Source of the DNA: a virus
Taxonomy: Duplodnaviria > Caudoviricetes
Strand: one strand, 5' to 3'
Virus record (IMG/VR): IMGVR_UViG_3300027759_000109
Span: 1 to 57,002 of that record
Length of the DNA stretch: 57,002 nt
Shown here: positions 1-57,002 of the stretch, piece after piece
Layout of the letters: every line of letters starts with the position of its first letter
Position numbering within the stretch: the stretch's first letter is position 1
Translations under genes and position numbers: made by a program
Notes under the pieces: model-generated
What the model saw: the letters and a program-made list of their open reading frames with translations, nothing else
The model's database searches: none
Told to the model about the DNA's origin: nothing

Positions 1-350
1 ATTGCGTTCATCATTATTTCTGAACCCTCCACATCTATCTTCATTACCTGTGGTTTGTAATAATCCATGTACATAATGAACTTCTCGTGTCTATCCACCA
101 TATCCATATGTGGAATGAAGTGTTGAACATTATAGTTTTGTTTAAACCATTCGTATGATTGTGGGTTTCCATCCACACCAATTACCTTTGATGCCTTACG
201 TTCTTGTAGAAAGTATACTGGTGTTGGTGTAAACTCTGAGTTGATTCCACATCCTAAATCTAATACAACCTTATCTCTGATGTTTAAAAATCCCCAATGA
301 ATGTCTGGTGATTCTGATGTGATAATTCCTTTTGGTTCCCTAATCTTCAT
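1..350 (-). CDS. SAM-dependent (FkbM-like) methyltransferase, 5' part only
   Basis: ATG at 350; near-identical to the 5' part of ORF 32065..32592; runs off the window start. Confidence 0.75.
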   Translation of the reverse strand, partial: MKIREPKGIITSESPDIHWGFLNIRDKVVLDLGCGINSEFTPTPVYFLQERKASKVIGVDGNPQSYEWFKQNYNVQHFIPHMDMVDRHEKFIMYMDYYKPQVMKIDVEGSEIMMNA

Positions 351-867
351 TTTCTAATCTATTAAAAGTGTTTAATCTAATTGTCTTTTTTGTTTCATTA
401 ACATACCTGGCGATAGAAGTAAGTGGAATGCTTGTGTCAACCGATACTTTCTTTAATGATCCAAGTACCATGTACTTCTCAAATATTTTCTTATTAAACC
501 ATCCTGTTTGTGCCCATTCCATTTCAATTATATCTAAGATTTTATGATTATCAAAAATATCTTCTTCGGTGGTAAGTTCATTTATTATATTGTCAAATAA
601 TTCATTGTATAGTGTACTTTCTCTTCTGACTTTTCTAAAAAATGGACTTGTTTTGGAATACCAATTGATTGTTATAACTCTAATAATATAATATTTTATA
701 TCGTTATCTTCAAGTGATTTTAACTTTATCTCCTTCTTGTTATACAATTGAAGTATAACTTCATTGAGTAAGTCTTTGTGCCAATCACTATTCCTTGTTA
801 CCTTTTTACATATGTTCTGTAATTCGTAATAGTTCTTCGTAATGTATTGTTCTATCTCAGTCGTCAT
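340..867 (-). CDS. ECF/sigma-70-like RNA polymerase sigma factor
   Basis: 175 aa; region-2-like KDLLNEVILQLY and C-terminal HTH (SLKKVSVDTSIPLTSIARYV); homologue at 32582..33103. Confidence 0.65.
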   Translation of the reverse strand: MTTEIEQYITKNYYELQNICKKVTRNSDWHKDLLNEVILQLYNKKEIKLKSLEDNDIKYYIIRVITINWYSKTSPFFRKVRRESTLYNELFDNIINELTTEEDIFDNHKILDIIEMEWAQTGWFNKKIFEKYMVLGSLKKVSVDTSIPLTSIARYVNETKKTIRLNTFNRLENED

Positions 868-1120
868 TTAATCGTTTTCTACAATCAGATATGACTTGAC
901 ACACTTCAAAGTTTTCTTGTTCCTCATTGGTGATTAATGAACTTTCCAATACTTCGTCAAGGAAGTCAATCCTGTTTATTTCAGGTGATAAGTTTCTATC
1001 CAATTGAAGTAACATCATATCAATAAACCTATCACATATCACTTGTTTACTTTCTGAATCAAGTGTTAAATATTCTTTTGGTATGTCTATATATCCAATA
1101 TCAATTTGACTCCTTTTCAT
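857..1120 (-). CDS. Hypothetical protein with UVR-like C-terminal motif
   Basis: 87 aa; ends ENFEVCQVISD; homologue at 33096..33365. Confidence 0.6.
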   Translation of the reverse strand: MKRSQIDIGYIDIPKEYLTLDSESKQVICDRFIDMMLLQLDRNLSPEINRIDFLDEVLESSLITNEEQENFEVCQVISDCRKRLNDD

Positions 1121-1862
1121 TCTTAATCTTGTTTACAAGTTTTTGTATACTGGCGGTTGATACACCATACTTTATGGCAATTCTTTTATAAGTCCAATCC
1201 TTACTTGAAGAATATAATTCTATTATCTCTCGTCTATGTTCTTCATTCCAATTAGTTGATGATGTATAAACTAATTTCTTTTTAACCTTTGGAAATACCA
1301 ATTTACCATTAACATATTCTTTAACACCAGGTTTTAAGAAATGACCACACTCATCACTATAAGTATAACCAAGTGCCTTCATTACCATACTAGTTTGTTC
1401 CTTTTGATATTCATCAATCCATACCCCAACTTTATTATGTACTCTTTCTGAACCACCACTTGTTTCCAATTCCCCCTGTCTTTCCCCTTTTCTTCTATTC
1501 TTTTCTCTATTGTTACAACAACTTCTACAATCAAGGTATGTAGTTTTTTTACTTACACCATGATAATAATAATCATCCATCCTATGTTTATACACACGAC
1601 ATGTTCTACATTGTTTGTAGTCAGGATTTGTTGAGAATGAATTATTCTGTTCCACATGTTGAGGTTCCAATACCTCTATTTCTAATTCTAAGACCACTGG
1701 TGACATTATCTTTTTCATTGTGATACTTTCCTTGTATTTTGTTTTTTGATCCTTAAAACAGGACTTACAGATTCTTCTTGTACGCCATTTCTTTTGAGTG
1801 GAATGGTAATAAGTATAATACTCATTTTCCTGTTTATCAATTGAACATTTGGTACATATCAT
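1101..1862 (-). CDS. Double zinc-finger plus C-terminal HTH protein
   Basis: Two CxxC...CxxC clusters and a WTYKRIAIKYGVSTASIQK HTH; near-identical copy at 33355..34101. Confidence 0.7.
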   Translation of the reverse strand: MICTKCSIDKQENEYYTYYHSTQKKWRTRRICKSCFKDQKTKYKESITMKKIMSPVVLELEIEVLEPQHVEQNNSFSTNPDYKQCRTCRVYKHRMDDYYYHGVSKKTTYLDCRSCCNNREKNRRKGERQGELETSGGSERVHNKVGVWIDEYQKEQTSMVMKALGYTYSDECGHFLKPGVKEYVNGKLVFPKVKKKLVYTSSTNWNEEHRREIIELYSSSKDWTYKRIAIKYGVSTASIQKLVNKIKNEKESN

Positions 1863-1880
1863 AAATATCTGAGTTTAAAC

Positions 1881-1915
1881 GAAAAACCCCCACCTAACAA
1901 AATATTAGGTAGGGG
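1881..1915 (-). terminator. Intrinsic terminator
   Basis: Minus-strand hairpin CCCCTACCTAA..TTAGGTGGGGG followed by TTTTT; conserved at ~34120-34154. Confidence 0.6.
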
Positions 1916-1962
1916 AAGAAAATTCTTAATGTTTGGGAACATATTAGAATATTAAAATATAA

Positions 1963-2493
1963 TCATCGTTTTGGTTTTTGTATAGTCCTAATTTCAATTT
2001 TTTTTGACCTTAGTACTTCTTCTACTGCCTTGTCATACATTCCCCATAATATCATCAAATAACTCTTTCGTTGGTATTTTAGATAATTGTTAATTCCTTC
2101 TTGGATTAACTTCTCATTCTTAAGTAGTTTACCAATTTTGGTATTGGTTCTGTTCTTATTTTTTTTATTATGAAGTGAGGTTACCCATTCAAGGTTTTCA
2201 AGTTTGTTATTGGTAATATCAAAATCCTTGTGATTAACTTCAGCAAGATTGTCAGGATTTGGAATAAAGTGTTGTGCCACCAATCTATGAACATAATACA
2301 ATACTGGTTTATATCCTTCAGGAATATTCTGTAATATCACCTGATGGTATCCAGTATTTTTGTTGGGATGATGTTTTCTAACTCTAGGTTCTTTTAGTTT
2401 TGTACGCCATCTTCTGTGTAATGTTGTCCATAAAGTACCGTTGGTATCAATTAAGTAATGTTCAAATCCTTCTATTTCTATTGGTTTTATCAT
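1963..2493 (-). CDS. HNH homing endonuclease (NUMOD4/HNH_3 type)
   Basis: YVHRLVAQHFIPNPDNLAEVNHKD..NN..NLEWVT..N motif. Confidence 0.85.
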   Translation of the reverse strand: MIKPIEIEGFEHYLIDTNGTLWTTLHRRWRTKLKEPRVRKHHPNKNTGYHQVILQNIPEGYKPVLYYVHRLVAQHFIPNPDNLAEVNHKDFDITNNKLENLEWVTSLHNKKNKNRTNTKIGKLLKNEKLIQEGINNYLKYQRKSYLMILWGMYDKAVEEVLRSKKIEIRTIQKPKR

Positions 2494-2852
2494 AATTCAT
2501 CGTTTAATGTTGGTGTAGTATTTTTAGGTGTAAAGATACTAGACATAACTGATACTGTTAAATTATCAAGTTGTTCCACTTCTTTCAAGTTGAAGTATTT
2601 TTTATTTTCAATATCGGTAATAGGTAGATACTGGTTGAGATTAAGTTCATCAATAGTTGATATATCCTCATAGTTCATTTCCAATAGAAAATTGATATAC
2701 TTTTTCTTTTCTTCTCTTTCCAATTGTTGAAATTCTTTATTTGATAATTCACCTTCACGCCAAAAATGCGTTTGAGTAATACCACCACTAACCATTAATT
2801 TTTCTGATTTACCATATTCCTTACGGAGTTCTTCGTCTGTGTACCTTTTCAT
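2490..2852 (-). CDS. Hypothetical protein
   Basis: 120 aa, coupled to neighbours; core resembles the N-terminal half of 34638..35123. Confidence 0.6.
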   Translation of the reverse strand: MKRYTDEELRKEYGKSEKLMVSGGITQTHFWREGELSNKEFQQLEREEKKKYINFLLEMNYEDISTIDELNLNQYLPITDIENKKYFNLKEVEQLDNLTVSVMSSIFTPKNTTPTLNDEL

Positions 2853-2863
2853 TCTGTTGAGTT

Positions 2864-3598
2864 TTAATTGTTTAAAAGTTTATACGCCTTAATTGTTGCT
2901 ATTCTAAAATTATCAAATTGAAATTGTTTTTCCAAATTAACACAAAATCTATTTGCGTCATTCTTCTTCAAATCTTTTTCCCACTCCGGATATTTCTCAT
3001 TGAAGTATAAATTTAAATCTTTCTTCAACAAATCATTATCAATTGCTAATACTTGTTCTTTTGTTAATATCTTATCTTTAATTTCATATTTAAATATTTC
3101 TATTAACTTTTTATTTCTTTTATCTATTTCTGTTACTATTACTTTCTCTTTATCTTTCTCTTTCTCTTTCTCTTTCTCTTTGTTATGTTCTGTTATAACA
3201 CTGTTATATTCTGTTATAACACTGTTATCGTTTGTTATAACACTACTATTATTTTTATTCCAACGAACCGACATCCCTTTCTTTCCCGCTTCTGATTTTT
3301 TTAATTTAATTTCTTCCCTATATAATAGGTTTTGTTTTACTCTATTACAAGTAATTTTATCATCCTCAACGGAGAAACAAATTTCAACCACATCGTTTAT
3401 TACTTGTTCATCAACTTGTAATTGGAATGCTAGTAATTTAGGTTTGGTCTCAATATAACCATTACCCTCGTGTAACATCTCAACTAAACACCAATAGACA
3501 CCGATACCGGCCATTTGATGTTTCATTCTAACCTCAATTAGTTTTTCATCTTCACGACTATGATTGTCGTGCTGAAAATAATATTTTGGATTTACCAT
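2864..3598 (-). CDS. Putative replication initiator (DUF4373/Lin1244-like N-terminal domain)
   Basis: YFQHD..R.DEKL....G.GVYW.LVEML motif; SEAGKKGM..RW; internal iteron-like repeats and KEKEKE tract. Confidence 0.75.
   Translation of the reverse strand: MVNPKYYFQHDNHSREDEKLIEVRMKHQMAGIGVYWCLVEMLHEGNGYIETKPKLLAFQLQVDEQVINDVVEICFSVEDDKITCNRVKQNLLYREEIKLKKSEAGKKGMSVRWNKNNSSVITNDNSVITEYNSVITEHNKEKEKEKEKDKEKVIVTEIDKRNKKLIEIFKYEIKDKILTKEQVLAIDNDLLKKDLNLYFNEKYPEWEKDLKKNDANRFCVNLEKQFQFDNFRIATIKAYKLLNN
3181..3245. repeat. Iteron-like 21-bp repeats, each with palindrome TGTTATAACA (putative origin)
   Basis: Palindrome at 3191-3200, 3212-3221 and 3233-3242; adjacent pyrimidine-rich tract at 3141-3182. 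Confidence 0.65.
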
Positions 3599-3614
3599 AT
3601 TATTGTTTAATTTA

Positions 3615-3724
3615 ATAAAAAAGGGCCATCAAATACTTACTGCCTCTTACCTCAGTTTTCTTTGACAACCCTTAAAATCTTTAATGTCCTTATAGTGTAA
3701 GAGGGGACTACAATTATAAATATA
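3615..3724 (-). promoter_or_regulatory. Structured 5' leader (promoter, terminator hairpin, pseudoknot) of the initiator gene
   Basis: TATATTTATA at 3715-3724; 13-bp stem 3621-3633/3661-3673 with G-U pairs valid only on minus strand; loop GTAAGAGG complementary to upstream CCTCTTAC. Confidence 0.55.
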
Positions 3725-3783
3725 TGAAAAAAAATCAAAAGAAAAAAATTATAGTAATATTTTTTTATTTCAACTATTCTTCT

Positions 3784-3791
3784 TATATTTG
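3784..3791 (+). promoter_or_regulatory. Bacteroidota housekeeping -7 promoter element TAnnTTTG
   Basis: TATATTTG about 30 nt upstream of ATG 3821; conserved at 35479-35486. Confidence 0.6.
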
Positions 3792-3820
3792 AGTATTGTT
3801 AAACAACAAAACAAATAGAA

Positions 3821-4099
3821 ATGGCAAACAACAAAACTTACGAGAACCTTCAAATGGGATTTGACAGGACTCAACTTTACAAAGAGTACACACAACCTCA
3901 AATCAATCGTTCAACCGCCTTACAGGCTACCATGAACTTTATTAGGGTTAATCAGTACCAATTATCACTTACGGAGACTATTGCGTTATCAGAGAATTTT
4001 GTTAAGTATATTGAAGATGGTAAAACAGACTGGATGAAAAAGACAGAACAATACCTTCAAAATAAATTACAAGATATTGATGGTGTATTAATCGATTAA
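3821..4099 (+). CDS. Hypothetical early protein
   Basis: 92 aa with A-rich leader, promoter and terminator; positional counterpart at 35510..35743. Confidence 0.7.
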   Translation: MANNKTYENLQMGFDRTQLYKEYTQPQINRSTALQATMNFIRVNQYQLSLTETIALSENFVKYIEDGKTDWMKKTEQYLQNKLQDIDGVLID

Positions 4100-4123
4100 A
4101 TATAATACTTTTTTGTTTATACT

Positions 4124-4157
4124 AAGGGGTGAAGTTGGTGTACTTCCCCCTTTTTTT
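4124..4157 (+). terminator. Intrinsic terminator
   Basis: AAGGGGTGAAGT..ACTTCCCCCTT hairpin plus T-run; equivalent at ~35767-35804. Confidence 0.6.
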
Positions 4158-4164
4158 AATACTT

Positions 4165-4488
4165 ATGGTTATGAAAGATTTTAAATTCCTTTCATCTGTT
4201 GATGATGAAGATGCTGTTGAACCGAACCTTGATAGATTCCATGAACTGATTGGTTATCAAAGAAGAATTGAAATAGATATTCTACCAACAGAAACACCCC
4301 AAATTTACACTCAAATCATAAGGGTGGAACTTCCTATCAACCAAATGTCGGAAGACCATTTAAACCACCTTAAAATAAGTAATCAGAGTATCTTACTTAA
4401 TCAAATATCAGATACATTAGATTTCCGTCACGAGATTATTCATCAAGACGAAAACGGATTTACTCTTAGAACAGAATTATATTTTTAA
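4165..4488 (+). CDS. Hypothetical protein (107 aa)
   Basis: Start moved to ATG 4165 by comparison with the highly similar 107-aa ORF 35813..36136. Confidence 0.7.
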   Translation: MVMKDFKFLSSVDDEDAVEPNLDRFHELIGYQRRIEIDILPTETPQIYTQIIRVELPINQMSEDHLNHLKISNQSILLNQISDTLDFRHEIIHQDENGFTLRTELYF

Positions 4489-4527
4489 TATTTGTTTTTA
4501 TAAAAATATTTTGTTATATTTAATATT

Positions 4528-4640
4528 GGAAGGACGGATACAGTTTTCATTCTAAATTTGATATTGCCATTTCATGTAGTCCATCCGTTCTTCCTTTTTA
4601 TATATAGATAAACCCCTGATTTTTTAAGTCAGGGGTTTTT
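4528..4640 (+). ncRNA. Putative small RNA (hairpin with large loop plus terminator)
   Basis: Upstream TATATTTAATA (4515-4525); 12-bp stem 4528-4539/4583-4594 covarying with unit B; terminator 4610-4640. Confidence 0.6.
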
Positions 4641-4666
4641 AATTATATATGGTCAGAGGTGATTTT

Positions 4667-4987
4667 TTATTTTTCGTCCCAAGTACCTTTACACACTGCG
4701 TATGCTTGTCCTTCAACATCGTACTCTGTTCCAATTGCTCCAATACATCTTCCAATATATTCATCTTCAGTTTCCCCACCATCAGGTGTTGGAATAACAA
4801 ACTCTTGTTTTGATTGTTCTTCTTTAACTGGAACACAGTTAGGAACCATGATACCGTCTTTTTCTTTCATTCCAACAGGTTCATATCCTTCCCAACATGG
4901 GTTCTCCATTTCACCTTCCGCCATTTTCTTTGGGTATTTAATCTCAAAGTTGTTTAATTTAAGATTGATGATTTGTTCTAAATTCAT
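4667..4987 (-). CDS. Small phage protein with CWxGY..VPNCVP and PxxxE.E.EYI.RC modules
   Basis: 106 aa; motifs conserved in 36926..37246. Confidence 0.7.
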   Translation of the reverse strand: MNLEQIINLKLNNFEIKYPKKMAEGEMENPCWEGYEPVGMKEKDGIMVPNCVPVKEEQSKQEFVIPTPDGGETEDEYIGRCIGAIGTEYDVEGQAYAVCKGTWDEK

Positions 4988-5199
4988 TTTGATAATTTTT
5001 GATACTCTTTGAATGTTAATTCTTTGTTTAGTATAAATACACTATTGTAATTATGACTAATCCAACCAGTTAATTCATTCTGTGTTATTTTATATTTCTT
5101 ATCTAAATCAGGAATATGGATTAATAATCTTTCAAAGTAATCCGATTTTCCTGTAAAGTTTAATTCAGTATCTGTTGGGTAAGGTAATTTAAAATCCAT
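4984..5199 (-). CDS. Hypothetical protein
   Basis: 71 aa; near-identical to 37243..37458. Confidence 0.7.
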   Translation of the reverse strand: MDFKLPYPTDTELNFTGKSDYFERLLIHIPDLDKKYKITQNELTGWISHNYNSVFILNKELTFKEYQKLSK

Positions 5200-5440
5200 T
5201 TGTATTTTTTAATTTGTTATTTTCTTTTTTAAGACTATCAATTGTTGCTTCTAATCTAACAATATGTCCTGTTAATTCTTCAACCTTTTTGGATAAGTCA
5301 TCAATAACCACCTGATAAATCCTAATAGATTTTTCAAGGTTCTCTAAACGACCACCTTCAATTTCATTCTTAGATTTTCTGTATCCGACAAAGTAACCAA
5401 TTAACGTGGTTACAATTGTCAATATTATTTGTTCTATCAT
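5189..5440 (-). CDS. Single-TM coiled-coil membrane protein (holin-like)
   Basis: N-terminal hydrophobic IILTIVTTLIGYFVGY then coiled coil; start at 5440 by comparison with 37448..37699. Confidence 0.5.
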   Translation of the reverse strand: MIEQIILTIVTTLIGYFVGYRKSKNEIEGGRLENLEKSIRIYQVVIDDLSKKVEELTGHIVRLEATIDSLKKENNKLKNTNGF

Positions 5441-5441
5441 A

Positions 5442-6059
5442 TTAATAACAATCTTGACATGGGGGGTTCTCATGTTCTAACTCAGAATATACTTGATATG
5501 TCTTTGCAATTTCTCTTGAGTTATATCCTTTACGAGTTGTATGTTTAAGGTATATTCCATTCATATATTTCTCTTGTCTATTTGGTATCATACCATCAAT
5601 TGTAGATTGAGTAACGTATTGTGGGAACCTGTTTTGACCATAACCAATCAATAGATAATCTTGAAGTCTGGTCATATAAAAGTCTGCGGTCTGTTTCTGA
5701 ATGTTTCTTAAGTACTTAAATGTCTCAATAGAAACAGGTTCAGCGTTCTCCATAGACCCTTGTACAATTGATCTATTCATTGACCTGTACATGATACTTG
5801 GCATGGCTCTAAAGTATGCTTGTTGTATCAAATATGGTTGAATATAATCATTTACCAAAGTTGTTTCATCAGCATTAAATGTATTACCTGTTGATGACAC
5901 TTGTGATAACAAATGATTATAGAATAAAGTACCCAATAATGTTTGTAGGTCTACGTCCTGTGCTATCTGAACTTCCGCTTTAAGAACGTCCATATCCACA
6001 TTTTTATTGATATTGGTAAAGTTTTTCAGCTTTACCTCTGATATTAATAATACACCCAT
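5442..6059 (-). CDS. Putative head-tail adaptor
   Basis: Follows portal; AQDVDLQTLLG..LVNDYIQPYL motif; homologue at 37711..38331. Confidence 0.55.
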   Translation of the reverse strand: MGVLLISEVKLKNFTNINKNVDMDVLKAEVQIAQDVDLQTLLGTLFYNHLLSQVSSTGNTFNADETTLVNDYIQPYLIQQAYFRAMPSIMYRSMNRSIVQGSMENAEPVSIETFKYLRNIQKQTADFYMTRLQDYLLIGYGQNRFPQYVTQSTIDGMIPNRQEKYMNGIYLKHTTRKGYNSREIAKTYQVYSELEHENPPCQDCY

Positions 6060-6060
6060 T

Positions 6061-7218
6061 TTATACTAATGTTGGAGTTACTGGTTTATCATCTACAGTT
6101 GGATTTTCTTTAACATCACCAGTTAAGAATAAACTTAATGGTTTAATATCTAATGTTGTAGGTCTTTCAAACTTTAATGATAAAAGTTTATTGAATACAG
6201 GAAGAATTTCGTTTTGGTATGGCATAATAACCATCTTACGGAAATACTCTGAATGTTCTGTAATTTCGTTTGCCCCACCCAATTTACCTGCTGTGGAGAT
6301 ACCGAATAGTTCTGCTGATGATACTCTATGTGCTGATAATATTGAACGAGTTATGTCATCAGTAATTTGGGCATAATAGGTATCGTTATCGTTTCTTTGA
6401 ATTTGTATAATTTCAGGAGATTGCTCCTTTGATTCGTTGAATGAAATGATTGCTTGACCTGCGTTGTCTGTTCCACCATATTGTGATTCCAATGCTCTTG
6501 TAATTGTCAACATTTCCTCTTCACCAGGAATACCATTCACGTAGTTAATCCACAAACTTGGCATCATACCCTTTCTTAAATTATTCATATAGAAGTTTTT
6601 AATTTCTATATCAGTTTCCATTGACCTTTGTCCTGCTGACCAATCAGGTACAGGATAATATGACATGGATGGCATGTAAGTTTTAAAATAATATATTTGA
6701 TTTGGGTCGTTTTCTGATTGATTAAAAGATTTTATTTCAATTGGTGGAAACTTTCTAACATTTTTCCAATCAGGAGAGTAGTAATAACAATCTATTTTAT
6801 CTGTTTCATCGTTAATTTTACCACTTCTAATTCTACTAAAATCTATATGATAAATCTCTGCAATTGATTTTCTATCTTTTGACCATATAACATTCAACGA
6901 AAATCCACCAAACATCATCATATCCAATACACATTTCTTCATTACATCTGTAACATTCTCAGATGGATTAATTAAGTTAACTGTGGCCATTGGATTGTTT
7001 ATTGAAACAATACCATCACCCAAGATTTGATTTACCTTTGATGTAACCACCGCCTTATGTATGGCACAATTGTCATATAACCCAATAAAATATTGAGGTA
7101 ATAGATTGTTTTCACCATAATAAACCCATGGACTACGTTGTAATACCTCAGCAAATATTGGAATACTTGCGGTCTGAAAGTTTATCTTCTTAAATTCTGT
7201 TTTTTTAATTTCACTCAT
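6061..7218 (-). CDS. Portal protein
   Basis: WVYYGENNLLPQY, YYPVPDW, NNLRKGMMPS, GTDNAG, ILSAHRV motifs. Confidence 0.85.
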   Translation of the reverse strand: MSEIKKTEFKKINFQTASIPIFAEVLQRSPWVYYGENNLLPQYFIGLYDNCAIHKAVVTSKVNQILGDGIVSINNPMATVNLINPSENVTDVMKKCVLDMMMFGGFSLNVIWSKDRKSIAEIYHIDFSRIRSGKINDETDKIDCYYYSPDWKNVRKFPPIEIKSFNQSENDPNQIYYFKTYMPSMSYYPVPDWSAGQRSMETDIEIKNFYMNNLRKGMMPSLWINYVNGIPGEEEMLTITRALESQYGGTDNAGQAIISFNESKEQSPEIIQIQRNDNDTYYAQITDDITRSILSAHRVSSAELFGISTAGKLGGANEITEHSEYFRKMVIMPYQNEILPVFNKLLSLKFERPTTLDIKPLSLFLTGDVKENPTVDDKPVTPTLV

Positions 7219-7219
7219 A

Positions 7220-7594
7220 TTAATTATCTATATATATAAAGTTCTCATTATCCTCATTAGGGGAAATGTATTGTGTAAATGGATTTGATTCTTGAGTTCC
7301 CTCCAATACTACCATTCCGTTGAAAACCTTGCTGTTATTATCACCATCCCCATATATATTCAACACATATTGACCCAAATAGTTTAGGTCATTAGTTATA
7401 AAATCTAAGTAAATTTCACAGTATCTAATGTTTGAAAAATATTGAGCAGGATTAGATAAATTAACCGTATAAACCTTAGATTCTTTACTCATTACATGTG
7501 TAAAATCTAAAGTATAAGTAGTAAATGTATCTCTACTATTATTGTTTATGTTTAGAACTAATGTGTTCTGTTGTGATTTTTGTAAGTATAACAT
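7220..7594 (-). CDS. Putative structural (head completion) protein
   Basis: 124 aa beta-rich ORF between tube and portal; homologue at 39691..40062. Confidence 0.5.
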   Translation of the reverse strand: MLYLQKSQQNTLVLNINNNSRDTFTTYTLDFTHVMSKESKVYTVNLSNPAQYFSNIRYCEIYLDFITNDLNYLGQYVLNIYGDGDNNSKVFNGMVVLEGTQESNPFTQYISPNEDNENFIYIDN

Positions 7595-7607
7595 AATAAT
7601 CTCTCAA

Positions 7608-7618
7608 TATTAAATATA
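7608..7618 (-). promoter_or_regulatory. Putative late promoter motif TATATTTAATA
   Basis: Same motif upstream of genes at 11937-11947, 15932-15942, 27392-27402 and 44772-44782; variants at 40081-40091 and 42598-42608. Confidence 0.55.
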
Positions 7619-7645
7619 AAAAAAGTTAATTTGAATTGGTAGAAT

Positions 7646-7672
7646 AAAAAAAAGGGGCCAGATGGCCCCAAT
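7646..7672 (-). terminator. Intrinsic terminator after tail tube gene
   Basis: GGGGCCA..TGGCCCC hairpin plus T-run on minus strand; equivalent at ~40121-40146. Confidence 0.65.
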
Positions 7673-7710
7673 TTTGTTAGAGATATAAATTTCGGTTTTT
7701 AAACCTACGA

Positions 7711-8259
7711 TTATCCTACGATAGATACTCCAGCGAATACTGATGAAAGTGCTCCTGTAATAACATTTGCTGGGTTTGGTTCTTGACCTGTGAAAATCAA
7801 TTCAAAACCGTTTCTATCACCATATGCTGTACCAGTTGCTGCTGAGCCACCTGATAAGTACATTCCGTTTACTTGACCTAAGTAATATTGTGTATCATTT
7901 TGGTCAATTGCAATAATTTCCATTGCATCATTTTGACCTAAGATTAACAATTGGTTTCTCTTATCTTGGTCGTACTTATACAAAATTGCTGTAAGTACTT
8001 GCTCATAAAATATAGTTCCGTTTTCAAAATTCTTTGTAGTATTTTGTGATAAAGAACTTGTATTTCTTTTTAATTCAAAGCCGTAAAGTACGGTTGAAGA
8101 TGCTGATGTTGCTCCGGTAATTGATCCTGATGCGTTAAAGGTTAAACCTGTAACACCACCATTTGTAGTACCTGAACCGCCTACGATGTATATTTTTTTA
8201 ATACCACCGATACCATCACTACACCCTAACGCTACCCCACTTGATAAATAACATGACAT
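7711..8259 (-). CDS. Major tail tube protein
   Basis: C..GIGGIKKIY, ENGTIFYEQ, TGTAYGDRNGFELIFTGQE motifs; directly downstream of MCP. Confidence 0.7.
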   Translation of the reverse strand: MSCYLSSGVALGCSDGIGGIKKIYIVGGSGTTNGGVTGLTFNASGSITGATSASSTVLYGFELKRNTSSLSQNTTKNFENGTIFYEQVLTAILYKYDQDKRNQLLILGQNDAMEIIAIDQNDTQYYLGQVNGMYLSGGSAATGTAYGDRNGFELIFTGQEPNPANVITGALSSVFAGVSIVG

Positions 8260-8294
8260 GATTTATATGTTTAATTTTTTTGTTTATGTTTTTT

Positions 8295-8320
8295 AAAAGG
8301 GGGATTTTACACCCCCTTTA
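8295..8320 (-). terminator. Intrinsic terminator after MCP
   Basis: AAAGGGGG..CCCCCTTT hairpin; equivalent at ~40779-40804. Confidence 0.6.
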
Positions 8321-8330
8321 ATATTTTTAA

Positions 8331-9293
8331 TTACGATAATCCGTTAGTTGCGAAGTAAGCAGTTGAACCAAACTTGGCGATTGTTACACCGTAGTTGTAG
8401 TTTGCTCTCAAACGTAACTCATCAAAATCTTTTGAGTACCAGATTACTAATTTCTCGTGGTCAGACAATAAGTCAAAACCTACAACGATATACTCACGTG
8501 GTCCGATTACTACTTGATTAGAACCGTTCAAACCAATGGTTGGAACAACCTTTACGTTTGTATTTGGTGCTGTGGCTTCCATCATAGAAGTTACATCAGT
8601 ACCACCGATATAGTTTTGGAAGTAGTTGGCGGTTGTTAAAGCCTGTACATATAATCTAAAGTTAGAGTAAGACATAAACACAACTAAGTCTTCACGAGAC
8701 ATTGCGTTGTCATCCAATACGTTGATTAATTTATTTACCTCAAAAATAGGATTACCTGCTGTAGTTGTTGAACCTGTACTAGTAAATGTAGAACCACTTG
8801 AAGATGCTACACCTGTTTGACCTGATGCAATTAAAGTCTTCAAACCATTGAAACAAGATGATCCAGTGGTTGCTTGCCATAATTGTTGTTCAATTCTTTG
8901 TTGGATTTGTTTAACTTTTAACTCAGCAATTTGTTGTTCAAACGGAACAGATTCTTGAGTTTGACCTGGTGCCATTAACATTGACTGATAAGTGTCAAAA
9001 AGATCTTTGTAACATAATGCTTCATTGTACTTCTCAGGACAAGTTGTAATGTTTGATTGAGTGAAGGTAGTTGTACCTGATGGAGACCATCCGCAAGTAC
9101 CGTCTTGGAAATAAGCTGTAGAGTTTAAAAGGTTCAATGCTTGAGTACCTTTAATACCTAATCTTACGTTTGCGTAACGAGCAGTTGTTCCACCGATTAA
9201 CGCCTTTGAAAGTAATTCACCACCTACTTGGTCAACGTAACTACCGATTGTTGCTACGTCATAAGCGAATTGTTCTTTTGATAAAATTTTCAT
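8331..9293 (-). CDS. Major capsid protein
   Basis: 320 aa, strongly biased codons, follows scaffold/protease; CGWSPSGTTTFTQ..EALC.KDL motif. Confidence 0.8.
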   Translation of the reverse strand: MKILSKEQFAYDVATIGSYVDQVGGELLSKALIGGTTARYANVRLGIKGTQALNLLNSTAYFQDGTCGWSPSGTTTFTQSNITTCPEKYNEALCYKDLFDTYQSMLMAPGQTQESVPFEQQIAELKVKQIQQRIEQQLWQATTGSSCFNGLKTLIASGQTGVASSSGSTFTSTGSTTTAGNPIFEVNKLINVLDDNAMSREDLVVFMSYSNFRLYVQALTTANYFQNYIGGTDVTSMMEATAPNTNVKVVPTIGLNGSNQVVIGPREYIVVGFDLLSDHEKLVIWYSKDFDELRLRANYNYGVTIAKFGSTAYFATNGLS

Positions 9294-9310
9294 AATTATT
9301 TTATTTTTTT

Positions 9311-10057
9311 TTATTTGTTATTTTTTCTTAATTCAGCAATCATATCTAATTTAGATTGAAGTGCGTCATCATTATTGTTTATTGATTTATTAAAATCAGT
9401 TTTACCGTTGGCAATCTTTTTTGCTGCTGGTTCTTTTTTGAATGAGTTAAAGTCAGAAGATAATGAAGACATTTGTTCTTCCATCTTTTTTACTTTGTCA
9501 CCCATTTGGTAGATAAACTCTTTTAACATATCTAACATATCCTTTTCCATATATTCTTTAGATACTTCAATCTCTACTTCAGGTTTTTCACCTTCTTTAA
9601 GGTCGTCTACTACCTCTTCAACTTTTGCGATAATACCGTCTTTGGTTTCAACTTTAGTTCCGTCCTCAAGTTCATGTACTCCATCGGGTGCAGGAATTTC
9701 TGCATCTTCTGTAACTACTATAACTTTGGCTCCTTCTACTAAACTATCACCTGAAACTTTTACTACAGTTCCATCGGCTAACTTTGCGTCAAGGAAAATT
9801 TCCTTTACTGTTTCAATTTTTCCGTCTTTAACTTCTATTTCAAAGTTTTCAACTAGTCTGAATGAACCATTTTCTAATGCAACACGCTCAAACTGATCAT
9901 TAATTTTGGTGATTTCCTCACCTTGAATTAAATCTTTTGTTTCAAGTATTGTATTATCTTCCAATTTGAAAGACTTTAAAGTAGGTTGTTCAGCCATAAA
10001 TCCAAATTGAACCATTAATTTTTTAATCTCTTGAATGGCGTTTTTAGAATTTGACAT
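9311..10057 (-). CDS. Capsid scaffolding protein
   Basis: Acidic, APDGVHELEDGT repeats, C-terminal coiled coil; lies between protease and MCP. Confidence 0.7.
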   Translation of the reverse strand: MSNSKNAIQEIKKLMVQFGFMAEQPTLKSFKLEDNTILETKDLIQGEEITKINDQFERVALENGSFRLVENFEIEVKDGKIETVKEIFLDAKLADGTVVKVSGDSLVEGAKVIVVTEDAEIPAPDGVHELEDGTKVETKDGIIAKVEEVVDDLKEGEKPEVEIEVSKEYMEKDMLDMLKEFIYQMGDKVKKMEEQMSSLSSDFNSFKKEPAAKKIANGKTDFNKSINNNDDALQSKLDMIAELRKNNK

Positions 10058-10131
10058 AATTTGTTTTTAATTTTATTTATTATTTCTCTAACTATATATA
10101 TAAAATGTAATATATATTACCAGATTTATTT

Positions 10132-11934
10132 TTATTCTTTAATATTCTTCAATATTTCACTTACTTTATATAGGAACATTTCTTCTTTGGTGAACGCTTT
10201 AACTTCCTCAAAAAATCCTGAGACCGAGAAACCATTTAGACCACCATTTTTAATTTTATCCCATACTTGGTCATTCTTAACCTTCATAGATACAAACCAC
10301 GTTCCTATTGGTAATTCGGAATAACCGTATTTGTTGCTCTTGTCCTCTATATCATCTTTAATCCAAGATTCAATTACATATACATCTTTTACCGCTTTAC
10401 CGTCATGATTTTCATCATTATTGTCTATGTACTTGTTTCTCATGTATTTTTCAGCAATCATCTTGATAGTTTCAGCGCTGAAGAAAACATAATAAGGATT
10501 ACCTAAGGCGTCTTTTCTGAATATATTTAAATCAGGAACCATTGCAGGTCCAACAACTATTCTTTTTTCTTCGTTCTCAACTTGGAAATGTTGTTTTGAC
10601 ATTTGTTTCTTTTCAAATGAATTGATTTTTGATTCAGCCCAAGATAGTGCTGATAGTCCACCCCAACTGTCGTACATCAATTTTCCACAACCATCATCGT
10701 ATGATTTAGAACTTTCCAAATCTACCTTATGTCTTGATAAGTAACTATACATACGCTGTATTGTGTCTTCAGATATAGGATTACCTTGTGCTAAATCGTT
10801 TGCACGACCTTTACCCACGTCAGTTCCACAGTCTCCCCAACCATTCTCCTCAACGTATTTAAGAACCGCCTGAGCATTGTTCTTAACACTATCAGGATAA
10901 TCAGAATAACTTTCAAACATCGTTGGTTTTGTTAATGACTTTGAGATAGTATTACCTGTTTGACCTGTCTTAACGCCAGGATCAACATAACCACCAATAC
11001 CACCAACATCATAACCCATATCATATTCAGATGCATTGTCATAACCACATTTGTTACACATATATGGTTTATCACCACCATCTTCCATATTCCAACTATG
11101 TTCACATTTTTTACATTCAATAACCTTTTGTTCTAACTCATCTTCATGATATAAATAAACACTATCTTCTGTATGAACAGCTCCTGTCATTAATCTACCA
11201 TCAGCGTCTTTATGTGTAGGACCTTCGTACAATTTACCATCTTCTGTATAATGTGGTACACCTACTTCAAATCCTTCTTTTGTAAATATGAATGATGGAT
11301 GTTCATCAACCGTTGTTTTAGGTTGAGGGTATCCTAATACGTTTATATCCAATCCTGTGTCCACTCTTCCCTTTCTATCAGATGATTTGATGTTTATATC
11401 AGTTCCTCTTCTATAAGTGATTTTAGACCACAAATGACGACAATTATATCCACCTCTCCATACCATTGCTGGTGAACCCTCATCGTTGGTAATATTCTCA
11501 ATATCTTCAATACGAAATACCCAATTCTTTACCACAAGGTCTCTACAAAAATCTCTTGTTGTTTCTTTGATAGGAGAACCTGGTGCCTTAGGATTAAGGA
11601 TATATTTGTATCTAATTAGATATTGGTCAGTATCCTCAAATGATGGTGCGTTTGGATTTGCGTCAATAAAGTTTTCTTTATTGTTATATTCGGTTTTGTA
11701 AACTTCCCAACCATCGTTTAATAATTCTTCTTCATTCTGTCCTTTATCTAAGAACTTTTCCAAATAGATTTTATCTTCTCCTTCAGGAATGTGAAATTCT
11801 TGAGGTTTAACTTTGTTAAAGAACATCCAATTAATTTCAATTGCTGGTTCGTCAACAAGGGAAATACTATCAATTCCAGATAATTCATCATCTTCTTCTA
11901 TTTTAAGTTCAAAAACTTTGTCTTTTCTTATCAT
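10132..11934 (-). CDS. XkdF-like prohead serine protease with inserted modules
   Basis: N-terminal ISLVDEPAIE; C-terminal EKRIVVGPAMVPD..ESWI..GTWFVSMKV..GFSVSG. Confidence 0.8.
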   Translation of the reverse strand: MIRKDKVFELKIEEDDELSGIDSISLVDEPAIEINWMFFNKVKPQEFHIPEGEDKIYLEKFLDKGQNEEELLNDGWEVYKTEYNNKENFIDANPNAPSFEDTDQYLIRYKYILNPKAPGSPIKETTRDFCRDLVVKNWVFRIEDIENITNDEGSPAMVWRGGYNCRHLWSKITYRRGTDINIKSSDRKGRVDTGLDINVLGYPQPKTTVDEHPSFIFTKEGFEVGVPHYTEDGKLYEGPTHKDADGRLMTGAVHTEDSVYLYHEDELEQKVIECKKCEHSWNMEDGGDKPYMCNKCGYDNASEYDMGYDVGGIGGYVDPGVKTGQTGNTISKSLTKPTMFESYSDYPDSVKNNAQAVLKYVEENGWGDCGTDVGKGRANDLAQGNPISEDTIQRMYSYLSRHKVDLESSKSYDDGCGKLMYDSWGGLSALSWAESKINSFEKKQMSKQHFQVENEEKRIVVGPAMVPDLNIFRKDALGNPYYVFFSAETIKMIAEKYMRNKYIDNNDENHDGKAVKDVYVIESWIKDDIEDKSNKYGYSELPIGTWFVSMKVKNDQVWDKIKNGGLNGFSVSGFFEEVKAFTKEEMFLYKVSEILKNIKE

Positions 11935-11960
11935 AATATTAAATATATAAAATTATAGAG

Positions 11961-14909
11961 TTATAATGTACTTAAGTCCTTAAGACGGGCTTGTTTTTCC
12001 ATTTCACTCTTCATGTCACTTGACACTACATATGTCTTCATAACTAATGGTTGTCTATCTTGTGCCACATTTTGAACACTTGGATTATCAAATCTTGATG
12101 ACCCCGCTGCTCCTGGCATAAACGATGCTCCACCACCATATTGGTTCATTGCTGACAACATCGGACCAAACATGGATACAGCTCCTCTTGTCATTACTGC
12201 CTCACCACCTTCAGCGTTAATCATAACACCACCTGCTGCTGATTTATGAGATGGTCCATCAATCATACCACCATCACCGTAGTTTCTACCTAATGTATTT
12301 CCTTGTTGTTTTCCACCACTACCTCCACTTGCGTTAAATTCAGTTGATTTAATCTTACTGATTTGTACTGCCGTCATGATACCTAACGCCGCTGCGTTTG
12401 CTATCTTAACAATCCAATCAAATGGTGAAGGTAAAGTCGATGGTTGAGTTAATATTTGAATAATACCTGATGCTGCCGATAGTGCTGCCGTTGCAATTTG
12501 ATACTTTTTGTTTTGTTCAAACGCCTTCTTCCTATCCTCCATGGAGTTTTCTGTATTTTGAGATTCAAACTCATAGAAGGCTCCAATTGCACTAGTTAAA
12601 TTTGCCAGAGAATCCATCATTGCGGTTGCCACACCTGCGTATGCTTGAATTTTTTGATTCTGTAAATCCTTTAAATTTTTTGTATGTTCTCTTTCAATTA
12701 TCTCTATTTCCGCTGCGTTATCTCCTGCCGCTTTAATTCTTGCCGCGTAAGATAAGTTTTCAGCATCTTCAAGGTCTCTAAACATTTGACCATACAATTT
12801 CTTCTCTGTTTCCGCTCTTCTTTCCAATAGTGATGCGATTGTATTAAGTTCGGATACATCAATCATGTTCATGTTCTTGGCGTGTTGTTTTGCTAACGCC
12901 TCCATAAATTCATAATTCTGTTCGTTTCCTCTTTTTTGTTCTTCGTATCTTGCGTTCTCAATGTCCCTTAATTTGTCATATGCCTCAGCGGAAACTTGGT
13001 ACATACCATCATATTCTAATTCAAGATTACTTCTAATATTACCTAATTCTTCTTTGTCTATGGCAAGTATTTTCTCCCATTGTTGTGTTCTTGCCTCTTC
13101 TTCTTTATCGTAATTACCATCAGCAAGTTTAAAATCTTTTTCTAATTCTAAAGTTGCTAAATCACGTTTTCTTTGATAAAAATCTTTACTGTTTGAAAGT
13201 TCTTCTCTTAAGTTTCTATTTTCTTCATTTATTTTTTGTTGCATTATCCATGCGGCATATTGAAGTTCTTGTTTTCTTTCATTTTCTACCGCCACAGCCA
13301 TTTCTGCCGCCTGTTTCTCTTTTAATTTTAATTCTGTACCACCAGCAAGTCTTATTTCTTCTAATTCCTTTCTATGTTGTTCTTTTAATGTATTAATTGC
13401 GAAAGTGGCTTTTTGAAGATTACGTGCTTCTTCATTTTTAAGAAGTTCGGTACTTAATTCTAATATTTGATTACTTCTCTCAATTATTGCCGCAGTATCT
13501 TCTCTTCTGAATTGTCTATCTAATTTTTGTAATTCGGCATTACTTGATGCTTTAATTTTAACTTTTTGATCCTGTAAATATTTAACGTTTTCTTTTTCAT
13601 CGTTAATTGATTGATTTAATGCTGCTATTGTTTCTGCTCTTCTTTTCCTTTCTTCGTCTGAACCTTGGTTTGCTATGGCTTGAATTTGTTCTTGTAAAGC
13701 CATCATTCTAATAATCCTACCATTTGCTCCCTTAATCTCACTATTTGCTAACTCTTCTTCTGTTACCTTTTGTATTTCTAATGTTTGTTTTTGTGTATAA
13801 CGTTCATTATCAATACCTTTTAATGTATTTTCTTTATCTAATTTTGTTAATTCAATATCTCTATCTCTTTTGATTTTATCATATTTCTTCTGTAATAAAT
13901 CCTTTTCAATGTAATATAATGCGTCTAATTCAAGTATTTCAGTATTTTTATCGTCTACCGACATTTTCTCATCATCTAATACTGCCTTTCTTTTTTCATT
14001 ATATTTTTGTTGTAATTCTAATAAACCTCTATAATGTTCAGATAAAAAAGATGAATAATTGTCTAATGTCTTCTTTTGTCTATCTATTGACCTTTCTAAT
14101 TCAAGAGACATTTGTTTTGCTCCATTATTAACTCCACCAAACGCTGACGCTACAGCATTGATTGCTCCTGCCAATATATTAAGTGCCCCAACAACTACAT
14201 TTAATATAAAGTCGGTAACTGGTTTTAATGCGTTGAATAAGGCGCCAACTGCGTCTCCTACCGCGGCGAACGCGTTTTGAAGTGGTTTAAATGATTTGGC
14301 TGCGTCCATTACTGCCGATACTAAAGTAACCAATAAACCTACTAAGAAACCAACTAAACTGGTTTTTACTATTTTATCGAATGAACTAAATCCTAAACCC
14401 AAAGATTTGAACGCTGAAGTTGCGTTTTGTGAAACACTTTCAAATGTTTGTAAACCCTGACCAATCATTCCAATTGGACCAGGTATTTGTGCTAAGGTAT
14501 CGTCTAAATCTTGAGTACTTCTAACTAATCTTTCTTGAGCATCTCTTAACGATTTAATCTTCTTTTCATTATCTGCGTATTGTTGTGAGTTTTCCTTTCC
14601 TTGTTCCTCTAATGCTACTTGTGCTTTAGTTAATTCAGCAATCTGTGCTCTATATGATTTAACATCATTTTCACCATTCTTCAATTCATTATCAAAATCA
14701 CCAACGGATTTTCTTGCCTCTTTCCATGCCTTATCTGCCGCCTTAATCTCAGCGTTAAGGACCTTATAACGAGGGTCATTTAATGGTAGTGCTTGTAAGT
14801 CTTTCTTGGCTTCTTTAACTACCTTATCAAAATCTTTGAATGATATTTTTGCTAGGTCTAATTGTTTACCGTTAACCTTAATATCAAAATTTATATCTTT
14901 TGTGGCCAT
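11961..14909 (-). CDS. Tape measure protein
   Basis: 982 aa, long helical/coiled-coil with hydrophobic segments; C-terminal GGMIDGPSH..AEGGEAV. Confidence 0.85.
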   Translation of the reverse strand: MATKDINFDIKVNGKQLDLAKISFKDFDKVVKEAKKDLQALPLNDPRYKVLNAEIKAADKAWKEARKSVGDFDNELKNGENDVKSYRAQIAELTKAQVALEEQGKENSQQYADNEKKIKSLRDAQERLVRSTQDLDDTLAQIPGPIGMIGQGLQTFESVSQNATSAFKSLGLGFSSFDKIVKTSLVGFLVGLLVTLVSAVMDAAKSFKPLQNAFAAVGDAVGALFNALKPVTDFILNVVVGALNILAGAINAVASAFGGVNNGAKQMSLELERSIDRQKKTLDNYSSFLSEHYRGLLELQQKYNEKRKAVLDDEKMSVDDKNTEILELDALYYIEKDLLQKKYDKIKRDRDIELTKLDKENTLKGIDNERYTQKQTLEIQKVTEEELANSEIKGANGRIIRMMALQEQIQAIANQGSDEERKRRAETIAALNQSINDEKENVKYLQDQKVKIKASSNAELQKLDRQFRREDTAAIIERSNQILELSTELLKNEEARNLQKATFAINTLKEQHRKELEEIRLAGGTELKLKEKQAAEMAVAVENERKQELQYAAWIMQQKINEENRNLREELSNSKDFYQRKRDLATLELEKDFKLADGNYDKEEEARTQQWEKILAIDKEELGNIRSNLELEYDGMYQVSAEAYDKLRDIENARYEEQKRGNEQNYEFMEALAKQHAKNMNMIDVSELNTIASLLERRAETEKKLYGQMFRDLEDAENLSYAARIKAAGDNAAEIEIIEREHTKNLKDLQNQKIQAYAGVATAMMDSLANLTSAIGAFYEFESQNTENSMEDRKKAFEQNKKYQIATAALSAASGIIQILTQPSTLPSPFDWIVKIANAAALGIMTAVQISKIKSTEFNASGGSGGKQQGNTLGRNYGDGGMIDGPSHKSAAGGVMINAEGGEAVMTRGAVSMFGPMLSAMNQYGGGASFMPGAAGSSRFDNPSVQNVAQDRQPLVMKTYVVSSDMKSEMEKQARLKDLSTL

Positions 14910-14921
14910 ATTCTATTTTTT

Positions 14922-15929
14922 TTAACAAATTCCTGCTATTGATACATTTGGGAATCCTGTATAACTTAATGTTCCGTCTTTAACACATCCGGTAAGTGTT
15001 TGTGAGTATGCCATAATTGTTCCACCCACAGAACTATTTTCACAATCTAAACCACTCCAATAGACTTCGTATCCATTTGAAGTGTTATCAATAATCCATG
15101 ATGTTGATTCACAAGGTCCTGGTGTTGGAGTTGGAGTTGGTGTTGGAGTTGGTGGTAAACCACTACATGTTGTTCCACAATTGGTTATTGTAAACGATGC
15201 TACGTCCGCAAATGGGAAACCTGGTGTAATTGAACTACATATTGCACATTCTGTTATGGTATAAGTTCCTGTTGTGGATACAAATACATAATAATCATCA
15301 CCATTTGTTTGACTATCATATTTAATCCAACCAGTATCTGTTACGTTTAATGTTGCTCCACTTTGATATACCGTTGGTGTCGGAGTTGGTGTAGGTGGAC
15401 CTGGTGTCGGTGTTGGCGTAACTGGTGTTGGAGTCGGAGTTACTGGTGGTGTAATAGTACTTATTACAATATTTTGACATATGGGATAGACCGCTCTTTT
15501 TCCAATAAATCTAACTTCAAAATAATATGTTCCATTACTAAATTGGGATAAACCAAAGTCTGATGGTAATACAGTAATTCCCGCAATCGTTCCTGAAAAA
15601 GATGTTGAACCTGTTGATGAGCTACTTTGTGAATTTATCGTTCTCCATGGTTTAAAATATTCTTGACCTGCCGCCATCATATGAAGTGTGAATATAGATA
15701 CATTACCACTTTGTCTTAAGAATATTTCAGCATTATTTTTTGACCATGTATAACCTAAACTAAAGGTTAATGCTGAATAACTTATAGTTGTTGCGCTTAA
15801 ACTAACTACCGTTCCACTTACACTATTTTCATTAATATCATGAATAATCTCTGTATCATATTCAGTTAAATCGTAATTTGGATATACGAAATTTTGATTA
15901 TCAATTTGTTTTATATACTTTCTTCCCAT
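14922..15929 (-). CDS. Tail-associated protein with Pro-Thr linkers
   Basis: 335 aa, two PT tracts; homologue at 47147..48145. Confidence 0.6.
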   Translation of the reverse strand: MGRKYIKQIDNQNFVYPNYDLTEYDTEIIHDINENSVSGTVVSLSATTISYSALTFSLGYTWSKNNAEIFLRQSGNVSIFTLHMMAAGQEYFKPWRTINSQSSSSTGSTSFSGTIAGITVLPSDFGLSQFSNGTYYFEVRFIGKRAVYPICQNIVISTITPPVTPTPTPVTPTPTPGPPTPTPTPTVYQSGATLNVTDTGWIKYDSQTNGDDYYVFVSTTGTYTITECAICSSITPGFPFADVASFTITNCGTTCSGLPPTPTPTPTPTPGPCESTSWIIDNTSNGYEVYWSGLDCENSSVGGTIMAYSQTLTGCVKDGTLSYTGFPNVSIAGIC

Positions 15930-15977
15930 ATTATTAAATATATTTTTTCTCTATATCAGTTCCCAAATTATTCATTA

Positions 15978-17522
15978 TTAACATATATTCTCAGTTCCAT
16001 CAGAAAATAATCTAATAAAATGATTGGCAGATAAACCTCTATATGTATTAAATTGACCACCAACATATATTCTATCTGTTAAATCATCATTATGTACCCT
16101 ATAAGTTGTACTATTAAATCCTGTTAATGTGGTTAACGTACTATCTACTGAACCATCTGAATTTAATCTTACTAATCCATTTCTTGTATTTCCATTCCAC
16201 GTACTAAAAGGTCCTACAACTAATATTTTACCGTCAGGTAGGATGTCAAATGATTCTACCCATGCGTTACTTCCTGTTCCAATATTAAATGATGTGTCTA
16301 TTGTACCATTACTATTTAATCTTATCAAGTCGTTAACGGATACTCCACTATATTTTGAGAATGTTCCACCAACAATAATCTTATCGTCAGGTTGAACCCT
16401 TACAAAGTAGTTTGCGGTATTTGTTGAACCTGAAAAACCTGAACCTGAGTTAAATGATGTATCAAGTGTACCATCACTATTAAACATGATAATATCTCTT
16501 GTAGTAACTCCACTATATGAAGTAAAATCACCAACGGCTACTATTTTTCCTGTACTTAAAACATCTACACTATAAATTTCATCTGTTATTGTATTAGGGG
16601 ATGTTCCAAATGTATTTAATACTGCTCCTGTTGAACTTAATTTATATATATCGGTTGCTGTAGTTCCTGTAATATAATTAAAATCACCAACTACAATCAT
16701 ACTACCATCTGATAATAATCTTATATCGTTAACTCTTTTACCTCCTGTAAAATTTGGAAAATTGGCATTAAAAGTATTATCAACGGAACCATCGGTATTT
16801 AATCTTATAATACCCGATATACTATTTCCATTATATCTATTGAATCTTCCACCAACAATAACTTTACCATCAGGTTGAACGATAATTGTACCTACATATG
16901 ATTTATAACCAGTATCTGTATAACTAAATCCTGTTCCGATATTGAATGAAGTATCTATATTACCAAATCTATTTGTTTTAACAAAGTTTCTTGATGCGTT
17001 CCCACTATAACCAGTAAAACTACCACCAACATATACATTTGAACTACTATCAGTTTGTATTGCTAAAACATAATCGGTTGTTCCTGATGGTGAAAATCCT
17101 ATTCCTAAATCATAACATGTAAACTCTTCATTACTAATAAGATATTCAAAATTATAACTACTTGAATTACCTGTAACTGTAAAAGTTATTCCTGATGTAG
17201 AACCAGAAGTTATATAACTTTGTTTTATACCCATATCACCATTCTCATCATCTCTAGTATAATCCAATCTGTTTACAGTTAGATATTCATTTACATTAAT
17301 TGGTGATCTACTAACCGTAATTGTATCATTAATATCTAAAAAAGTTGAATAAAGATTATCAATATTAGTATATTGTATTTTTGATGTAAGACTATTTTTT
17401 GTTACTTGTATATAAGGTGAACCAAAATCATACGGTAATTCATTGAACGTAACCATTAATGAACCAGAACTTAATTGTGGTTGTGTTATTCCCGATAATT
17501 GTATAATGTCTCTTTGTGGCAT
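15978..17522 (-). CDS. Delta-60-repeat beta-propeller tail/receptor-binding protein
   Basis: Repeated QPDGKVIVGG.F..Y....IIRLN.DG..D.SFN.G.GF units. Confidence 0.8.
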   Translation of the reverse strand: MPQRDIIQLSGITQPQLSSGSLMVTFNELPYDFGSPYIQVTKNSLTSKIQYTNIDNLYSTFLDINDTITVSRSPINVNEYLTVNRLDYTRDDENGDMGIKQSYITSGSTSGITFTVTGNSSSYNFEYLISNEEFTCYDLGIGFSPSGTTDYVLAIQTDSSSNVYVGGSFTGYSGNASRNFVKTNRFGNIDTSFNIGTGFSYTDTGYKSYVGTIIVQPDGKVIVGGRFNRYNGNSISGIIRLNTDGSVDNTFNANFPNFTGGKRVNDIRLLSDGSMIVVGDFNYITGTTATDIYKLSSTGAVLNTFGTSPNTITDEIYSVDVLSTGKIVAVGDFTSYSGVTTRDIIMFNSDGTLDTSFNSGSGFSGSTNTANYFVRVQPDDKIIVGGTFSKYSGVSVNDLIRLNSNGTIDTSFNIGTGSNAWVESFDILPDGKILVVGPFSTWNGNTRNGLVRLNSDGSVDSTLTTLTGFNSTTYRVHNDDLTDRIYVGGQFNTYRGLSANHFIRLFSDGTENIC

Positions 17523-17541
17523 TTTATTTATTAATTTTAAT

Positions 17542-20500
17542 TTATGTTGATGGGTTCATTGTTATATCACCAATATAAAATTCTGATAATCCTTTATATC
17601 TAAAATAATTTGAAACATTCCATGAAGTACCTCCATTTGTTGAATATAATACTGTATAAATAAAATTATTAGGGAAAGAAGGTGCTACCTTTCTTTTTAT
17701 TGCCACATTAATTTTACTACCAGAACCATTTGTTGCTACCACATCAAATCTATCGGTAAAACTATAATTTGTAGAACCGCTTAATATTAAATTAAATGAA
17801 TCAGCATAATCACTTGATTTATATAATTTACTTTCAGCCATCAAATACCAAAATTGACCAGTTTCATTGATTGCCATTTTGAAAAAGTATAAAGAATATA
17901 AATCTTTTATATTTTCTAAAGCCCATGTTGTTCCATAATTAGATGAAACATATAAATAAGAATAATTTAATAATAATCCAATATATTGACCATCACTTGA
18001 AATTGAAAATTCATTTATAATTGAAGTACCTGTCATAGATGGAAAGGTCGTTAAGGTTGTCCAAGTTGAACCTGAATTTGTTGATTTTATAACTTTTGAA
18101 CTTCCCGCTAAATATATTGTACTACCATCTAATGTTAAATTTCCTTTAACATAAGGGTCACTAATACTTGTACCCGTTAAATTATTATAATTAGAACCAT
18201 AATCAGATGAAAATATAAAATTAGTTGAATCATAAGTAATTAATCTATATTGTCCATTTCTTGACATTGATGTTGTGGCAAAATCGGCAGAACTCATACC
18301 ATAAGAACCAACCTGTGTAAATGTTGCTCCACTATCACTTGATTGATATATTCTATCATTAGTACTGGTTGCTGTATTATTAGTAGTTACGATTATGTAT
18401 TTACCTGATGAATCTAATGATAATATATATGGTTCCGTAGTTCCAGTAAATCCATATATATCACTAAAATCTAAACCATTATTAGTGGATTTCATTATAC
18501 TTTGACCTTCTTGTGGTGTATTTGATAATAAAATTATTTCACCTCCAACTAATGGTGTAGGAGTAGGAGTAGGAGTTGGTGTTGATGTTGGTGTTTGAGT
18601 CGGAGTAGGAGTTGGACTTGAAGTAGGCGTTGGAGTTGGAGTAGGTGTAGGAGTTGGAACCAAACATTGACCGTAGTTAATGGATGAGCCAGTCAACACA
18701 CCCCATGTTGATACTGTACTATAAAATTCTGAACAGTTATTAAATAAGTTTGTACCTTGTCTTGTTGAACCACTATTCATCCAAAAGGTTGGCATGTTAT
18801 ATTGGAAAGGTCCGTACTGTTCATTATATATATAATTGTGTAATGTATCATTACTCCAATCTGATCCTGTTGAGTTGTAAGTATCCTCATCAACCTCATA
18901 CATACTATAAGGACAATAGACTTCCTGAGAGAAGTTTATTACAAACTTGAATGAAGATGTAAAACCACTTGTTTGACCCGTTAAAGACCCCACAGAGTGA
19001 TCGTAATATACTGACCAACCATAATTAGTGTCCAGTATATTTGGGTTCGTAAAATCGGTCTTAAATTTGAATGTACAGTTATTTAAACCATCACAATAAT
19101 CATACATGAAGTATCTTGTTGGATATTGATTAACATCCCCATTAAATTGAATTAATTCAACCTTGGTTAATTCTCTATTAGTTAAATTAAATTCAGATAT
19201 TTTGGATACAACAAAATATTGTTCATTAATCTTAATTGCGTCTTCAGGTTTTAGATATTTTACATCAGCATAACTTAAATCAAAGTTACCTGTCAATACC
19301 CTTGTATTAGGGTTATATAAATTAGTAATTCTATTTTGATAGAATGTTGAATATGCGTCGTTTTCTGTATATGTGTTGAATGTTTCTACACCAATTGTAT
19401 CCGTTGGAAACTCTGAATTAAATAAAAGACATAAACTATCGTTATTAATCTTGTTTTGGTCCGCAAGTCCCATAGGCATTGTATGACTAATCACAGGAAT
19501 ACGGTCAAATTGTGTATATGTTGAACCTGATGTATTAGAAACATATGTATTATATGTCTTATAAAAGTTAGTTGCGTCATAGTTTTCACCCACAATGTCT
19601 AAGAATGGATTGAAACAACCCAACCAAAACATCAATTTAGGTTTAGTTTTAACACCTTTATATACCCAACTTACCTTTGAAGTTGTCTGATCTGTCTGTT
19701 CACTACTTGAACCAACGTAATTTATACCTAATGGTAGACTAATATTACCATTATTTGTGGTACCAGAGGTATCCCATTTACGAATTATCTCAGGTCCAAA
19801 TATTGTTTCAATCTTTTTTACATTAGATTTAAATGATGTTGGACCATAAAAATTATTAATACCATATATACGATTGGTATTACCTTTAAATTCTTTATTA
19901 CCTTCATCATTATCTTCAGCGTCTGTAAATGTTATTTGACTTTCAATAAAGTTTAACGCTGGCTCAACGGTAAATCCTTTGTCAAAACTAATCTTATCAG
20001 ACCAGTTATGAACTGTACCACTACCTATGAAAAAATCATATGGTTCAATACGAATCACAGATGGTTCATAAGGGTCAGGAACAAGGACTAAATTGAACTT
20101 CTTGGCCACAGATGATAGTATGTCTATCTGTTTAATATTTTCGTCTATAACAAAATTAAAATCAACAAAATCACCATCCACAAAATTAACACTACTACCA
20201 ACAGCCACAGGAAGATACAATAATGGACCACTTGAAGTTGCTGTACTTAAAGATTCACCAGTAAGAAATGTTGAACCCAAATCAAATGTTAAACCTGATG
20301 TACCATATGGAATTGTTGAATCAAATGTATAGTTTAGATAATTCATTCTGATATTAATATCATTTGAACAAAAACAAGGGATACCTGTCCCAAGTTTACA
20401 AACAATTGCATATTGTTTTTCATTTAAATCTAAAAAGAAAACATCCACACCTTCTAAAGGTAATGTTTGAATTGAATTTACTTTAAATGAGAACTTAGTT

Positions 20501-21369
20501 GCTTCAGAACTAAAATAACCATACATGTATAAACTCTTCATCCATGGTGTATTGAAAAAGTCTGAGGATATTTGATACCCATGAGTTTTAAATATCAATT
20601 GTAATAATCCCCAAACACTTAATGCTGGTTTTAATTGATTATCATAAGGTCCTTGTGTTGGACTATTAATTCTAAATTGTTGAACACCTGCCGCATATGC
20701 TGCTGCCAAAGAGGCATAAGAATTAAGGGGAGCTGTTGAAGTATATAATCTCGTTCTTTCAAGTATTGTTCCACCTGAAAAGTTAACAGTATCACCCGTA
20801 TATAGATACCCATTATGAACAATTGGATAGAAATATAGATATGGTTTTTCACTATTGTTTGCGAAGTTTGTGTAGTTGAACGCCTCTGTAACATTATTTA
20901 AACTAAATTCATGGTTAAATTCAAAATCAGAATCAGAAAAATCTAAATCTTTTAATAAATTATTACCAATGGTACCGTATAAATCTGCCACAGTTGAAAA
21001 TAAAGTAACATCATATTCCACTTTTGAATTAAGAACATTGATTTTATTTAATTTCATGTACCCTGTAAAGTATGGTTCATCATTTATCAATATCCAACAT
21101 GGTACACGCTTAGTTGCGTTAAAATAATATCCAACAGTATCTACGTTAAAATAACTTTCAAAGAATGTGTTATTTGTTTTTGATGCTGGTAATAAAACTC
21201 CTACAGAAAAATCTGAATTTCTTTTTCCTATATCTCCTAACTCTGCAAAAGATTTATTAATTGATAATGGTATACTACTATAAATGTCCAAGGTTAATTG
21301 CTCAGTTTGACCTGATATTGAACCTGGAATATTTGTCTGTACTCTTAATGTTGTTTGTTGTTGTGACAT
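17542..21369 (-). CDS. Tail hub/central fibre with C-terminal BNR (Asp-box) propeller
   Basis: 1275 aa; N-terminal ~900 aa homologous to 50755..53904; PT linker; SxDxGxTW repeats. Confidence 0.7.
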   Translation of the reverse strand: MSQQQTTLRVQTNIPGSISGQTEQLTLDIYSSIPLSINKSFAELGDIGKRNSDFSVGVLLPASKTNNTFFESYFNVDTVGYYFNATKRVPCWILINDEPYFTGYMKLNKINVLNSKVEYDVTLFSTVADLYGTIGNNLLKDLDFSDSDFEFNHEFSLNNVTEAFNYTNFANNSEKPYLYFYPIVHNGYLYTGDTVNFSGGTILERTRLYTSTAPLNSYASLAAAYAAGVQQFRINSPTQGPYDNQLKPALSVWGLLQLIFKTHGYQISSDFFNTPWMKSLYMYGYFSSEATKFSFKVNSIQTLPLEGVDVFFLDLNEKQYAIVCKLGTGIPCFCSNDINIRMNYLNYTFDSTIPYGTSGLTFDLGSTFLTGESLSTATSSGPLLYLPVAVGSSVNFVDGDFVDFNFVIDENIKQIDILSSVAKKFNLVLVPDPYEPSVIRIEPYDFFIGSGTVHNWSDKISFDKGFTVEPALNFIESQITFTDAEDNDEGNKEFKGNTNRIYGINNFYGPTSFKSNVKKIETIFGPEIIRKWDTSGTTNNGNISLPLGINYVGSSSEQTDQTTSKVSWVYKGVKTKPKLMFWLGCFNPFLDIVGENYDATNFYKTYNTYVSNTSGSTYTQFDRIPVISHTMPMGLADQNKINNDSLCLLFNSEFPTDTIGVETFNTYTENDAYSTFYQNRITNLYNPNTRVLTGNFDLSYADVKYLKPEDAIKINEQYFVVSKISEFNLTNRELTKVELIQFNGDVNQYPTRYFMYDYCDGLNNCTFKFKTDFTNPNILDTNYGWSVYYDHSVGSLTGQTSGFTSSFKFVINFSQEVYCPYSMYEVDEDTYNSTGSDWSNDTLHNYIYNEQYGPFQYNMPTFWMNSGSTRQGTNLFNNCSEFYSTVSTWGVLTGSSINYGQCLVPTPTPTPTPTPTSSPTPTPTQTPTSTPTPTPTPTPLVGGEIILLSNTPQEGQSIMKSTNNGLDFSDIYGFTGTTEPYILSLDSSGKYIIVTTNNTATSTNDRIYQSSDSGATFTQVGSYGMSSADFATTSMSRNGQYRLITYDSTNFIFSSDYGSNYNNLTGTSISDPYVKGNLTLDGSTIYLAGSSKVIKSTNSGSTWTTLTTFPSMTGTSIINEFSISSDGQYIGLLLNYSYLYVSSNYGTTWALENIKDLYSLYFFKMAINETGQFWYLMAESKLYKSSDYADSFNLILSGSTNYSFTDRFDVVATNGSGSKINVAIKRKVAPSFPNNFIYTVLYSTNGGTSWNVSNYFRYKGLSEFYIGDITMNPST

Positions 21370-21370
21370 A

Positions 21371-22951
21371 TTAGAAACCTCTATTTACGAAAGTTGTCTG
21401 TGCTGACTTTAATGTTATTCTATATTTGTTCAACTTTTTATGTTTTTTAGTAATATGATCAACCTCTGTTGATATTACTTGTACTGGTGTTAAATCTTTA
21501 TATATTTTATCTTGTCTATCCATCGGTGATACGAAGTCACTCTTCATGATATAAACTTGAGGAGATGTAAATAAACCTTCAATCCAATGTGCTTTAGGTA
21601 AGTTAAGATATTCACTTTCAAGAACAATCTCATTACTTACGTCTGACGCAAATGTCTTTAAAGAACGACCTACATTTCTATCAGGTGATTGTAAATCCGT
21701 TGCGTAGTATCTACTATCATATGTTTGTGCCGCTATTTTACTTGTTTCTTGTCTAAAAGATGTGAATGTGTAATAATCATATCCACCTCTTTGATTCAAC
21801 CATACCAATCTTGTGTTTTCTGGTTGACAGTTATTGTATAGATAAAAATAAAATATTTCAGATACTGGTCCTAATGGTCCAAGAATTTGTCTATTTGCTT
21901 GGTTAGTTGGCCATGCATAACATAATTGTACCTTATAATATGCCACTTGTGACCAGTCTACTGTTGCGAACAAATTGTTTATATCTTTTGGACCACATGG
22001 TAATGAGAATATTTCAAGTGTGTTTTCAAAGTCTGTAGGTGATTCATATGTTGTACCACTGAAATTTAATTCTTGGTTAAAATAATCTACTTGATTATTG
22101 TTCTCATCATAAAATTCAAATACAGCATAGTCTGCTTCAATTACTTGTCTATCACCTGTTTGTCCATTTAAATAAAATAATACATAATTTTCTTCTTCTT
22201 GTATATATTGAATCCTTGGTGCCTCAGTTAAAAACCTTGAGGTCTCTGATTGTTCAGGAACCGTTGGATAGTCCATTAAGAACTGAGACATTGGTGACAA
22301 TCTTCTATAAACATCAAGTGTGTTAATAGTTGTACCAGTTCCAATTATAGTACCTATTTCTTGATCAAAGTTTGGTAGGAAATACTTCTCATCCATTTGG
22401 AATATACCTCCCACATAATTAAAGTATGCCCCCGTATTTGTGAAACCAGATGGAACAAATGATGTATCAGAGTTACATGCTGGAATATCTGTAAAGTGAT
22501 TTAATGGATTATTTGGTGAGGTAACATATTCATTAACTGTTGTATTACCTGAAATAAATGTATAACCAAACTTATATGCTGCTTTAACAGAATTTGGATA
22601 TGGATTATTAAGGTTAATTTGAGTTGTTGTATTATACCAATTGTTTAACCAATAGTATTGGTAATGTTCTGACTCAACGTAATTTGACATGTAGTCATAT
22701 GGTCTTACATTGAAATTATAATAATATGTTGAACCTGATTGTGATACCTGATATGGAATAACAGACATACGACCAACGACATCATTATCTTGATACAAAT
22801 CAACATTTAATTTCATAGATGACACATAGGTATCACCAGTTAAAACAACTTCATATGTTCCACCTCTTTGGTAAACCATATCAGTACTTCTACGAAGTTG
22901 TGTATTATTATTTAAACCGTTACTATATAACGATGGATAACCAAATGTCAT
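21371..22951 (-). CDS. Putative distal tail/baseplate protein
   Basis: WLNQRGGYDYYTF and LFTSPQVY motifs; homologue at 53908..55500. Confidence 0.6.
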   Translation of the reverse strand: MTFGYPSLYSNGLNNNTQLRRSTDMVYQRGGTYEVVLTGDTYVSSMKLNVDLYQDNDVVGRMSVIPYQVSQSGSTYYYNFNVRPYDYMSNYVESEHYQYYWLNNWYNTTTQINLNNPYPNSVKAAYKFGYTFISGNTTVNEYVTSPNNPLNHFTDIPACNSDTSFVPSGFTNTGAYFNYVGGIFQMDEKYFLPNFDQEIGTIIGTGTTINTLDVYRRLSPMSQFLMDYPTVPEQSETSRFLTEAPRIQYIQEEENYVLFYLNGQTGDRQVIEADYAVFEFYDENNNQVDYFNQELNFSGTTYESPTDFENTLEIFSLPCGPKDINNLFATVDWSQVAYYKVQLCYAWPTNQANRQILGPLGPVSEIFYFYLYNNCQPENTRLVWLNQRGGYDYYTFTSFRQETSKIAAQTYDSRYYATDLQSPDRNVGRSLKTFASDVSNEIVLESEYLNLPKAHWIEGLFTSPQVYIMKSDFVSPMDRQDKIYKDLTPVQVISTEVDHITKKHKKLNKYRITLKSAQTTFVNRGF

Positions 22952-23475
22952 ATTCCTTCAATTAATTTTACTAAATCATTCATGGTTGCGTCAGCAATCA
23001 ATTCTGTTATTCTTGGGTCTTTATAAATCTTTTCTACTGATATTTCCCAAAAGTTCTTAGGTTGGTTATAATAACCGAACGCTTTCATACTACGTCTAAT
23101 CACATATGCCACACTCTTAACATTCTTTTCATTCTTTGGGAGATACCTACCCGTTTTCATATCTCTAATTTTAAAACTTTTTTTGTTCATAATCCACTCC
23201 TCAATCACACCCTTTGCCACATTACCAGGTCCTCTATCATTTGCCAACCAATATGCGTATGTGTTAATTAATGGTTTACCACCAGGTCCTGACAATTGAA
23301 TAACTTGTATCCCTTGCTTATTAGGACCTGTCTTTGCTTTAATACTGTTTCTTAAATTACCTGTGGCCACTCTATTAGTTGTACCTTTTTGATAACGTCC
23401 GTATATGTATACCTTATCAGATAAACTTTCCTTGACAATCTCCTCAATAATAGGTGCTAATAAATTTAAGTCCAT
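22948..23475 (-). CDS. Putative tail completion/neck protein
   Basis: Basic protein with ATGNLRNSI motif; homologue at 55497..55982. Confidence 0.55.
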   Translation of the reverse strand: MDLNLLAPIIEEIVKESLSDKVYIYGRYQKGTTNRVATGNLRNSIKAKTGPNKQGIQVIQLSGPGGKPLINTYAYWLANDRGPGNVAKGVIEEWIMNKKSFKIRDMKTGRYLPKNEKNVKSVAYVIRRSMKAFGYYNQPKNFWEISVEKIYKDPRITELIADATMNDLVKLIEGI

Positions 23476-23476
23476 A

Positions 23477-26359
23477 TTATGATGGGTTTATAATTAAGTA
23501 TGCTACCGTATCTGCGTCTCCATTATGGTCTGATGTTATACTAAATGTTCCACCACCTTTTGATGTTACACTTACAGTTCCATTTCCACTATTAGTATTT
23601 GTTTGTTTGGTTAAGAATATTAAACTTGTTGCTGAAACCAAACTATTTGATACTGTTGCCGTACCAGGGTTTCCACCATTAAGAACAAATGTTCCCATTG
23701 TTTTATCTGAACCTGATGCGAATAACACATTACCTGTTACAGCAAATGAACCTGATATAGTTAAAGGTGCACTACCACTCTTAAACATAATTGGTTGACT
23801 AGTACTTGGTAACTGTACATTGAAATAATCTTGTGCTTCATCAATACCTTGTAAAGAACCTAATATTAAGTTATTAGAACCTGTTGTGAAACTTGATGCC
23901 TTTGCGAGAATTACGTTATTAGAACCTGACCTAATACTGATATTACCAACACCTAACATCAAGTTGTTTGAACCTGTTCTAAAGTTGTTAAAGTTACCAC
24001 CCATTGTATAGTTGTCAGTTGATCCTGACGTGATACCAAATTGTGTATCTGTCTGGTCCATATTAGATTGACCTAAGAAGAAACCTATTTTTCTTGCTGG
24101 GTTAAAGAATAACTGTGGTTGGTTTGTACCATCCGCAATTCTAATCGAACCTGATTCATTATACATTCTCATTGAACCTGAGTGAATAACAAATGTTCTA
24201 TCTGATGTATTTACGTTTGAACTACTTACTATTGATGTTCCTATTGTTGTTAATGAACCAGATATTATTGTGTTTGAACCACTATCAATTGATAAACCTG
24301 TTCTTCTTGTTGATGTTGCGGTACCCGTTCCTACTGCGAAAACTATATCTTGTGATAATGATAATGAACCTGTATCATTAAATCTACCAAAGAATGCTGA
24401 ACCACCTGCGGTTGTTGATGTATTTGATGCGGACACTGATAAGTTACTACCAAATATTACGGTTGAAGTTAAGTTTGAATTTGATGATGAAACAAATGAT
24501 GATGATATAATATTATTATTACCACCAATTAAGTTATTGTTAAATGATCTTGCTACGTTTGATGATTGTGAACCTGATACATATATGTTATGACCTGTTC
24601 CAACTGCTCCACCCAAAAATGTATTATTATTAAGAGTAACGTTGTTATTAGTAATATTTGAACTACTTACGTGGTTATTAACTGTAATAGGTGAGTTATT
24701 AAAGTTACTTGAATAGTTGATTGAACTACTGATATGATTTAATGTAACACTAGTACCATTAATTAAATTTGTTGATATTGATGGTCTTGTGTTTGTTACA
24801 AAGTTTTGTGTTGATGTAATACTACCACCATTCAATAAGTTTGCTGCCATAGCTTGAATAGAACCACTATTACTATTAATTGTAATGTTTCCTGCGTTTA
24901 ATGTATTATTTTGAAAAATTGGATGACCACCCGATAAAGACGATGTGGTAAAGTTCATTAATATATTTGCGTTAGCACCTACATAGTTGTTTGTTGTTTT
25001 AGGGAATAATAATGAACCTGTGTTTAAATAAATTCCACCACCATTAGATGTTAATGTATTATCTGAACCTGAAATATAACCTTGTTGGTCTACACCACCA
25101 CCATTACCTGTGGCTCTTAATTGTGGTAATGATACTATGTTATTTGAACCTGTGATTCTTAATGAACCTGTATAGTTTGCTTGTGTTGCACCAGGTCCAC
25201 TTGCTGCTGGATTTTCACTCCAACCTTTAATTATATTAACTTGTCCCGCTTGTGAACTTGTTAAATATAATGATGGTTGAACTGTTGTGTTAAGTGATAA
25301 ATTTAATAAATTACCATCAGCGTATAAAGAACCTGTAACACCAACGTTATTAGTTGTGTTCCATACTGAACCTGTTAGTGCAAATAAACTATCTCCACTT
25401 GTACCTGATGTACCTGCGGTTCCACTTGTTCCTGAAGTTCCTGAACTACCACTATCTCCTGAAGTTCCACTTGTTCCCGATGAACCAGCAACACCTGATG
25501 TACCACTACTGCCACTACTTCCTGATGTACCTGAACTTCCACTTGTACCTGATGTACCGCTCGTACCTGAACTACCACTACTTCCTGAATCACCACTTGT
25601 TCCTGAAGTACCAGACGTTCCATTTGTACCTCCACTAAACGCAACACCATTAACAAGATATTGTCCTGTTATATCTATTGAACCTGTTACGCTCATTGAA
25701 CCTGAAACATTTATATCATTCTCTGCTACAATATCAATACGTTTAACTGAACCGTAATTATCAACCTTAACATATGTTACATCATTACCCAAGAATATTT
25801 GACCACCACTTGCGGTGATGTGTGTATCAGTTGGTGATGTATTATATACTTCCAAATATCTTGCGTCAGATTGATTTGGTTGTAAGAATAAACTTCCTGT
25901 ACCTTGTATATTAGTTACACCTAATGAACCTGTTACATTTAATTTACCAGTCCATCCATTATGACCAACATTCACATTACCCTCACCACCATCAGCGTTA
26001 ATATATAATGTTCCACCATTTAATGATGAGAAGTACAACGCACCTGATACATTGTCGGTTGATACAAATGAATTACTTGGGAAAGATAAATTCCCTTCAA
26101 TTATTTGGCTACCAATAAAAGTGTTTGAACCTGTGGTTGCGAAAGAACCAGTATCAACCGCACTTCCTGTAATTGGTGAACCATTAACAGTGAATGAACC
26201 TGAGATGTTTACCTCAGTTAAACTCATCTGTAAAGGTGAATTATCACCGTCACCTGTTTGTACGGTTTGTAGTGTGTTAGTTAAACCATTAGTACTATCG
26301 GTCATTTTTAAAAGACCTTGAAATGAACTACTAACGTAAAGATTATTTAATTGACCCAT
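23477..26359 (-). CDS. Fibre protein with Gly-X-Y (GTS/GSS) repeat
   Basis: 960 aa, S/G/N/T-rich, many (T/S)GS repeats, collagen-like tract. Confidence 0.7.
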   Translation of the reverse strand: MGQLNNLYVSSSFQGLLKMTDSTNGLTNTLQTVQTGDGDNSPLQMSLTEVNISGSFTVNGSPITGSAVDTGSFATTGSNTFIGSQIIEGNLSFPSNSFVSTDNVSGALYFSSLNGGTLYINADGGEGNVNVGHNGWTGKLNVTGSLGVTNIQGTGSLFLQPNQSDARYLEVYNTSPTDTHITASGGQIFLGNDVTYVKVDNYGSVKRIDIVAENDINVSGSMSVTGSIDITGQYLVNGVAFSGGTNGTSGTSGTSGDSGSSGSSGTSGTSGTSGSSGTSGSSGSSGTSGVAGSSGTSGTSGDSGSSGTSGTSGTAGTSGTSGDSLFALTGSVWNTTNNVGVTGSLYADGNLLNLSLNTTVQPSLYLTSSQAGQVNIIKGWSENPAASGPGATQANYTGSLRITGSNNIVSLPQLRATGNGGGVDQQGYISGSDNTLTSNGGGIYLNTGSLLFPKTTNNYVGANANILMNFTTSSLSGGHPIFQNNTLNAGNITINSNSGSIQAMAANLLNGGSITSTQNFVTNTRPSISTNLINGTSVTLNHISSSINYSSNFNNSPITVNNHVSSSNITNNNVTLNNNTFLGGAVGTGHNIYVSGSQSSNVARSFNNNLIGGNNNIISSSFVSSSNSNLTSTVIFGSNLSVSASNTSTTAGGSAFFGRFNDTGSLSLSQDIVFAVGTGTATSTRRTGLSIDSGSNTIISGSLTTIGTSIVSSSNVNTSDRTFVIHSGSMRMYNESGSIRIADGTNQPQLFFNPARKIGFFLGQSNMDQTDTQFGITSGSTDNYTMGGNFNNFRTGSNNLMLGVGNISIRSGSNNVILAKASSFTTGSNNLILGSLQGIDEAQDYFNVQLPSTSQPIMFKSGSAPLTISGSFAVTGNVLFASGSDKTMGTFVLNGGNPGTATVSNSLVSATSLIFLTKQTNTNSGNGTVSVTSKGGGTFSITSDHNGDADTVAYLIINPS
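25388..25632 (-). repeat. Collagen-like G-(T/S)-S tandem repeat
   Basis: About 27 consecutive Gly-X-Y triplets (9-bp period). Confidence 0.8.
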
Positions 26360-26376
26360 TTTATATTAATATTTTT

Positions 26377-27381
26377 TTAAACATTATCCCATTGTTCTTT
26401 TATTTTTCTCCATAACTCATTAACCTCTTCCCATGTTAAGTTAGGACTAAAGTTGGTTGTTGGAAGAACACATCTATTATAATCAAATTTTTGTTGAACG
26501 GAAATATTAAACGACCATCCAGCAAGAGTAGATTCTGTCTCCTCCAACCATGGGTTTAATACTGCGTCCCACTCAACATCGTAATCTGATAAGTACGCTT
26601 TAGAATAGAAATCCTTACATATCTCAAGACAATCTGATAAGACCTCAATTTGATTTGATTGGTCTTCCTCTATTTTATCACAAACAATAACATTCCATGT
26701 TATGTGATAATGATTCTCATTTAATTTTGTTGTATCAGGTATAAAATATATACGAGGATATTCAGGTTCCTTCTTTGTTATTATATCGTTTGTTAATTGA
26801 CTACCATCACCGAAACCATAACTTCTTAATTGTTTATGGTTCTCAGCGAATTGTTGCCAATCATCTAATATTTGTATGTAAGATGAAAAAGATTCATCTT
26901 GTGGGAAACTAAAAGCTTCCATTGGTAAATTACAAGAGTTGTAATCAAATGGTACGGACAATCTCATGTTTAATGTCCATCCTGCAAGTATTGTTTCAAA
27001 TCTTTCTGTAAACGGATGTATATCCGGTGCGTAATCACCCACAACAATCTTACTAAAATCACCTTGTTCAGATGTATATGACTGCCAGAATATGGTCCAT
27101 ATATCAGTACATATTTCCAAAGTATCACTCATCACTTCCTTAAGGTTGGATAAATCTTCTTCTACCTTGTCCATTATTATAATTGAAAAACTATAATGGA
27201 TATTGTTTTGTTTTAACTCAACATTCTCAGGTATAACATACATTCTTGTATATTTTGGTTCCTGTTTGGTAATGACATCGTTGGTTAATTGTTCAAAATC
27301 ACCCACACCAAATGAATTTATTTGTTCATGATGGTAGGCTATCTGACCAAAATACGATACTAGTTGTTTATAATTTAACAT
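26377..27381 (-). CDS. Putative tail terminator with internally duplicated domain
   Basis: Two homologous halves (H.Q..SFG.GD..QLTND.ITK.EP.Y.R.Y.IP ... AGW ... FDYN.C.LP). Confidence 0.55.
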   Translation of the reverse strand: MLNYKQLVSYFGQIAYHHEQINSFGVGDFEQLTNDVITKQEPKYTRMYVIPENVELKQNNIHYSFSIIIMDKVEEDLSNLKEVMSDTLEICTDIWTIFWQSYTSEQGDFSKIVVGDYAPDIHPFTERFETILAGWTLNMRLSVPFDYNSCNLPMEAFSFPQDESFSSYIQILDDWQQFAENHKQLRSYGFGDGSQLTNDIITKKEPEYPRIYFIPDTTKLNENHYHITWNVIVCDKIEEDQSNQIEVLSDCLEICKDFYSKAYLSDYDVEWDAVLNPWLEETESTLAGWSFNISVQQKFDYNRCVLPTTNFSPNLTWEEVNELWRKIKEQWDNV

Positions 27382-27427
27382 ATTCTCTTAATATTAAATA
27401 TAAAAAGACCAACAATAACCGCTGAAA

Positions 27428-27735
27428 TTATGCGAGATATCCGTTGGCCTTCTTTTGTTGTTTTATTTGTTCTTCGTCCAAACCTATTAAGTAGGTCAAT
27501 TGATTTAACGCTTCAATAATTTTTTTGTCAAGGATTTTATCGTGTTCATTGATTTTGTTATCTGATAATCTATTAAGGACGACGTACCATCCGAATCTTT
27601 TTTCGAAAGTAATTTCCATACTAGACTCCAATTCTTTACTATCCATTTCGTCATCTCCCATTCTCTCCTGATCTTCTGTGTCAAAGATAGACGGGTATAA
27701 TTGGATAACCTCTTTCCGAAGTTGGTAAAAAAAAA
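27428..27735 (-). CDS. -1 frameshift extension of tail assembly chaperone
   Basis: -1 frame open from T9 (27727-27735): FFYQLRKEVIQLYPSIFD...FEKRFGWY, stop at 27428. Confidence 0.6.
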
Positions 27736-28257
27736 CTGTCCACCTAACGCAAACTTGACATCTAATTTCTTTTTGAAGAGTTCCGCCCTATCGTTGAGGG
27801 TCTCTTGATTATACTTCTCAATCTTAAAGTTGTGTTTGGATTTGGAACTTATGATTGGTCTATACATGATGGCTGCGATAATATGTAGATAATCCATCAC
27901 CTCCTCTGGTTTCTTTGTTAATAATGTATCAAGGTCAGCAAACTCACCAAACGTAATTTCCTTATATGATGGTAGATACCCGTACTTAACACCATTCAAT
28001 TCAAATGTATCTACTAAATTATATGGTGGTCGTGGGACCATGGCGAAGATTGATGTGGATAGAAACTCAACCTTATGATGTTCAGCTTCCAATAAGTCAT
28101 TCATCGGACAACTGGTTAATAAGTTAATAACCTTTGCGTGAAGATATTCATCCTCAAACAAATCCTTAACTTTAAAAATCTTTACATAATCCTCTATGGA
28201 TAAATAATCAGGTAAGTTATAATCATTACCGTTAAAATTAAATGTTACATTACTCAT
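27505..28257 (-). CDS. Tail assembly chaperone (unshifted product)
   Basis: KYGYLP...ITFGEFADLD..LH.I.A.MYRP..IEKY motif; slippery T9 at GQFFF. Confidence 0.65.
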   Translation of the reverse strand: MSNVTFNFNGNDYNLPDYLSIEDYVKIFKVKDLFEDEYLHAKVINLLTSCPMNDLLEAEHHKVEFLSTSIFAMVPRPPYNLVDTFELNGVKYGYLPSYKEITFGEFADLDTLLTKKPEEVMDYLHIIAAIMYRPIISSKSKHNFKIEKYNQETLNDRAELFKKKLDVKFALGGQFFFTNFGKRLSNYTRLSLTQKIRREWEMTKWIVKNWSLVWKLLSKKDSDGTSSLIDYQITKSMNTIKSLTKKLLKR

Positions 28258-28272
28258 ATATATATATATATT

Positions 28273-30913
<2,641 letters not shown>

Positions 30914-30952
30914 TCAAAAACGAAACATTACTTCCGTTTAATTTAAATTTTT

Positions 30953-31345
30953 TTATTCTGTAATATTAATATTAATAGAAATAGTTTCACCATTTGAAGT
31001 TAGGTCAACTTTCTTTGGTGCTTCCATTCCTAATATCTTTGTTATGTCTCTTAGAACTTCTGATTCAATCCTTCTATTACCTTGTAGTCTACAACGATTT
31101 AAAAGGTCATACAGACGATTTAATTGTTCGGTTAGTATTTCCTCTTGGTTCTGAGTATATCGTTCCTTCAGACGGTTCCTAACATCCTTCCAAACGTTTT
31201 CCGCTTGTCTTGTTGTTATATCATATTCTTGTGCGAACTGTTTCTTAAATTCATCATATGATTTTTTCTCATATAACATTAACTCAAAGGCACGTTCCAT
31301 CCTTTGTTCATATTCTATTTCGTTTGCTTTGTTTTCTTTGCTCAT
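30953..31345 (-). CDS. Putative terminase small subunit
   Basis: Helical 130 aa upstream of TerL; C-terminal KKVDLTSNGETI motif. Confidence 0.6.
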   Translation of the reverse strand: MSKENKANEIEYEQRMERAFELMLYEKKSYDEFKKQFAQEYDITTRQAENVWKDVRNRLKERYTQNQEEILTEQLNRLYDLLNRCRLQGNRRIESEVLRDITKILGMEAPKKVDLTSNGETISININITE

Positions 31346-31701
31346 AATATTCCTATGTTATTTAAGTGATTGGTAAACTTTCTTGCTTGACCTTTACCAC
31401 ATCCTCCACAGTTAAATATAAATTCTTCACCAAAGAGTGCCTGATATACTTTTTGAATAAATTCTTTCTTGTCTTCTTTCACCCCACCGAATGATGTAAG
31501 TTCAGCGTATGCAAGTTTAATATCCTCTACGGTTGGAATATATATTTCAGGTTCCAAGTCAAATGGTAATGGTACATTTTCTACCACAACTTCTTTTGGT
31601 TTCTTACAAGTTGTACACTTTGTTCTCTTTTGTTTGCCAGGATTTTCAATAGAGTTTTGTTTTAACTTTTCTAATCTATCCTTACTTCCGAGTTTGTCCA
31701 T
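31342..31701 (-). CDS. Hypothetical Cys-motif protein
   Basis: 119 aa with CTTC and CGGC; translationally coupled. Confidence 0.6.
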   Translation of the reverse strand: MDKLGSKDRLEKLKQNSIENPGKQKRTKCTTCKKPKEVVVENVPLPFDLEPEIYIPTVEDIKLAYAELTSFGGVKEDKKEFIQKVYQALFGEEFIFNCGGCGKGQARKFTNHLNNIGIL

Positions 31702-31704
31702 ATT

Positions 31705-31845
31705 TTAGTTCTGAGTTTGTCCACTTATTGGTGTTATTTCATCTATGTTATTATACCAATCTTCTTGTGGTTGAGGTATTGGTTCAGGCGTTGGTTCAGG
31801 TTTTGGTACTTCTTGAAGTGCTCTACCTTTTTTACAGTTACACAT
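31705..31845 (-). CDS. Small Pro-rich protein (46 aa) missing from the ORF track
   Basis: MCNCKKGRALQEVPKPEPTPEPIPQPQEDWYNNIDEITPISGQTQN; overlaps upstream stop and ends 3 nt before next ATG. Confidence 0.6.
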   Translation of the reverse strand: MCNCKKGRALQEVPKPEPTPEPIPQPQEDWYNNIDEITPISGQTQN

Positions 31846-32068
31846 CTTGTTCTATATTTTCTCCTTCTACGATAACAGTATTTTCCCTATTGATTCTTTC
31901 TTGTTCTCTTTGTTTTAACATTACATCATATAGTTCAAGTAACTGTTGTCTTTCTTCAGGAGTATGTTTGTTTATCTGTTCCATTGTTTCTCTTTGAATC
32001 TTTAGGAACATCTTCTTTGATTCTCTATCTTGGAATCTTTTGTTTCTTCTTGTTGGTGATGCACTCAT
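31838..32068 (-). CDS. Hypothetical protein
   Basis: 76 aa charged helical ORF, coupled to neighbours. Confidence 0.6.
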   Translation of the reverse strand: MSASPTRRNKRFQDRESKKMFLKIQRETMEQINKHTPEERQQLLELYDVMLKQREQERINRENTVIVEGENIEQDV

Positions 32069-32592
32069 TCTTTTATCTTTTTACCGTGAATGACCCCCTG
32101 ATAATCTATATCAATATGGTCAAACTTATAATAGTTTATTTCATAACCGTTGTTTTCTAATATATGTTCTATTGATAATAGACAACTCAAGTTGTGGTAC
32201 TCACACGCTATCTCATCTATACCATCAAAATGTTTATATTCAATTGCGTTCATCATTATTTCAGATCCTTCCACATCAATCTTCATTACCTGTGGTTTGT
32301 AATAGTCCATATACATAATAAACTTCTCGTGCCTATCTACCATATCCATATGTGGAATGAAGTGTTGAACATTATAGTTTTGTTTAAACCATTCGTATGA
32401 TTGTGGGTTTCCATCCACACCAATTACCTTTGATGCTTTACGTTCCTGTAAAAAATATACTGGTGTTGGTGTAAACTCTGAGTTGATTCCACATCCTAAA
32501 TCTAATACAACCTTATCTCTGATGTTTAAAAATCCCCAATGAATGTCTGGTGATTCTGATGTGATGATTCCTTTTGGTTCCCTAATCTTCAT
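32065..32592 (-). CDS. SAM-dependent (FkbM-like) methyltransferase
   Basis: VLDLGCG and MKIDVEGSE motifs. Confidence 0.75.
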   Translation of the reverse strand: MKIREPKGIITSESPDIHWGFLNIRDKVVLDLGCGINSEFTPTPVYFLQERKASKVIGVDGNPQSYEWFKQNYNVQHFIPHMDMVDRHEKFIMYMDYYKPQVMKIDVEGSEIMMNAIEYKHFDGIDEIACEYHNLSCLLSIEHILENNGYEINYYKFDHIDIDYQGVIHGKKIKE

Positions 32593-33103
32593 TTTCTAAT
32601 CTTTTTAATATTTTTGTTTTAACTTCTTTTCTTGCTTCTTTGATATATCTTGAAATAGAAGGTAGTGGTATGGTTGTCTTCTTTGATACTTTCTTTAATG
32701 ACCCAAGCGTTAAATACATTTCAAACAAACTCTTATGAAACCAATTCAACTCACTAAACTCTGCTTCTAATATATCATAAATATTTTGTACTTCAAATGA
32801 TTCTTGGTCTGATTCCATCTCAGCAATACCATTTAAGTCTACATACAATGTATGTTCCCTCCTTACCCTATAATAAAATGGTGATGTTTTTGAATAGAAA
32901 TTTGTCCTGAGTATTGCGGTAATATAATACCTGATTGAATTGTCATCGTATGACTTTAAAATGATTTCGTCTTTGTCATACAATTGTAGAATTACTTCGT
33001 GTAATAAATCTTTGGATAGGTCGTGATGTTTGGTTATTCTCTCTGAAATGTTTGAGAGTAAGTAATAGTTCTTCGTTATGTAAGCCTCTATTATTTTATT
33101 CAT
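32582..33103 (-). CDS. ECF/sigma-70-like sigma factor (unit B)
   Basis: Diverged homologue of 340..867. Confidence 0.65.
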   Translation of the reverse strand: MNKIIEAYITKNYYLLSNISERITKHHDLSKDLLHEVILQLYDKDEIILKSYDDNSIRYYITAILRTNFYSKTSPFYYRVRREHTLYVDLNGIAEMESDQESFEVQNIYDILEAEFSELNWFHKSLFEMYLTLGSLKKVSKKTTIPLPSISRYIKEARKEVKTKILKRLENED

Positions 33104-33365
33104 TTTTAGTTAATAATGTTTTCACATCTGAAAGAACTTGTACGACCTCGTAATTCTCATCTCCCAAATTAGTTATAATAGAACTTTCAATAATTCCATC
33201 CAATATTTCTAACCTATCTATTTCAGGTTCAACACTTCTATCAATAATATGTAACATTGAATCTATTATAGTATTACATAATGATACCCTTTGTCTATGA
33301 GTAAACTTAAAATAGTCTTTTGGTATATTTAATTCACCTATGTCAACCGTTTCCTTATGCTCCAT
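33096..33365 (-). CDS. Hypothetical protein
   Basis: Homologue of 857..1120. Confidence 0.6.
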   Translation of the reverse strand: MEHKETVDIGELNIPKDYFKFTHRQRVSLCNTIIDSMLHIIDRSVEPEIDRLEILDGIIESSIITNLGDENYEVVQVLSDVKTLLTKNE

Positions 33366-34101
33366 TCTTATTTATAAGTTTTTGTATGCTGGCTGTTGAT
33401 ACACCATACTTTATAGCAATTCTTTTATAAGACCAATCCTTACTTGAATTATATAATTCTATTATCTCTTTTCTATGTTCAGGATTCCAATTTATTTCTG
33501 ATGTATAGATTAATTTCTTTTTAACCTTTGGAAATACCAATTTACCATTAATATATTCTTTAACACCAGGTTTTAAGAAATGACCACACTCATCACTATA
33601 AGTATAACCGAGTGCCTTCATTACCATATAGGTTTGTTCCTTTTGATATTCATCAGCCCATACCCCAACTTTATTATATACTCTTTCTGAACCACCACTT
33701 GTTTCTAATTCCCCGTATCTACTCTCCCTTCTTCTATCTAATTCCCTTTTGTTACAACATTTTCTACAATCAAGATATGTGGTTTTTTTACTTTTACCGT
33801 GATAATAATAATCATCCATCCTATGTTTATACTGCTGACAGGTTCTACATAACTTGTAGTCAGGATTTGTTGAGAATAGATTCTGTTCCACAGGTTGAGG
33901 TTGCAATACCTCTATTTCTAATTCTAAGACCACTGGTTCAATTATCTCTTTCATTGTGATACTTTCCTTGTATTTTGTTTTTTGATTCTTAAAACAAGAC
34001 TTACAGATTCTTCTTGTACGCCATTTCTTTTGAGTGGAATGGTAATAACTATAATACTCATTTTCCTGTTTATCAATTGAACATTTACTACACTTAATCA
34101 T
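33355..34101 (-). CDS. Double zinc-finger plus HTH protein
   Basis: Near-identical to 1101..1862. Confidence 0.7.
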   Translation of the reverse strand: MIKCSKCSIDKQENEYYSYYHSTQKKWRTRRICKSCFKNQKTKYKESITMKEIIEPVVLELEIEVLQPQPVEQNLFSTNPDYKLCRTCQQYKHRMDDYYYHGKSKKTTYLDCRKCCNKRELDRRRESRYGELETSGGSERVYNKVGVWADEYQKEQTYMVMKALGYTYSDECGHFLKPGVKEYINGKLVFPKVKKKLIYTSEINWNPEHRKEIIELYNSSKDWSYKRIAIKYGVSTASIQKLINKNGA

Positions 34102-34210
34102 AAATACTTGCGTTTAAACGAAAAACCCCCACCTAACAAAATATTAGGTAGGGGAAGAAAATTCCTAATGTTTGGGAACATATTAGAATAATAAATATTA
34201 CACAAACATC

Positions 34211-34636
34211 TTAAAAAAGTAAATGGTCAATCTGTACTGCCTTTGATGTAGGTAAATCACCTACTAGTTTCTTTATTACATCAGTACTACCATTATTGTA
34301 GTAAGTAGATTTCAACATTGATTGTTCTCTCCACACTGGTTCTTCTATCTCTTTCAAATCAAAGATGTAGATACCGTTAGGTGTTGAGTTAACATACCAA
34401 CAGTTTTCTTTTTCCATTAATACTTTGTACTTGTCTTGTTGAATGAACAGAAAACCATTATGGTGGTCATCCCTACACTTTGCCTCCATCCAAATATCGG
34501 ATTCAGGATAATGCCAGTCAATAATTGAGTGCGGATCTTTTTCGTTGAGGTCTATGAGTCCAGTATATCTGGTGCTCATTAACTTGAACAATTCCTGTTC
34601 ATTCATATTGGATAGATATTTTTCTCTGTTGAACAT
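34211..34636 (-). CDS. PD-(D/E)XK-like nuclease
   Basis: ID....MEAKCR and YVNSTPNGIYIFDL motifs; occupies the slot of the HNH gene in unit A. Confidence 0.55.
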   Translation of the reverse strand: MFNREKYLSNMNEQELFKLMSTRYTGLIDLNEKDPHSIIDWHYPESDIWMEAKCRDDHHNGFLFIQQDKYKVLMEKENCWYVNSTPNGIYIFDLKEIEEPVWREQSMLKSTYYNNGSTDVIKKLVGDLPTSKAVQIDHLLF

Positions 34637-34637
34637 A

Positions 34638-35123
34638 TTACATTAGTTTTTTATACGCGTGAATGTGTGCGATAGTTAATTCATTTACTTCCATATAGTT
34701 CTTTGTATTTTGAATAAACTTTTCCGCAGTGTTAGTTGAGATTAAATCCAATTTCCATTTACGATTATCATTTTCAAAAAACAGGTTCAAATATTCTTCC
34801 AAATATTCTTTACCAAAATTCATTAATACATTTACCTGTGGAACTTTGATGTCGTCCAGTATACTAGAACTTGTATCTGTTGAGGTATTATCAAATAGTT
34901 TTTTATCAACTAGCGAGTTACCATCCCTAAATTCCCTATCTCTTTTATACATATCAATTATTACTCGTTCGTATGTACTGCGAGAATCTTCAGGTATTTC
35001 TAATACTTCCAATATGTATTTTTCCTTTCGTTCTTGTGATAGATAAGAAAATTTGATAGGGCGTATTTCACCTGCTCTGTATTTCCATACGCCATCTGTT
35101 GTTAATTCTGGTCTGTTTGCCAT
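34638..35123 (-). CDS. Hypothetical fusion protein (120-aa-protein domain plus initiator C-terminal domain)
   Basis: N half resembles 2490..2852; C half resembles the end of 2864..3598. Confidence 0.6.
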   Translation of the reverse strand: MANRPELTTDGVWKYRAGEIRPIKFSYLSQERKEKYILEVLEIPEDSRSTYERVIIDMYKRDREFRDGNSLVDKKLFDNTSTDTSSSILDDIKVPQVNVLMNFGKEYLEEYLNLFFENDNRKWKLDLISTNTAEKFIQNTKNYMEVNELTIAHIHAYKKLM

Positions 35124-35151
35124 TTCTATTTTGTTTAAGTTAAAGATATAT

Positions 35152-35250
35152 GCGAGTATATTCGCCTATTTTATATATACAAATTTAAATAATTAAATTG
35201 ATAAAAAAAAATCTCAAAGAAGATATGCGAACATTCTCGCTCATACTCGC
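35152..35250. promoter_or_regulatory. GCGA-N6-TCGC operator-like palindromes flanking a TAnnTTTG element
   Basis: GCGAGTATATTCGC 35152-35165; GCGAACATTCTCGC 35227-35240; TAAATTTG on minus strand at 35180-35187. Confidence 0.45.
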
Positions 35251-35509
35251 TCCTTTCTTTTATTTGTTTTTTATACTGGTGCTCTATGCTGGGTAAAATG
35301 CTGGATAAAAAATTTCAATAAAAATTTTACACGGTCCAACAGGGGTGATTACCTGAAGTCTAGTAGTTTATTTGAAATGGTTCCTACTCCACCATTAGAA
35401 TGTGTATAACAATAAATACATAATTTTTTCCGAAAAGACAAATTTTCCAATAAATTTTTTTTTATCAATTATTCTTCGTATATTTGATTAAACAATAAAA
35501 CAAACAGAA

Positions 35510-35743
35510 ATGGCAGAACTACAATTTTACAGCACAGATATCAAAATCTTGCAACAATCTCAAAGTAAATTAGTACTTGAGTATTTGAATCTTATGGGTA
35601 TTAAACCTACCGTAGAAGAACTTTGGAGAGTAACTGAAGTATTTGTTCAATGTTGTCTTCATAACCAAGACGATGACCTTAAAAAGAGAATTAAAGCGTT
35701 GGATGAGTGGGTTGTAAAAAAACAATCTAAAAATAAAGTATAA
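35510..35743 (+). CDS. Hypothetical early protein
   Basis: 77 aa; TATATTTG at 35479-35486; positional counterpart of 3821..4099. Confidence 0.7.
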   Translation: MAELQFYSTDIKILQQSQSKLVLEYLNLMGIKPTVEELWRVTEVFVQCCLHNQDDDLKKRIKALDEWVVKKQSKNKV

Positions 35744-35812
35744 TACATTTTTGTTTATATAGTGTTAAGGGGGATTTGGTTGGTGTACCATTTCTCCCTT
35801 TTTTAAATATTT

Positions 35813-36136
35813 ATGGTTATGAGAAATTTTAAATTCCTTTCATCTGTTGATGATGAAGATGCAATTGAACCGAATCTTGATAGATTCCATCAACTGATAG
35901 GTTATCAAAGAAGAACTGAAGTGGACATTATTCCAACAGAACCACCCCAAATTTACACTCAAATCATAAGAGTGGAACTTCCTATCAATGAGATGACAGA
36001 AGACCATTTAAATCAACTTAAAATGAGTAATCAGAGTATCTTACTTAATGAAATATCAAACACATTAGATTTTCGTCACGAGATAATTTCAGTTGATGGG
36101 AATGGATTTACACTTAGAACAGAATTATTTCTTTAA
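35813..36136 (+). CDS. Hypothetical protein
   Basis: Highly similar to 4165..4488. Confidence 0.7.
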   Translation: MVMRNFKFLSSVDDEDAIEPNLDRFHQLIGYQRRTEVDIIPTEPPQIYTQIIRVELPINEMTEDHLNQLKMSNQSILLNEISNTLDFRHEIISVDGNGFTLRTELFL

Positions 36137-36175
36137 CATTTGTTTTTTTAAAAATATTTTCATATATTTATAATT

Positions 36176-36296
36176 GTAAGGGCGGATACATTTTTATTCT
36201 AAATCTGATATTGCCATTTCATATAGTACATCCGTCCTTACTTTACTTATATAGATAGTGATTTTACTTAAAACCCTGACTTTGTCGGGGTTTTTT
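36176..36296 (+). ncRNA. Putative small RNA (unit B copy)
   Basis: TATATTTATA 36163-36172; stem 36176-36187/36230-36241; terminator 36270-36296. Confidence 0.6.
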
Positions 36297-36384
36297 GTTT
36301 GTGGATATGTCAATAACTTTTTTATAAAGTATTTTGATATTGTATAAATTAATATTACCTTTATTAAAATAAAAATCAATAGAT

Positions 36385-36861
36385 ATGAAATGGAATAAAG
36401 ATAAGGTTACAGAAATTGCTAAACAATATTCTAATCAAAAAGAATTTAGAAAGGCTAACATTGGGGCGTTTGAATATTCTAAACGTACTGGTTTATTAGA
36501 TGTTTTATTCCCCGATAGAAAGAAGAATGAAACTAATTGGACAGTTGATAAGGTTAAGGATATTGCGTCCAAATATCGTAGACGTAAAGACTTTTGTCAG
36601 ATTGAAAAGTCGGCTGCTGGTATGGCATACCGATTTGGTATTATGAATGAACTTTACCCACACAAAGAGTTTAAGACTCATACTCCAACCGAAGAGGAAA
36701 TGAAAGGACGCACAAAGAGATGTTGTCACTGTAAAGAAGAATTACCTTTAAAGTATTTCCACAAGAATAGAGTATTTTTTGATGGTCTTGCACACAACTG
36801 TAAGAACTGTACCAATAGTTTTAACAGAGAAAGAATGAGATTAGTTAAAAATAAAAAATAA
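36385..36861 (+). CDS. Protein with homing-endonuclease-associated DNA-binding repeats and zinc finger
   Basis: Two W..DKV..IA..Y....F repeats plus CCHC..CKNC; absent from unit A; own hairpin terminator at ~36867-36895. Confidence 0.6.
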   Translation: MKWNKDKVTEIAKQYSNQKEFRKANIGAFEYSKRTGLLDVLFPDRKKNETNWTVDKVKDIASKYRRRKDFCQIEKSAAGMAYRFGIMNELYPHKEFKTHTPTEEEMKGRTKRCCHCKEELPLKYFHKNRVFFDGLAHNCKNCTNSFNRERMRLVKNKK

Positions 36862-36925
36862 ACAAATAAGGGACCTGTAATGGGTCCCTTTATTTTGTAT
36901 ATATAATTTTGTGAGAGGTGTTCAA

Positions 36926-37246
36926 TTACTCGTCCCACTTTGCTTTACAAACAGCATACGCTTGTCCTTCAGCATCGTATTCGGAACCAATCTCACTGAT
37001 ACATCTACTGATGTATTTTTGTTCATCTTCATCACTTGCTGGTGATGGAATAGGGAAACCTTCTTTTTTAATTTTAGATTGTTCTTCTTTGATTGGAACA
37101 CAATTAGGAACGGTCTTACCATCCAGTTCTTTAGTTCCTATAGCGATGTATCCTGGCCAACAAGCGTCTTCTAAATCCGCCATTTTCTTTGGATACTTAA
37201 TCTCAAAGTTATTTAATTTAAGATTGATGATTTGTTCTAATTTCAT
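36926..37246 (-). CDS. Small protein with CWxGY..VPNCVP module
   Basis: Homologue of 4667..4987. Confidence 0.7.
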   Translation of the reverse strand: MKLEQIINLKLNNFEIKYPKKMADLEDACWPGYIAIGTKELDGKTVPNCVPIKEEQSKIKKEGFPIPSPASDEDEQKYISRCISEIGSEYDAEGQAYAVCKAKWDE

Positions 37247-37458
37247 TTTAATAATTTTTGATATTCTTTGAATGTTAATTCTTTGTTTAATAAAAATACA
37301 CTATTATAGTTATGACTAATCCAACCAGTTAATTCGTGCTGTGTTATTTTATATTTCTTATCTAAATCAGGAATTTGAATTAATAATCTATCAAAGTAAT
37401 CTGATTTTCCTGTAAAGTTTAATTCTGTATCTGTTGGGTAAGGTAATTTAAAATCCAT
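37243..37458 (-). CDS. Hypothetical protein
   Basis: Near-identical to 4984..5199. Confidence 0.7.
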   Translation of the reverse strand: MDFKLPYPTDTELNFTGKSDYFDRLLIQIPDLDKKYKITQHELTGWISHNYNSVFLLNKELTFKEYQKLLK

Positions 37459-37699
37459 TCGTATTTTTTAATTTTTGATTTTCTTGTTTTAAACTATCAA
37501 TTGTTAATTCTAATCTAACAATATGTGCGGTAAGTTCTTCAACCTTTTTGGATAAGTCATCAATAACCACCTGATAAATCCTAATAGACTTTTCAAGGTT
37601 CTCTAAACGACCACCTTCAATTTCATTCTGTGATTTTTTGTATCCGACAAAGTAACCAATTAACGTGGTTACAACTGTCAATATAATTTGTTCTATCAT
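37448..37699 (-). CDS. Single-TM coiled-coil protein (holin-like)
   Basis: Near-identical to 5189..5440. Confidence 0.5.
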   Translation of the reverse strand: MIEQIILTVVTTLIGYFVGYKKSQNEIEGGRLENLEKSIRIYQVVIDDLSKKVEELTAHIVRLELTIDSLKQENQKLKNTNGF

Positions 37700-37710
37700 A
37701 TTATATTATA

Positions 37711-38331
37711 TTAATGACAATCAGAACAAGGAGGGTCATAGTGGTCCATTTCAGACCATACTCTTACACTCCTATTCAATTGGTCTCTACTATAACCATA
37801 TCTTGTTGTATGATTAAGATAGATTGGTGAATTGTACTTAGCAGTCTTATCAGGTATCATACCATCTATTGTTGAATAAGTTAGGTAGTCAGGGAATAAG
37901 TTTTGACCTAAACCTGTCATCAAATAATCAAGCAATCTCATTTTATAAAAATCTGAACGTTGTTGTTGAATGGTACGAAGATATTTCATCGTTTCAATAT
38001 CAACACCTGTTGCTGATTCCATATCACCAACCACAATTGCACGATTCATCGTTCTATAATGTAGGTGAGGTATCATTTCAAAGTACGCAGTTTGAATCAA
38101 ATATGGTGAGATAAAATCATTTACCAATGTTAACTCATCAGAATTAAATGTATTACCTGTTGATGATACTTGTGATAATAAATGATTATAGAATCTTGAT
38201 CCTAATAATGTCTGTAAATGAATATCTTGAGCGATACCTATTTCTGCTCGTATGGTATCCATATCAACATTTTTGTTAATGTTGGTGAATGCCTTAATTT
38301 TATTCTCAGATATTAATAATGTATTAGCCAT
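37711..38331 (-). CDS. Putative head-tail adaptor
   Basis: Homologue of 5442..6059. Confidence 0.55.
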   Translation of the reverse strand: MANTLLISENKIKAFTNINKNVDMDTIRAEIGIAQDIHLQTLLGSRFYNHLLSQVSSTGNTFNSDELTLVNDFISPYLIQTAYFEMIPHLHYRTMNRAIVVGDMESATGVDIETMKYLRTIQQQRSDFYKMRLLDYLMTGLGQNLFPDYLTYSTIDGMIPDKTAKYNSPIYLNHTTRYGYSRDQLNRSVRVWSEMDHYDPPCSDCH

Positions 38332-38337
38332 ATAAAA

Positions 38338-39687
38338 TTAGTTTGTTTCTTCGTCTCCTAAATAAACACTACATTCTTCTTCTGTTAATCCGTATCCACT
38401 CATTAACATATGTATTGCTTGTCCTCTTGTTATTTTTTCTTTGTTATATTCTCTTACAATTCTTAATAGACCTTGATATTCTCTGCCAGACAATTTCTTG
38501 ATATTCTCATTAATTGGTGTAGACTCCGCCTCAACAGATGTAACTGGTTTATCAATAACCGCAGGGTTATCGGTAACATCACCAGTTAAAAATAATGATA
38601 ATGGTTTAATTTCAAATGTTGTTGGTCTTTGGAATTTAAGTGAAATCAACTTATTGAATGTTGGTAATAATTGATATTGGTATGGTTGAATTACCATCTT
38701 TCTAAAGTACTCTGAATGGTCCACAATCTCCGCTCTTGACCCTAATTTACCTGCGGTGGATATACCATATAACTCACCTGAAGAAACCCTGTGAGCGGAA
38801 AGAATTGTACGAACAATATCCTCATAAATTGCTTGGTAATAACCATCGTTTGCCGATGTCTGTATTTGGGTTATTTCAGGTCCTAATTCCTTACTTTCGT
38901 TGAAAGAGATGATTGGTCTACCTGCGTTGTTTACAGATGAAAATTGGGACTCTAATGCTCTTGTAACAAGTCTTTGTTCTTCCTCGCCAGGAATACCATT
39001 ATTCATATTAATCCAAAGTGATGGCATCATACCATTCTTTAGATTGTTTGCGTGAAACTCTTTTATATTAACATCAATCTCAATAGCGGCAAGACCACCT
39101 GAATAATCAGGGTGTGGGTAGTAAGAATTAGACGGAGTATAAGATTTATAATAATATATCTGAGATGCTCCACCTTCGTTTTGATTGAATGAATCATATT
39201 CTTCTGGTACAAACTTTTTGGTATTTAACCAATCTGCTGAGTAATAAAACTTTTCAATTTCATCTGTTTCAGGATTTATTTTTCCACATCTAAGTCTACT
39301 ATAATCAATATGGTAAATCTCAGCAATACTTTCTCTGTCTCTTGACCATACCACATTTAATGCGTAACCACCAAACAGAACCAAATCCAACGCACATTTA
39401 TGATATACATCATAAACATTCTCCTTTGGATTGATTAGATTAATTGTTGCCATTGGATTGTTTAATGAAACAATTCCATCACCACAAATCTGTTCTTTTT
39501 TTGAAATTATAACTGACTTATGTATAGCACAATTTTGGTATCTTGAAATTAGGTATTGTGGCATCATATTATTTTCACCATAATAAACCCAGGGATATCT
39601 TTGAAATACTTCATTGAACACAGGTAACAATGGTTCCTGTGTAAAATTCATTTTCCCTAATTGATATTTTTGTTTTTCTTCACTCAT
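38338..39687 (-). CDS. Portal protein with C-terminal extension
   Basis: Homologue of 6061..7218, 64 aa longer. Confidence 0.85.
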   Translation of the reverse strand: MSEEKQKYQLGKMNFTQEPLLPVFNEVFQRYPWVYYGENNMMPQYLISRYQNCAIHKSVIISKKEQICGDGIVSLNNPMATINLINPKENVYDVYHKCALDLVLFGGYALNVVWSRDRESIAEIYHIDYSRLRCGKINPETDEIEKFYYSADWLNTKKFVPEEYDSFNQNEGGASQIYYYKSYTPSNSYYPHPDYSGGLAAIEIDVNIKEFHANNLKNGMMPSLWINMNNGIPGEEEQRLVTRALESQFSSVNNAGRPIISFNESKELGPEITQIQTSANDGYYQAIYEDIVRTILSAHRVSSGELYGISTAGKLGSRAEIVDHSEYFRKMVIQPYQYQLLPTFNKLISLKFQRPTTFEIKPLSLFLTGDVTDNPAVIDKPVTSVEAESTPINENIKKLSGREYQGLLRIVREYNKEKITRGQAIHMLMSGYGLTEEECSVYLGDEETN

Positions 39688-39690
39688 AAA

Positions 39691-40062
39691 TTATTCTTGT
39701 ATGTATATGTAATTGTTATTCTCCTCATCATTTGAAATGTATTGTGTGAAAGTATTACCTTGTTCTGTGGTACCATCTAACCTCGCCATACCTGTATAAA
39801 CTAATTGTGTACCATTACCATATATTTTCAATTGGTACTGTCCTTCGTAGTTTAAATCGTTTGCAGCAAAGTTTAATATAATTTCACAATACCTATCATT
39901 CTCACCAAACTGAGCATTGTTTGAAGTACTAATTGTATATGTCTTTTCCTCCTGACTTACGATATGAAGAAAGGTCAAAGTATAACCAGAAAAATCCGTT
40001 CTTGAGTTATTATTGATGTTTAATACTAACGTATTAGATTGTCCTTTATTTAATATAATCAT
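39691..40062 (-). CDS. Putative structural protein
   Basis: Homologue of 7220..7594. Confidence 0.5.
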   Translation of the reverse strand: MIILNKGQSNTLVLNINNNSRTDFSGYTLTFLHIVSQEEKTYTISTSNNAQFGENDRYCEIILNFAANDLNYEGQYQLKIYGNGTQLVYTGMARLDGTTEQGNTFTQYISNDEENNNYIYIQE

Positions 40063-40187
40063 AAGATATGTTGTATATATTAGTAAATATAAAAAAATTC
40101 ATCTTGAATTGGTATGGCATAAAAAAAGGGGACATAGGTCCCCCTTAAATTATTTAGATATAGAATATTCAGTCTTACGACTTACTA

Positions 40188-40742
40188 TTATCCACTAATG
40201 ATTGCACCGAACACTGAAGTAATTACTGCCTCTGGAGTAGAACCTGCGCCAGACAATACTCTTGCTGGTTCAGCTTCTTGTGCCGTGAAAATTAATTCAA
40301 ATCCGTTACGATCTCCCAATGCCAAACCTGAAGTTGCAGCACCACCTGATAAGTAAGAATAGTTAACTTGACCTAAAACGTAAATTGTGTCATTTTGGTC
40401 AATTGCTAAAATCTGTAAATTATCATTTTGTCCTAACACTTTCAATTTGTTTCTCTTTTCTTGGTCGTATTTAAACAATACAGCAGTTAGAACTTGTTCC
40501 CAATAAACGGTTCCATTTTCGTAACTCTTTGTTGTGTTTTGTGCCAATGAAGAAGTATTTCTTTTAAGTTCAAATCCGTAGTAAGTAGTGCCAGCGGTTG
40601 ATGTTGCACCAGTTACAGCACCGTCAGCGTCATATGTATAACCTGAAGTGTATCCTGAACCACCAGCAACATAAATCTTTTTAATACCACCTATACTATC
40701 GGAACAACCTAACGCTTCTCCTGAAGTTATAAAACAGCTCAT
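40188..40742 (-). CDS. Major tail tube protein
   Basis: Homologue of 7711..8259. Confidence 0.7.
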   Translation of the reverse strand: MSCFITSGEALGCSDSIGGIKKIYVAGGSGYTSGYTYDADGAVTGATSTAGTTYYGFELKRNTSSLAQNTTKSYENGTVYWEQVLTAVLFKYDQEKRNKLKVLGQNDNLQILAIDQNDTIYVLGQVNYSYLSGGAATSGLALGDRNGFELIFTAQEAEPARVLSGAGSTPEAVITSVFGAIISG

Positions 40743-40817
40743 ATTTTTTATATTTAATTTGTTTTGTTTATTTTTTTTAAAAGGGGGATTTTACTCCCCC
40801 CTTAATATTTTTAATTA

Positions 40818-41780
40818 CTATAATCCGTTAGTTGCGAAGTAAGCAGTTGAACCAAACTTGGCGATTGTTACACCATAGTTGTAGTTTGCACGTAAGCGCA
40901 ATTCATCTGTATCCCTGCTATACCAAATTACTAATTTCTCGTGGTCAGACAATAAGTCAAAACCTACAACGATATATTCACGTGGTCCGATTACTACTTG
41001 GTTAGAACTGTTCAAACCAATAGTTGGAACGATTTTTACGTTAGTTGAAGGATGAGTGGCTTCTAACATTGAAGTAATATCAGTAGAACCGATATAGTTC
41101 ATAAAGAAGTTAGCCTTAACCAATGATTGTACATATAAACGGAAGTTACTGTAAGACATAAACACAACTAAGTCTTCACGAGACATTGCGTTGTCATCTA
41201 ATGCGTTGATTAATTTATCAACTTCAGTGATTGGGTTACCGTTAGAACCGTATGCTGCGGTTGGTGAGAAAGTTGTACCTGATGCAGATACAGCGATACC
41301 TGTTTGACCTGATGCAATTAAAGTCTTCAAACCATTGAAACAAGATGAACCTGTTGTTGCTTGCCATAATTGTTGTTCAATTCTTTGTTGAATTTGTAAA
41401 ACTTTTAAGTCAGCGATTTGTGCTTCAAACGGAACAGTCTCAGAAGTTTGACCTGGTGCCATTAACATTGATTGGTATGTATCATACAAATCTTTGTAAC
41501 ATAGTGCCTCGTTGTACTTCTCAGGACAAGTTGTAATGTTTGATTGAGTGAAGGTAGTTGTACCAGATGGAGACCATCCGCAAGTACCATCTTGGAAATA
41601 CGCAGTTGAGTTTAAAAGGTTTAACGCCTGTGTCCCTTTTATGCCGAGACGAACATTGCTGTATTTTGCGGTCGTTCCTCCGATCAATGCTTTTGAAAGT
41701 AATTCACCACCTACTTGGTCAACGTAACTACCGATTGTTGCTACGTCATATGCGAATTGTTCTTTTGATAAAATTTTCAT
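40818..41780 (-). CDS. Major capsid protein
   Basis: Highly similar to 8331..9293. Confidence 0.8.
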   Translation of the reverse strand: MKILSKEQFAYDVATIGSYVDQVGGELLSKALIGGTTAKYSNVRLGIKGTQALNLLNSTAYFQDGTCGWSPSGTTTFTQSNITTCPEKYNEALCYKDLYDTYQSMLMAPGQTSETVPFEAQIADLKVLQIQQRIEQQLWQATTGSSCFNGLKTLIASGQTGIAVSASGTTFSPTAAYGSNGNPITEVDKLINALDDNAMSREDLVVFMSYSNFRLYVQSLVKANFFMNYIGSTDITSMLEATHPSTNVKIVPTIGLNSSNQVVIGPREYIVVGFDLLSDHEKLVIWYSRDTDELRLRANYNYGVTIAKFGSTAYFATNGL

Positions 41781-41787
41781 AATTCTT

Positions 41788-42561
41788 TTATTTTTTTTTT
41801 TTTTTTTTTTTTTTTCTTAATTCAGCAATCATATCTAATTTAGATTGAAGTGCGTCCTCATTATTATTTGTTGATTTATTAAAATCTGTTTTACCGTTAG
41901 CAATCTTTTTACCTGCTGGTTCTGATTTAAATTTACTGAAGTCAGCCTTAACTTCTTCAACCTTTTCTTCCATCTCTTTCATCTTTTGAGATACTTTTTC
42001 CATCATATCTTTTAGTAATGAAACGATTTCTTGGATTGGGTCTTTTGATTCAACTTCAATTTCTACTTCTGGTTTTTCTTCCATTGGTAAATCTTCCATT
42101 TGCTCTTCAGCAATTTTTTCTTCTACCATTGCGATAACTCCTTCTTTGGTTTCTACCTTTGTTCCATCTTCTAATGTGTGTACACCATCTGGTGCTGGCA
42201 TTTCCCCTTCTTCAGTTACTACAACGACTTTAGCACCCTCAACAAGTGAATCACCTTCAACTCTGATTTGAGTACCATCTTCCAATTTTGCGTCAACAAA
42301 TATTTGTTGAACCTTAATGATTTTACTGTTTTTAACTTCTATTTCAAAGTTTTCAACTAATCTGAATTTACCATCTTCTAATGCTACTCTTTCAAACTCA
42401 TCACTTAAACGAGTGATTGACTCACCTACTTTAAGTTCTGATGCTTCAAGGATTGTATTGTCTTCCAATTTGAAAGACTTTAAAGATGCGTCATCGGACA
42501 TAAAACCAAACTGTTTCATTAACTTCTTGATTTCGTTAATTGCTGTTTTTGAATTTGACAT
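41788..42561 (-). CDS. Capsid scaffolding protein
   Basis: Homologue of 9311..10057; poly-Lys end probably a sequence error. Confidence 0.7.
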   Translation of the reverse strand: MSNSKTAINEIKKLMKQFGFMSDDASLKSFKLEDNTILEASELKVGESITRLSDEFERVALEDGKFRLVENFEIEVKNSKIIKVQQIFVDAKLEDGTQIRVEGDSLVEGAKVVVVTEEGEMPAPDGVHTLEDGTKVETKEGVIAMVEEKIAEEQMEDLPMEEKPEVEIEVESKDPIQEIVSLLKDMMEKVSQKMKEMEEKVEEVKADFSKFKSEPAGKKIANGKTDFNKSTNNNEDALQSKLDMIAELRKKKKKKKK

Positions 42562-42630
42562 AGTCTGTTTTAATTGTTTTTAATTTATTTGTTCTATTAG
42601 TAAATATGGAATTATATATATATTCTCATT

Positions 42631-44769
42631 TTAGTCTTTAATATTTTTTAATATGTCAACAACTTGTTTAAGGAACATCTCCTCCATACAGAATTGTGCT
42701 ACCTCCTCAAAGTATCCTGATACACTAAATCCATTCAATTCACCTTTCTTAACTTTCTGCCAAACCTCATCATTACGTACCTTCATTGATACAAACCAAG
42801 TTCCAATAGGTAATTCGGAATAACCGTATTTGTTGCTCTTGTCTTCCATATCCTCTTTAATCCAAGACTCAATTACATAAACATCTTTTACCGCGTTACC
42901 ATTATGATTCTCGTCATTATTATCAGTATATTTGTTTCTCATATACTTTTCCATAATCATCTTGATTGTTTTTGAACTGAAGAAAACAAAGTAAGGATTA
43001 CCTTTTGAATCTTTACGGAATATCTTTAAGTCAGGAACCATTGCTGGTCCTACAACTATTCTCTTTTCATCATCTGTTGCGAACTTTTGTTTTGACATTT
43101 TCTCCCTGTCAATTGATTTGATTTTAGACTCAGACCAACTTAGTGCTGATTTACCTCCCCAACTATCGTACATCAATTTACCACATCCATCATCGTAACT
43201 CTTTGAACTATCTAAGTCTACTTCGTGTCTTGATAGGTAACTGTACATTCTTTTGATTGTATCCTCTGAGATTGGTTCACCTTTAGCAAGTTGATTAACT
43301 CTCATTTTTCCAACGGGAGTACCACAAGAACCCCATCCATTTTCCTCAACATATTTCAATACCGCCTTAGCGTTGTTCTTAATACTATCAGGATAATCAG
43401 AATAATTTTCAAATAGAGTTGGTTTTGTTAATGACTTTGATATAGTATTACCTGTCTTTCCTGTAACACCAGGATCAACGTAACCACCAATACCACCAAC
43501 ATCATAACCCATATTATATTCAGATGCGTTGTCATAACCACATTTGTTACACATATATGGTTTATCACCACCATCTTCCATAACCCAACTATGTTGACAT
43601 TTTTTACATATTATTAATTCATCTGCGTGATATAAATAAACACTATCTTCTGAATGAACAGCACCCGTCATTAATCTACCATTAGCATCTTTATGTGTAG
43701 GACCTTCGTATAATTTACCGTCTTCTGTATAATGTGGTACACCTACTTCAAACTTCTGTGCTTCAACTTCAGGTGTATGTTCCTTAATTGAGTCAATCTC
43801 ATTTTGGTTATTATCAATATGTTTTTCTATACCTAATTTCTTGATAGTCTCCCATTTCAATTTTCCGTTCGTTGCGTGGACTTTATCTCTTGGGATACCT
43901 AATTCATCAGCGGTCTTATAAACCTCTTCTAATTGGTCTGATTGTCTTCTTGTAATAATACTTACATCCTTACCTTCTTTCAACATTCTCTTAGCAAGTT
44001 CTTTACCTCTTTCAGTTGATAATGTATCATCATAGTCAATAGATACTTTCTGAGCAATAAAGTCATAAACTTTAGACAATCCCAAGTTTCTCACCGTTGA
44101 AGGTGATGGATTTGCTGCCGTTTTAGATGTTACAGTTGAAGGTTGTGGATAACCAAGTACATTTGTATTAGGTGTCATATCAGTTGGGAATCCTGCTTCA
44201 GTTTCCTTACCTTTATTTACTGACGCCTTGTTTACAATTGTAGCATCTTTCTTATATCTAATTTGTGACCATACGTGTCTACAATTGTATCCACCCCTCC
44301 ATACTAACGCACTCTGACCAAAGTCATTTGTGGTTGATTCCATATCCTCAATCCTCCACACAAAGTTCTTATTGATTAATTCTTTACAGAAACTACGAGT
44401 GGTATTGATGATTGCTCTTTCGTTAATACGAGGATTCAATATATACTTATATCTGATTTTTACATCATCCTCATCCCAATCAGAATTTGCGTTAGGATTT
44501 GTACTGGCAAACTTATCTTTTAATAATGTGATTGATTCTATTACATACCCTGCGTCAAATAAATCTTGTTCATTCTCCGCCTTGCCAATCAACTTTTCCA
44601 AATAGATTTCATCTTCGCCATCAGGGATGTGAAAATCCTCTTGTTTTGTTTTATTGAACGCAATCCAATTAACTTCAATTGCTGGTTCGTCAACAAGGGA
44701 AATACTATCAATACCAGATAATTCATCTTCATCTTCTATTTTAAGTTCAAATATTTTTTCTTTGTTCAT
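42631..44769 (-). CDS. XkdF-like prohead protease with extra HAD-like insertion
   Basis: Homologue of 10132..11934 plus SIDYDDTL..IITRR..KWET..HIDNN module. Confidence 0.8.
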   Translation of the reverse strand: MNKEKIFELKIEDEDELSGIDSISLVDEPAIEVNWIAFNKTKQEDFHIPDGEDEIYLEKLIGKAENEQDLFDAGYVIESITLLKDKFASTNPNANSDWDEDDVKIRYKYILNPRINERAIINTTRSFCKELINKNFVWRIEDMESTTNDFGQSALVWRGGYNCRHVWSQIRYKKDATIVNKASVNKGKETEAGFPTDMTPNTNVLGYPQPSTVTSKTAANPSPSTVRNLGLSKVYDFIAQKVSIDYDDTLSTERGKELAKRMLKEGKDVSIITRRQSDQLEEVYKTADELGIPRDKVHATNGKLKWETIKKLGIEKHIDNNQNEIDSIKEHTPEVEAQKFEVGVPHYTEDGKLYEGPTHKDANGRLMTGAVHSEDSVYLYHADELIICKKCQHSWVMEDGGDKPYMCNKCGYDNASEYNMGYDVGGIGGYVDPGVTGKTGNTISKSLTKPTLFENYSDYPDSIKNNAKAVLKYVEENGWGSCGTPVGKMRVNQLAKGEPISEDTIKRMYSYLSRHEVDLDSSKSYDDGCGKLMYDSWGGKSALSWSESKIKSIDREKMSKQKFATDDEKRIVVGPAMVPDLKIFRKDSKGNPYFVFFSSKTIKMIMEKYMRNKYTDNNDENHNGNAVKDVYVIESWIKEDMEDKSNKYGYSELPIGTWFVSMKVRNDEVWQKVKKGELNGFSVSGYFEEVAQFCMEEMFLKQVVDILKNIKD

Positions 44770-44793
44770 ATTATTAAATATAAATTTTTTAGA

Positions 44794-47112
44794 TTAGATT
44801 GTGGATAGGTCTTTCAATCTTGCCTGTCTTTGTTGTGCGGTAGTTAATTCTCCCTCTACAACGTATGTTTTTATTATTTGGGTAGTTTGACTTGTATCTG
44901 ATGGATAAGCTGATTTTGGTCTATCTGGTCCCGCAATACTAATATTTGGAGTAAACCCTACACCACCACCCGCTTGATTCATTTGTGACAATAATGGACC
45001 AAACATCTGTACCGCTTGTGCGGTCATAACACCCTCGCCATTTGATAATCTTACGGGAATTGAATCTGATGTTCCTGAACCTGGTCCTCTTACAATACCA
45101 CCTGTTGCGTATCCTTGACCCATTCCATTTGATACTGCTCCACCACCACCACTACCTGAAGTTCCTGCATTAGCAGATTGTTTTGCCGCACTTACGGCTG
45201 ACTTTATTGCCAGTATAATTCCAATTGCTTGTGCTGCGTATCCAATTAATAATGGAATGTTCTGAGGAAATCCTACCTTCGCAGTCTGTGCGGTACCTTC
45301 AGCAACTGCCACAACAGAACGGGCTGCCGCTTGAGTTGAGAACGTTATGGTTCTTGTTACTTCCATAAACAATTCCTTAGCCATCAATATTTGTTTTGCA
45401 ATTAACGCCGCTCTTCCTACATCACTTTCGGCACCAGCAATTGATATAATATCATCAAGTGCTTTCTGTTTAACAGCAATTCTTGCTCTCTCTGTTTCTT
45501 GTGTATTGGTTAATTGTTCTTGGTCAATACCCTTTCTTAAATCAGAGTATTTTTGAATAATCTTGTTTCTTTCTATCTCATTGTTCTCAACCGCTTGAAG
45601 TTCTAATAATTCAGCTTGTGCTAAGTTTTCTCTTTTTAATTTATATCTTTCATTGTCCGCTTCTAAATCTGTATTGAATAGTTTGTTTAACTTATCAATA
45701 TTATTCATTTCTTCTTGAAGTGCTGTTAATTTTGAACTTCTTTCCTGTTCAACAAGTTCTTTCTTTTTGTTTGTTTTAACTTGTTCATTGGCAATTTCAA
45801 TATCATTTAATTCCTTCTTGTCAGTTGTATATTTCTTTTGAATTTCATATAACTGTGATTGATATTGTTCTTCAGTTAATTCACCTTTAGCCTTCTTTAA
45901 ATTTAACGCACCAATTTCATCATCCATTAATGCTTTAACCTTCTTCTTATTCTCCTCTACTAACTTTACATCTCTATCAATTTTATCTTTAGTATATGTC
46001 GTTTCAAGATTATTAAGTTCAATTGTAAGTTGTTTCTGTTCTTCTGCAGTTGTACCTTTTACCTTTTTTAGTTTTTCAATACGTGCTTTCTCTCTTTCGT
46101 AGTCTTCGTCTTTTACCTTTTGTTCTTGTTTTATTGCCTCTATCGGGTCCATAGACGCCTTAATTTTGGCTCTAAGTAATTCCATTACAGATTGTTCTAA
46201 ATCCTCGTTGGACTTAATTAAATCTTGTTGTCTTTTCTTCTCATCTTCAGCGTCTTTTATCGCTTTATCTTTTGCTGCTTGTTTTCTTGCCGCTTCTTTT
46301 TCTGCATCCGCTGCCGCCTTTTCTTGTCTTTTCTTTTCATTCTCCGCCGCCTCTTTACCAACCTCATCAATATCCTTTGTAGCCTGAGCGATACTTTCTT
46401 TTGATACTCCTAACTTCTCAGCAAAGAACGCAAATGCACCCGCAACCTTTTCAATAATCATTGCAAGGGTTTCAAATATAGGAATTGCAACCGTATTGAT
46501 TAACGCAAGTATTGGTCCTAATATTTTACTGAATGCTTGTTGTACTTTGTTAAGTGCCTCTTGACCTTCTGATGTTTTACTCAACGCTTCCTTTAAGAAC
46601 ATAAACGCACCAACCACTGCGGTAACAACCGCTAATATTGGATTGGCAACAAGTACCTTAAACGCTTTGTCAACACCTTGAATTGATTGACCAACCAAAC
46701 CTGCAACACCTGGCATCGTAGCCAAGGCGTCCTCAAACTTCATTGATTTTAATGTGGTAATTTCTAATTGGTCACCTAAGTCATCTAATTGTTTCTTAGC
46801 TTTACTCATTCCCGCTAAGTCACCCTTTTCCTCTGCCTCTTGGAATGCAATCGTTGCTTGTCTAATCTGTAAACGAAGGGATTTAAATTTACCTTCAGTT
46901 TCATTTATAGTATCTTTGGTTTGTTGAAACGCCGTTTCCGAGTTCTTTAGTTCTGTATTTAGTTTTTTCCACTCAGGACTACCTAATGGTAAATCATTGA
47001 GTTTCTTTGACGCGTCAGAATATACTTTATTAAATTCATTGACGGAGGTTTTCGCTAAATCTAATTCCTTACCGTCAACCTTTATTTTAAAATCTACTGT
47101 TTTAATAGCCAT
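44794..47112 (-). CDS. Tape measure protein
   Basis: 772 aa helical; YATGGIVRGPGSGTSDSIPVRLSNGE; shares termini with unit A TMP. Confidence 0.85.
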   Translation of the reverse strand: MAIKTVDFKIKVDGKELDLAKTSVNEFNKVYSDASKKLNDLPLGSPEWKKLNTELKNSETAFQQTKDTINETEGKFKSLRLQIRQATIAFQEAEEKGDLAGMSKAKKQLDDLGDQLEITTLKSMKFEDALATMPGVAGLVGQSIQGVDKAFKVLVANPILAVVTAVVGAFMFLKEALSKTSEGQEALNKVQQAFSKILGPILALINTVAIPIFETLAMIIEKVAGAFAFFAEKLGVSKESIAQATKDIDEVGKEAAENEKKRQEKAAADAEKEAARKQAAKDKAIKDAEDEKKRQQDLIKSNEDLEQSVMELLRAKIKASMDPIEAIKQEQKVKDEDYEREKARIEKLKKVKGTTAEEQKQLTIELNNLETTYTKDKIDRDVKLVEENKKKVKALMDDEIGALNLKKAKGELTEEQYQSQLYEIQKKYTTDKKELNDIEIANEQVKTNKKKELVEQERSSKLTALQEEMNNIDKLNKLFNTDLEADNERYKLKRENLAQAELLELQAVENNEIERNKIIQKYSDLRKGIDQEQLTNTQETERARIAVKQKALDDIISIAGAESDVGRAALIAKQILMAKELFMEVTRTITFSTQAAARSVVAVAEGTAQTAKVGFPQNIPLLIGYAAQAIGIILAIKSAVSAAKQSANAGTSGSGGGGAVSNGMGQGYATGGIVRGPGSGTSDSIPVRLSNGEGVMTAQAVQMFGPLLSQMNQAGGGVGFTPNISIAGPDRPKSAYPSDTSQTTQIIKTYVVEGELTTAQQRQARLKDLSTI

Positions 47113-47146
47113 AATTAATTTTTTATTTTATATATATGTATATATT

Positions 47147-48145
47147 TTATGGACAACTGTAATCACCTGTAGCCGTAACAGTATATGTTATTGGTTGGTA
47201 TGATGGTGTAAATCCTGATATTACGTAGAAATAACCAAAACTTCCTTGTACTCTATCACCACTATTAAATGTTCCATATCCTAATAATTGTGAATATTTT
47301 GTTTCATATGTTTGACAATCAACCATTATATAATATCCATCATTACTGGTCGGTGTAGGTGTTGGTGTTGGTGTAACACCAGGACTACAACTTGAACCAC
47401 ATTGAATTACTGTAAAGTTTGCTAAGTCAGCAAATGGATAACCATAATTAATTGTATCACAAATTAAACAGGCTGTTAACGTTACCGTTCCAAGACTTCC
47501 AATATATTCATATGTTGTACCTGATACAGTATCGTATTTAATATAACCTGTATCTGTTACGTTTATGGTTGCTCCACTTGTAAAAGGAGATGGGGTTGGT
47601 GTTGGTGTTATTGGTAACGGTGTAGGTGTTGGTGTAACAGGTGTAGGAGTCGGAGTAGGTGTAGGAGTTGGTATTGTTCCTACCGCATATGTTTGACATA
47701 TAGGATAGATTGCTCTATGACCTATAAATCTAAATTCAAAATAGTATGTACCATTGGTAAATGATGTTAGACCCATTTGTGATGGTGTAACAGTAATTGT
47801 ATTTGAACCACTTAATGTTGTTGAGCCTGTTGATGCTGATGATAAGAAATCTACTAACCTCCAAGGCTTAAAATAATCCTGACCTTCTGCCATCATATGA
47901 ACAGATAATACAGATAAGTTACCACTACTTTGTATATATGGTTCTGCGTTATTCTTTACCCAAGTATAATCGTGTGTAAAGGTCAAACCTGTACTTGTGA
48001 TACTTGTACCTGTAAAGTTGGTTACCGTTCCACTTATACTATTCTCATTGACATCGTGAATTATTTCTGTATCATATTCCGCCAAATAGTTATTTGGGTA
48101 TATGAAATTTTGATTATCAACCTGTCCTATAAATTTTCTACTCAT
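47147..48145 (-). CDS. Tail-associated protein with Pro-Thr linkers
   Basis: Homologue of 14922..15929 with a different last domain. Confidence 0.6.
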   Translation of the reverse strand: MSRKFIGQVDNQNFIYPNNYLAEYDTEIIHDVNENSISGTVTNFTGTSITSTGLTFTHDYTWVKNNAEPYIQSSGNLSVLSVHMMAEGQDYFKPWRLVDFLSSASTGSTTLSGSNTITVTPSQMGLTSFTNGTYYFEFRFIGHRAIYPICQTYAVGTIPTPTPTPTPTPVTPTPTPLPITPTPTPSPFTSGATINVTDTGYIKYDTVSGTTYEYIGSLGTVTLTACLICDTINYGYPFADLANFTVIQCGSSCSPGVTPTPTPTPTSNDGYYIMVDCQTYETKYSQLLGYGTFNSGDRVQGSFGYFYVISGFTPSYQPITYTVTATGDYSCP

Positions 48146-48146
48146 A

Positions 48147-48401
48147 TTAATTAATTGTGTTTCCTGTTAAACTTGAATATTCGTTATCCCAACCCTCAAC
48201 TATATTATTAATTTCTCTATTATTAAATATAATATTGTTGGTCATCGTACTGTGAAAGTCAGGTGTGTCACCTGTCCAACTAATAATAAATAATGATTTG
48301 TCAAAGTTGTATCTTATGGTTTCTTCTGAATCCTGAAGGATTTGAGTAAAATCTATTTTATCCAAATCTATTATTGGTTGTATTGTATATTTTCTTTCCA
48401 T
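48147..48401 (-). CDS. Small protein, possibly a fibre-associated chaperone
   Basis: 84 aa following the LamG-containing gene; absent in unit A. Confidence 0.5.
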   Translation of the reverse strand: MERKYTIQPIIDLDKIDFTQILQDSEETIRYNFDKSLFIISWTGDTPDFHSTMTNNIIFNNREINNIVEGWDNEYSSLTGNTIN

Positions 48402-50743
48402 TATGAATATCTTGTTACGTAATATGAGTATAAATCACTCACTTCTGTTGAGGTTAATGTTTTACTATATGCCTGTATATTATAAATGTTACCATCTAAA
48501 TAATTACCGCCGTCCGATTGTGCTAATGTCATATTTGTATCAGTAGGTACTCCTATATTAACATTAGATAAAACACTAACTAATGTTTGATTTAATGAAC
48601 CATTCAAATATATTTTTGTCGTTTTAGTTGATGCTTCCCAAGTTATTGCTAAATTATAAATTGTACTAGCACTTATTGTGGCTCCCGTATATGACGGTAA
48701 AATATCAACAGCAGAGATATTTCTCATACCACCATCTATTTTACCACTATTAATTTGCCACACAAATATAAAATTGAAAAGTGGACTACTTCCGTTTGAG
48801 GACCAATTACCAAATATTCTTTGGTTATCAGTTATTTTATTAGTTTTAAACCACATATTCCAAGTAAAATTAGAACCAATGGTTAAACCTGTTCTTAAAA
48901 TATTAGCATAATCATTTACACCATCAAATACAATACTTCCACCATTTAAACTACTATATGTTGGACCATTTACTAATGTTGTTGTATGACCACTTCCCGA
49001 TAAATCATACCAAGTTGTTCCTGTGCCAGGATATGACAATGGGTCACCAGCATCTAAATTAAGTACTAAATTAGATGGTATAACAGGAGTTGGTGTCGGA
49101 GTTGGAGTTGATGTAGGTGTAGCGGTTGGTGTAGGCGTAGGTGTTCCTGTAGGAGTTGGGGTAGGAGTAGGTGTACCTGTTGGTGTAGGGGTAGGTGTGC
49201 TAGTAGGTGGTGGTGTAGGTACAGGTAATGAATAACCATTATTTTTATTTTGTTTAACAAATTCAAAACCATTTGGCCAAGATCCTATAATATAATCAAC
49301 TATAATATCACTAAATGTTGCACCATAGTCTGATGATTTTTTCAATTGATATTGTTCTGATTGATTTTGTATTGTCACAAAAACATATTGTCCTGTTGCG
49401 GATGCTGAAATATCTACAACTCTATTATTACCAATTGTACTACCTGTTGACCAAGTAGCACCATAATCTGTTGAACGTTTAAACCATCCTGTTGGTGTCG
49501 GACTATTTGTTGTATTAGCACCAACAAACATATATTGTCCTGTTTCTGACATAGCAACTTGACCATTGTTTAATAAATCTAAATAAACAAAACTAAATGT
49601 AGAACCTGAATTTGTTGATAATAATACACTACCATCCTTAGGGTCAAGTGTAGATAATGTATTATAACTTGCTAAGATATATTGATTGTTTTTAGATACG
49701 GCAACACGACTATAAGACGTTGCTCCTGTTAAACCAGTATCAGCATCAATATAAATTGGTGCTCTTGAATTATTACCTAAATTTGTTAAACTTGATAATG
49801 AATCAACTTTATATATATAATCATTTAAGGTACTTGTTATACCATACATTGGATATGTTACATTAGGAACAACCACTTGTTGCCAATTTTTTGTTGATCC
49901 TGAAACAGGATTAAAATTAAAACCATAATTTGATGAAACAAATAAACTACCACTACTTATTTTACCAATTGCTTGATATTCACCTGTATAGTTTATATCC
50001 ATTTTTGACCATTCATAATCAGTAGTTCCTCCTGCGAATGAACCAGTAGTAAATGTTATACCTGAATTTACTGAAATATAATATTTATCAGCGGCAAATG
50101 AAACAACATTACCTAATGCTGATACACCAGCGGTAGTTGGATATTGTATTGGTTGATAAATTGATGAATATGTATTATTACCTCCACCTGTGGATGAGTA
50201 CATAATTCTTTCATCATAACTAAATGATGGTGGAAATACTGTCGGTATATCAACTAAAACAAACTTACCTTCTGGTAATGGTGTTGGAGTTGGTGTAGGA
50301 GTTGGTGTTGGTCCAGGATTAAATGTTGATGCTGTAACTCTATACTCAAAGTTATACGCATCTGATACAGTAGTTGCGGTAAATATTATTGATACTGGAT
50401 TTGATGTTCCACCACTACTTGTTATGAAAGTATCTCTTATACCGTTATCACCATTTTGATCATCAGTTGTATAATCCCTTCTTGTTAATGAAATTTGTTT
50501 ACCTAAATTTGATGGTGATGTAAATACTTGCATTGAAACAACATCACCTAAATTTATGTTAGTTGTATATAATCCTTCTGTATCTGTGTATCTAATATTT
50601 CTAAATAAACCATTAACTCTACAATTAATAAAATCCACACCCCTATCATTAACCAATTCATCAAAGTTCAATATTAATGAACCATTAGTTGGAGTCGGAG
50701 TAGGTGTTGCACCTGTTATAATTATGATATTTTGATTTGGCAT
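48401..50743 (-). CDS. Receptor-binding protein: BNR propeller plus LamG/ConA-like domain
   Basis: N-terminus homologous to 15978..17522; SxDYGATW repeats; LDAG..SYPGTGTTWYDLSG..FDGVNDY LamG motif. Confidence 0.75.
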   Translation of the reverse strand: MPNQNIIIITGATPTPTPTNGSLILNFDELVNDRGVDFINCRVNGLFRNIRYTDTEGLYTTNINLGDVVSMQVFTSPSNLGKQISLTRRDYTTDDQNGDNGIRDTFITSSGGTSNPVSIIFTATTVSDAYNFEYRVTASTFNPGPTPTPTPTPTPLPEGKFVLVDIPTVFPPSFSYDERIMYSSTGGGNNTYSSIYQPIQYPTTAGVSALGNVVSFAADKYYISVNSGITFTTGSFAGGTTDYEWSKMDINYTGEYQAIGKISSGSLFVSSNYGFNFNPVSGSTKNWQQVVVPNVTYPMYGITSTLNDYIYKVDSLSSLTNLGNNSRAPIYIDADTGLTGATSYSRVAVSKNNQYILASYNTLSTLDPKDGSVLLSTNSGSTFSFVYLDLLNNGQVAMSETGQYMFVGANTTNSPTPTGWFKRSTDYGATWSTGSTIGNNRVVDISASATGQYVFVTIQNQSEQYQLKKSSDYGATFSDIIVDYIIGSWPNGFEFVKQNKNNGYSLPVPTPPPTSTPTPTPTGTPTPTPTPTGTPTPTPTATPTSTPTPTPTPVIPSNLVLNLDAGDPLSYPGTGTTWYDLSGSGHTTTLVNGPTYSSLNGGSIVFDGVNDYANILRTGLTIGSNFTWNMWFKTNKITDNQRIFGNWSSNGSSPLFNFIFVWQINSGKIDGGMRNISAVDILPSYTGATISASTIYNLAITWEASTKTTKIYLNGSLNQTLVSVLSNVNIGVPTDTNMTLAQSDGGNYLDGNIYNIQAYSKTLTSTEVSDLYSYYVTRYS

Positions 50744-50754
50744 AGTTTATTTTA

Positions 50755-53700
50755 TTAAGGTATAGTTTGTGTGTCTACTGTTAATGAAAGTGTTTGAACT
50801 GATGGTGCATCTACAACGTATGAATATATGGTCATACTTCCAACATAACCAGGACAACCTGTTCCTCCAGCACCTTCTATAGCACAATTTATACTTGTTC
50901 CAAAATAAACAATATCACCTGTAGTCAAACCTGTTATTGTATAAATATAAGTACAAGTGATTGGTAAAGTAACTGATGTTAAGCCAGGTATATTTACATT
51001 ACCAGTAATATTAACATCATAAAACATTGTTATTGTCTGAGGTGTACTTGCAATATCTAGTACACGTAACTCTAAACTTTTACCCCCCACTTCTGGTGTA
51101 GGAGTAGGTGGAGGTGGTGTAGGAGTAGGGGTAACCGTTGGAGGTGGTGTAGGAGGTGGACCTGTTGGAGTAGGTGTAGGGGTACAACCAACACCATAAG
51201 ATATTGATGAACCTGTTGCTATTCCATAAGTAGACGCTACCGAACTAAATTGAGCACAACTTTCAAATACGTTAATACCTGTAAAAGTGGCACCTGAGTT
51301 GCTCCAAAATGTTGGCATATTAAAAGATGAAAACGCACCATTATTATCCCATATATAATTTGTTAATGTATCACAAGTCCAATCAAAACATTCACTACTA
51401 TTATATTCATCCTTATTTATTTCATACATAGTGTATGGTACATAAACTACTTCAGAAAAGTTTTCAACATTTTTAAACGTTGAGGTAAATCCTGATGTAT
51501 TTCCTGTTAAAGATCCGATTTGATTGTCATAATAAATTGACCAACCAAAATTGGTATCCAATAAATTTGGATTTGTAAAATCTGTTTTTAATTTATAACA
51601 AGTTGTTGGGTCATCACAATAGTAATACTCAAAATATCTTGTTGGATATTCCTGTGGATTGACATTGAATTGTACTAACTCAACCTTTGTTAATTCTCTT
51701 TGAGTTAAATTAAACTCACTAATCTTATTCCAAGTAAAGTATTGTTGTTGTATTTTGATAATGTCATTAGGTTTTAAATTCTTAATGTCATTATATTTTA
51801 GATTAAAGAACCCTGTTAGGAATCTTGTATTTGGATTGTATATATTTGTAATTCTGTTATCATAGAAAGTATTATACGCATCTTGTTCTGTATATGTATT
51901 GTATGTTGGTTGACCTAATCCAATATCAACTGGTGATTCAGAATTAAATAAAATACATATACTATCATTTTCAAACCCATCCCTTTCTTTATTACTATCA
52001 GGATTCCCCATTGGCATCGTATGTGATATAACAGGTAATTTATCTGATTGGAAATAAAATGCTGCGGCACTATCAAGTACATAAACTGAATATGTTGAAT
52101 ATGGTGCGTTTGGAAATACCTCACCAATCTTATCTAAGAATGGATTAAATCCACCCAACCAATAGAATAGTTTTGGTTTTGTTTTAACACCTTTATATAC
52201 CCAATCAACCCCTGCGTTATTTGTACCGACAGGTTCATTTGATGCTACATAATTAATACCTAATGGTAGTCCAATATTATTATCCCATTTACGAACTAAT
52301 TCAGGACCGAATATTGTTTCAATTTTCTTCTCTTGTGATTTAAAATCTGTTTCATTATATACGATATTTCTACCATATACTCTATTGTTTCTTTCTTTAA
52401 ACTGTTTGTTTCCATCATCACTATCCTCTAAATCAGTTAATGTCAATTCTGATTCAACAAAGTTTAATGCTGGTTCAACTGACCATCCTTTGTCATAACT
52501 AATCTTATCTGTCCAATCATAAACATCACCAGTACCCATATAGTAATCAAATGGTTCTATTATGATTTGGTTTGGCAAGTCAGGGTCAGGTACAAATACC
52601 AAATTGAATTTCTTTGCTAATGAACCAATAATATCAATCTGTTTTATATTTAAATCTATGACCTCACTAAAGTTAACTAAGTTACCATCTACAAATGATA
52701 TAGGTGTATTAACAGGAACTGGTAAATATTTTATTGGTCCTGCTGATACTGTTGCGTTTGATGTTACAAAATTAAATTCATATTCATCACCTATGTTTTG
52801 TAATGTGGAACCTGTTGTTCCTGCTTTGATTGTTGATGGAAATTCAATATCATATGTATAACTAATACCATCATATAAATTTAAATGTAATACTACATTA
52901 ATATCCTGTAAACAAAAACAAGGAATACCTGTTCCTAATTTACATACATATGAGTTCCATAATTGTCCTTCTCTGATGGTAATAATTTCACAACCTTCAA
53001 TTGGTAAGTTTTGTATTGTACTTAATTTATAAGAAAACTTAGTTAATTCAGAACTAAAATATCCATATAGATATAATGTCTTAAACCAAGGCGTATTAAA
53101 AAAATCTGATTTGATTGTATAATCGTGTTCCTTAAAAATTAAATTGAATAAACTATATATATTTAACGCAGGTTTTAATTGATTATTAATTAATCCTTGT
53201 GTTGGTGAATTAATAAAATATGGTTTCACACCTGCGGCAGTTGCGCCAGATAGTGAGGTAAATCCACTAATTGGTGTTGTTGTTGTATAATATCTTGTTT
53301 GGTCTATTGTTGTCCCACTTAAATTTACAGTTGTACCTGTACTATAATTGTAACCATTGTGAACAACAGGATATATAAATGGATGTGGTTTTTCCGAATC
53401 CAATTGGAAGTTTGTAAAATTAAAATATTGTGTTACGTTGGATAAATTAAAAGTATGGTTGAATGTATATTCTTCATCAGCAAAGTTTAAATCTTTCAAT
53501 AACCCATTACCTATTGCGCCAAACAAATTTGCCACAGTTGAGTATAGAGTTATATCATATTCTATTTTTGAATTTTGTACTGATACCTTATTTAATTTTA
53601 AGTATCCTCTGAATAGTGGTTCATCACCCAATAAGATGTCACAGACGTTTCTTTTGGTTGCGTCAAAATATAATGATTGGGTATCAACATTAAAGAAGTT

Positions 53701-53904
53701 TTCAAAGAATCTATTGTTCTTTTTAGAACCTGGCACTGTAAGTCCAATTGTATAGTCCGTGTTCTTCTTGGCTATGTCTTGTAATTCAGCAAAGGATTTG
53801 TTTAACTTAATCGGTATATCATTATATAAATCTATAAATTCATATTGTGGTAATACAGATTCGTTATTTGTTTGAACCCTTAATACAGTTTGTTGTTGAC
53901 TCAT
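50755..53904 (-). CDS. Tail hub/central fibre
   Basis: Homologue of 17542..21369 with a different C-terminal domain after the PT linker. Confidence 0.7.
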   Translation of the reverse strand: MSQQQTVLRVQTNNESVLPQYEFIDLYNDIPIKLNKSFAELQDIAKKNTDYTIGLTVPGSKKNNRFFENFFNVDTQSLYFDATKRNVCDILLGDEPLFRGYLKLNKVSVQNSKIEYDITLYSTVANLFGAIGNGLLKDLNFADEEYTFNHTFNLSNVTQYFNFTNFQLDSEKPHPFIYPVVHNGYNYSTGTTVNLSGTTIDQTRYYTTTTPISGFTSLSGATAAGVKPYFINSPTQGLINNQLKPALNIYSLFNLIFKEHDYTIKSDFFNTPWFKTLYLYGYFSSELTKFSYKLSTIQNLPIEGCEIITIREGQLWNSYVCKLGTGIPCFCLQDINVVLHLNLYDGISYTYDIEFPSTIKAGTTGSTLQNIGDEYEFNFVTSNATVSAGPIKYLPVPVNTPISFVDGNLVNFSEVIDLNIKQIDIIGSLAKKFNLVFVPDPDLPNQIIIEPFDYYMGTGDVYDWTDKISYDKGWSVEPALNFVESELTLTDLEDSDDGNKQFKERNNRVYGRNIVYNETDFKSQEKKIETIFGPELVRKWDNNIGLPLGINYVASNEPVGTNNAGVDWVYKGVKTKPKLFYWLGGFNPFLDKIGEVFPNAPYSTYSVYVLDSAAAFYFQSDKLPVISHTMPMGNPDSNKERDGFENDSICILFNSESPVDIGLGQPTYNTYTEQDAYNTFYDNRITNIYNPNTRFLTGFFNLKYNDIKNLKPNDIIKIQQQYFTWNKISEFNLTQRELTKVELVQFNVNPQEYPTRYFEYYYCDDPTTCYKLKTDFTNPNLLDTNFGWSIYYDNQIGSLTGNTSGFTSTFKNVENFSEVVYVPYTMYEINKDEYNSSECFDWTCDTLTNYIWDNNGAFSSFNMPTFWSNSGATFTGINVFESCAQFSSVASTYGIATGSSISYGVGCTPTPTPTGPPPTPPPTVTPTPTPPPPTPTPEVGGKSLELRVLDIASTPQTITMFYDVNITGNVNIPGLTSVTLPITCTYIYTITGLTTGDIVYFGTSINCAIEGAGGTGCPGYVGSMTIYSYVVDAPSVQTLSLTVDTQTIP

Positions 53905-53907
53905 ATA

Positions 53908-55500
53908 TTAAAATCCTCTGTTAATAAAGAAAGAATCTGCGTATTTCATCGTGACTCTATACTTGTTTAATTTTTTGTGTTTCTTCGTAATGGTTTCCAC
54001 CTCTGTTGATAATATCTGTAAAGGTCTCAAATCCTTATACACTTTATCTTGTCTATCCATTGGTGAAATAAAGTCATCCTTTACTTCGTACACTTGTGGT
54101 GAATAGAATAGTTGTTCCAACCAATTACCTACTGGTACAGATATAAAATCTGATTCCAATATAACTTCTCTGTTTAAGTCTGTGGCGAAAGTCTTAACTG
54201 TTCTTCCAAAGTCTCTATCAGGTGTTTGTAAATCGGTTGCATAATATCTATTGTCAAATGTTTGTGAACTAATCTTTTTACTATCTTGTCTGTATGCTGT
54301 GAATGTATAAAAATCATAACCACCCTTTGCGTTCATAAACATAAGTCTTGTATTTTGAGGTTTACAATTGTCATACAAATAAAAATAGAATGCTTCAGAT
54401 ACAGGTCCCACAGGTCCTACACTATTTCTAGATGCACTGTTAGTTGGATATGAATAAAATAATTGTACCCTATAATATGCTACTTGACTAAAATCAATTG
54501 TAGCAAATATGTTATTAATGTCAATAGGTCCACAAGGTAAACTGAATATTGTTAATGTATCCGTATATCCTGTTGGTGATGCGAATGTTGTGCCAGAGAA
54601 GTTTAATTCTTGATTAAAATCAGTAACTAAATTATTGTTCTCATCATAAAATTCAAATACAGCAAAGTCCGCTTCAATTACTTGTCTATCACCTGTCTGT
54701 CCATTTAAGTAATATAATACATAATTTTCTGTATCTTGTACATATTGAATGCGTGGTGAGTCAGTTAAAAATCTTGATGTTTCTGATTGTTCAGGTACCG
54801 TTGGATAGTCCATCAAGAATTGTGACATTGGTGACAATCTTCTATATACATCAACTGTATTAATGGTTGTACCTGTTCCAATTACTGAACCAATTTCTTG
54901 GTCAAAGTTTGGAAGGATAAATTTGTCTTCACCCATTTGGAATGAACCACCTACATAGTTAAAATACTTACCTGTATTGGTAAATCCTGATGGTACGAAT
55001 GATGTGTCTGATACACAATAAGGAATGTCTGTAAAGTGTGTTAAGTCATTAAACGGACCCTCATCATAGTTATATTCTGTAACTACTTCTGTACCACCTG
55101 TTAAGTATCTATAACCAAATTTAAAGTTAGCCTCAACAATATTTGGGTATTGGTTATTAATGTTATTTGAAACAGATGTATTATACCAATTGTTTAACCA
55201 ATAATATGTGTAAGGTTGTGATTGAATGTAGTTAGATATATAATCATATGGTCTTAAATTAAAAGAATAAGTTACCGTTGTTGCTCCTGATGTTACTTGA
55301 TATGGTACTAATGCCATTCTACCAACTTTACTACCATCTGCGAATAAATCAACATCCATTTCCATTGATGGTATGTATGTACTTCCTGTTAAAGTTATAC
55401 CATATGTACCTCCGCGTTGAAATACCATATCTGTTGATCTTCGTAATTGTGAATTGTTGTTCAATCCATTACTATATAATTGTGGATATCCTATACTCAT
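53908..55500 (-). CDS. Putative distal tail/baseplate protein
   Basis: Homologue of 21371..22951. Confidence 0.6.
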   Translation of the reverse strand: MSIGYPQLYSNGLNNNSQLRRSTDMVFQRGGTYGITLTGSTYIPSMEMDVDLFADGSKVGRMALVPYQVTSGATTVTYSFNLRPYDYISNYIQSQPYTYYWLNNWYNTSVSNNINNQYPNIVEANFKFGYRYLTGGTEVVTEYNYDEGPFNDLTHFTDIPYCVSDTSFVPSGFTNTGKYFNYVGGSFQMGEDKFILPNFDQEIGSVIGTGTTINTVDVYRRLSPMSQFLMDYPTVPEQSETSRFLTDSPRIQYVQDTENYVLYYLNGQTGDRQVIEADFAVFEFYDENNNLVTDFNQELNFSGTTFASPTGYTDTLTIFSLPCGPIDINNIFATIDFSQVAYYRVQLFYSYPTNSASRNSVGPVGPVSEAFYFYLYDNCKPQNTRLMFMNAKGGYDFYTFTAYRQDSKKISSQTFDNRYYATDLQTPDRDFGRTVKTFATDLNREVILESDFISVPVGNWLEQLFYSPQVYEVKDDFISPMDRQDKVYKDLRPLQILSTEVETITKKHKKLNKYRVTMKYADSFFINRGF

Positions 55501-55982
55501 ATTCCTTCTATTTTGTTTAATAATTCTTCAAAAGTTGCGTCACCAATTATTTCTAAAATTTCTTGATTGTCCTGTAATTTATCAACTGCAACATCCAAGA
55601 AGTTTGATGGTCTTATTCCGAACTTCTTTATATTTTTTTGGATGGCGAACGCAAAGTTTCTATTCTTTATAAATTTACCTTTTTTGTCCCTACCCTTTAA
55701 TTTTCTATCTCTTATCCATTGTTCAATACTTTCTATTGGAACACCCTTAGCACCAGGTTTTCTTCCTGATTGTACCCATTGGAAATAATCTTCTGCCATT
55801 ACTTGTATGGTAGTTTGTTCTTGTGATTCGTTCACTTGAACCTTAATACTATTTTTTAACTTACCTGACGCAACCTTATCACCCAATCCCTTGTATTTGG
55901 AAAACCCAAAAGGATATCTTTTCTCTTGTAATGATTGAATCAATACTTGTTGAATAATAGGTGCTAATAAATTTAAGTCCAT
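55497..55982 (-). CDS. Putative tail completion/neck protein
   Basis: ASGKLKNSI and GRKPG motifs; homologue of 22948..23475. Confidence 0.55.
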   Translation of the reverse strand: MDLNLLAPIIQQVLIQSLQEKRYPFGFSKYKGLGDKVASGKLKNSIKVQVNESQEQTTIQVMAEDYFQWVQSGRKPGAKGVPIESIEQWIRDRKLKGRDKKGKFIKNRNFAFAIQKNIKKFGIRPSNFLDVAVDKLQDNQEILEIIGDATFEELLNKIEGI

Positions 55983-55983
55983 A

Positions 55984-57002
55984 TTATGATGGGTTTATAA
56001 TTAAGTATGCTACCGTATCTGCGTCTCCGTTATGGTCTGATGTTACGTTGAATGTTCCTGAACCTTTTGATGTTACACTTACTGTTCCGTTACCACTATT
56101 TGTGTTTGTTTGTTTGGTTAAGAATATTAAACTTGTTGCTGAAACCAAACTATTTGATACTGTTGCCGTACCAGGGTTTCCACCATTAAGAACAAATGTT
56201 CCCATTGTTTTATTTGAACCTGATGCGAATAACACATCACCTGTTACCAATAATGAACCTGTCATTTGTGTTTCACCAATTACAATTAATTCAGGATTGG
56301 CAGAACCACTAAGTCTTAATGAACCAGTAACAGTTGTGTTACCATTAACATTTAATGAACCAGTTACTTGAACAGGGAATCCAATTTGTATTGGAACGTT
56401 TGCTCCTGAACCACTCTTAAATAAATAAGAATTTGATTCTGATTGTGATTTGACAACAAAATGTGCGTCAACTTGTGGTCCCAAAGAAGATGGCATTTGA
56501 CCAATTAAAATATTCTGTGAACCACTTGTAATGTTTTCTGTATTACCAATAATGATATTGATTGAACCTGATTTAAAGTTTCCACCTGATGGTACTACCA
56601 AGAAGTTTTGTGAACCTGTAGCAAACTGTGAATTAAATCCACCCAATAATATATTGTTTGTTCCGTTAGCAAACTTGGTATTTGTTCCACTAAATTCACC
56701 AATTGCGGTCGTATATTTATTTGCGTTACGATATAATGTAACACCTGCCCCAAATCCTATACTTGTAATATTATCAGTTCCATCATTAAAACCAAGAGTC
56801 ATTGCTCCTGATACATTTAATGAACCTGTGATTACTGTATTACCAATTATTTGATGATTAGAACCTGATATATTAACTGAACCTGTTATATATACGTTTG
56901 AACCTGAATCAATTAAGAAACCTGTTCTTCTTGATCCCACTGCCGTACCTGTTCCAACTGCGAACACAACTGATTGTGCGTCTTCTTGGTTTGAACCTGT
57001 TG
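55984..57002 (-). CDS. Fibre protein, 3' part only
   Basis: C-terminal ~85 aa nearly identical to 23477..26359; start lies outside the window. Confidence 0.7.
   Translation of the reverse strand, partial: TGSNQEDAQSVVFAVGTGTAVGSRRTGFLIDSGSNVYITGSVNISGSNHQIIGNTVITGSLNVSGAMTLGFNDGTDNITSIGFGAGVTLYRNANKYTTAIGEFSGTNTKFANGTNNILLGGFNSQFATGSQNFLVVPSGGNFKSGSINIIIGNTENITSGSQNILIGQMPSSLGPQVDAHFVVKSQSESNSYLFKSGSGANVPIQIGFPVQVTGSLNVNGNTTVTGSLRLSGSANPELIVIGETQMTGSLLVTGDVLFASGSNKTMGTFVLNGGNPGTATVSNSLVSATSLIFLTKQTNTNSGNGTVSVTSKGSGTFNVTSDHNGDADTVAYLIINPS

Follow-up and report, generated by a model that had tools for sequence, protein, structure and literature searches.

A candidate small-RNA gene with a covarying stem and a conserved open loop in uncultured Flavobacteriia-type phages

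Does the short stretch that lies between a small plus-strand gene and the end of the late operon of an uncultured phage encode a small RNA of its own, and what might such an RNA do? The question was raised by a first inspection of the sequence (the original prediction), in which a stem-loop flanked by a promoter motif and a terminator had been noticed in two copies. The DNA analysed, called the window below, is the whole of an IMG/VR virus record (57,002 bases, 32% G+C). It consists of about 1.8 head-to-tail copies, units A and B, of a phage genome of ~32 kb. The two units are not identical, their homologous segments sharing 68-94% identity at offsets of about 31.6-32.8 kb, and two near-complete relatives (G002 and G004, 96% complete) measure 33.1 kb each; we therefore read the record as probably a chimeric or concatemeric assembly of two related, co-occurring phages, not as one 57-kb genome. 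Its genes encode a portal protein, a large terminase, a protease, tail fibres, a DNA methyltransferase, HNH endonucleases and a replication-initiator-like protein, and neither an integrase nor a repressor was found among the 42 window ORFs scanned. The best relative of TerL is that of Flavobacterium phage 11b (46.8% identity over 95% of the query), followed by Cellulophaga phage phi10:1 (45.3%) and then by Polaribacter and Bacteroides phages. These relatives indicate a Flavobacteriia-type (Bacteroidota) phage, and the host, as judged from such protein similarities, is probably a member of the Flavobacteriia.

Nearly all coding sequence of the window is on the minus strand. The exception is a short plus-strand module, divergent from the early genes and convergent with the end of the late operon, in which a gene at 3821-4099 and a gene at 4165-4488 are followed by the small-RNA element (Table 1). 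The genes of this module have no Shine-Dalgarno sequences, which is expected for Bacteroidota and fits a host of this phylum. A perfect Bacteroidota −7 box, TATATTTG, is located at 3784-3791 (+), about 30 nt before ATG 3821. Between the first and the second plus-strand gene, both units contain a G+C-rich hairpin followed by 6-7 T (4124-4152 and 35767-35800, both +; fold z −2.4 and −3.1, respectively); these hairpins are absent from the consensus terminator scan and are possibly an internal terminator or attenuator splitting the module. The 107-aa protein encoded directly upstream of the element had no match in Pfam, PHROG, PDB sequences or Atlas, and its AlphaFold model (mean pLDDT 51.7) was too poor for a fold search.

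Table 1. Coordinates of the small-RNA element, its neighbours and its candidate targets in the window
Feature	Position	Strand	Remarks
Upstream gene	4165..4488	+	107 aa from ATG 4165; listed as 119 aa from GTG 4129
Candidate −33 element TTTG, unit A	4491..4494	+	20 nt upstream of the −7 box
Candidate sigma-A −7 box, unit A	4515..4522	+	TATATTTA; 5 nt before the stem
5' arm of the 12-bp closing stem, unit A	4528..4539	+	GGAAGGACGGAT
Open loop, unit A	4540..4582	+	43 nt, most conserved part; core TTTGATATTGCCATTTCAT at 4557-4575
3' arm of the 12-bp closing stem, unit A	4583..4594	+	ATCCGTTCTTCC
Linker, unit A	4595..4609	+	A/U-rich, single-stranded; shorter in A and L039 than in other members
Intrinsic terminator hairpin and U run (predicted RNA 3' end), unit A	4610..4640	+	4610-4638 in the hairpin/T-run scan
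Promoter, unit B	36139..36170	+	TTTG 36139-36142, 20-nt spacer, TATATTTA 36163-36170
Stem-loop, unit B	36176..36241	+	arms GTAAGGGCGGAT 36176-36187 and ATCCGTCCTTAC 36230-36241; 42-nt loop
Terminator hairpin and U run, unit B	36270..36296	+	36270-36294 in the scan
Candidate target, unit A (inferred, weak)	3818..3827	+	GAAATGGCAA across ATG 3821, first plus-strand early gene
Candidate target, unit B	35507..35516	+	GAAATGGCAG across ATG 35510; 9 Watson-Crick pairs and one G-U
Candidate target, unit B	35117..35126	−	GAAATGGCAA on the start codon of the first minus-strand early gene (34638-35123)

Looking at the structure first, the stems announced for the two units are present in full at the positions of Table 1, and the differences between A and B preserve pairing as had been claimed (pair 2, G-C to U-A; pair 6, G-U to G-C; pair 7, A-U to G-U). 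The plus strand of unit A, with the 12-bp stem and the terminator, folds at −35.7 kcal/mol (z −6.2), and none of 200 shuffled sequences was as stable. Unit B gave a z of −5.0 on the same strand, and the minus strand of unit A folded more weakly (z −3.9).

We then examined covariation in a MAFFT alignment of 11 distinct close sequences. All 132 stem cells were paired; pairs 2, 3 and 4 were doubly changed (G-C/U-A, A-U/G-C and A-U/G-C/U-A, respectively) and pairs 6, 7 and 10 alternated between G-C or A-U and G-U. When stem and terminator were considered together, 98.4% of the positions paired as compared with 91.1% in shuffles, and eight pairs were doubly changed against 2.4 expected. The observed pairing, double changes or covariation score were reached by none of 500 column shuffles, and sliding the partner columns by 1-3 lowered the pairing to 41-59%. 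RNAalifold independently recovered the same two helices, plus invariant 3-bp hairpins. Since the close members are related and modestly diverged, there are fewer independent events than the cell counts suggest, about five compensatory stem events in the close group by our estimate, to which the lineage of L008 is added. This distant member has a wholly different stem, AGACAACGGTGG with CCACCGTTGTTT, which still pairs and encloses the shared loop core. When L008 is taken into account, 11 of the 12 stem pairs are doubly changed and 144 of 144 cells are paired, values that lean towards the structure because the L008 alignment was fitted to the model. The covariation first noticed between two units thus holds in the larger alignment, and indeed grows. 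A covarying secondary structure on the transcribed strand is one of the features by which a small-RNA gene is recognised, and the element has it.

The wobble pairs carry strand information. G-U pairs occupy 13 (1 + 7 + 5) of the 132 stem cells and become A-C mismatches on the minus strand, so the wobbles work on the plus strand only, as first proposed, and the repeat is not a true DNA palindrome. This bears on the possibility that the element is a signal at the DNA level, that is, a single-stranded hairpin or protein-read inverted repeat serving as an origin, priming or recombination site. The 12-bp inverted repeat itself, a replication-initiator-like gene about 1 kb away (2864-3598; Lin1244_N, phrog_2562), the DnaA-box-like TGTGGATAA repeats found after the terminator in some relatives and the insertion of homing endonuclease genes adjoining the element would all suit such a role. 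However, a protein-bound repeat would keep its half-site sequence, and here the arms vary and complementarity alone is kept; the repeat is moreover framed by a promoter motif and by a covarying terminator whose T run is on the same strand, and the DnaA-box-like repeats are absent from unit A, G002, G003 and G004. A DNA-level signal thus seems very improbable to us, and the element is very probably a real structured RNA element of the plus strand.

The loop had been described as conserved over ~43 nt, and the 43 nt of unit A and 42 nt of unit B are indeed nearly identical. Among the eight members that have the same neighbours, its mean pairwise identity is 0.91, as compared with 0.83 for the 5' arm, 0.80 for the 3' arm, 0.82 for the promoter region, 0.73 for linker plus terminator and 0.71 for the adjacent coding sequence. 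By itself the loop is unfolded (−1.5 kcal/mol, z +0.46). Its core is common to the distant member L008, and one variant, 4576 G>A, was found in a metagenome contig. As the loop is both unstructured and the most conserved part, we read the design as a clamp that holds a single-stranded AU-rich 43-mer open.

Could the conservation of the loop instead reflect a tiny gene on the minus strand? A 7-codon ORF, MKWQYQI, runs from ATG 4575 to a stop at 4552; it occurs in every close member (4552-4575 (−) in A, 36199-36222 (−) in B), and unit B differs from unit A by a synonymous change, CAA to CAG. Against this explanation, the ORF is downstream of the late-operon terminator and no promoter motif was seen on the minus strand; its change in L006 is non-synonymous (Y to S) and its length differs in L008; conservation spans all 43 nt, beyond the 24-nt ORF, and the stem wobbles fit the plus strand only. 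We thus judged that this ORF is not a gene; a coding function would be extremely improbable.

We then turned to the sequences on either side of the stem-loop. The motif noticed just upstream of it is TATATTTA, at the same distance from the stem in both units (Table 1). It fits a Bacteroidota sigma-A −7 box well, in sequence and in distance, and is accompanied by a −33 TTTG, which agrees with the promoter that had been proposed; TATATTTA ends in A where the consensus TAnnTTTG ends in G. Eleven of the 12 members have the identical box, separated from the first stem base by 5 nt (4 nt in L008), and TTTG is found 19-20 nt upstream of the box in 10 of 12; L034 has no clean −7 box and L227 has no TTTG. 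According to the available text of a study of Flavobacterium psychrophilum, the sigma-A −7 box with this consensus spans −12 to −5 (PMC9723704), which would place the predicted start at 4527/4528, at the stem base or 1 nt earlier. Both TATATTTA and TTTG are kept in L008 and L049 despite unrelated upstream flanks, and we base the case for an independent gene, as opposed to a simple 3' UTR, mainly on this retention of the motifs where the upstream gene differs.

The 3' UTR explanation had to be weighed with care. Only 39 nt, with no terminator between, separate the stop codon of the 107-aa gene (4486-4488) from the stem, so the RNA could also, or only, be the 3' UTR of this gene, with the stem-loop and terminator ending and stabilising the mRNA and any small RNA resulting from processing. 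A homologue of the gene is found directly upstream in 10 of the 12 testable copies; in L049 and L008 it is replaced by unrelated sequence, and even there the TTTG-N19/20-TATATTTA arrangement is kept at a fixed 4-5 nt from the stem. In addition, the loop is far more conserved than the upstream gene (0.91 against 0.71), and a conserved 43-nt loop would be superfluous for a mere stabiliser. We thus consider the 3' UTR explanation unlikely, although it is compatible with that of an independent gene, and the motifs suggest that the RNA is probably made from its own promoter.

On the 3' side, the intrinsic terminator that had been predicted was found in both units as a hairpin with a T run (Table 1), and that of unit A is also directed towards the end of the late operon, which converges on it. 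The terminator hairpin is present in 11 of 11 aligned members, with 96.7% of the cells pairing and 5 of its 11 pairs doubly changed. A 3' intrinsic terminator, also expected of a small-RNA gene, is therefore in place. The order promoter, structured RNA, terminator and gene is at the same time the classic layout of a cis-acting leader, attenuator- or riboswitch-like, which would control read-through into downstream plus-strand genes such as the HNH gene; an HNH homologue follows on the same strand in B, L003, L005, L006, L009, L011, L049 and L227, and several plus-strand genes follow in G002. In contrast, in A and L039 the next gene is a convergent late gene and no plus-strand gene comes after the terminator, and the element is still fully conserved. 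The HNH gene is a mobile insertion missing from unit A, and no antiterminator pairing was predicted or found to covary, RNAalifold giving the two helices and the invariant small hairpins only. A leader function is in our opinion improbable, and a self-contained small-RNA gene remains the reading that we retain.

The region beyond the terminator is variable. In unit B, an HNH homing-endonuclease gene (36385-36861 (+)) is located downstream of the small-RNA terminator; such a gene comes directly after the terminator in L006, L009, L011, L049 and L227 and ~1.5 kb beyond it in L003 and L005, and it is absent at the corresponding place in unit A and L039. The RNA gene thus borders an insertion hot spot. 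Tandem copies of the 9-mer TGTGGATAA (two, or one of them as a one-mismatch variant) were observed 3' of the terminator in L306 (312-332), G005 (19485-19501), L011 and L227. This 9-mer is identical with the DnaA-box consensus in reverse complement, and the tandem repeats could be an origin or an operator.

How widespread is the element? We counted at least 15 copies, at least 12 of them distinct: the two of the window, 11 IMG/VR phage contigs and at least two metagenome contigs, all from freshwater and sediment metagenomes. The IMG/VR members were found by a protein-guided search and three pattern scans. The first scan gave 10 true members among 47 stretches, the 37 others being chance matches of a 16-mer, and the two further scans gave 35 and 31 stretches, with 10 true members each and no new contig. 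In the metagenome scan, L227 and L234 are true members among the 117 stretches listed, which makes at least two. Of the 20 sequencing runs listed for this stretch, none is of RNA, and the four looked at (X2, X3, X5 and X6) consist of DNA contigs. Contigs from two other studies contain the A-type sequence without change (X2 record 5, 4311-4855; X6 record 27, 4485-4654). A covariance model built from the 11 distinct sequences found exactly one copy in each of five phage records, and one in each unit of the window; close members scored 109-153 bits and L008 scored 30.3 bits (E about 8e-4). One further match, L128:647-742 (−), with 27.3 bits and an E of 0.0035, was left uncounted: this metagenome contig has the 17-base loop core without a mismatch, enclosed by an 8-bp stem, and has neither promoter motif nor terminator. 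The match is probably due to chance, a very distant relative being the less probable reading.

Outside this group the searches were negative. Positions 3600-4700 of the window had no blastn match among 50,697 phage records. The exact-core pattern gave 65 stretches in the GTDB representative genomes (one per prokaryote species), none with the stem; most of these stretches fall within coding sequence, and in Flavobacteriia none of them coincides with a recurrent gene start. The covariance model, run on 151 genomes of the family to which G006 belongs (a Flavobacterium; Flavobacteriaceae), did not detect the RNA: its three weak matches (E 0.0035-0.009) turned out to be terminators that lack the loop core. 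For six more distant phage loci, retrieved via the neighbouring late gene, no match was better than E 0.07, and the neighbour gene of L008 retrieved L008 alone. The family is very probably restricted to a small clade of uncultured Flavobacteriia-type phages.

The original prediction could assign the RNA to no known family. In agreement with this, the whole 57,002-base window gave no Rfam 15 match at the gathering thresholds. In E-value mode, 14 sub-threshold matches were obtained in unit A and 12 in unit B, most of them over the terminator only; the best were Yfr10 (24.8 for a cut-off of 43), ncr1175 (22.7 for 60) and the rimP leader (28.4 for 47). The best one over the whole element is RF02450, ncr1175, a Bacillus sRNA (22.7 bits, E 0.057 in a 351-base search). 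It resembles the phage RNA in having a long stem around a large loop, followed by a linker and a terminator; its loop is, however, wholly unaligned, so the resemblance is one of shape only. From sequence and structure, then, this is very probably a new family of phage small RNAs.

We then studied what the loop could pair with. The loop core UUGCCAUUUC is complementary to GAAAUGGCAA, and the GAAAUGGCA start region is common to promoter-proximal early genes. The 9-mer GAAATGGCA occurs five times in the window for 0.52 expected; two of these occurrences are the loops and the three others fall, in the sense strand, on the start codons of promoter-proximal early genes (3821 (+), 35510 (+) and 35123 (−)). 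In unit A, the GAAATGGCAA site is complementary to loop bases 4564-4573, and the candidate target is the first gene of the RNA's own plus-strand module; in unit B, the first gene of the divergent early operon is a further candidate. G002-G005 have a AAATGGCA start on the same strand, 610-930 nt upstream of the RNA, and in G002, G004 and G005 the candidate target is a later gene of the plus-strand module, with at least one plus-strand ORF upstream. An A-rich leader ending in (G/A)AAATGGCA(A/G)AC was found at 3796-3830 (+), 35485-35520 (+), 35117-35145 (−) and L302:560-590. The proteins behind this shared leader (92, 77 and 96 aa, in different relatives) have no detectable mutual similarity, meaning that the leader and first codons are kept while the genes are exchanged; the leader resembles a regulatory or recombination module that early-gene starts have in common.

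The pairing itself is short, 9-10 bp only, across the start codons in A, B and G002-G005. The duplex energies of loop and leader range from −13 to −18 kcal/mol, as compared with a mean of −11.9 and a 5th percentile of −18.7 for genome-wide 51-nt windows, and no start region stands out from the background in the phage-wide duplex energies. Shuffling the loop gave p values of 0.02-0.07 for a leader site that had been selected with hindsight. Owing to the homology of the leaders, the six genomes do not count as independent cases; in G004 and G005 the G-C pair at −3 is lost without a compensating loop change, and no compensatory change linking loop and leader was found in A, B and G002-G005. That the RNA targets early-gene start regions is thus doubtful, these complementarities being what suggests it, and a host target or a protein partner instead is equally possible.

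Altogether, we favour by a little the view that the locus is a gene complete in itself, specifying a non-coding RNA of 113-124 nt in a small Flavobacteriia-type phage clade, and that this RNA is a loop-pairing antisense regulator. The host sigma-A polymerase would start at the TTTG-N19/20-TATATTTA promoter, at about 4527/4528, on the first stem base or 1 nt before it, and transcription would end at the intrinsic terminator, at about 4640. The 12-bp stem would clamp both ends of the unstructured AU-rich 43-nt loop, and the sequence of the loop, not that of the stem, would be under the strongest selection and so constitute the working part, the RNA pairing with its target through this exposed loop. 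For the pairing step taken alone, the chances are evenly balanced. In a candidate form of the mechanism, the loop core UUGCCAUUUC would cover the start codon in the leader (G/A)AAAUGGCA(A/G) and damp translation of the early genes. A clamp-and-loop RNA that covers early-gene starts (leader (G/A)AAAUGGCA) as an RNA-only early-gene shut-off or superinfection-immunity switch appears a little less probable still than the targeting of these starts as such.

To our knowledge, the small regulatory RNAs described in phages come almost exclusively from enterobacterial systems and from a few Gram-positive ones. Bacteroidota are a major phylum of water, soil and guts, whose signals for starting translation and whose RNA chaperones depart from the textbook cases. 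The family described here is small and unusually clean: its stem covaries, its open loop is invariant, its promoter and terminator motifs are of the host type, and each genome has a single copy. It could be entered in Rfam and would be a tractable model for the presentation of an AU-rich seed without a chaperone. If the early-gene leader were truly the target, phages of this type would possess an RNA-based timing or immunity switch. If the clamp-and-loop reading is correct, this RNA would be the first known riboregulator in phages of Bacteroidota, hosts without Hfq and without Shine-Dalgarno-led initiation; as far as the accessible parts of the literature go, full-text searches for small RNAs in phages of Flavobacterium, Cellulophaga and Bacteroidota found none.

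Among the systems already described, the PeSL cassettes of T4-like phages are present in many copies per genome and flank small early genes. Like them, the phage RNA combines a host-type promoter with a covarying hairpin in an early hyperplastic region and adjoins small genes that are swapped. It differs from them in that its hairpin comes after the promoter and has a large conserved loop, and in that the terminator is separate. A PeSL-type cassette was rejected, since such cassettes are multi-copy and each of the five phage records examined has a single copy.

Lambda OOP and P22 sar are short phage antisense RNAs that control phage development via phage mRNAs, according to the available text of PMC5415839. 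Going by the same partial source, both are cis-antisense and overlap their target gene, whereas the phage RNA overlaps no gene. Two further phage RNAs, the c4 RNA of P1/P7 and the CI RNA of P4, pair with sites in their own operon, which is also what is proposed here, and are immunity factors of temperate phages; in contrast, the window has no integrase or repressor among its scanned ORFs. All four RNAs resemble the phage RNA in size (~70-120 nt) and in combining a stem-loop with a terminator. Their hosts are enterobacterial, and the predicted complementarity of the phage RNA is only 9-10 nt.

The closest precedent for an open, AU-rich pairing region is GibS, one of the trans-acting small RNAs of Bacteroides thetaiotaomicron. 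In the text of the report available to us, its long AU-rich single-stranded seed acts on start-codon regions, and it works without Hfq and ProQ, which Bacteroides does not have (PMC7366714). The two RNAs have no similarity of sequence or model (no Rfam match). GibS is chromosomal and its 5' end is largely unstructured, whereas the phage RNA is phage-borne and its putative seed is a 43-nt loop on a 12-bp stem. Within what that text covers, both RNAs belong to Bacteroidota, are AU-rich with a long conserved single-stranded region, and have a sigma-A type promoter and a terminator, those of the phage RNA being predicted from motifs. With the GibS seed as a precedent (PMC7366714, available text), the anatomy of the phage RNA fits that of an antisense regulator that would pair through its loop.

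Follow-up and report, generated by a model that had tools for sequence, protein, structure and literature searches.

A small hairpin RNA of Flavobacteriia-type phages with a loop complementary to phage start codons

The question raised by this locus is whether a hairpin that occurs twice in a phage sequence is a small RNA in its own right and whether, as the initial annotation had proposed, its loop acts as an antisense to the start codons of early phage genes. The window, by which we mean the whole 57,002-base stretch of DNA that was analysed and which is the whole of its source record, has a G+C content of 32% and is contained in DNA datasets from freshwater and sediment metagenomes; a look for RNA datasets covering 3600-4700 found none. 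It is made up of two collinear, diverged tandem copies of one ~32.3-kb unit of a Flavobacteriia-type phage, the two units sharing 65-96% nucleotide identity depending on the segment:

1-32242: unit A
32243 to the end of the window: unit B

The window amounts to about 1.77 tandem units. Given that IMG/VR relatives with direct terminal repeats are ~33 kb long, we take the real genome to be one unit and the record to join two variants. The joint between the units may come from the assembly of two co-occurring strains, or may be a true heterodimer; contigs of four DNA runs over 30500-37000 are short pieces only and are uninformative on the tandem arrangement. The proteins encoded by a unit include a portal, a large terminase, an XkdF-type protease, a collagen-like tail fibre, a DNA methylase and HNH endonucleases, and among cultured relatives Flavobacterium phage 11b is the nearest by terminase (46.8% identity).

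Each unit has one long minus-strand gene block plus a short plus-strand module, in which a small variable gene, a conserved gene for a 107-aa protein and the hairpin follow one another in that order, with an HNH-like gene in addition in unit B. The neighbours of the hairpin in unit A that matter here are:

2864-3598: a replication-initiator-like gene, ~1 kb from the hairpin
4165..4488, plus strand: the conserved 107-aa ORF, between the proposed target gene and the hairpin

Neither the 107-aa ORF nor ORF 3821-4099 (92 aa), the proposed target in this unit, belongs to a family in Pfam or PHROGs, a protein atlas look-up gave no usable function for either, and a cultured-phage nucleotide search with 3600-4700 returned no match. 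Several other features of this setting deserve recording. HNH-type endonuclease genes at 1963-2493 (minus strand) and 36385-36861 (plus strand) occupy sites that differ between the units and among relatives, a placement that would be as expected for mobile insertions. A conserved GC-rich hairpin with a T-run, at ~4125-4158 and ~35768-35806 (plus strand), separates the variable early gene from the 107-aa ORF and ends ~10 nt before the ATG of the latter; it is terminator- or attenuator-like within the early module. Degenerate 12-nt-periodic repeats (GTTGGTGTAGGAGT-like on the plus strand) run through 15103-15452, 18523-18669 and 47573-51183, inside several large minus-strand structural genes, where they would encode Thr/Pro-rich linkers.

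The two copies of the hairpin are laid out as follows:

4528..4640, plus strand: small RNA copy A, with 5' arm 4528-4539, loop 4540-4582 (43 nt) and 3' arm 4583-4594
4610-4638, plus strand: intrinsic terminator of copy A (from a terminator scan), reached from the 3' arm through an AU-rich linker with TATATAGATA
36176..36296, plus strand: small RNA copy B, with 5' arm 36176-36187, loop 36188-36229 (42 nt), 3' arm 36230-36241 and terminator ~36270-36296

Each unit holds one RNA gene of ~115 nt, consisting of a promoter-like motif, a GC-rich 12-bp stem, an AU-rich loop of 42-43 nt in which UUGCCAUUUC is the one G/C island, an AU linker and a terminator. The opposite strand beneath the RNA carries no gene. 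Folds of the plus strand give z-scores against shuffles of -6.4 (copy A) and -5.0. The linker box TATATAGATA, at 4601-4610 and 36248-36257 (plus strand), is invariant in nine of ten close variants, the remaining one (L007) having AAATAGATA; the same box is found at 7225-7234 on the minus strand, just upstream of the portal gene.

Ten distinct close variants of the locus were collected by protein-anchored and pattern searches of IMG/VR plus a metagenome match, the metagenome scan with an alignment of the 107-aa protein having yielded at least one locus. Across nine variants all 108 cells of the 12-bp stem are paired, three base pairs having changed on both sides, and the intrinsic terminator downstream also covaries. 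Ten cells of the stem are G-U pairs, which would become A-C mismatches on the opposite strand. The covariance model R1 detects exactly two copies in the record, with bit scores of 108.7 for copy A and 146.8 for copy B. Rfam gave no match at gathering score across the record, the best sub-threshold score being 24.8 bits against a cut-off of 43.

The RNA is not confined to these close variants. Searching with a nearby DUF6712 protein gave 236-243 related contigs, from which 98 loci were retrieved. With a covariance model trained on the close variants, weak matches of 33-46 bits appear at the same position and on the same strand in related phages, and these weak matches share one build: a TATATTTA-type motif, a GC-rich stem, an AU-rich loop of ~40-55 nt and a terminator. 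Stems vary widely among the subfamilies, and in every subfamily the promoter-like motif adjoins the stem. Scanning 80 loci for motif plus hairpin gave 31 on the RNA strand and 0 on the other; ten further members, of which L099 is probably false, came from scanning the remaining loci under relaxed criteria. The model has no match in Flavobacterium phage 11b, and a scan of bacterial genomes (one per species) with the loop pattern, its core left free, returned a single match, which was false, and no prophage copy. In freshwater viral contigs the RNA family is abundant. In many of its members (for instance L053, L063, L092 and L095) the stem has (A)GGAGG as its 5' arm and CCUCC(U)UU as its 3' arm, resembling a Shine-Dalgarno/anti-Shine-Dalgarno pair in a phylum without Shine-Dalgarno initiation.

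There are two ways in which such a hairpin might be conserved without being an independent RNA. The first is that it acts as DNA, for instance as a replication origin or a packaging or recombination site at which the stem-loop forms in the DNA itself. Origin hairpins, too, typically combine an invariant loop with a covarying stem, and the replication-initiator-like gene lies only ~1 kb away. However, a DNA element would have to tolerate the A-C mismatches that the stem's G-U pairs imply on the other strand, it would not be expected to stand between a promoter-like motif and a covarying intrinsic terminator, and the strand bias of the hairpin scan argues against it. We regard this explanation as extremely improbable. 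The second is that the hairpin is a cis-acting part of the early operon mRNA, a 3' protection or processing signal on the transcript of the 107-aa gene. Only 39 nt separate the stop codon of the 107-aa ORF from copy A, and both are on one strand. Yet the motif adjoining the stem in every subfamily is of the structural-gene type, many relatives are without the 107-aa gene and have the RNA after a different gene, and a protective hairpin needs no invariant AU-rich 43-nt loop with a conserved GCCAU. This, too, we consider very unlikely.

Judged from sequence, then, we accept the small RNA as real: its structure is conserved and specific to one strand, and it comes with a promoter-like motif and a terminator of its own. 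Some further readings of the loop were set aside. A peptide of seven codons on the minus strand of the loop exists in the close subfamily, is lacking in other subfamilies, and would lie on the strand opposite to that indicated by the G-U pairs of the stem. A mimic of a tRNA anticodon loop is ill served by the bases flanking CAU, which are unfit by general tRNA rules, and a CRISPR-repeat mimic was dismissed for want of an apparent resemblance.

The sequences upstream of the RNA and of its proposed targets bear on when each would be transcribed. The relevant motifs are:

4514..4527, plus strand: promoter-like motif TTATATTTAATATT, directly before copy A and containing TATATTTA
36163..36175, plus strand: promoter-like motif TATATTTATAATT, before the RNA of unit B
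3784..3791, plus strand: host-type -7 box TATATTTG (TAnnTTTG), upstream of ORF 3821

The motif TTATATTTAATATT occurs in exact form only at 4514 (plus strand), 7606 and 27390 (both minus strand), and with one mismatch at 11935, 44770 and 48219 (minus strand). The copies at 7606, 11935, 27390 and 44770 stand directly upstream of minus-strand genes of the structural module, in three cases a mere 2 nt from the ATG, in agreement with the initial annotation, which had assigned the RNA a late-type motif; the near copy at 48219 is inside ORF 48147-48401. At copy A the motif adjoins the first base of the stem. The TATATTTA within it differs by one base from the -7 box of Bacteroidota, for which the consensus TAnnTTTG is described (PMC7366714), and a transcription start a few bases past TATATTTA would fall on the first G of the stem. 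The RNA is probably transcribed from the type of phage promoter that precedes the structural genes, and we infer that it is expressed and that it appears late.

The proposed targets are preceded by a different motif. TAnnTTTG lies at 3784 (plus strand), 35479 (plus strand) and 35187 (minus strand), upstream of ORFs 3821, 35510 and 35123, and is not found just upstream of either RNA copy. The host-type element that had been described before all three genes is thus where it was said to be, but this is weak evidence, because the motif occurs 108 times in the record. Two observations on related motifs may be added. The motif TATATTTAATA, at 11935-11948, 15930-15943 and 44770-44783 (minus strand), stops 2 nt short of the ATG in three genes of the structural module; were it a -7-type promoter box, those three late mRNAs would be leaderless or nearly so. 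There is also a 41-nt inverted match (83%) between 3709-3749, upstream of ORF 3821 in unit A, and 36138-36178, just before the RNA of unit B, both segments being AT-rich and promoter-like.

The proposed pairing involves the following sites:

4564..4573, plus strand: loop 10-mer TTGCCATTTC, the proposed seed of copy A, with the family core GCCAT at 4566-4570
36211..36220, plus strand: loop 10-mer TTGCCATTTC of copy B
3818..3827, plus strand: GAAATGGCAA, the exact reverse complement of TTGCCATTTC, over the ATG of ORF 3821-4099, the proposed target in unit A
35117..35126, minus strand: GAAATGGCAA, exact, over the start of the divergent ORF 34638-35123 (161 aa)
35507..35516, plus strand: GAAATGGCAG, over the start of ORF 35510-35743 (77 aa), with nine Watson-Crick pairs and one G-U
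36383..36393, plus strand: ATATGAAATGG, over the start of the HNH-like ORF 36385-36861, with 11 nt complementary to loop B only

Every match that the initial annotation had listed is reproduced here: the 10-mer is in both loops with its exact complement over the starts of ORFs 3821 and 35123, the start of ORF 35510 pairs by nine base pairs and a G-U, and loop B extends over the start of ORF 36385, a start at which the match in relatives is 7-9 nt. By duplex energy these four genes are the top four of the 58 starts for both loops, and the best duplex of loop B, with the start of ORF 34638-35123, reaches -18.2 kcal/mol.

How much of this would be expected by chance? The caution that a 10-nt match is merely suggestive in AT-rich DNA was well placed. 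A single such match over a start codon is not beyond chance, since 435 of 3000 dinucleotide-shuffled versions of loop A have a match of at least 10 nt over one of the 58 start codons, and loop A itself has 46 complementary matches of at least 9 nt across the record. The number of starts covered by at least 9 nt is more unusual, namely six for loop A (reached by 6 of 3000 shuffles) and five for loop B (48 of 3000), but the covered starts are not independent, because three of the targets have a homologous leader. The best duplex energy is matched by 81 of 250 shuffles for loop A and by 10 of 250 for loop B. The unit A target ties at 10 nt with ORFs 2490-2852 and 857-1120, while in the related genome G003 the target is the top-scoring start, at 10 nt against 7 for the next best. 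The consensus fold presents UAUUGCCAUU as the apical loop, yet the predicted probability that the seed is unpaired in the full RNA is just 0.01-0.28; despite this low predicted accessibility, net interaction energies come to about -9 to -15 kcal/mol.

A more informative comparison comes from the close variants. The 13-mer ATTGCCATTTCAT is invariant in all ten, down to 57-82% identity in the adjacent 107-aa protein, and in this subfamily conservation goes beyond the 10-mer to nearly the entire loop of 42-43 nt. On the target side, 10/10 variants have (G/A)AAATGGCA(A/G) at the beginning of the gene in the same position, which lies 631-957 nt before the loop core and is strongly divergent in its coding sequence. 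The loop is complementary to that start over 10 bases in three variants, 9 in six and 8 in one, and the start of the 107-aa gene is never loop-complementary in these variants (only 4-6 nt). In four of five related genomes AAATGGCA occurs once in sense, at the target start, and once as the loop antisense; the fifth has two extra copies.

Beyond the close subfamily the picture changes, and the claim that the 10-mer is invariant holds for both copies and the close variants but not family-wide, where only GCCAU is kept. GCCAT is present in 24 of 27 distinct loops, compared with 249 of 20000 shuffled loops, and the hallmark of the family is therefore GCCAU rather than the 10-mer. The three exceptions have GCCCAT, GCCAAT or no such motif; among the members added by the relaxed scan, L129 has GCCAAT and L130 TCCAT. 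GCCAU is complementary to an AUG followed by the opening two bases of an alanine codon, and for many subfamilies the closest same-strand gene upstream starts ATGGC, with the bases flanking GCCAU fitting the start context of that gene. The lengths of contiguous complement between loop and the loop's own upstream ATGGC gene are:

L139: 13 nt
L053: 12 nt
L073: 11 nt
L047 and L051: 10 nt
L134: 9 nt
L072 and L075: 8 nt
L043 and L140: 7 nt
L033, L045 and L071: 6 nt

Outside the variants of the type found in the window, a start complement of 9-13 nt is accordingly seen in six subfamilies (L047, L051, L053, L073, L134 and L139).

The initial annotation had asked whether loop and target starts vary together in homologues, and the answer is positive in part. 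Over 14 subfamilies the complementarity extends beyond the ATGGC core by a mean of 3.79 for cognate pairs versus 2.49 for non-cognate pairs, an excess reached by 975 of 100000 permutations (1253 with G-U allowed); an 11-subfamily version of the test gave 760 of 50000. A further test took the target bases that depart from the majority. At positions -1 to -3, +6 and +7 the cognate loop is complementary to such bases in 5 of 14 cases (reached by 1559 of 100000 permutations), and at -4 to -1 and +6 to +9 in 15 of 31, against 7.3 expected (55 of 100000). The matched changes include U at -1 facing A in the loop (L043, L053), G at -1 facing C (L045), C at -2 facing G (L051) and G at -3 facing C (the source record). 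When all upstream ORFs are admitted to the cognate test, contiguous Watson-Crick length remains significant (62/20000), but the G-U-tolerant (3212/20000) and duplex-energy (3274/20000) metrics are not significant. It is important to note that all of these co-variation tests were devised post hoc, with the data already seen, and that the tests on the ATGGC gene leave out L049, L056/57/62/63/64, L082, L092/93/96, L095, L128/129 and L130, which have no upstream gene with that start, as well as L094 (whose loop has GCCAAT, not GCCAT) and L097 (which has no upstream sequence).

About one third of the subfamilies have no such phage start-codon target, and in four of eight complete genomes (G006, G008, G009 and G010) no start codon has a match of at least 9 nt through GCCAU. 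The claim that the RNA silences early genes therefore stands in part: a start complement of 8-10 nt in all ten close variants and the partial co-variation speak for it, but silencing of early genes cannot wholly explain why GCCAU is conserved, because several subfamilies as well as those four genomes have no good target. Among individual loops, that of L095 has an 11-nt complement at an internal AUG (codon 22), and that of L071 matches a divergent gene's start over 12 nt. The L071 loop is also complementary over 15 nt to the early-gene start of L045, compared with 6 nt at its own target, a cross-match that could reflect module shuffling or targeting across phages.

Such observations lead to the possibility that the RNA is real and has its main job elsewhere, with GCCAU pairing to host mRNAs that start AUGGC or to early genes of competitor phages, or binding a protein, and with the fit to the phage's own target as a by-product of a common start context. 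This would account for the retention of GCCAT in 24 of 27 loops, for the subfamilies and complete genomes that have no good start target, for the conservation of almost the whole 42-43-nt loop in the close subfamily, and for loops that fit the early start of another phage better than their own. It does not readily explain why the bases flanking GCCAU vary by subfamily in step with the cognate upstream start; because they do, neither a single host target nor a fixed protein site is what one would predict. We hold this explanation, the main rival, to be a real possibility, although on balance a doubtful one. A-rich leaders and AUG-GCA starts are a common context, and loop and target could each be conserved for reasons of its own. 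A broader version, in which a generic anti-'AUG-GCN' loop has its flanks retuned in each lineage and serves as a programmable switch on the phage's own early gene, on Met-Ala host mRNAs and on co-infecting relatives, strikes us as unlikely. Were it true, the RNA would be a tool of host takeover and of competition between phages in a phylum without Shine-Dalgarno initiation.

The reading that we tentatively prefer, at a little short of an even chance, is that the RNA silences an early gene of its own module by loop pairing across the start codon. The RNA would be made from a structural-gene-type promoter and would accumulate late in infection. Its loop would then pair with (G/A)AAAUGGCA(A/G) spanning the start codon of the small early gene that comes first in its own plus-strand module (ORF 3821 for unit A, ORF 35510 for unit B), and early genes that start alike, ORF 35123 and perhaps ORF 36385, would also be paired. 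In a host phylum without Shine-Dalgarno pairing, ribosomes would be kept from loading on an AUG that is masked together with its A-rich surroundings, and the accumulated RNA would in this way shut the targeted early genes off. If early transcription reads through to the RNA, the pairing could also take place in cis, with the 3' end of a transcript pairing to its own 5' end. Start-codon occlusion is feasible in this phylum, given that Bacteroidota mRNAs are described as being without Shine-Dalgarno sequences and as relying on A-rich leaders, and given the precedent of the Bacteroides small RNA GibS, which is described as repressing mRNAs without Shine-Dalgarno sequences by pairing across their start codons (PMC7366714). 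On these grounds antisense control of early Met-Ala starts appears plausible and partly supported, not proven. The locus is, on the evidence of its sequence, well supported as an RNA family and only partly as to its target.

What recommends the locus is the combination of a hallmark GCCAU in an AU-rich loop with a concrete, testable target. If confirmed, it would be a case of early genes being shut off on schedule by a phage RNA that pairs at start codons, in hosts that do not use Shine-Dalgarno sequences, and the design of knock-down RNAs aimed at start codons in Flavobacteria could take it as a natural template.

Among known phage systems, the c4 antisense RNA of phages P1 and P7 serves lysogenic immunity; it is released by processing of the operon transcript, in which it precedes its target, and pairs through two loops. 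Both c4 and the present RNA are phage RNAs from the strand and gene block of their target, with a loop that pairs (here, is proposed to pair) with a translation start; loop and target of c4 differ in step between related phages, as may in part hold here. Unlike c4, the RNA described here is ~600-950 nt downstream of its target and has its own promoter-like motif and a single complementary site. No integrase or repressor family was found by Pfam and PHROGs among the 41 ORFs scanned, which make up one full unit and the second early module, and for these reasons (position, single site and no lysogeny genes in those 41 ORFs) we set aside an immunity RNA of the P1/P7 c4 type. The sar RNA of P22 and the OOP RNA of lambda are likewise small phage antisense RNAs that lower the expression of a regulatory phage gene, and resemble the present proposal in being directed against a phage gene; they are cis-antisense RNAs, encoded on the opposite strand and overlapping their target, an arrangement rejected here since in both units one strand carries RNA and target alike, with ~700 nt between them. 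In T4, translation of several early mRNAs is stopped by RegA, a later phage protein that attaches to their start regions. The logic is that of our proposal, with a protein as the effector in place of the proposed RNA.

Outside this group, GibS and other trans-acting small RNAs of Bacteroides are described with features also met here, TAnnTTTG promoters and the lack of Shine-Dalgarno sequences, and GibS with a conserved single-stranded seed that pairs across the target start codon and represses, as proposed for the phage RNA (PMC7366714). By that description GibS is chromosomal and has an extended, unstructured 5' seed, whereas the present RNA is phage-encoded, has its seed in a large hairpin loop and is known from sequence alone; the two have no sequence or Rfam relation. 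Base-pairing small RNAs of phage origin are described in PreS/LPR1 of lambda, which acts in trans on host mRNAs (10.1101/2024.10.31.621285), and in StxS, which comes from an Stx-phage late promoter (PMC7547250); as described, both act on host mRNAs in Hfq-containing enterobacteria, and neither has a sequence relation to the RNA found here. Since a full-text literature search returned no small RNA described for a Flavobacterium phage or any other Bacteroidota phage, small RNAs of Bacteroidota phages appear to be essentially undescribed. By analogy, the present RNA, which belongs to no Rfam family, would resemble the start-codon-occluding small RNAs in its mechanism, and c4 and RegA in its logic.
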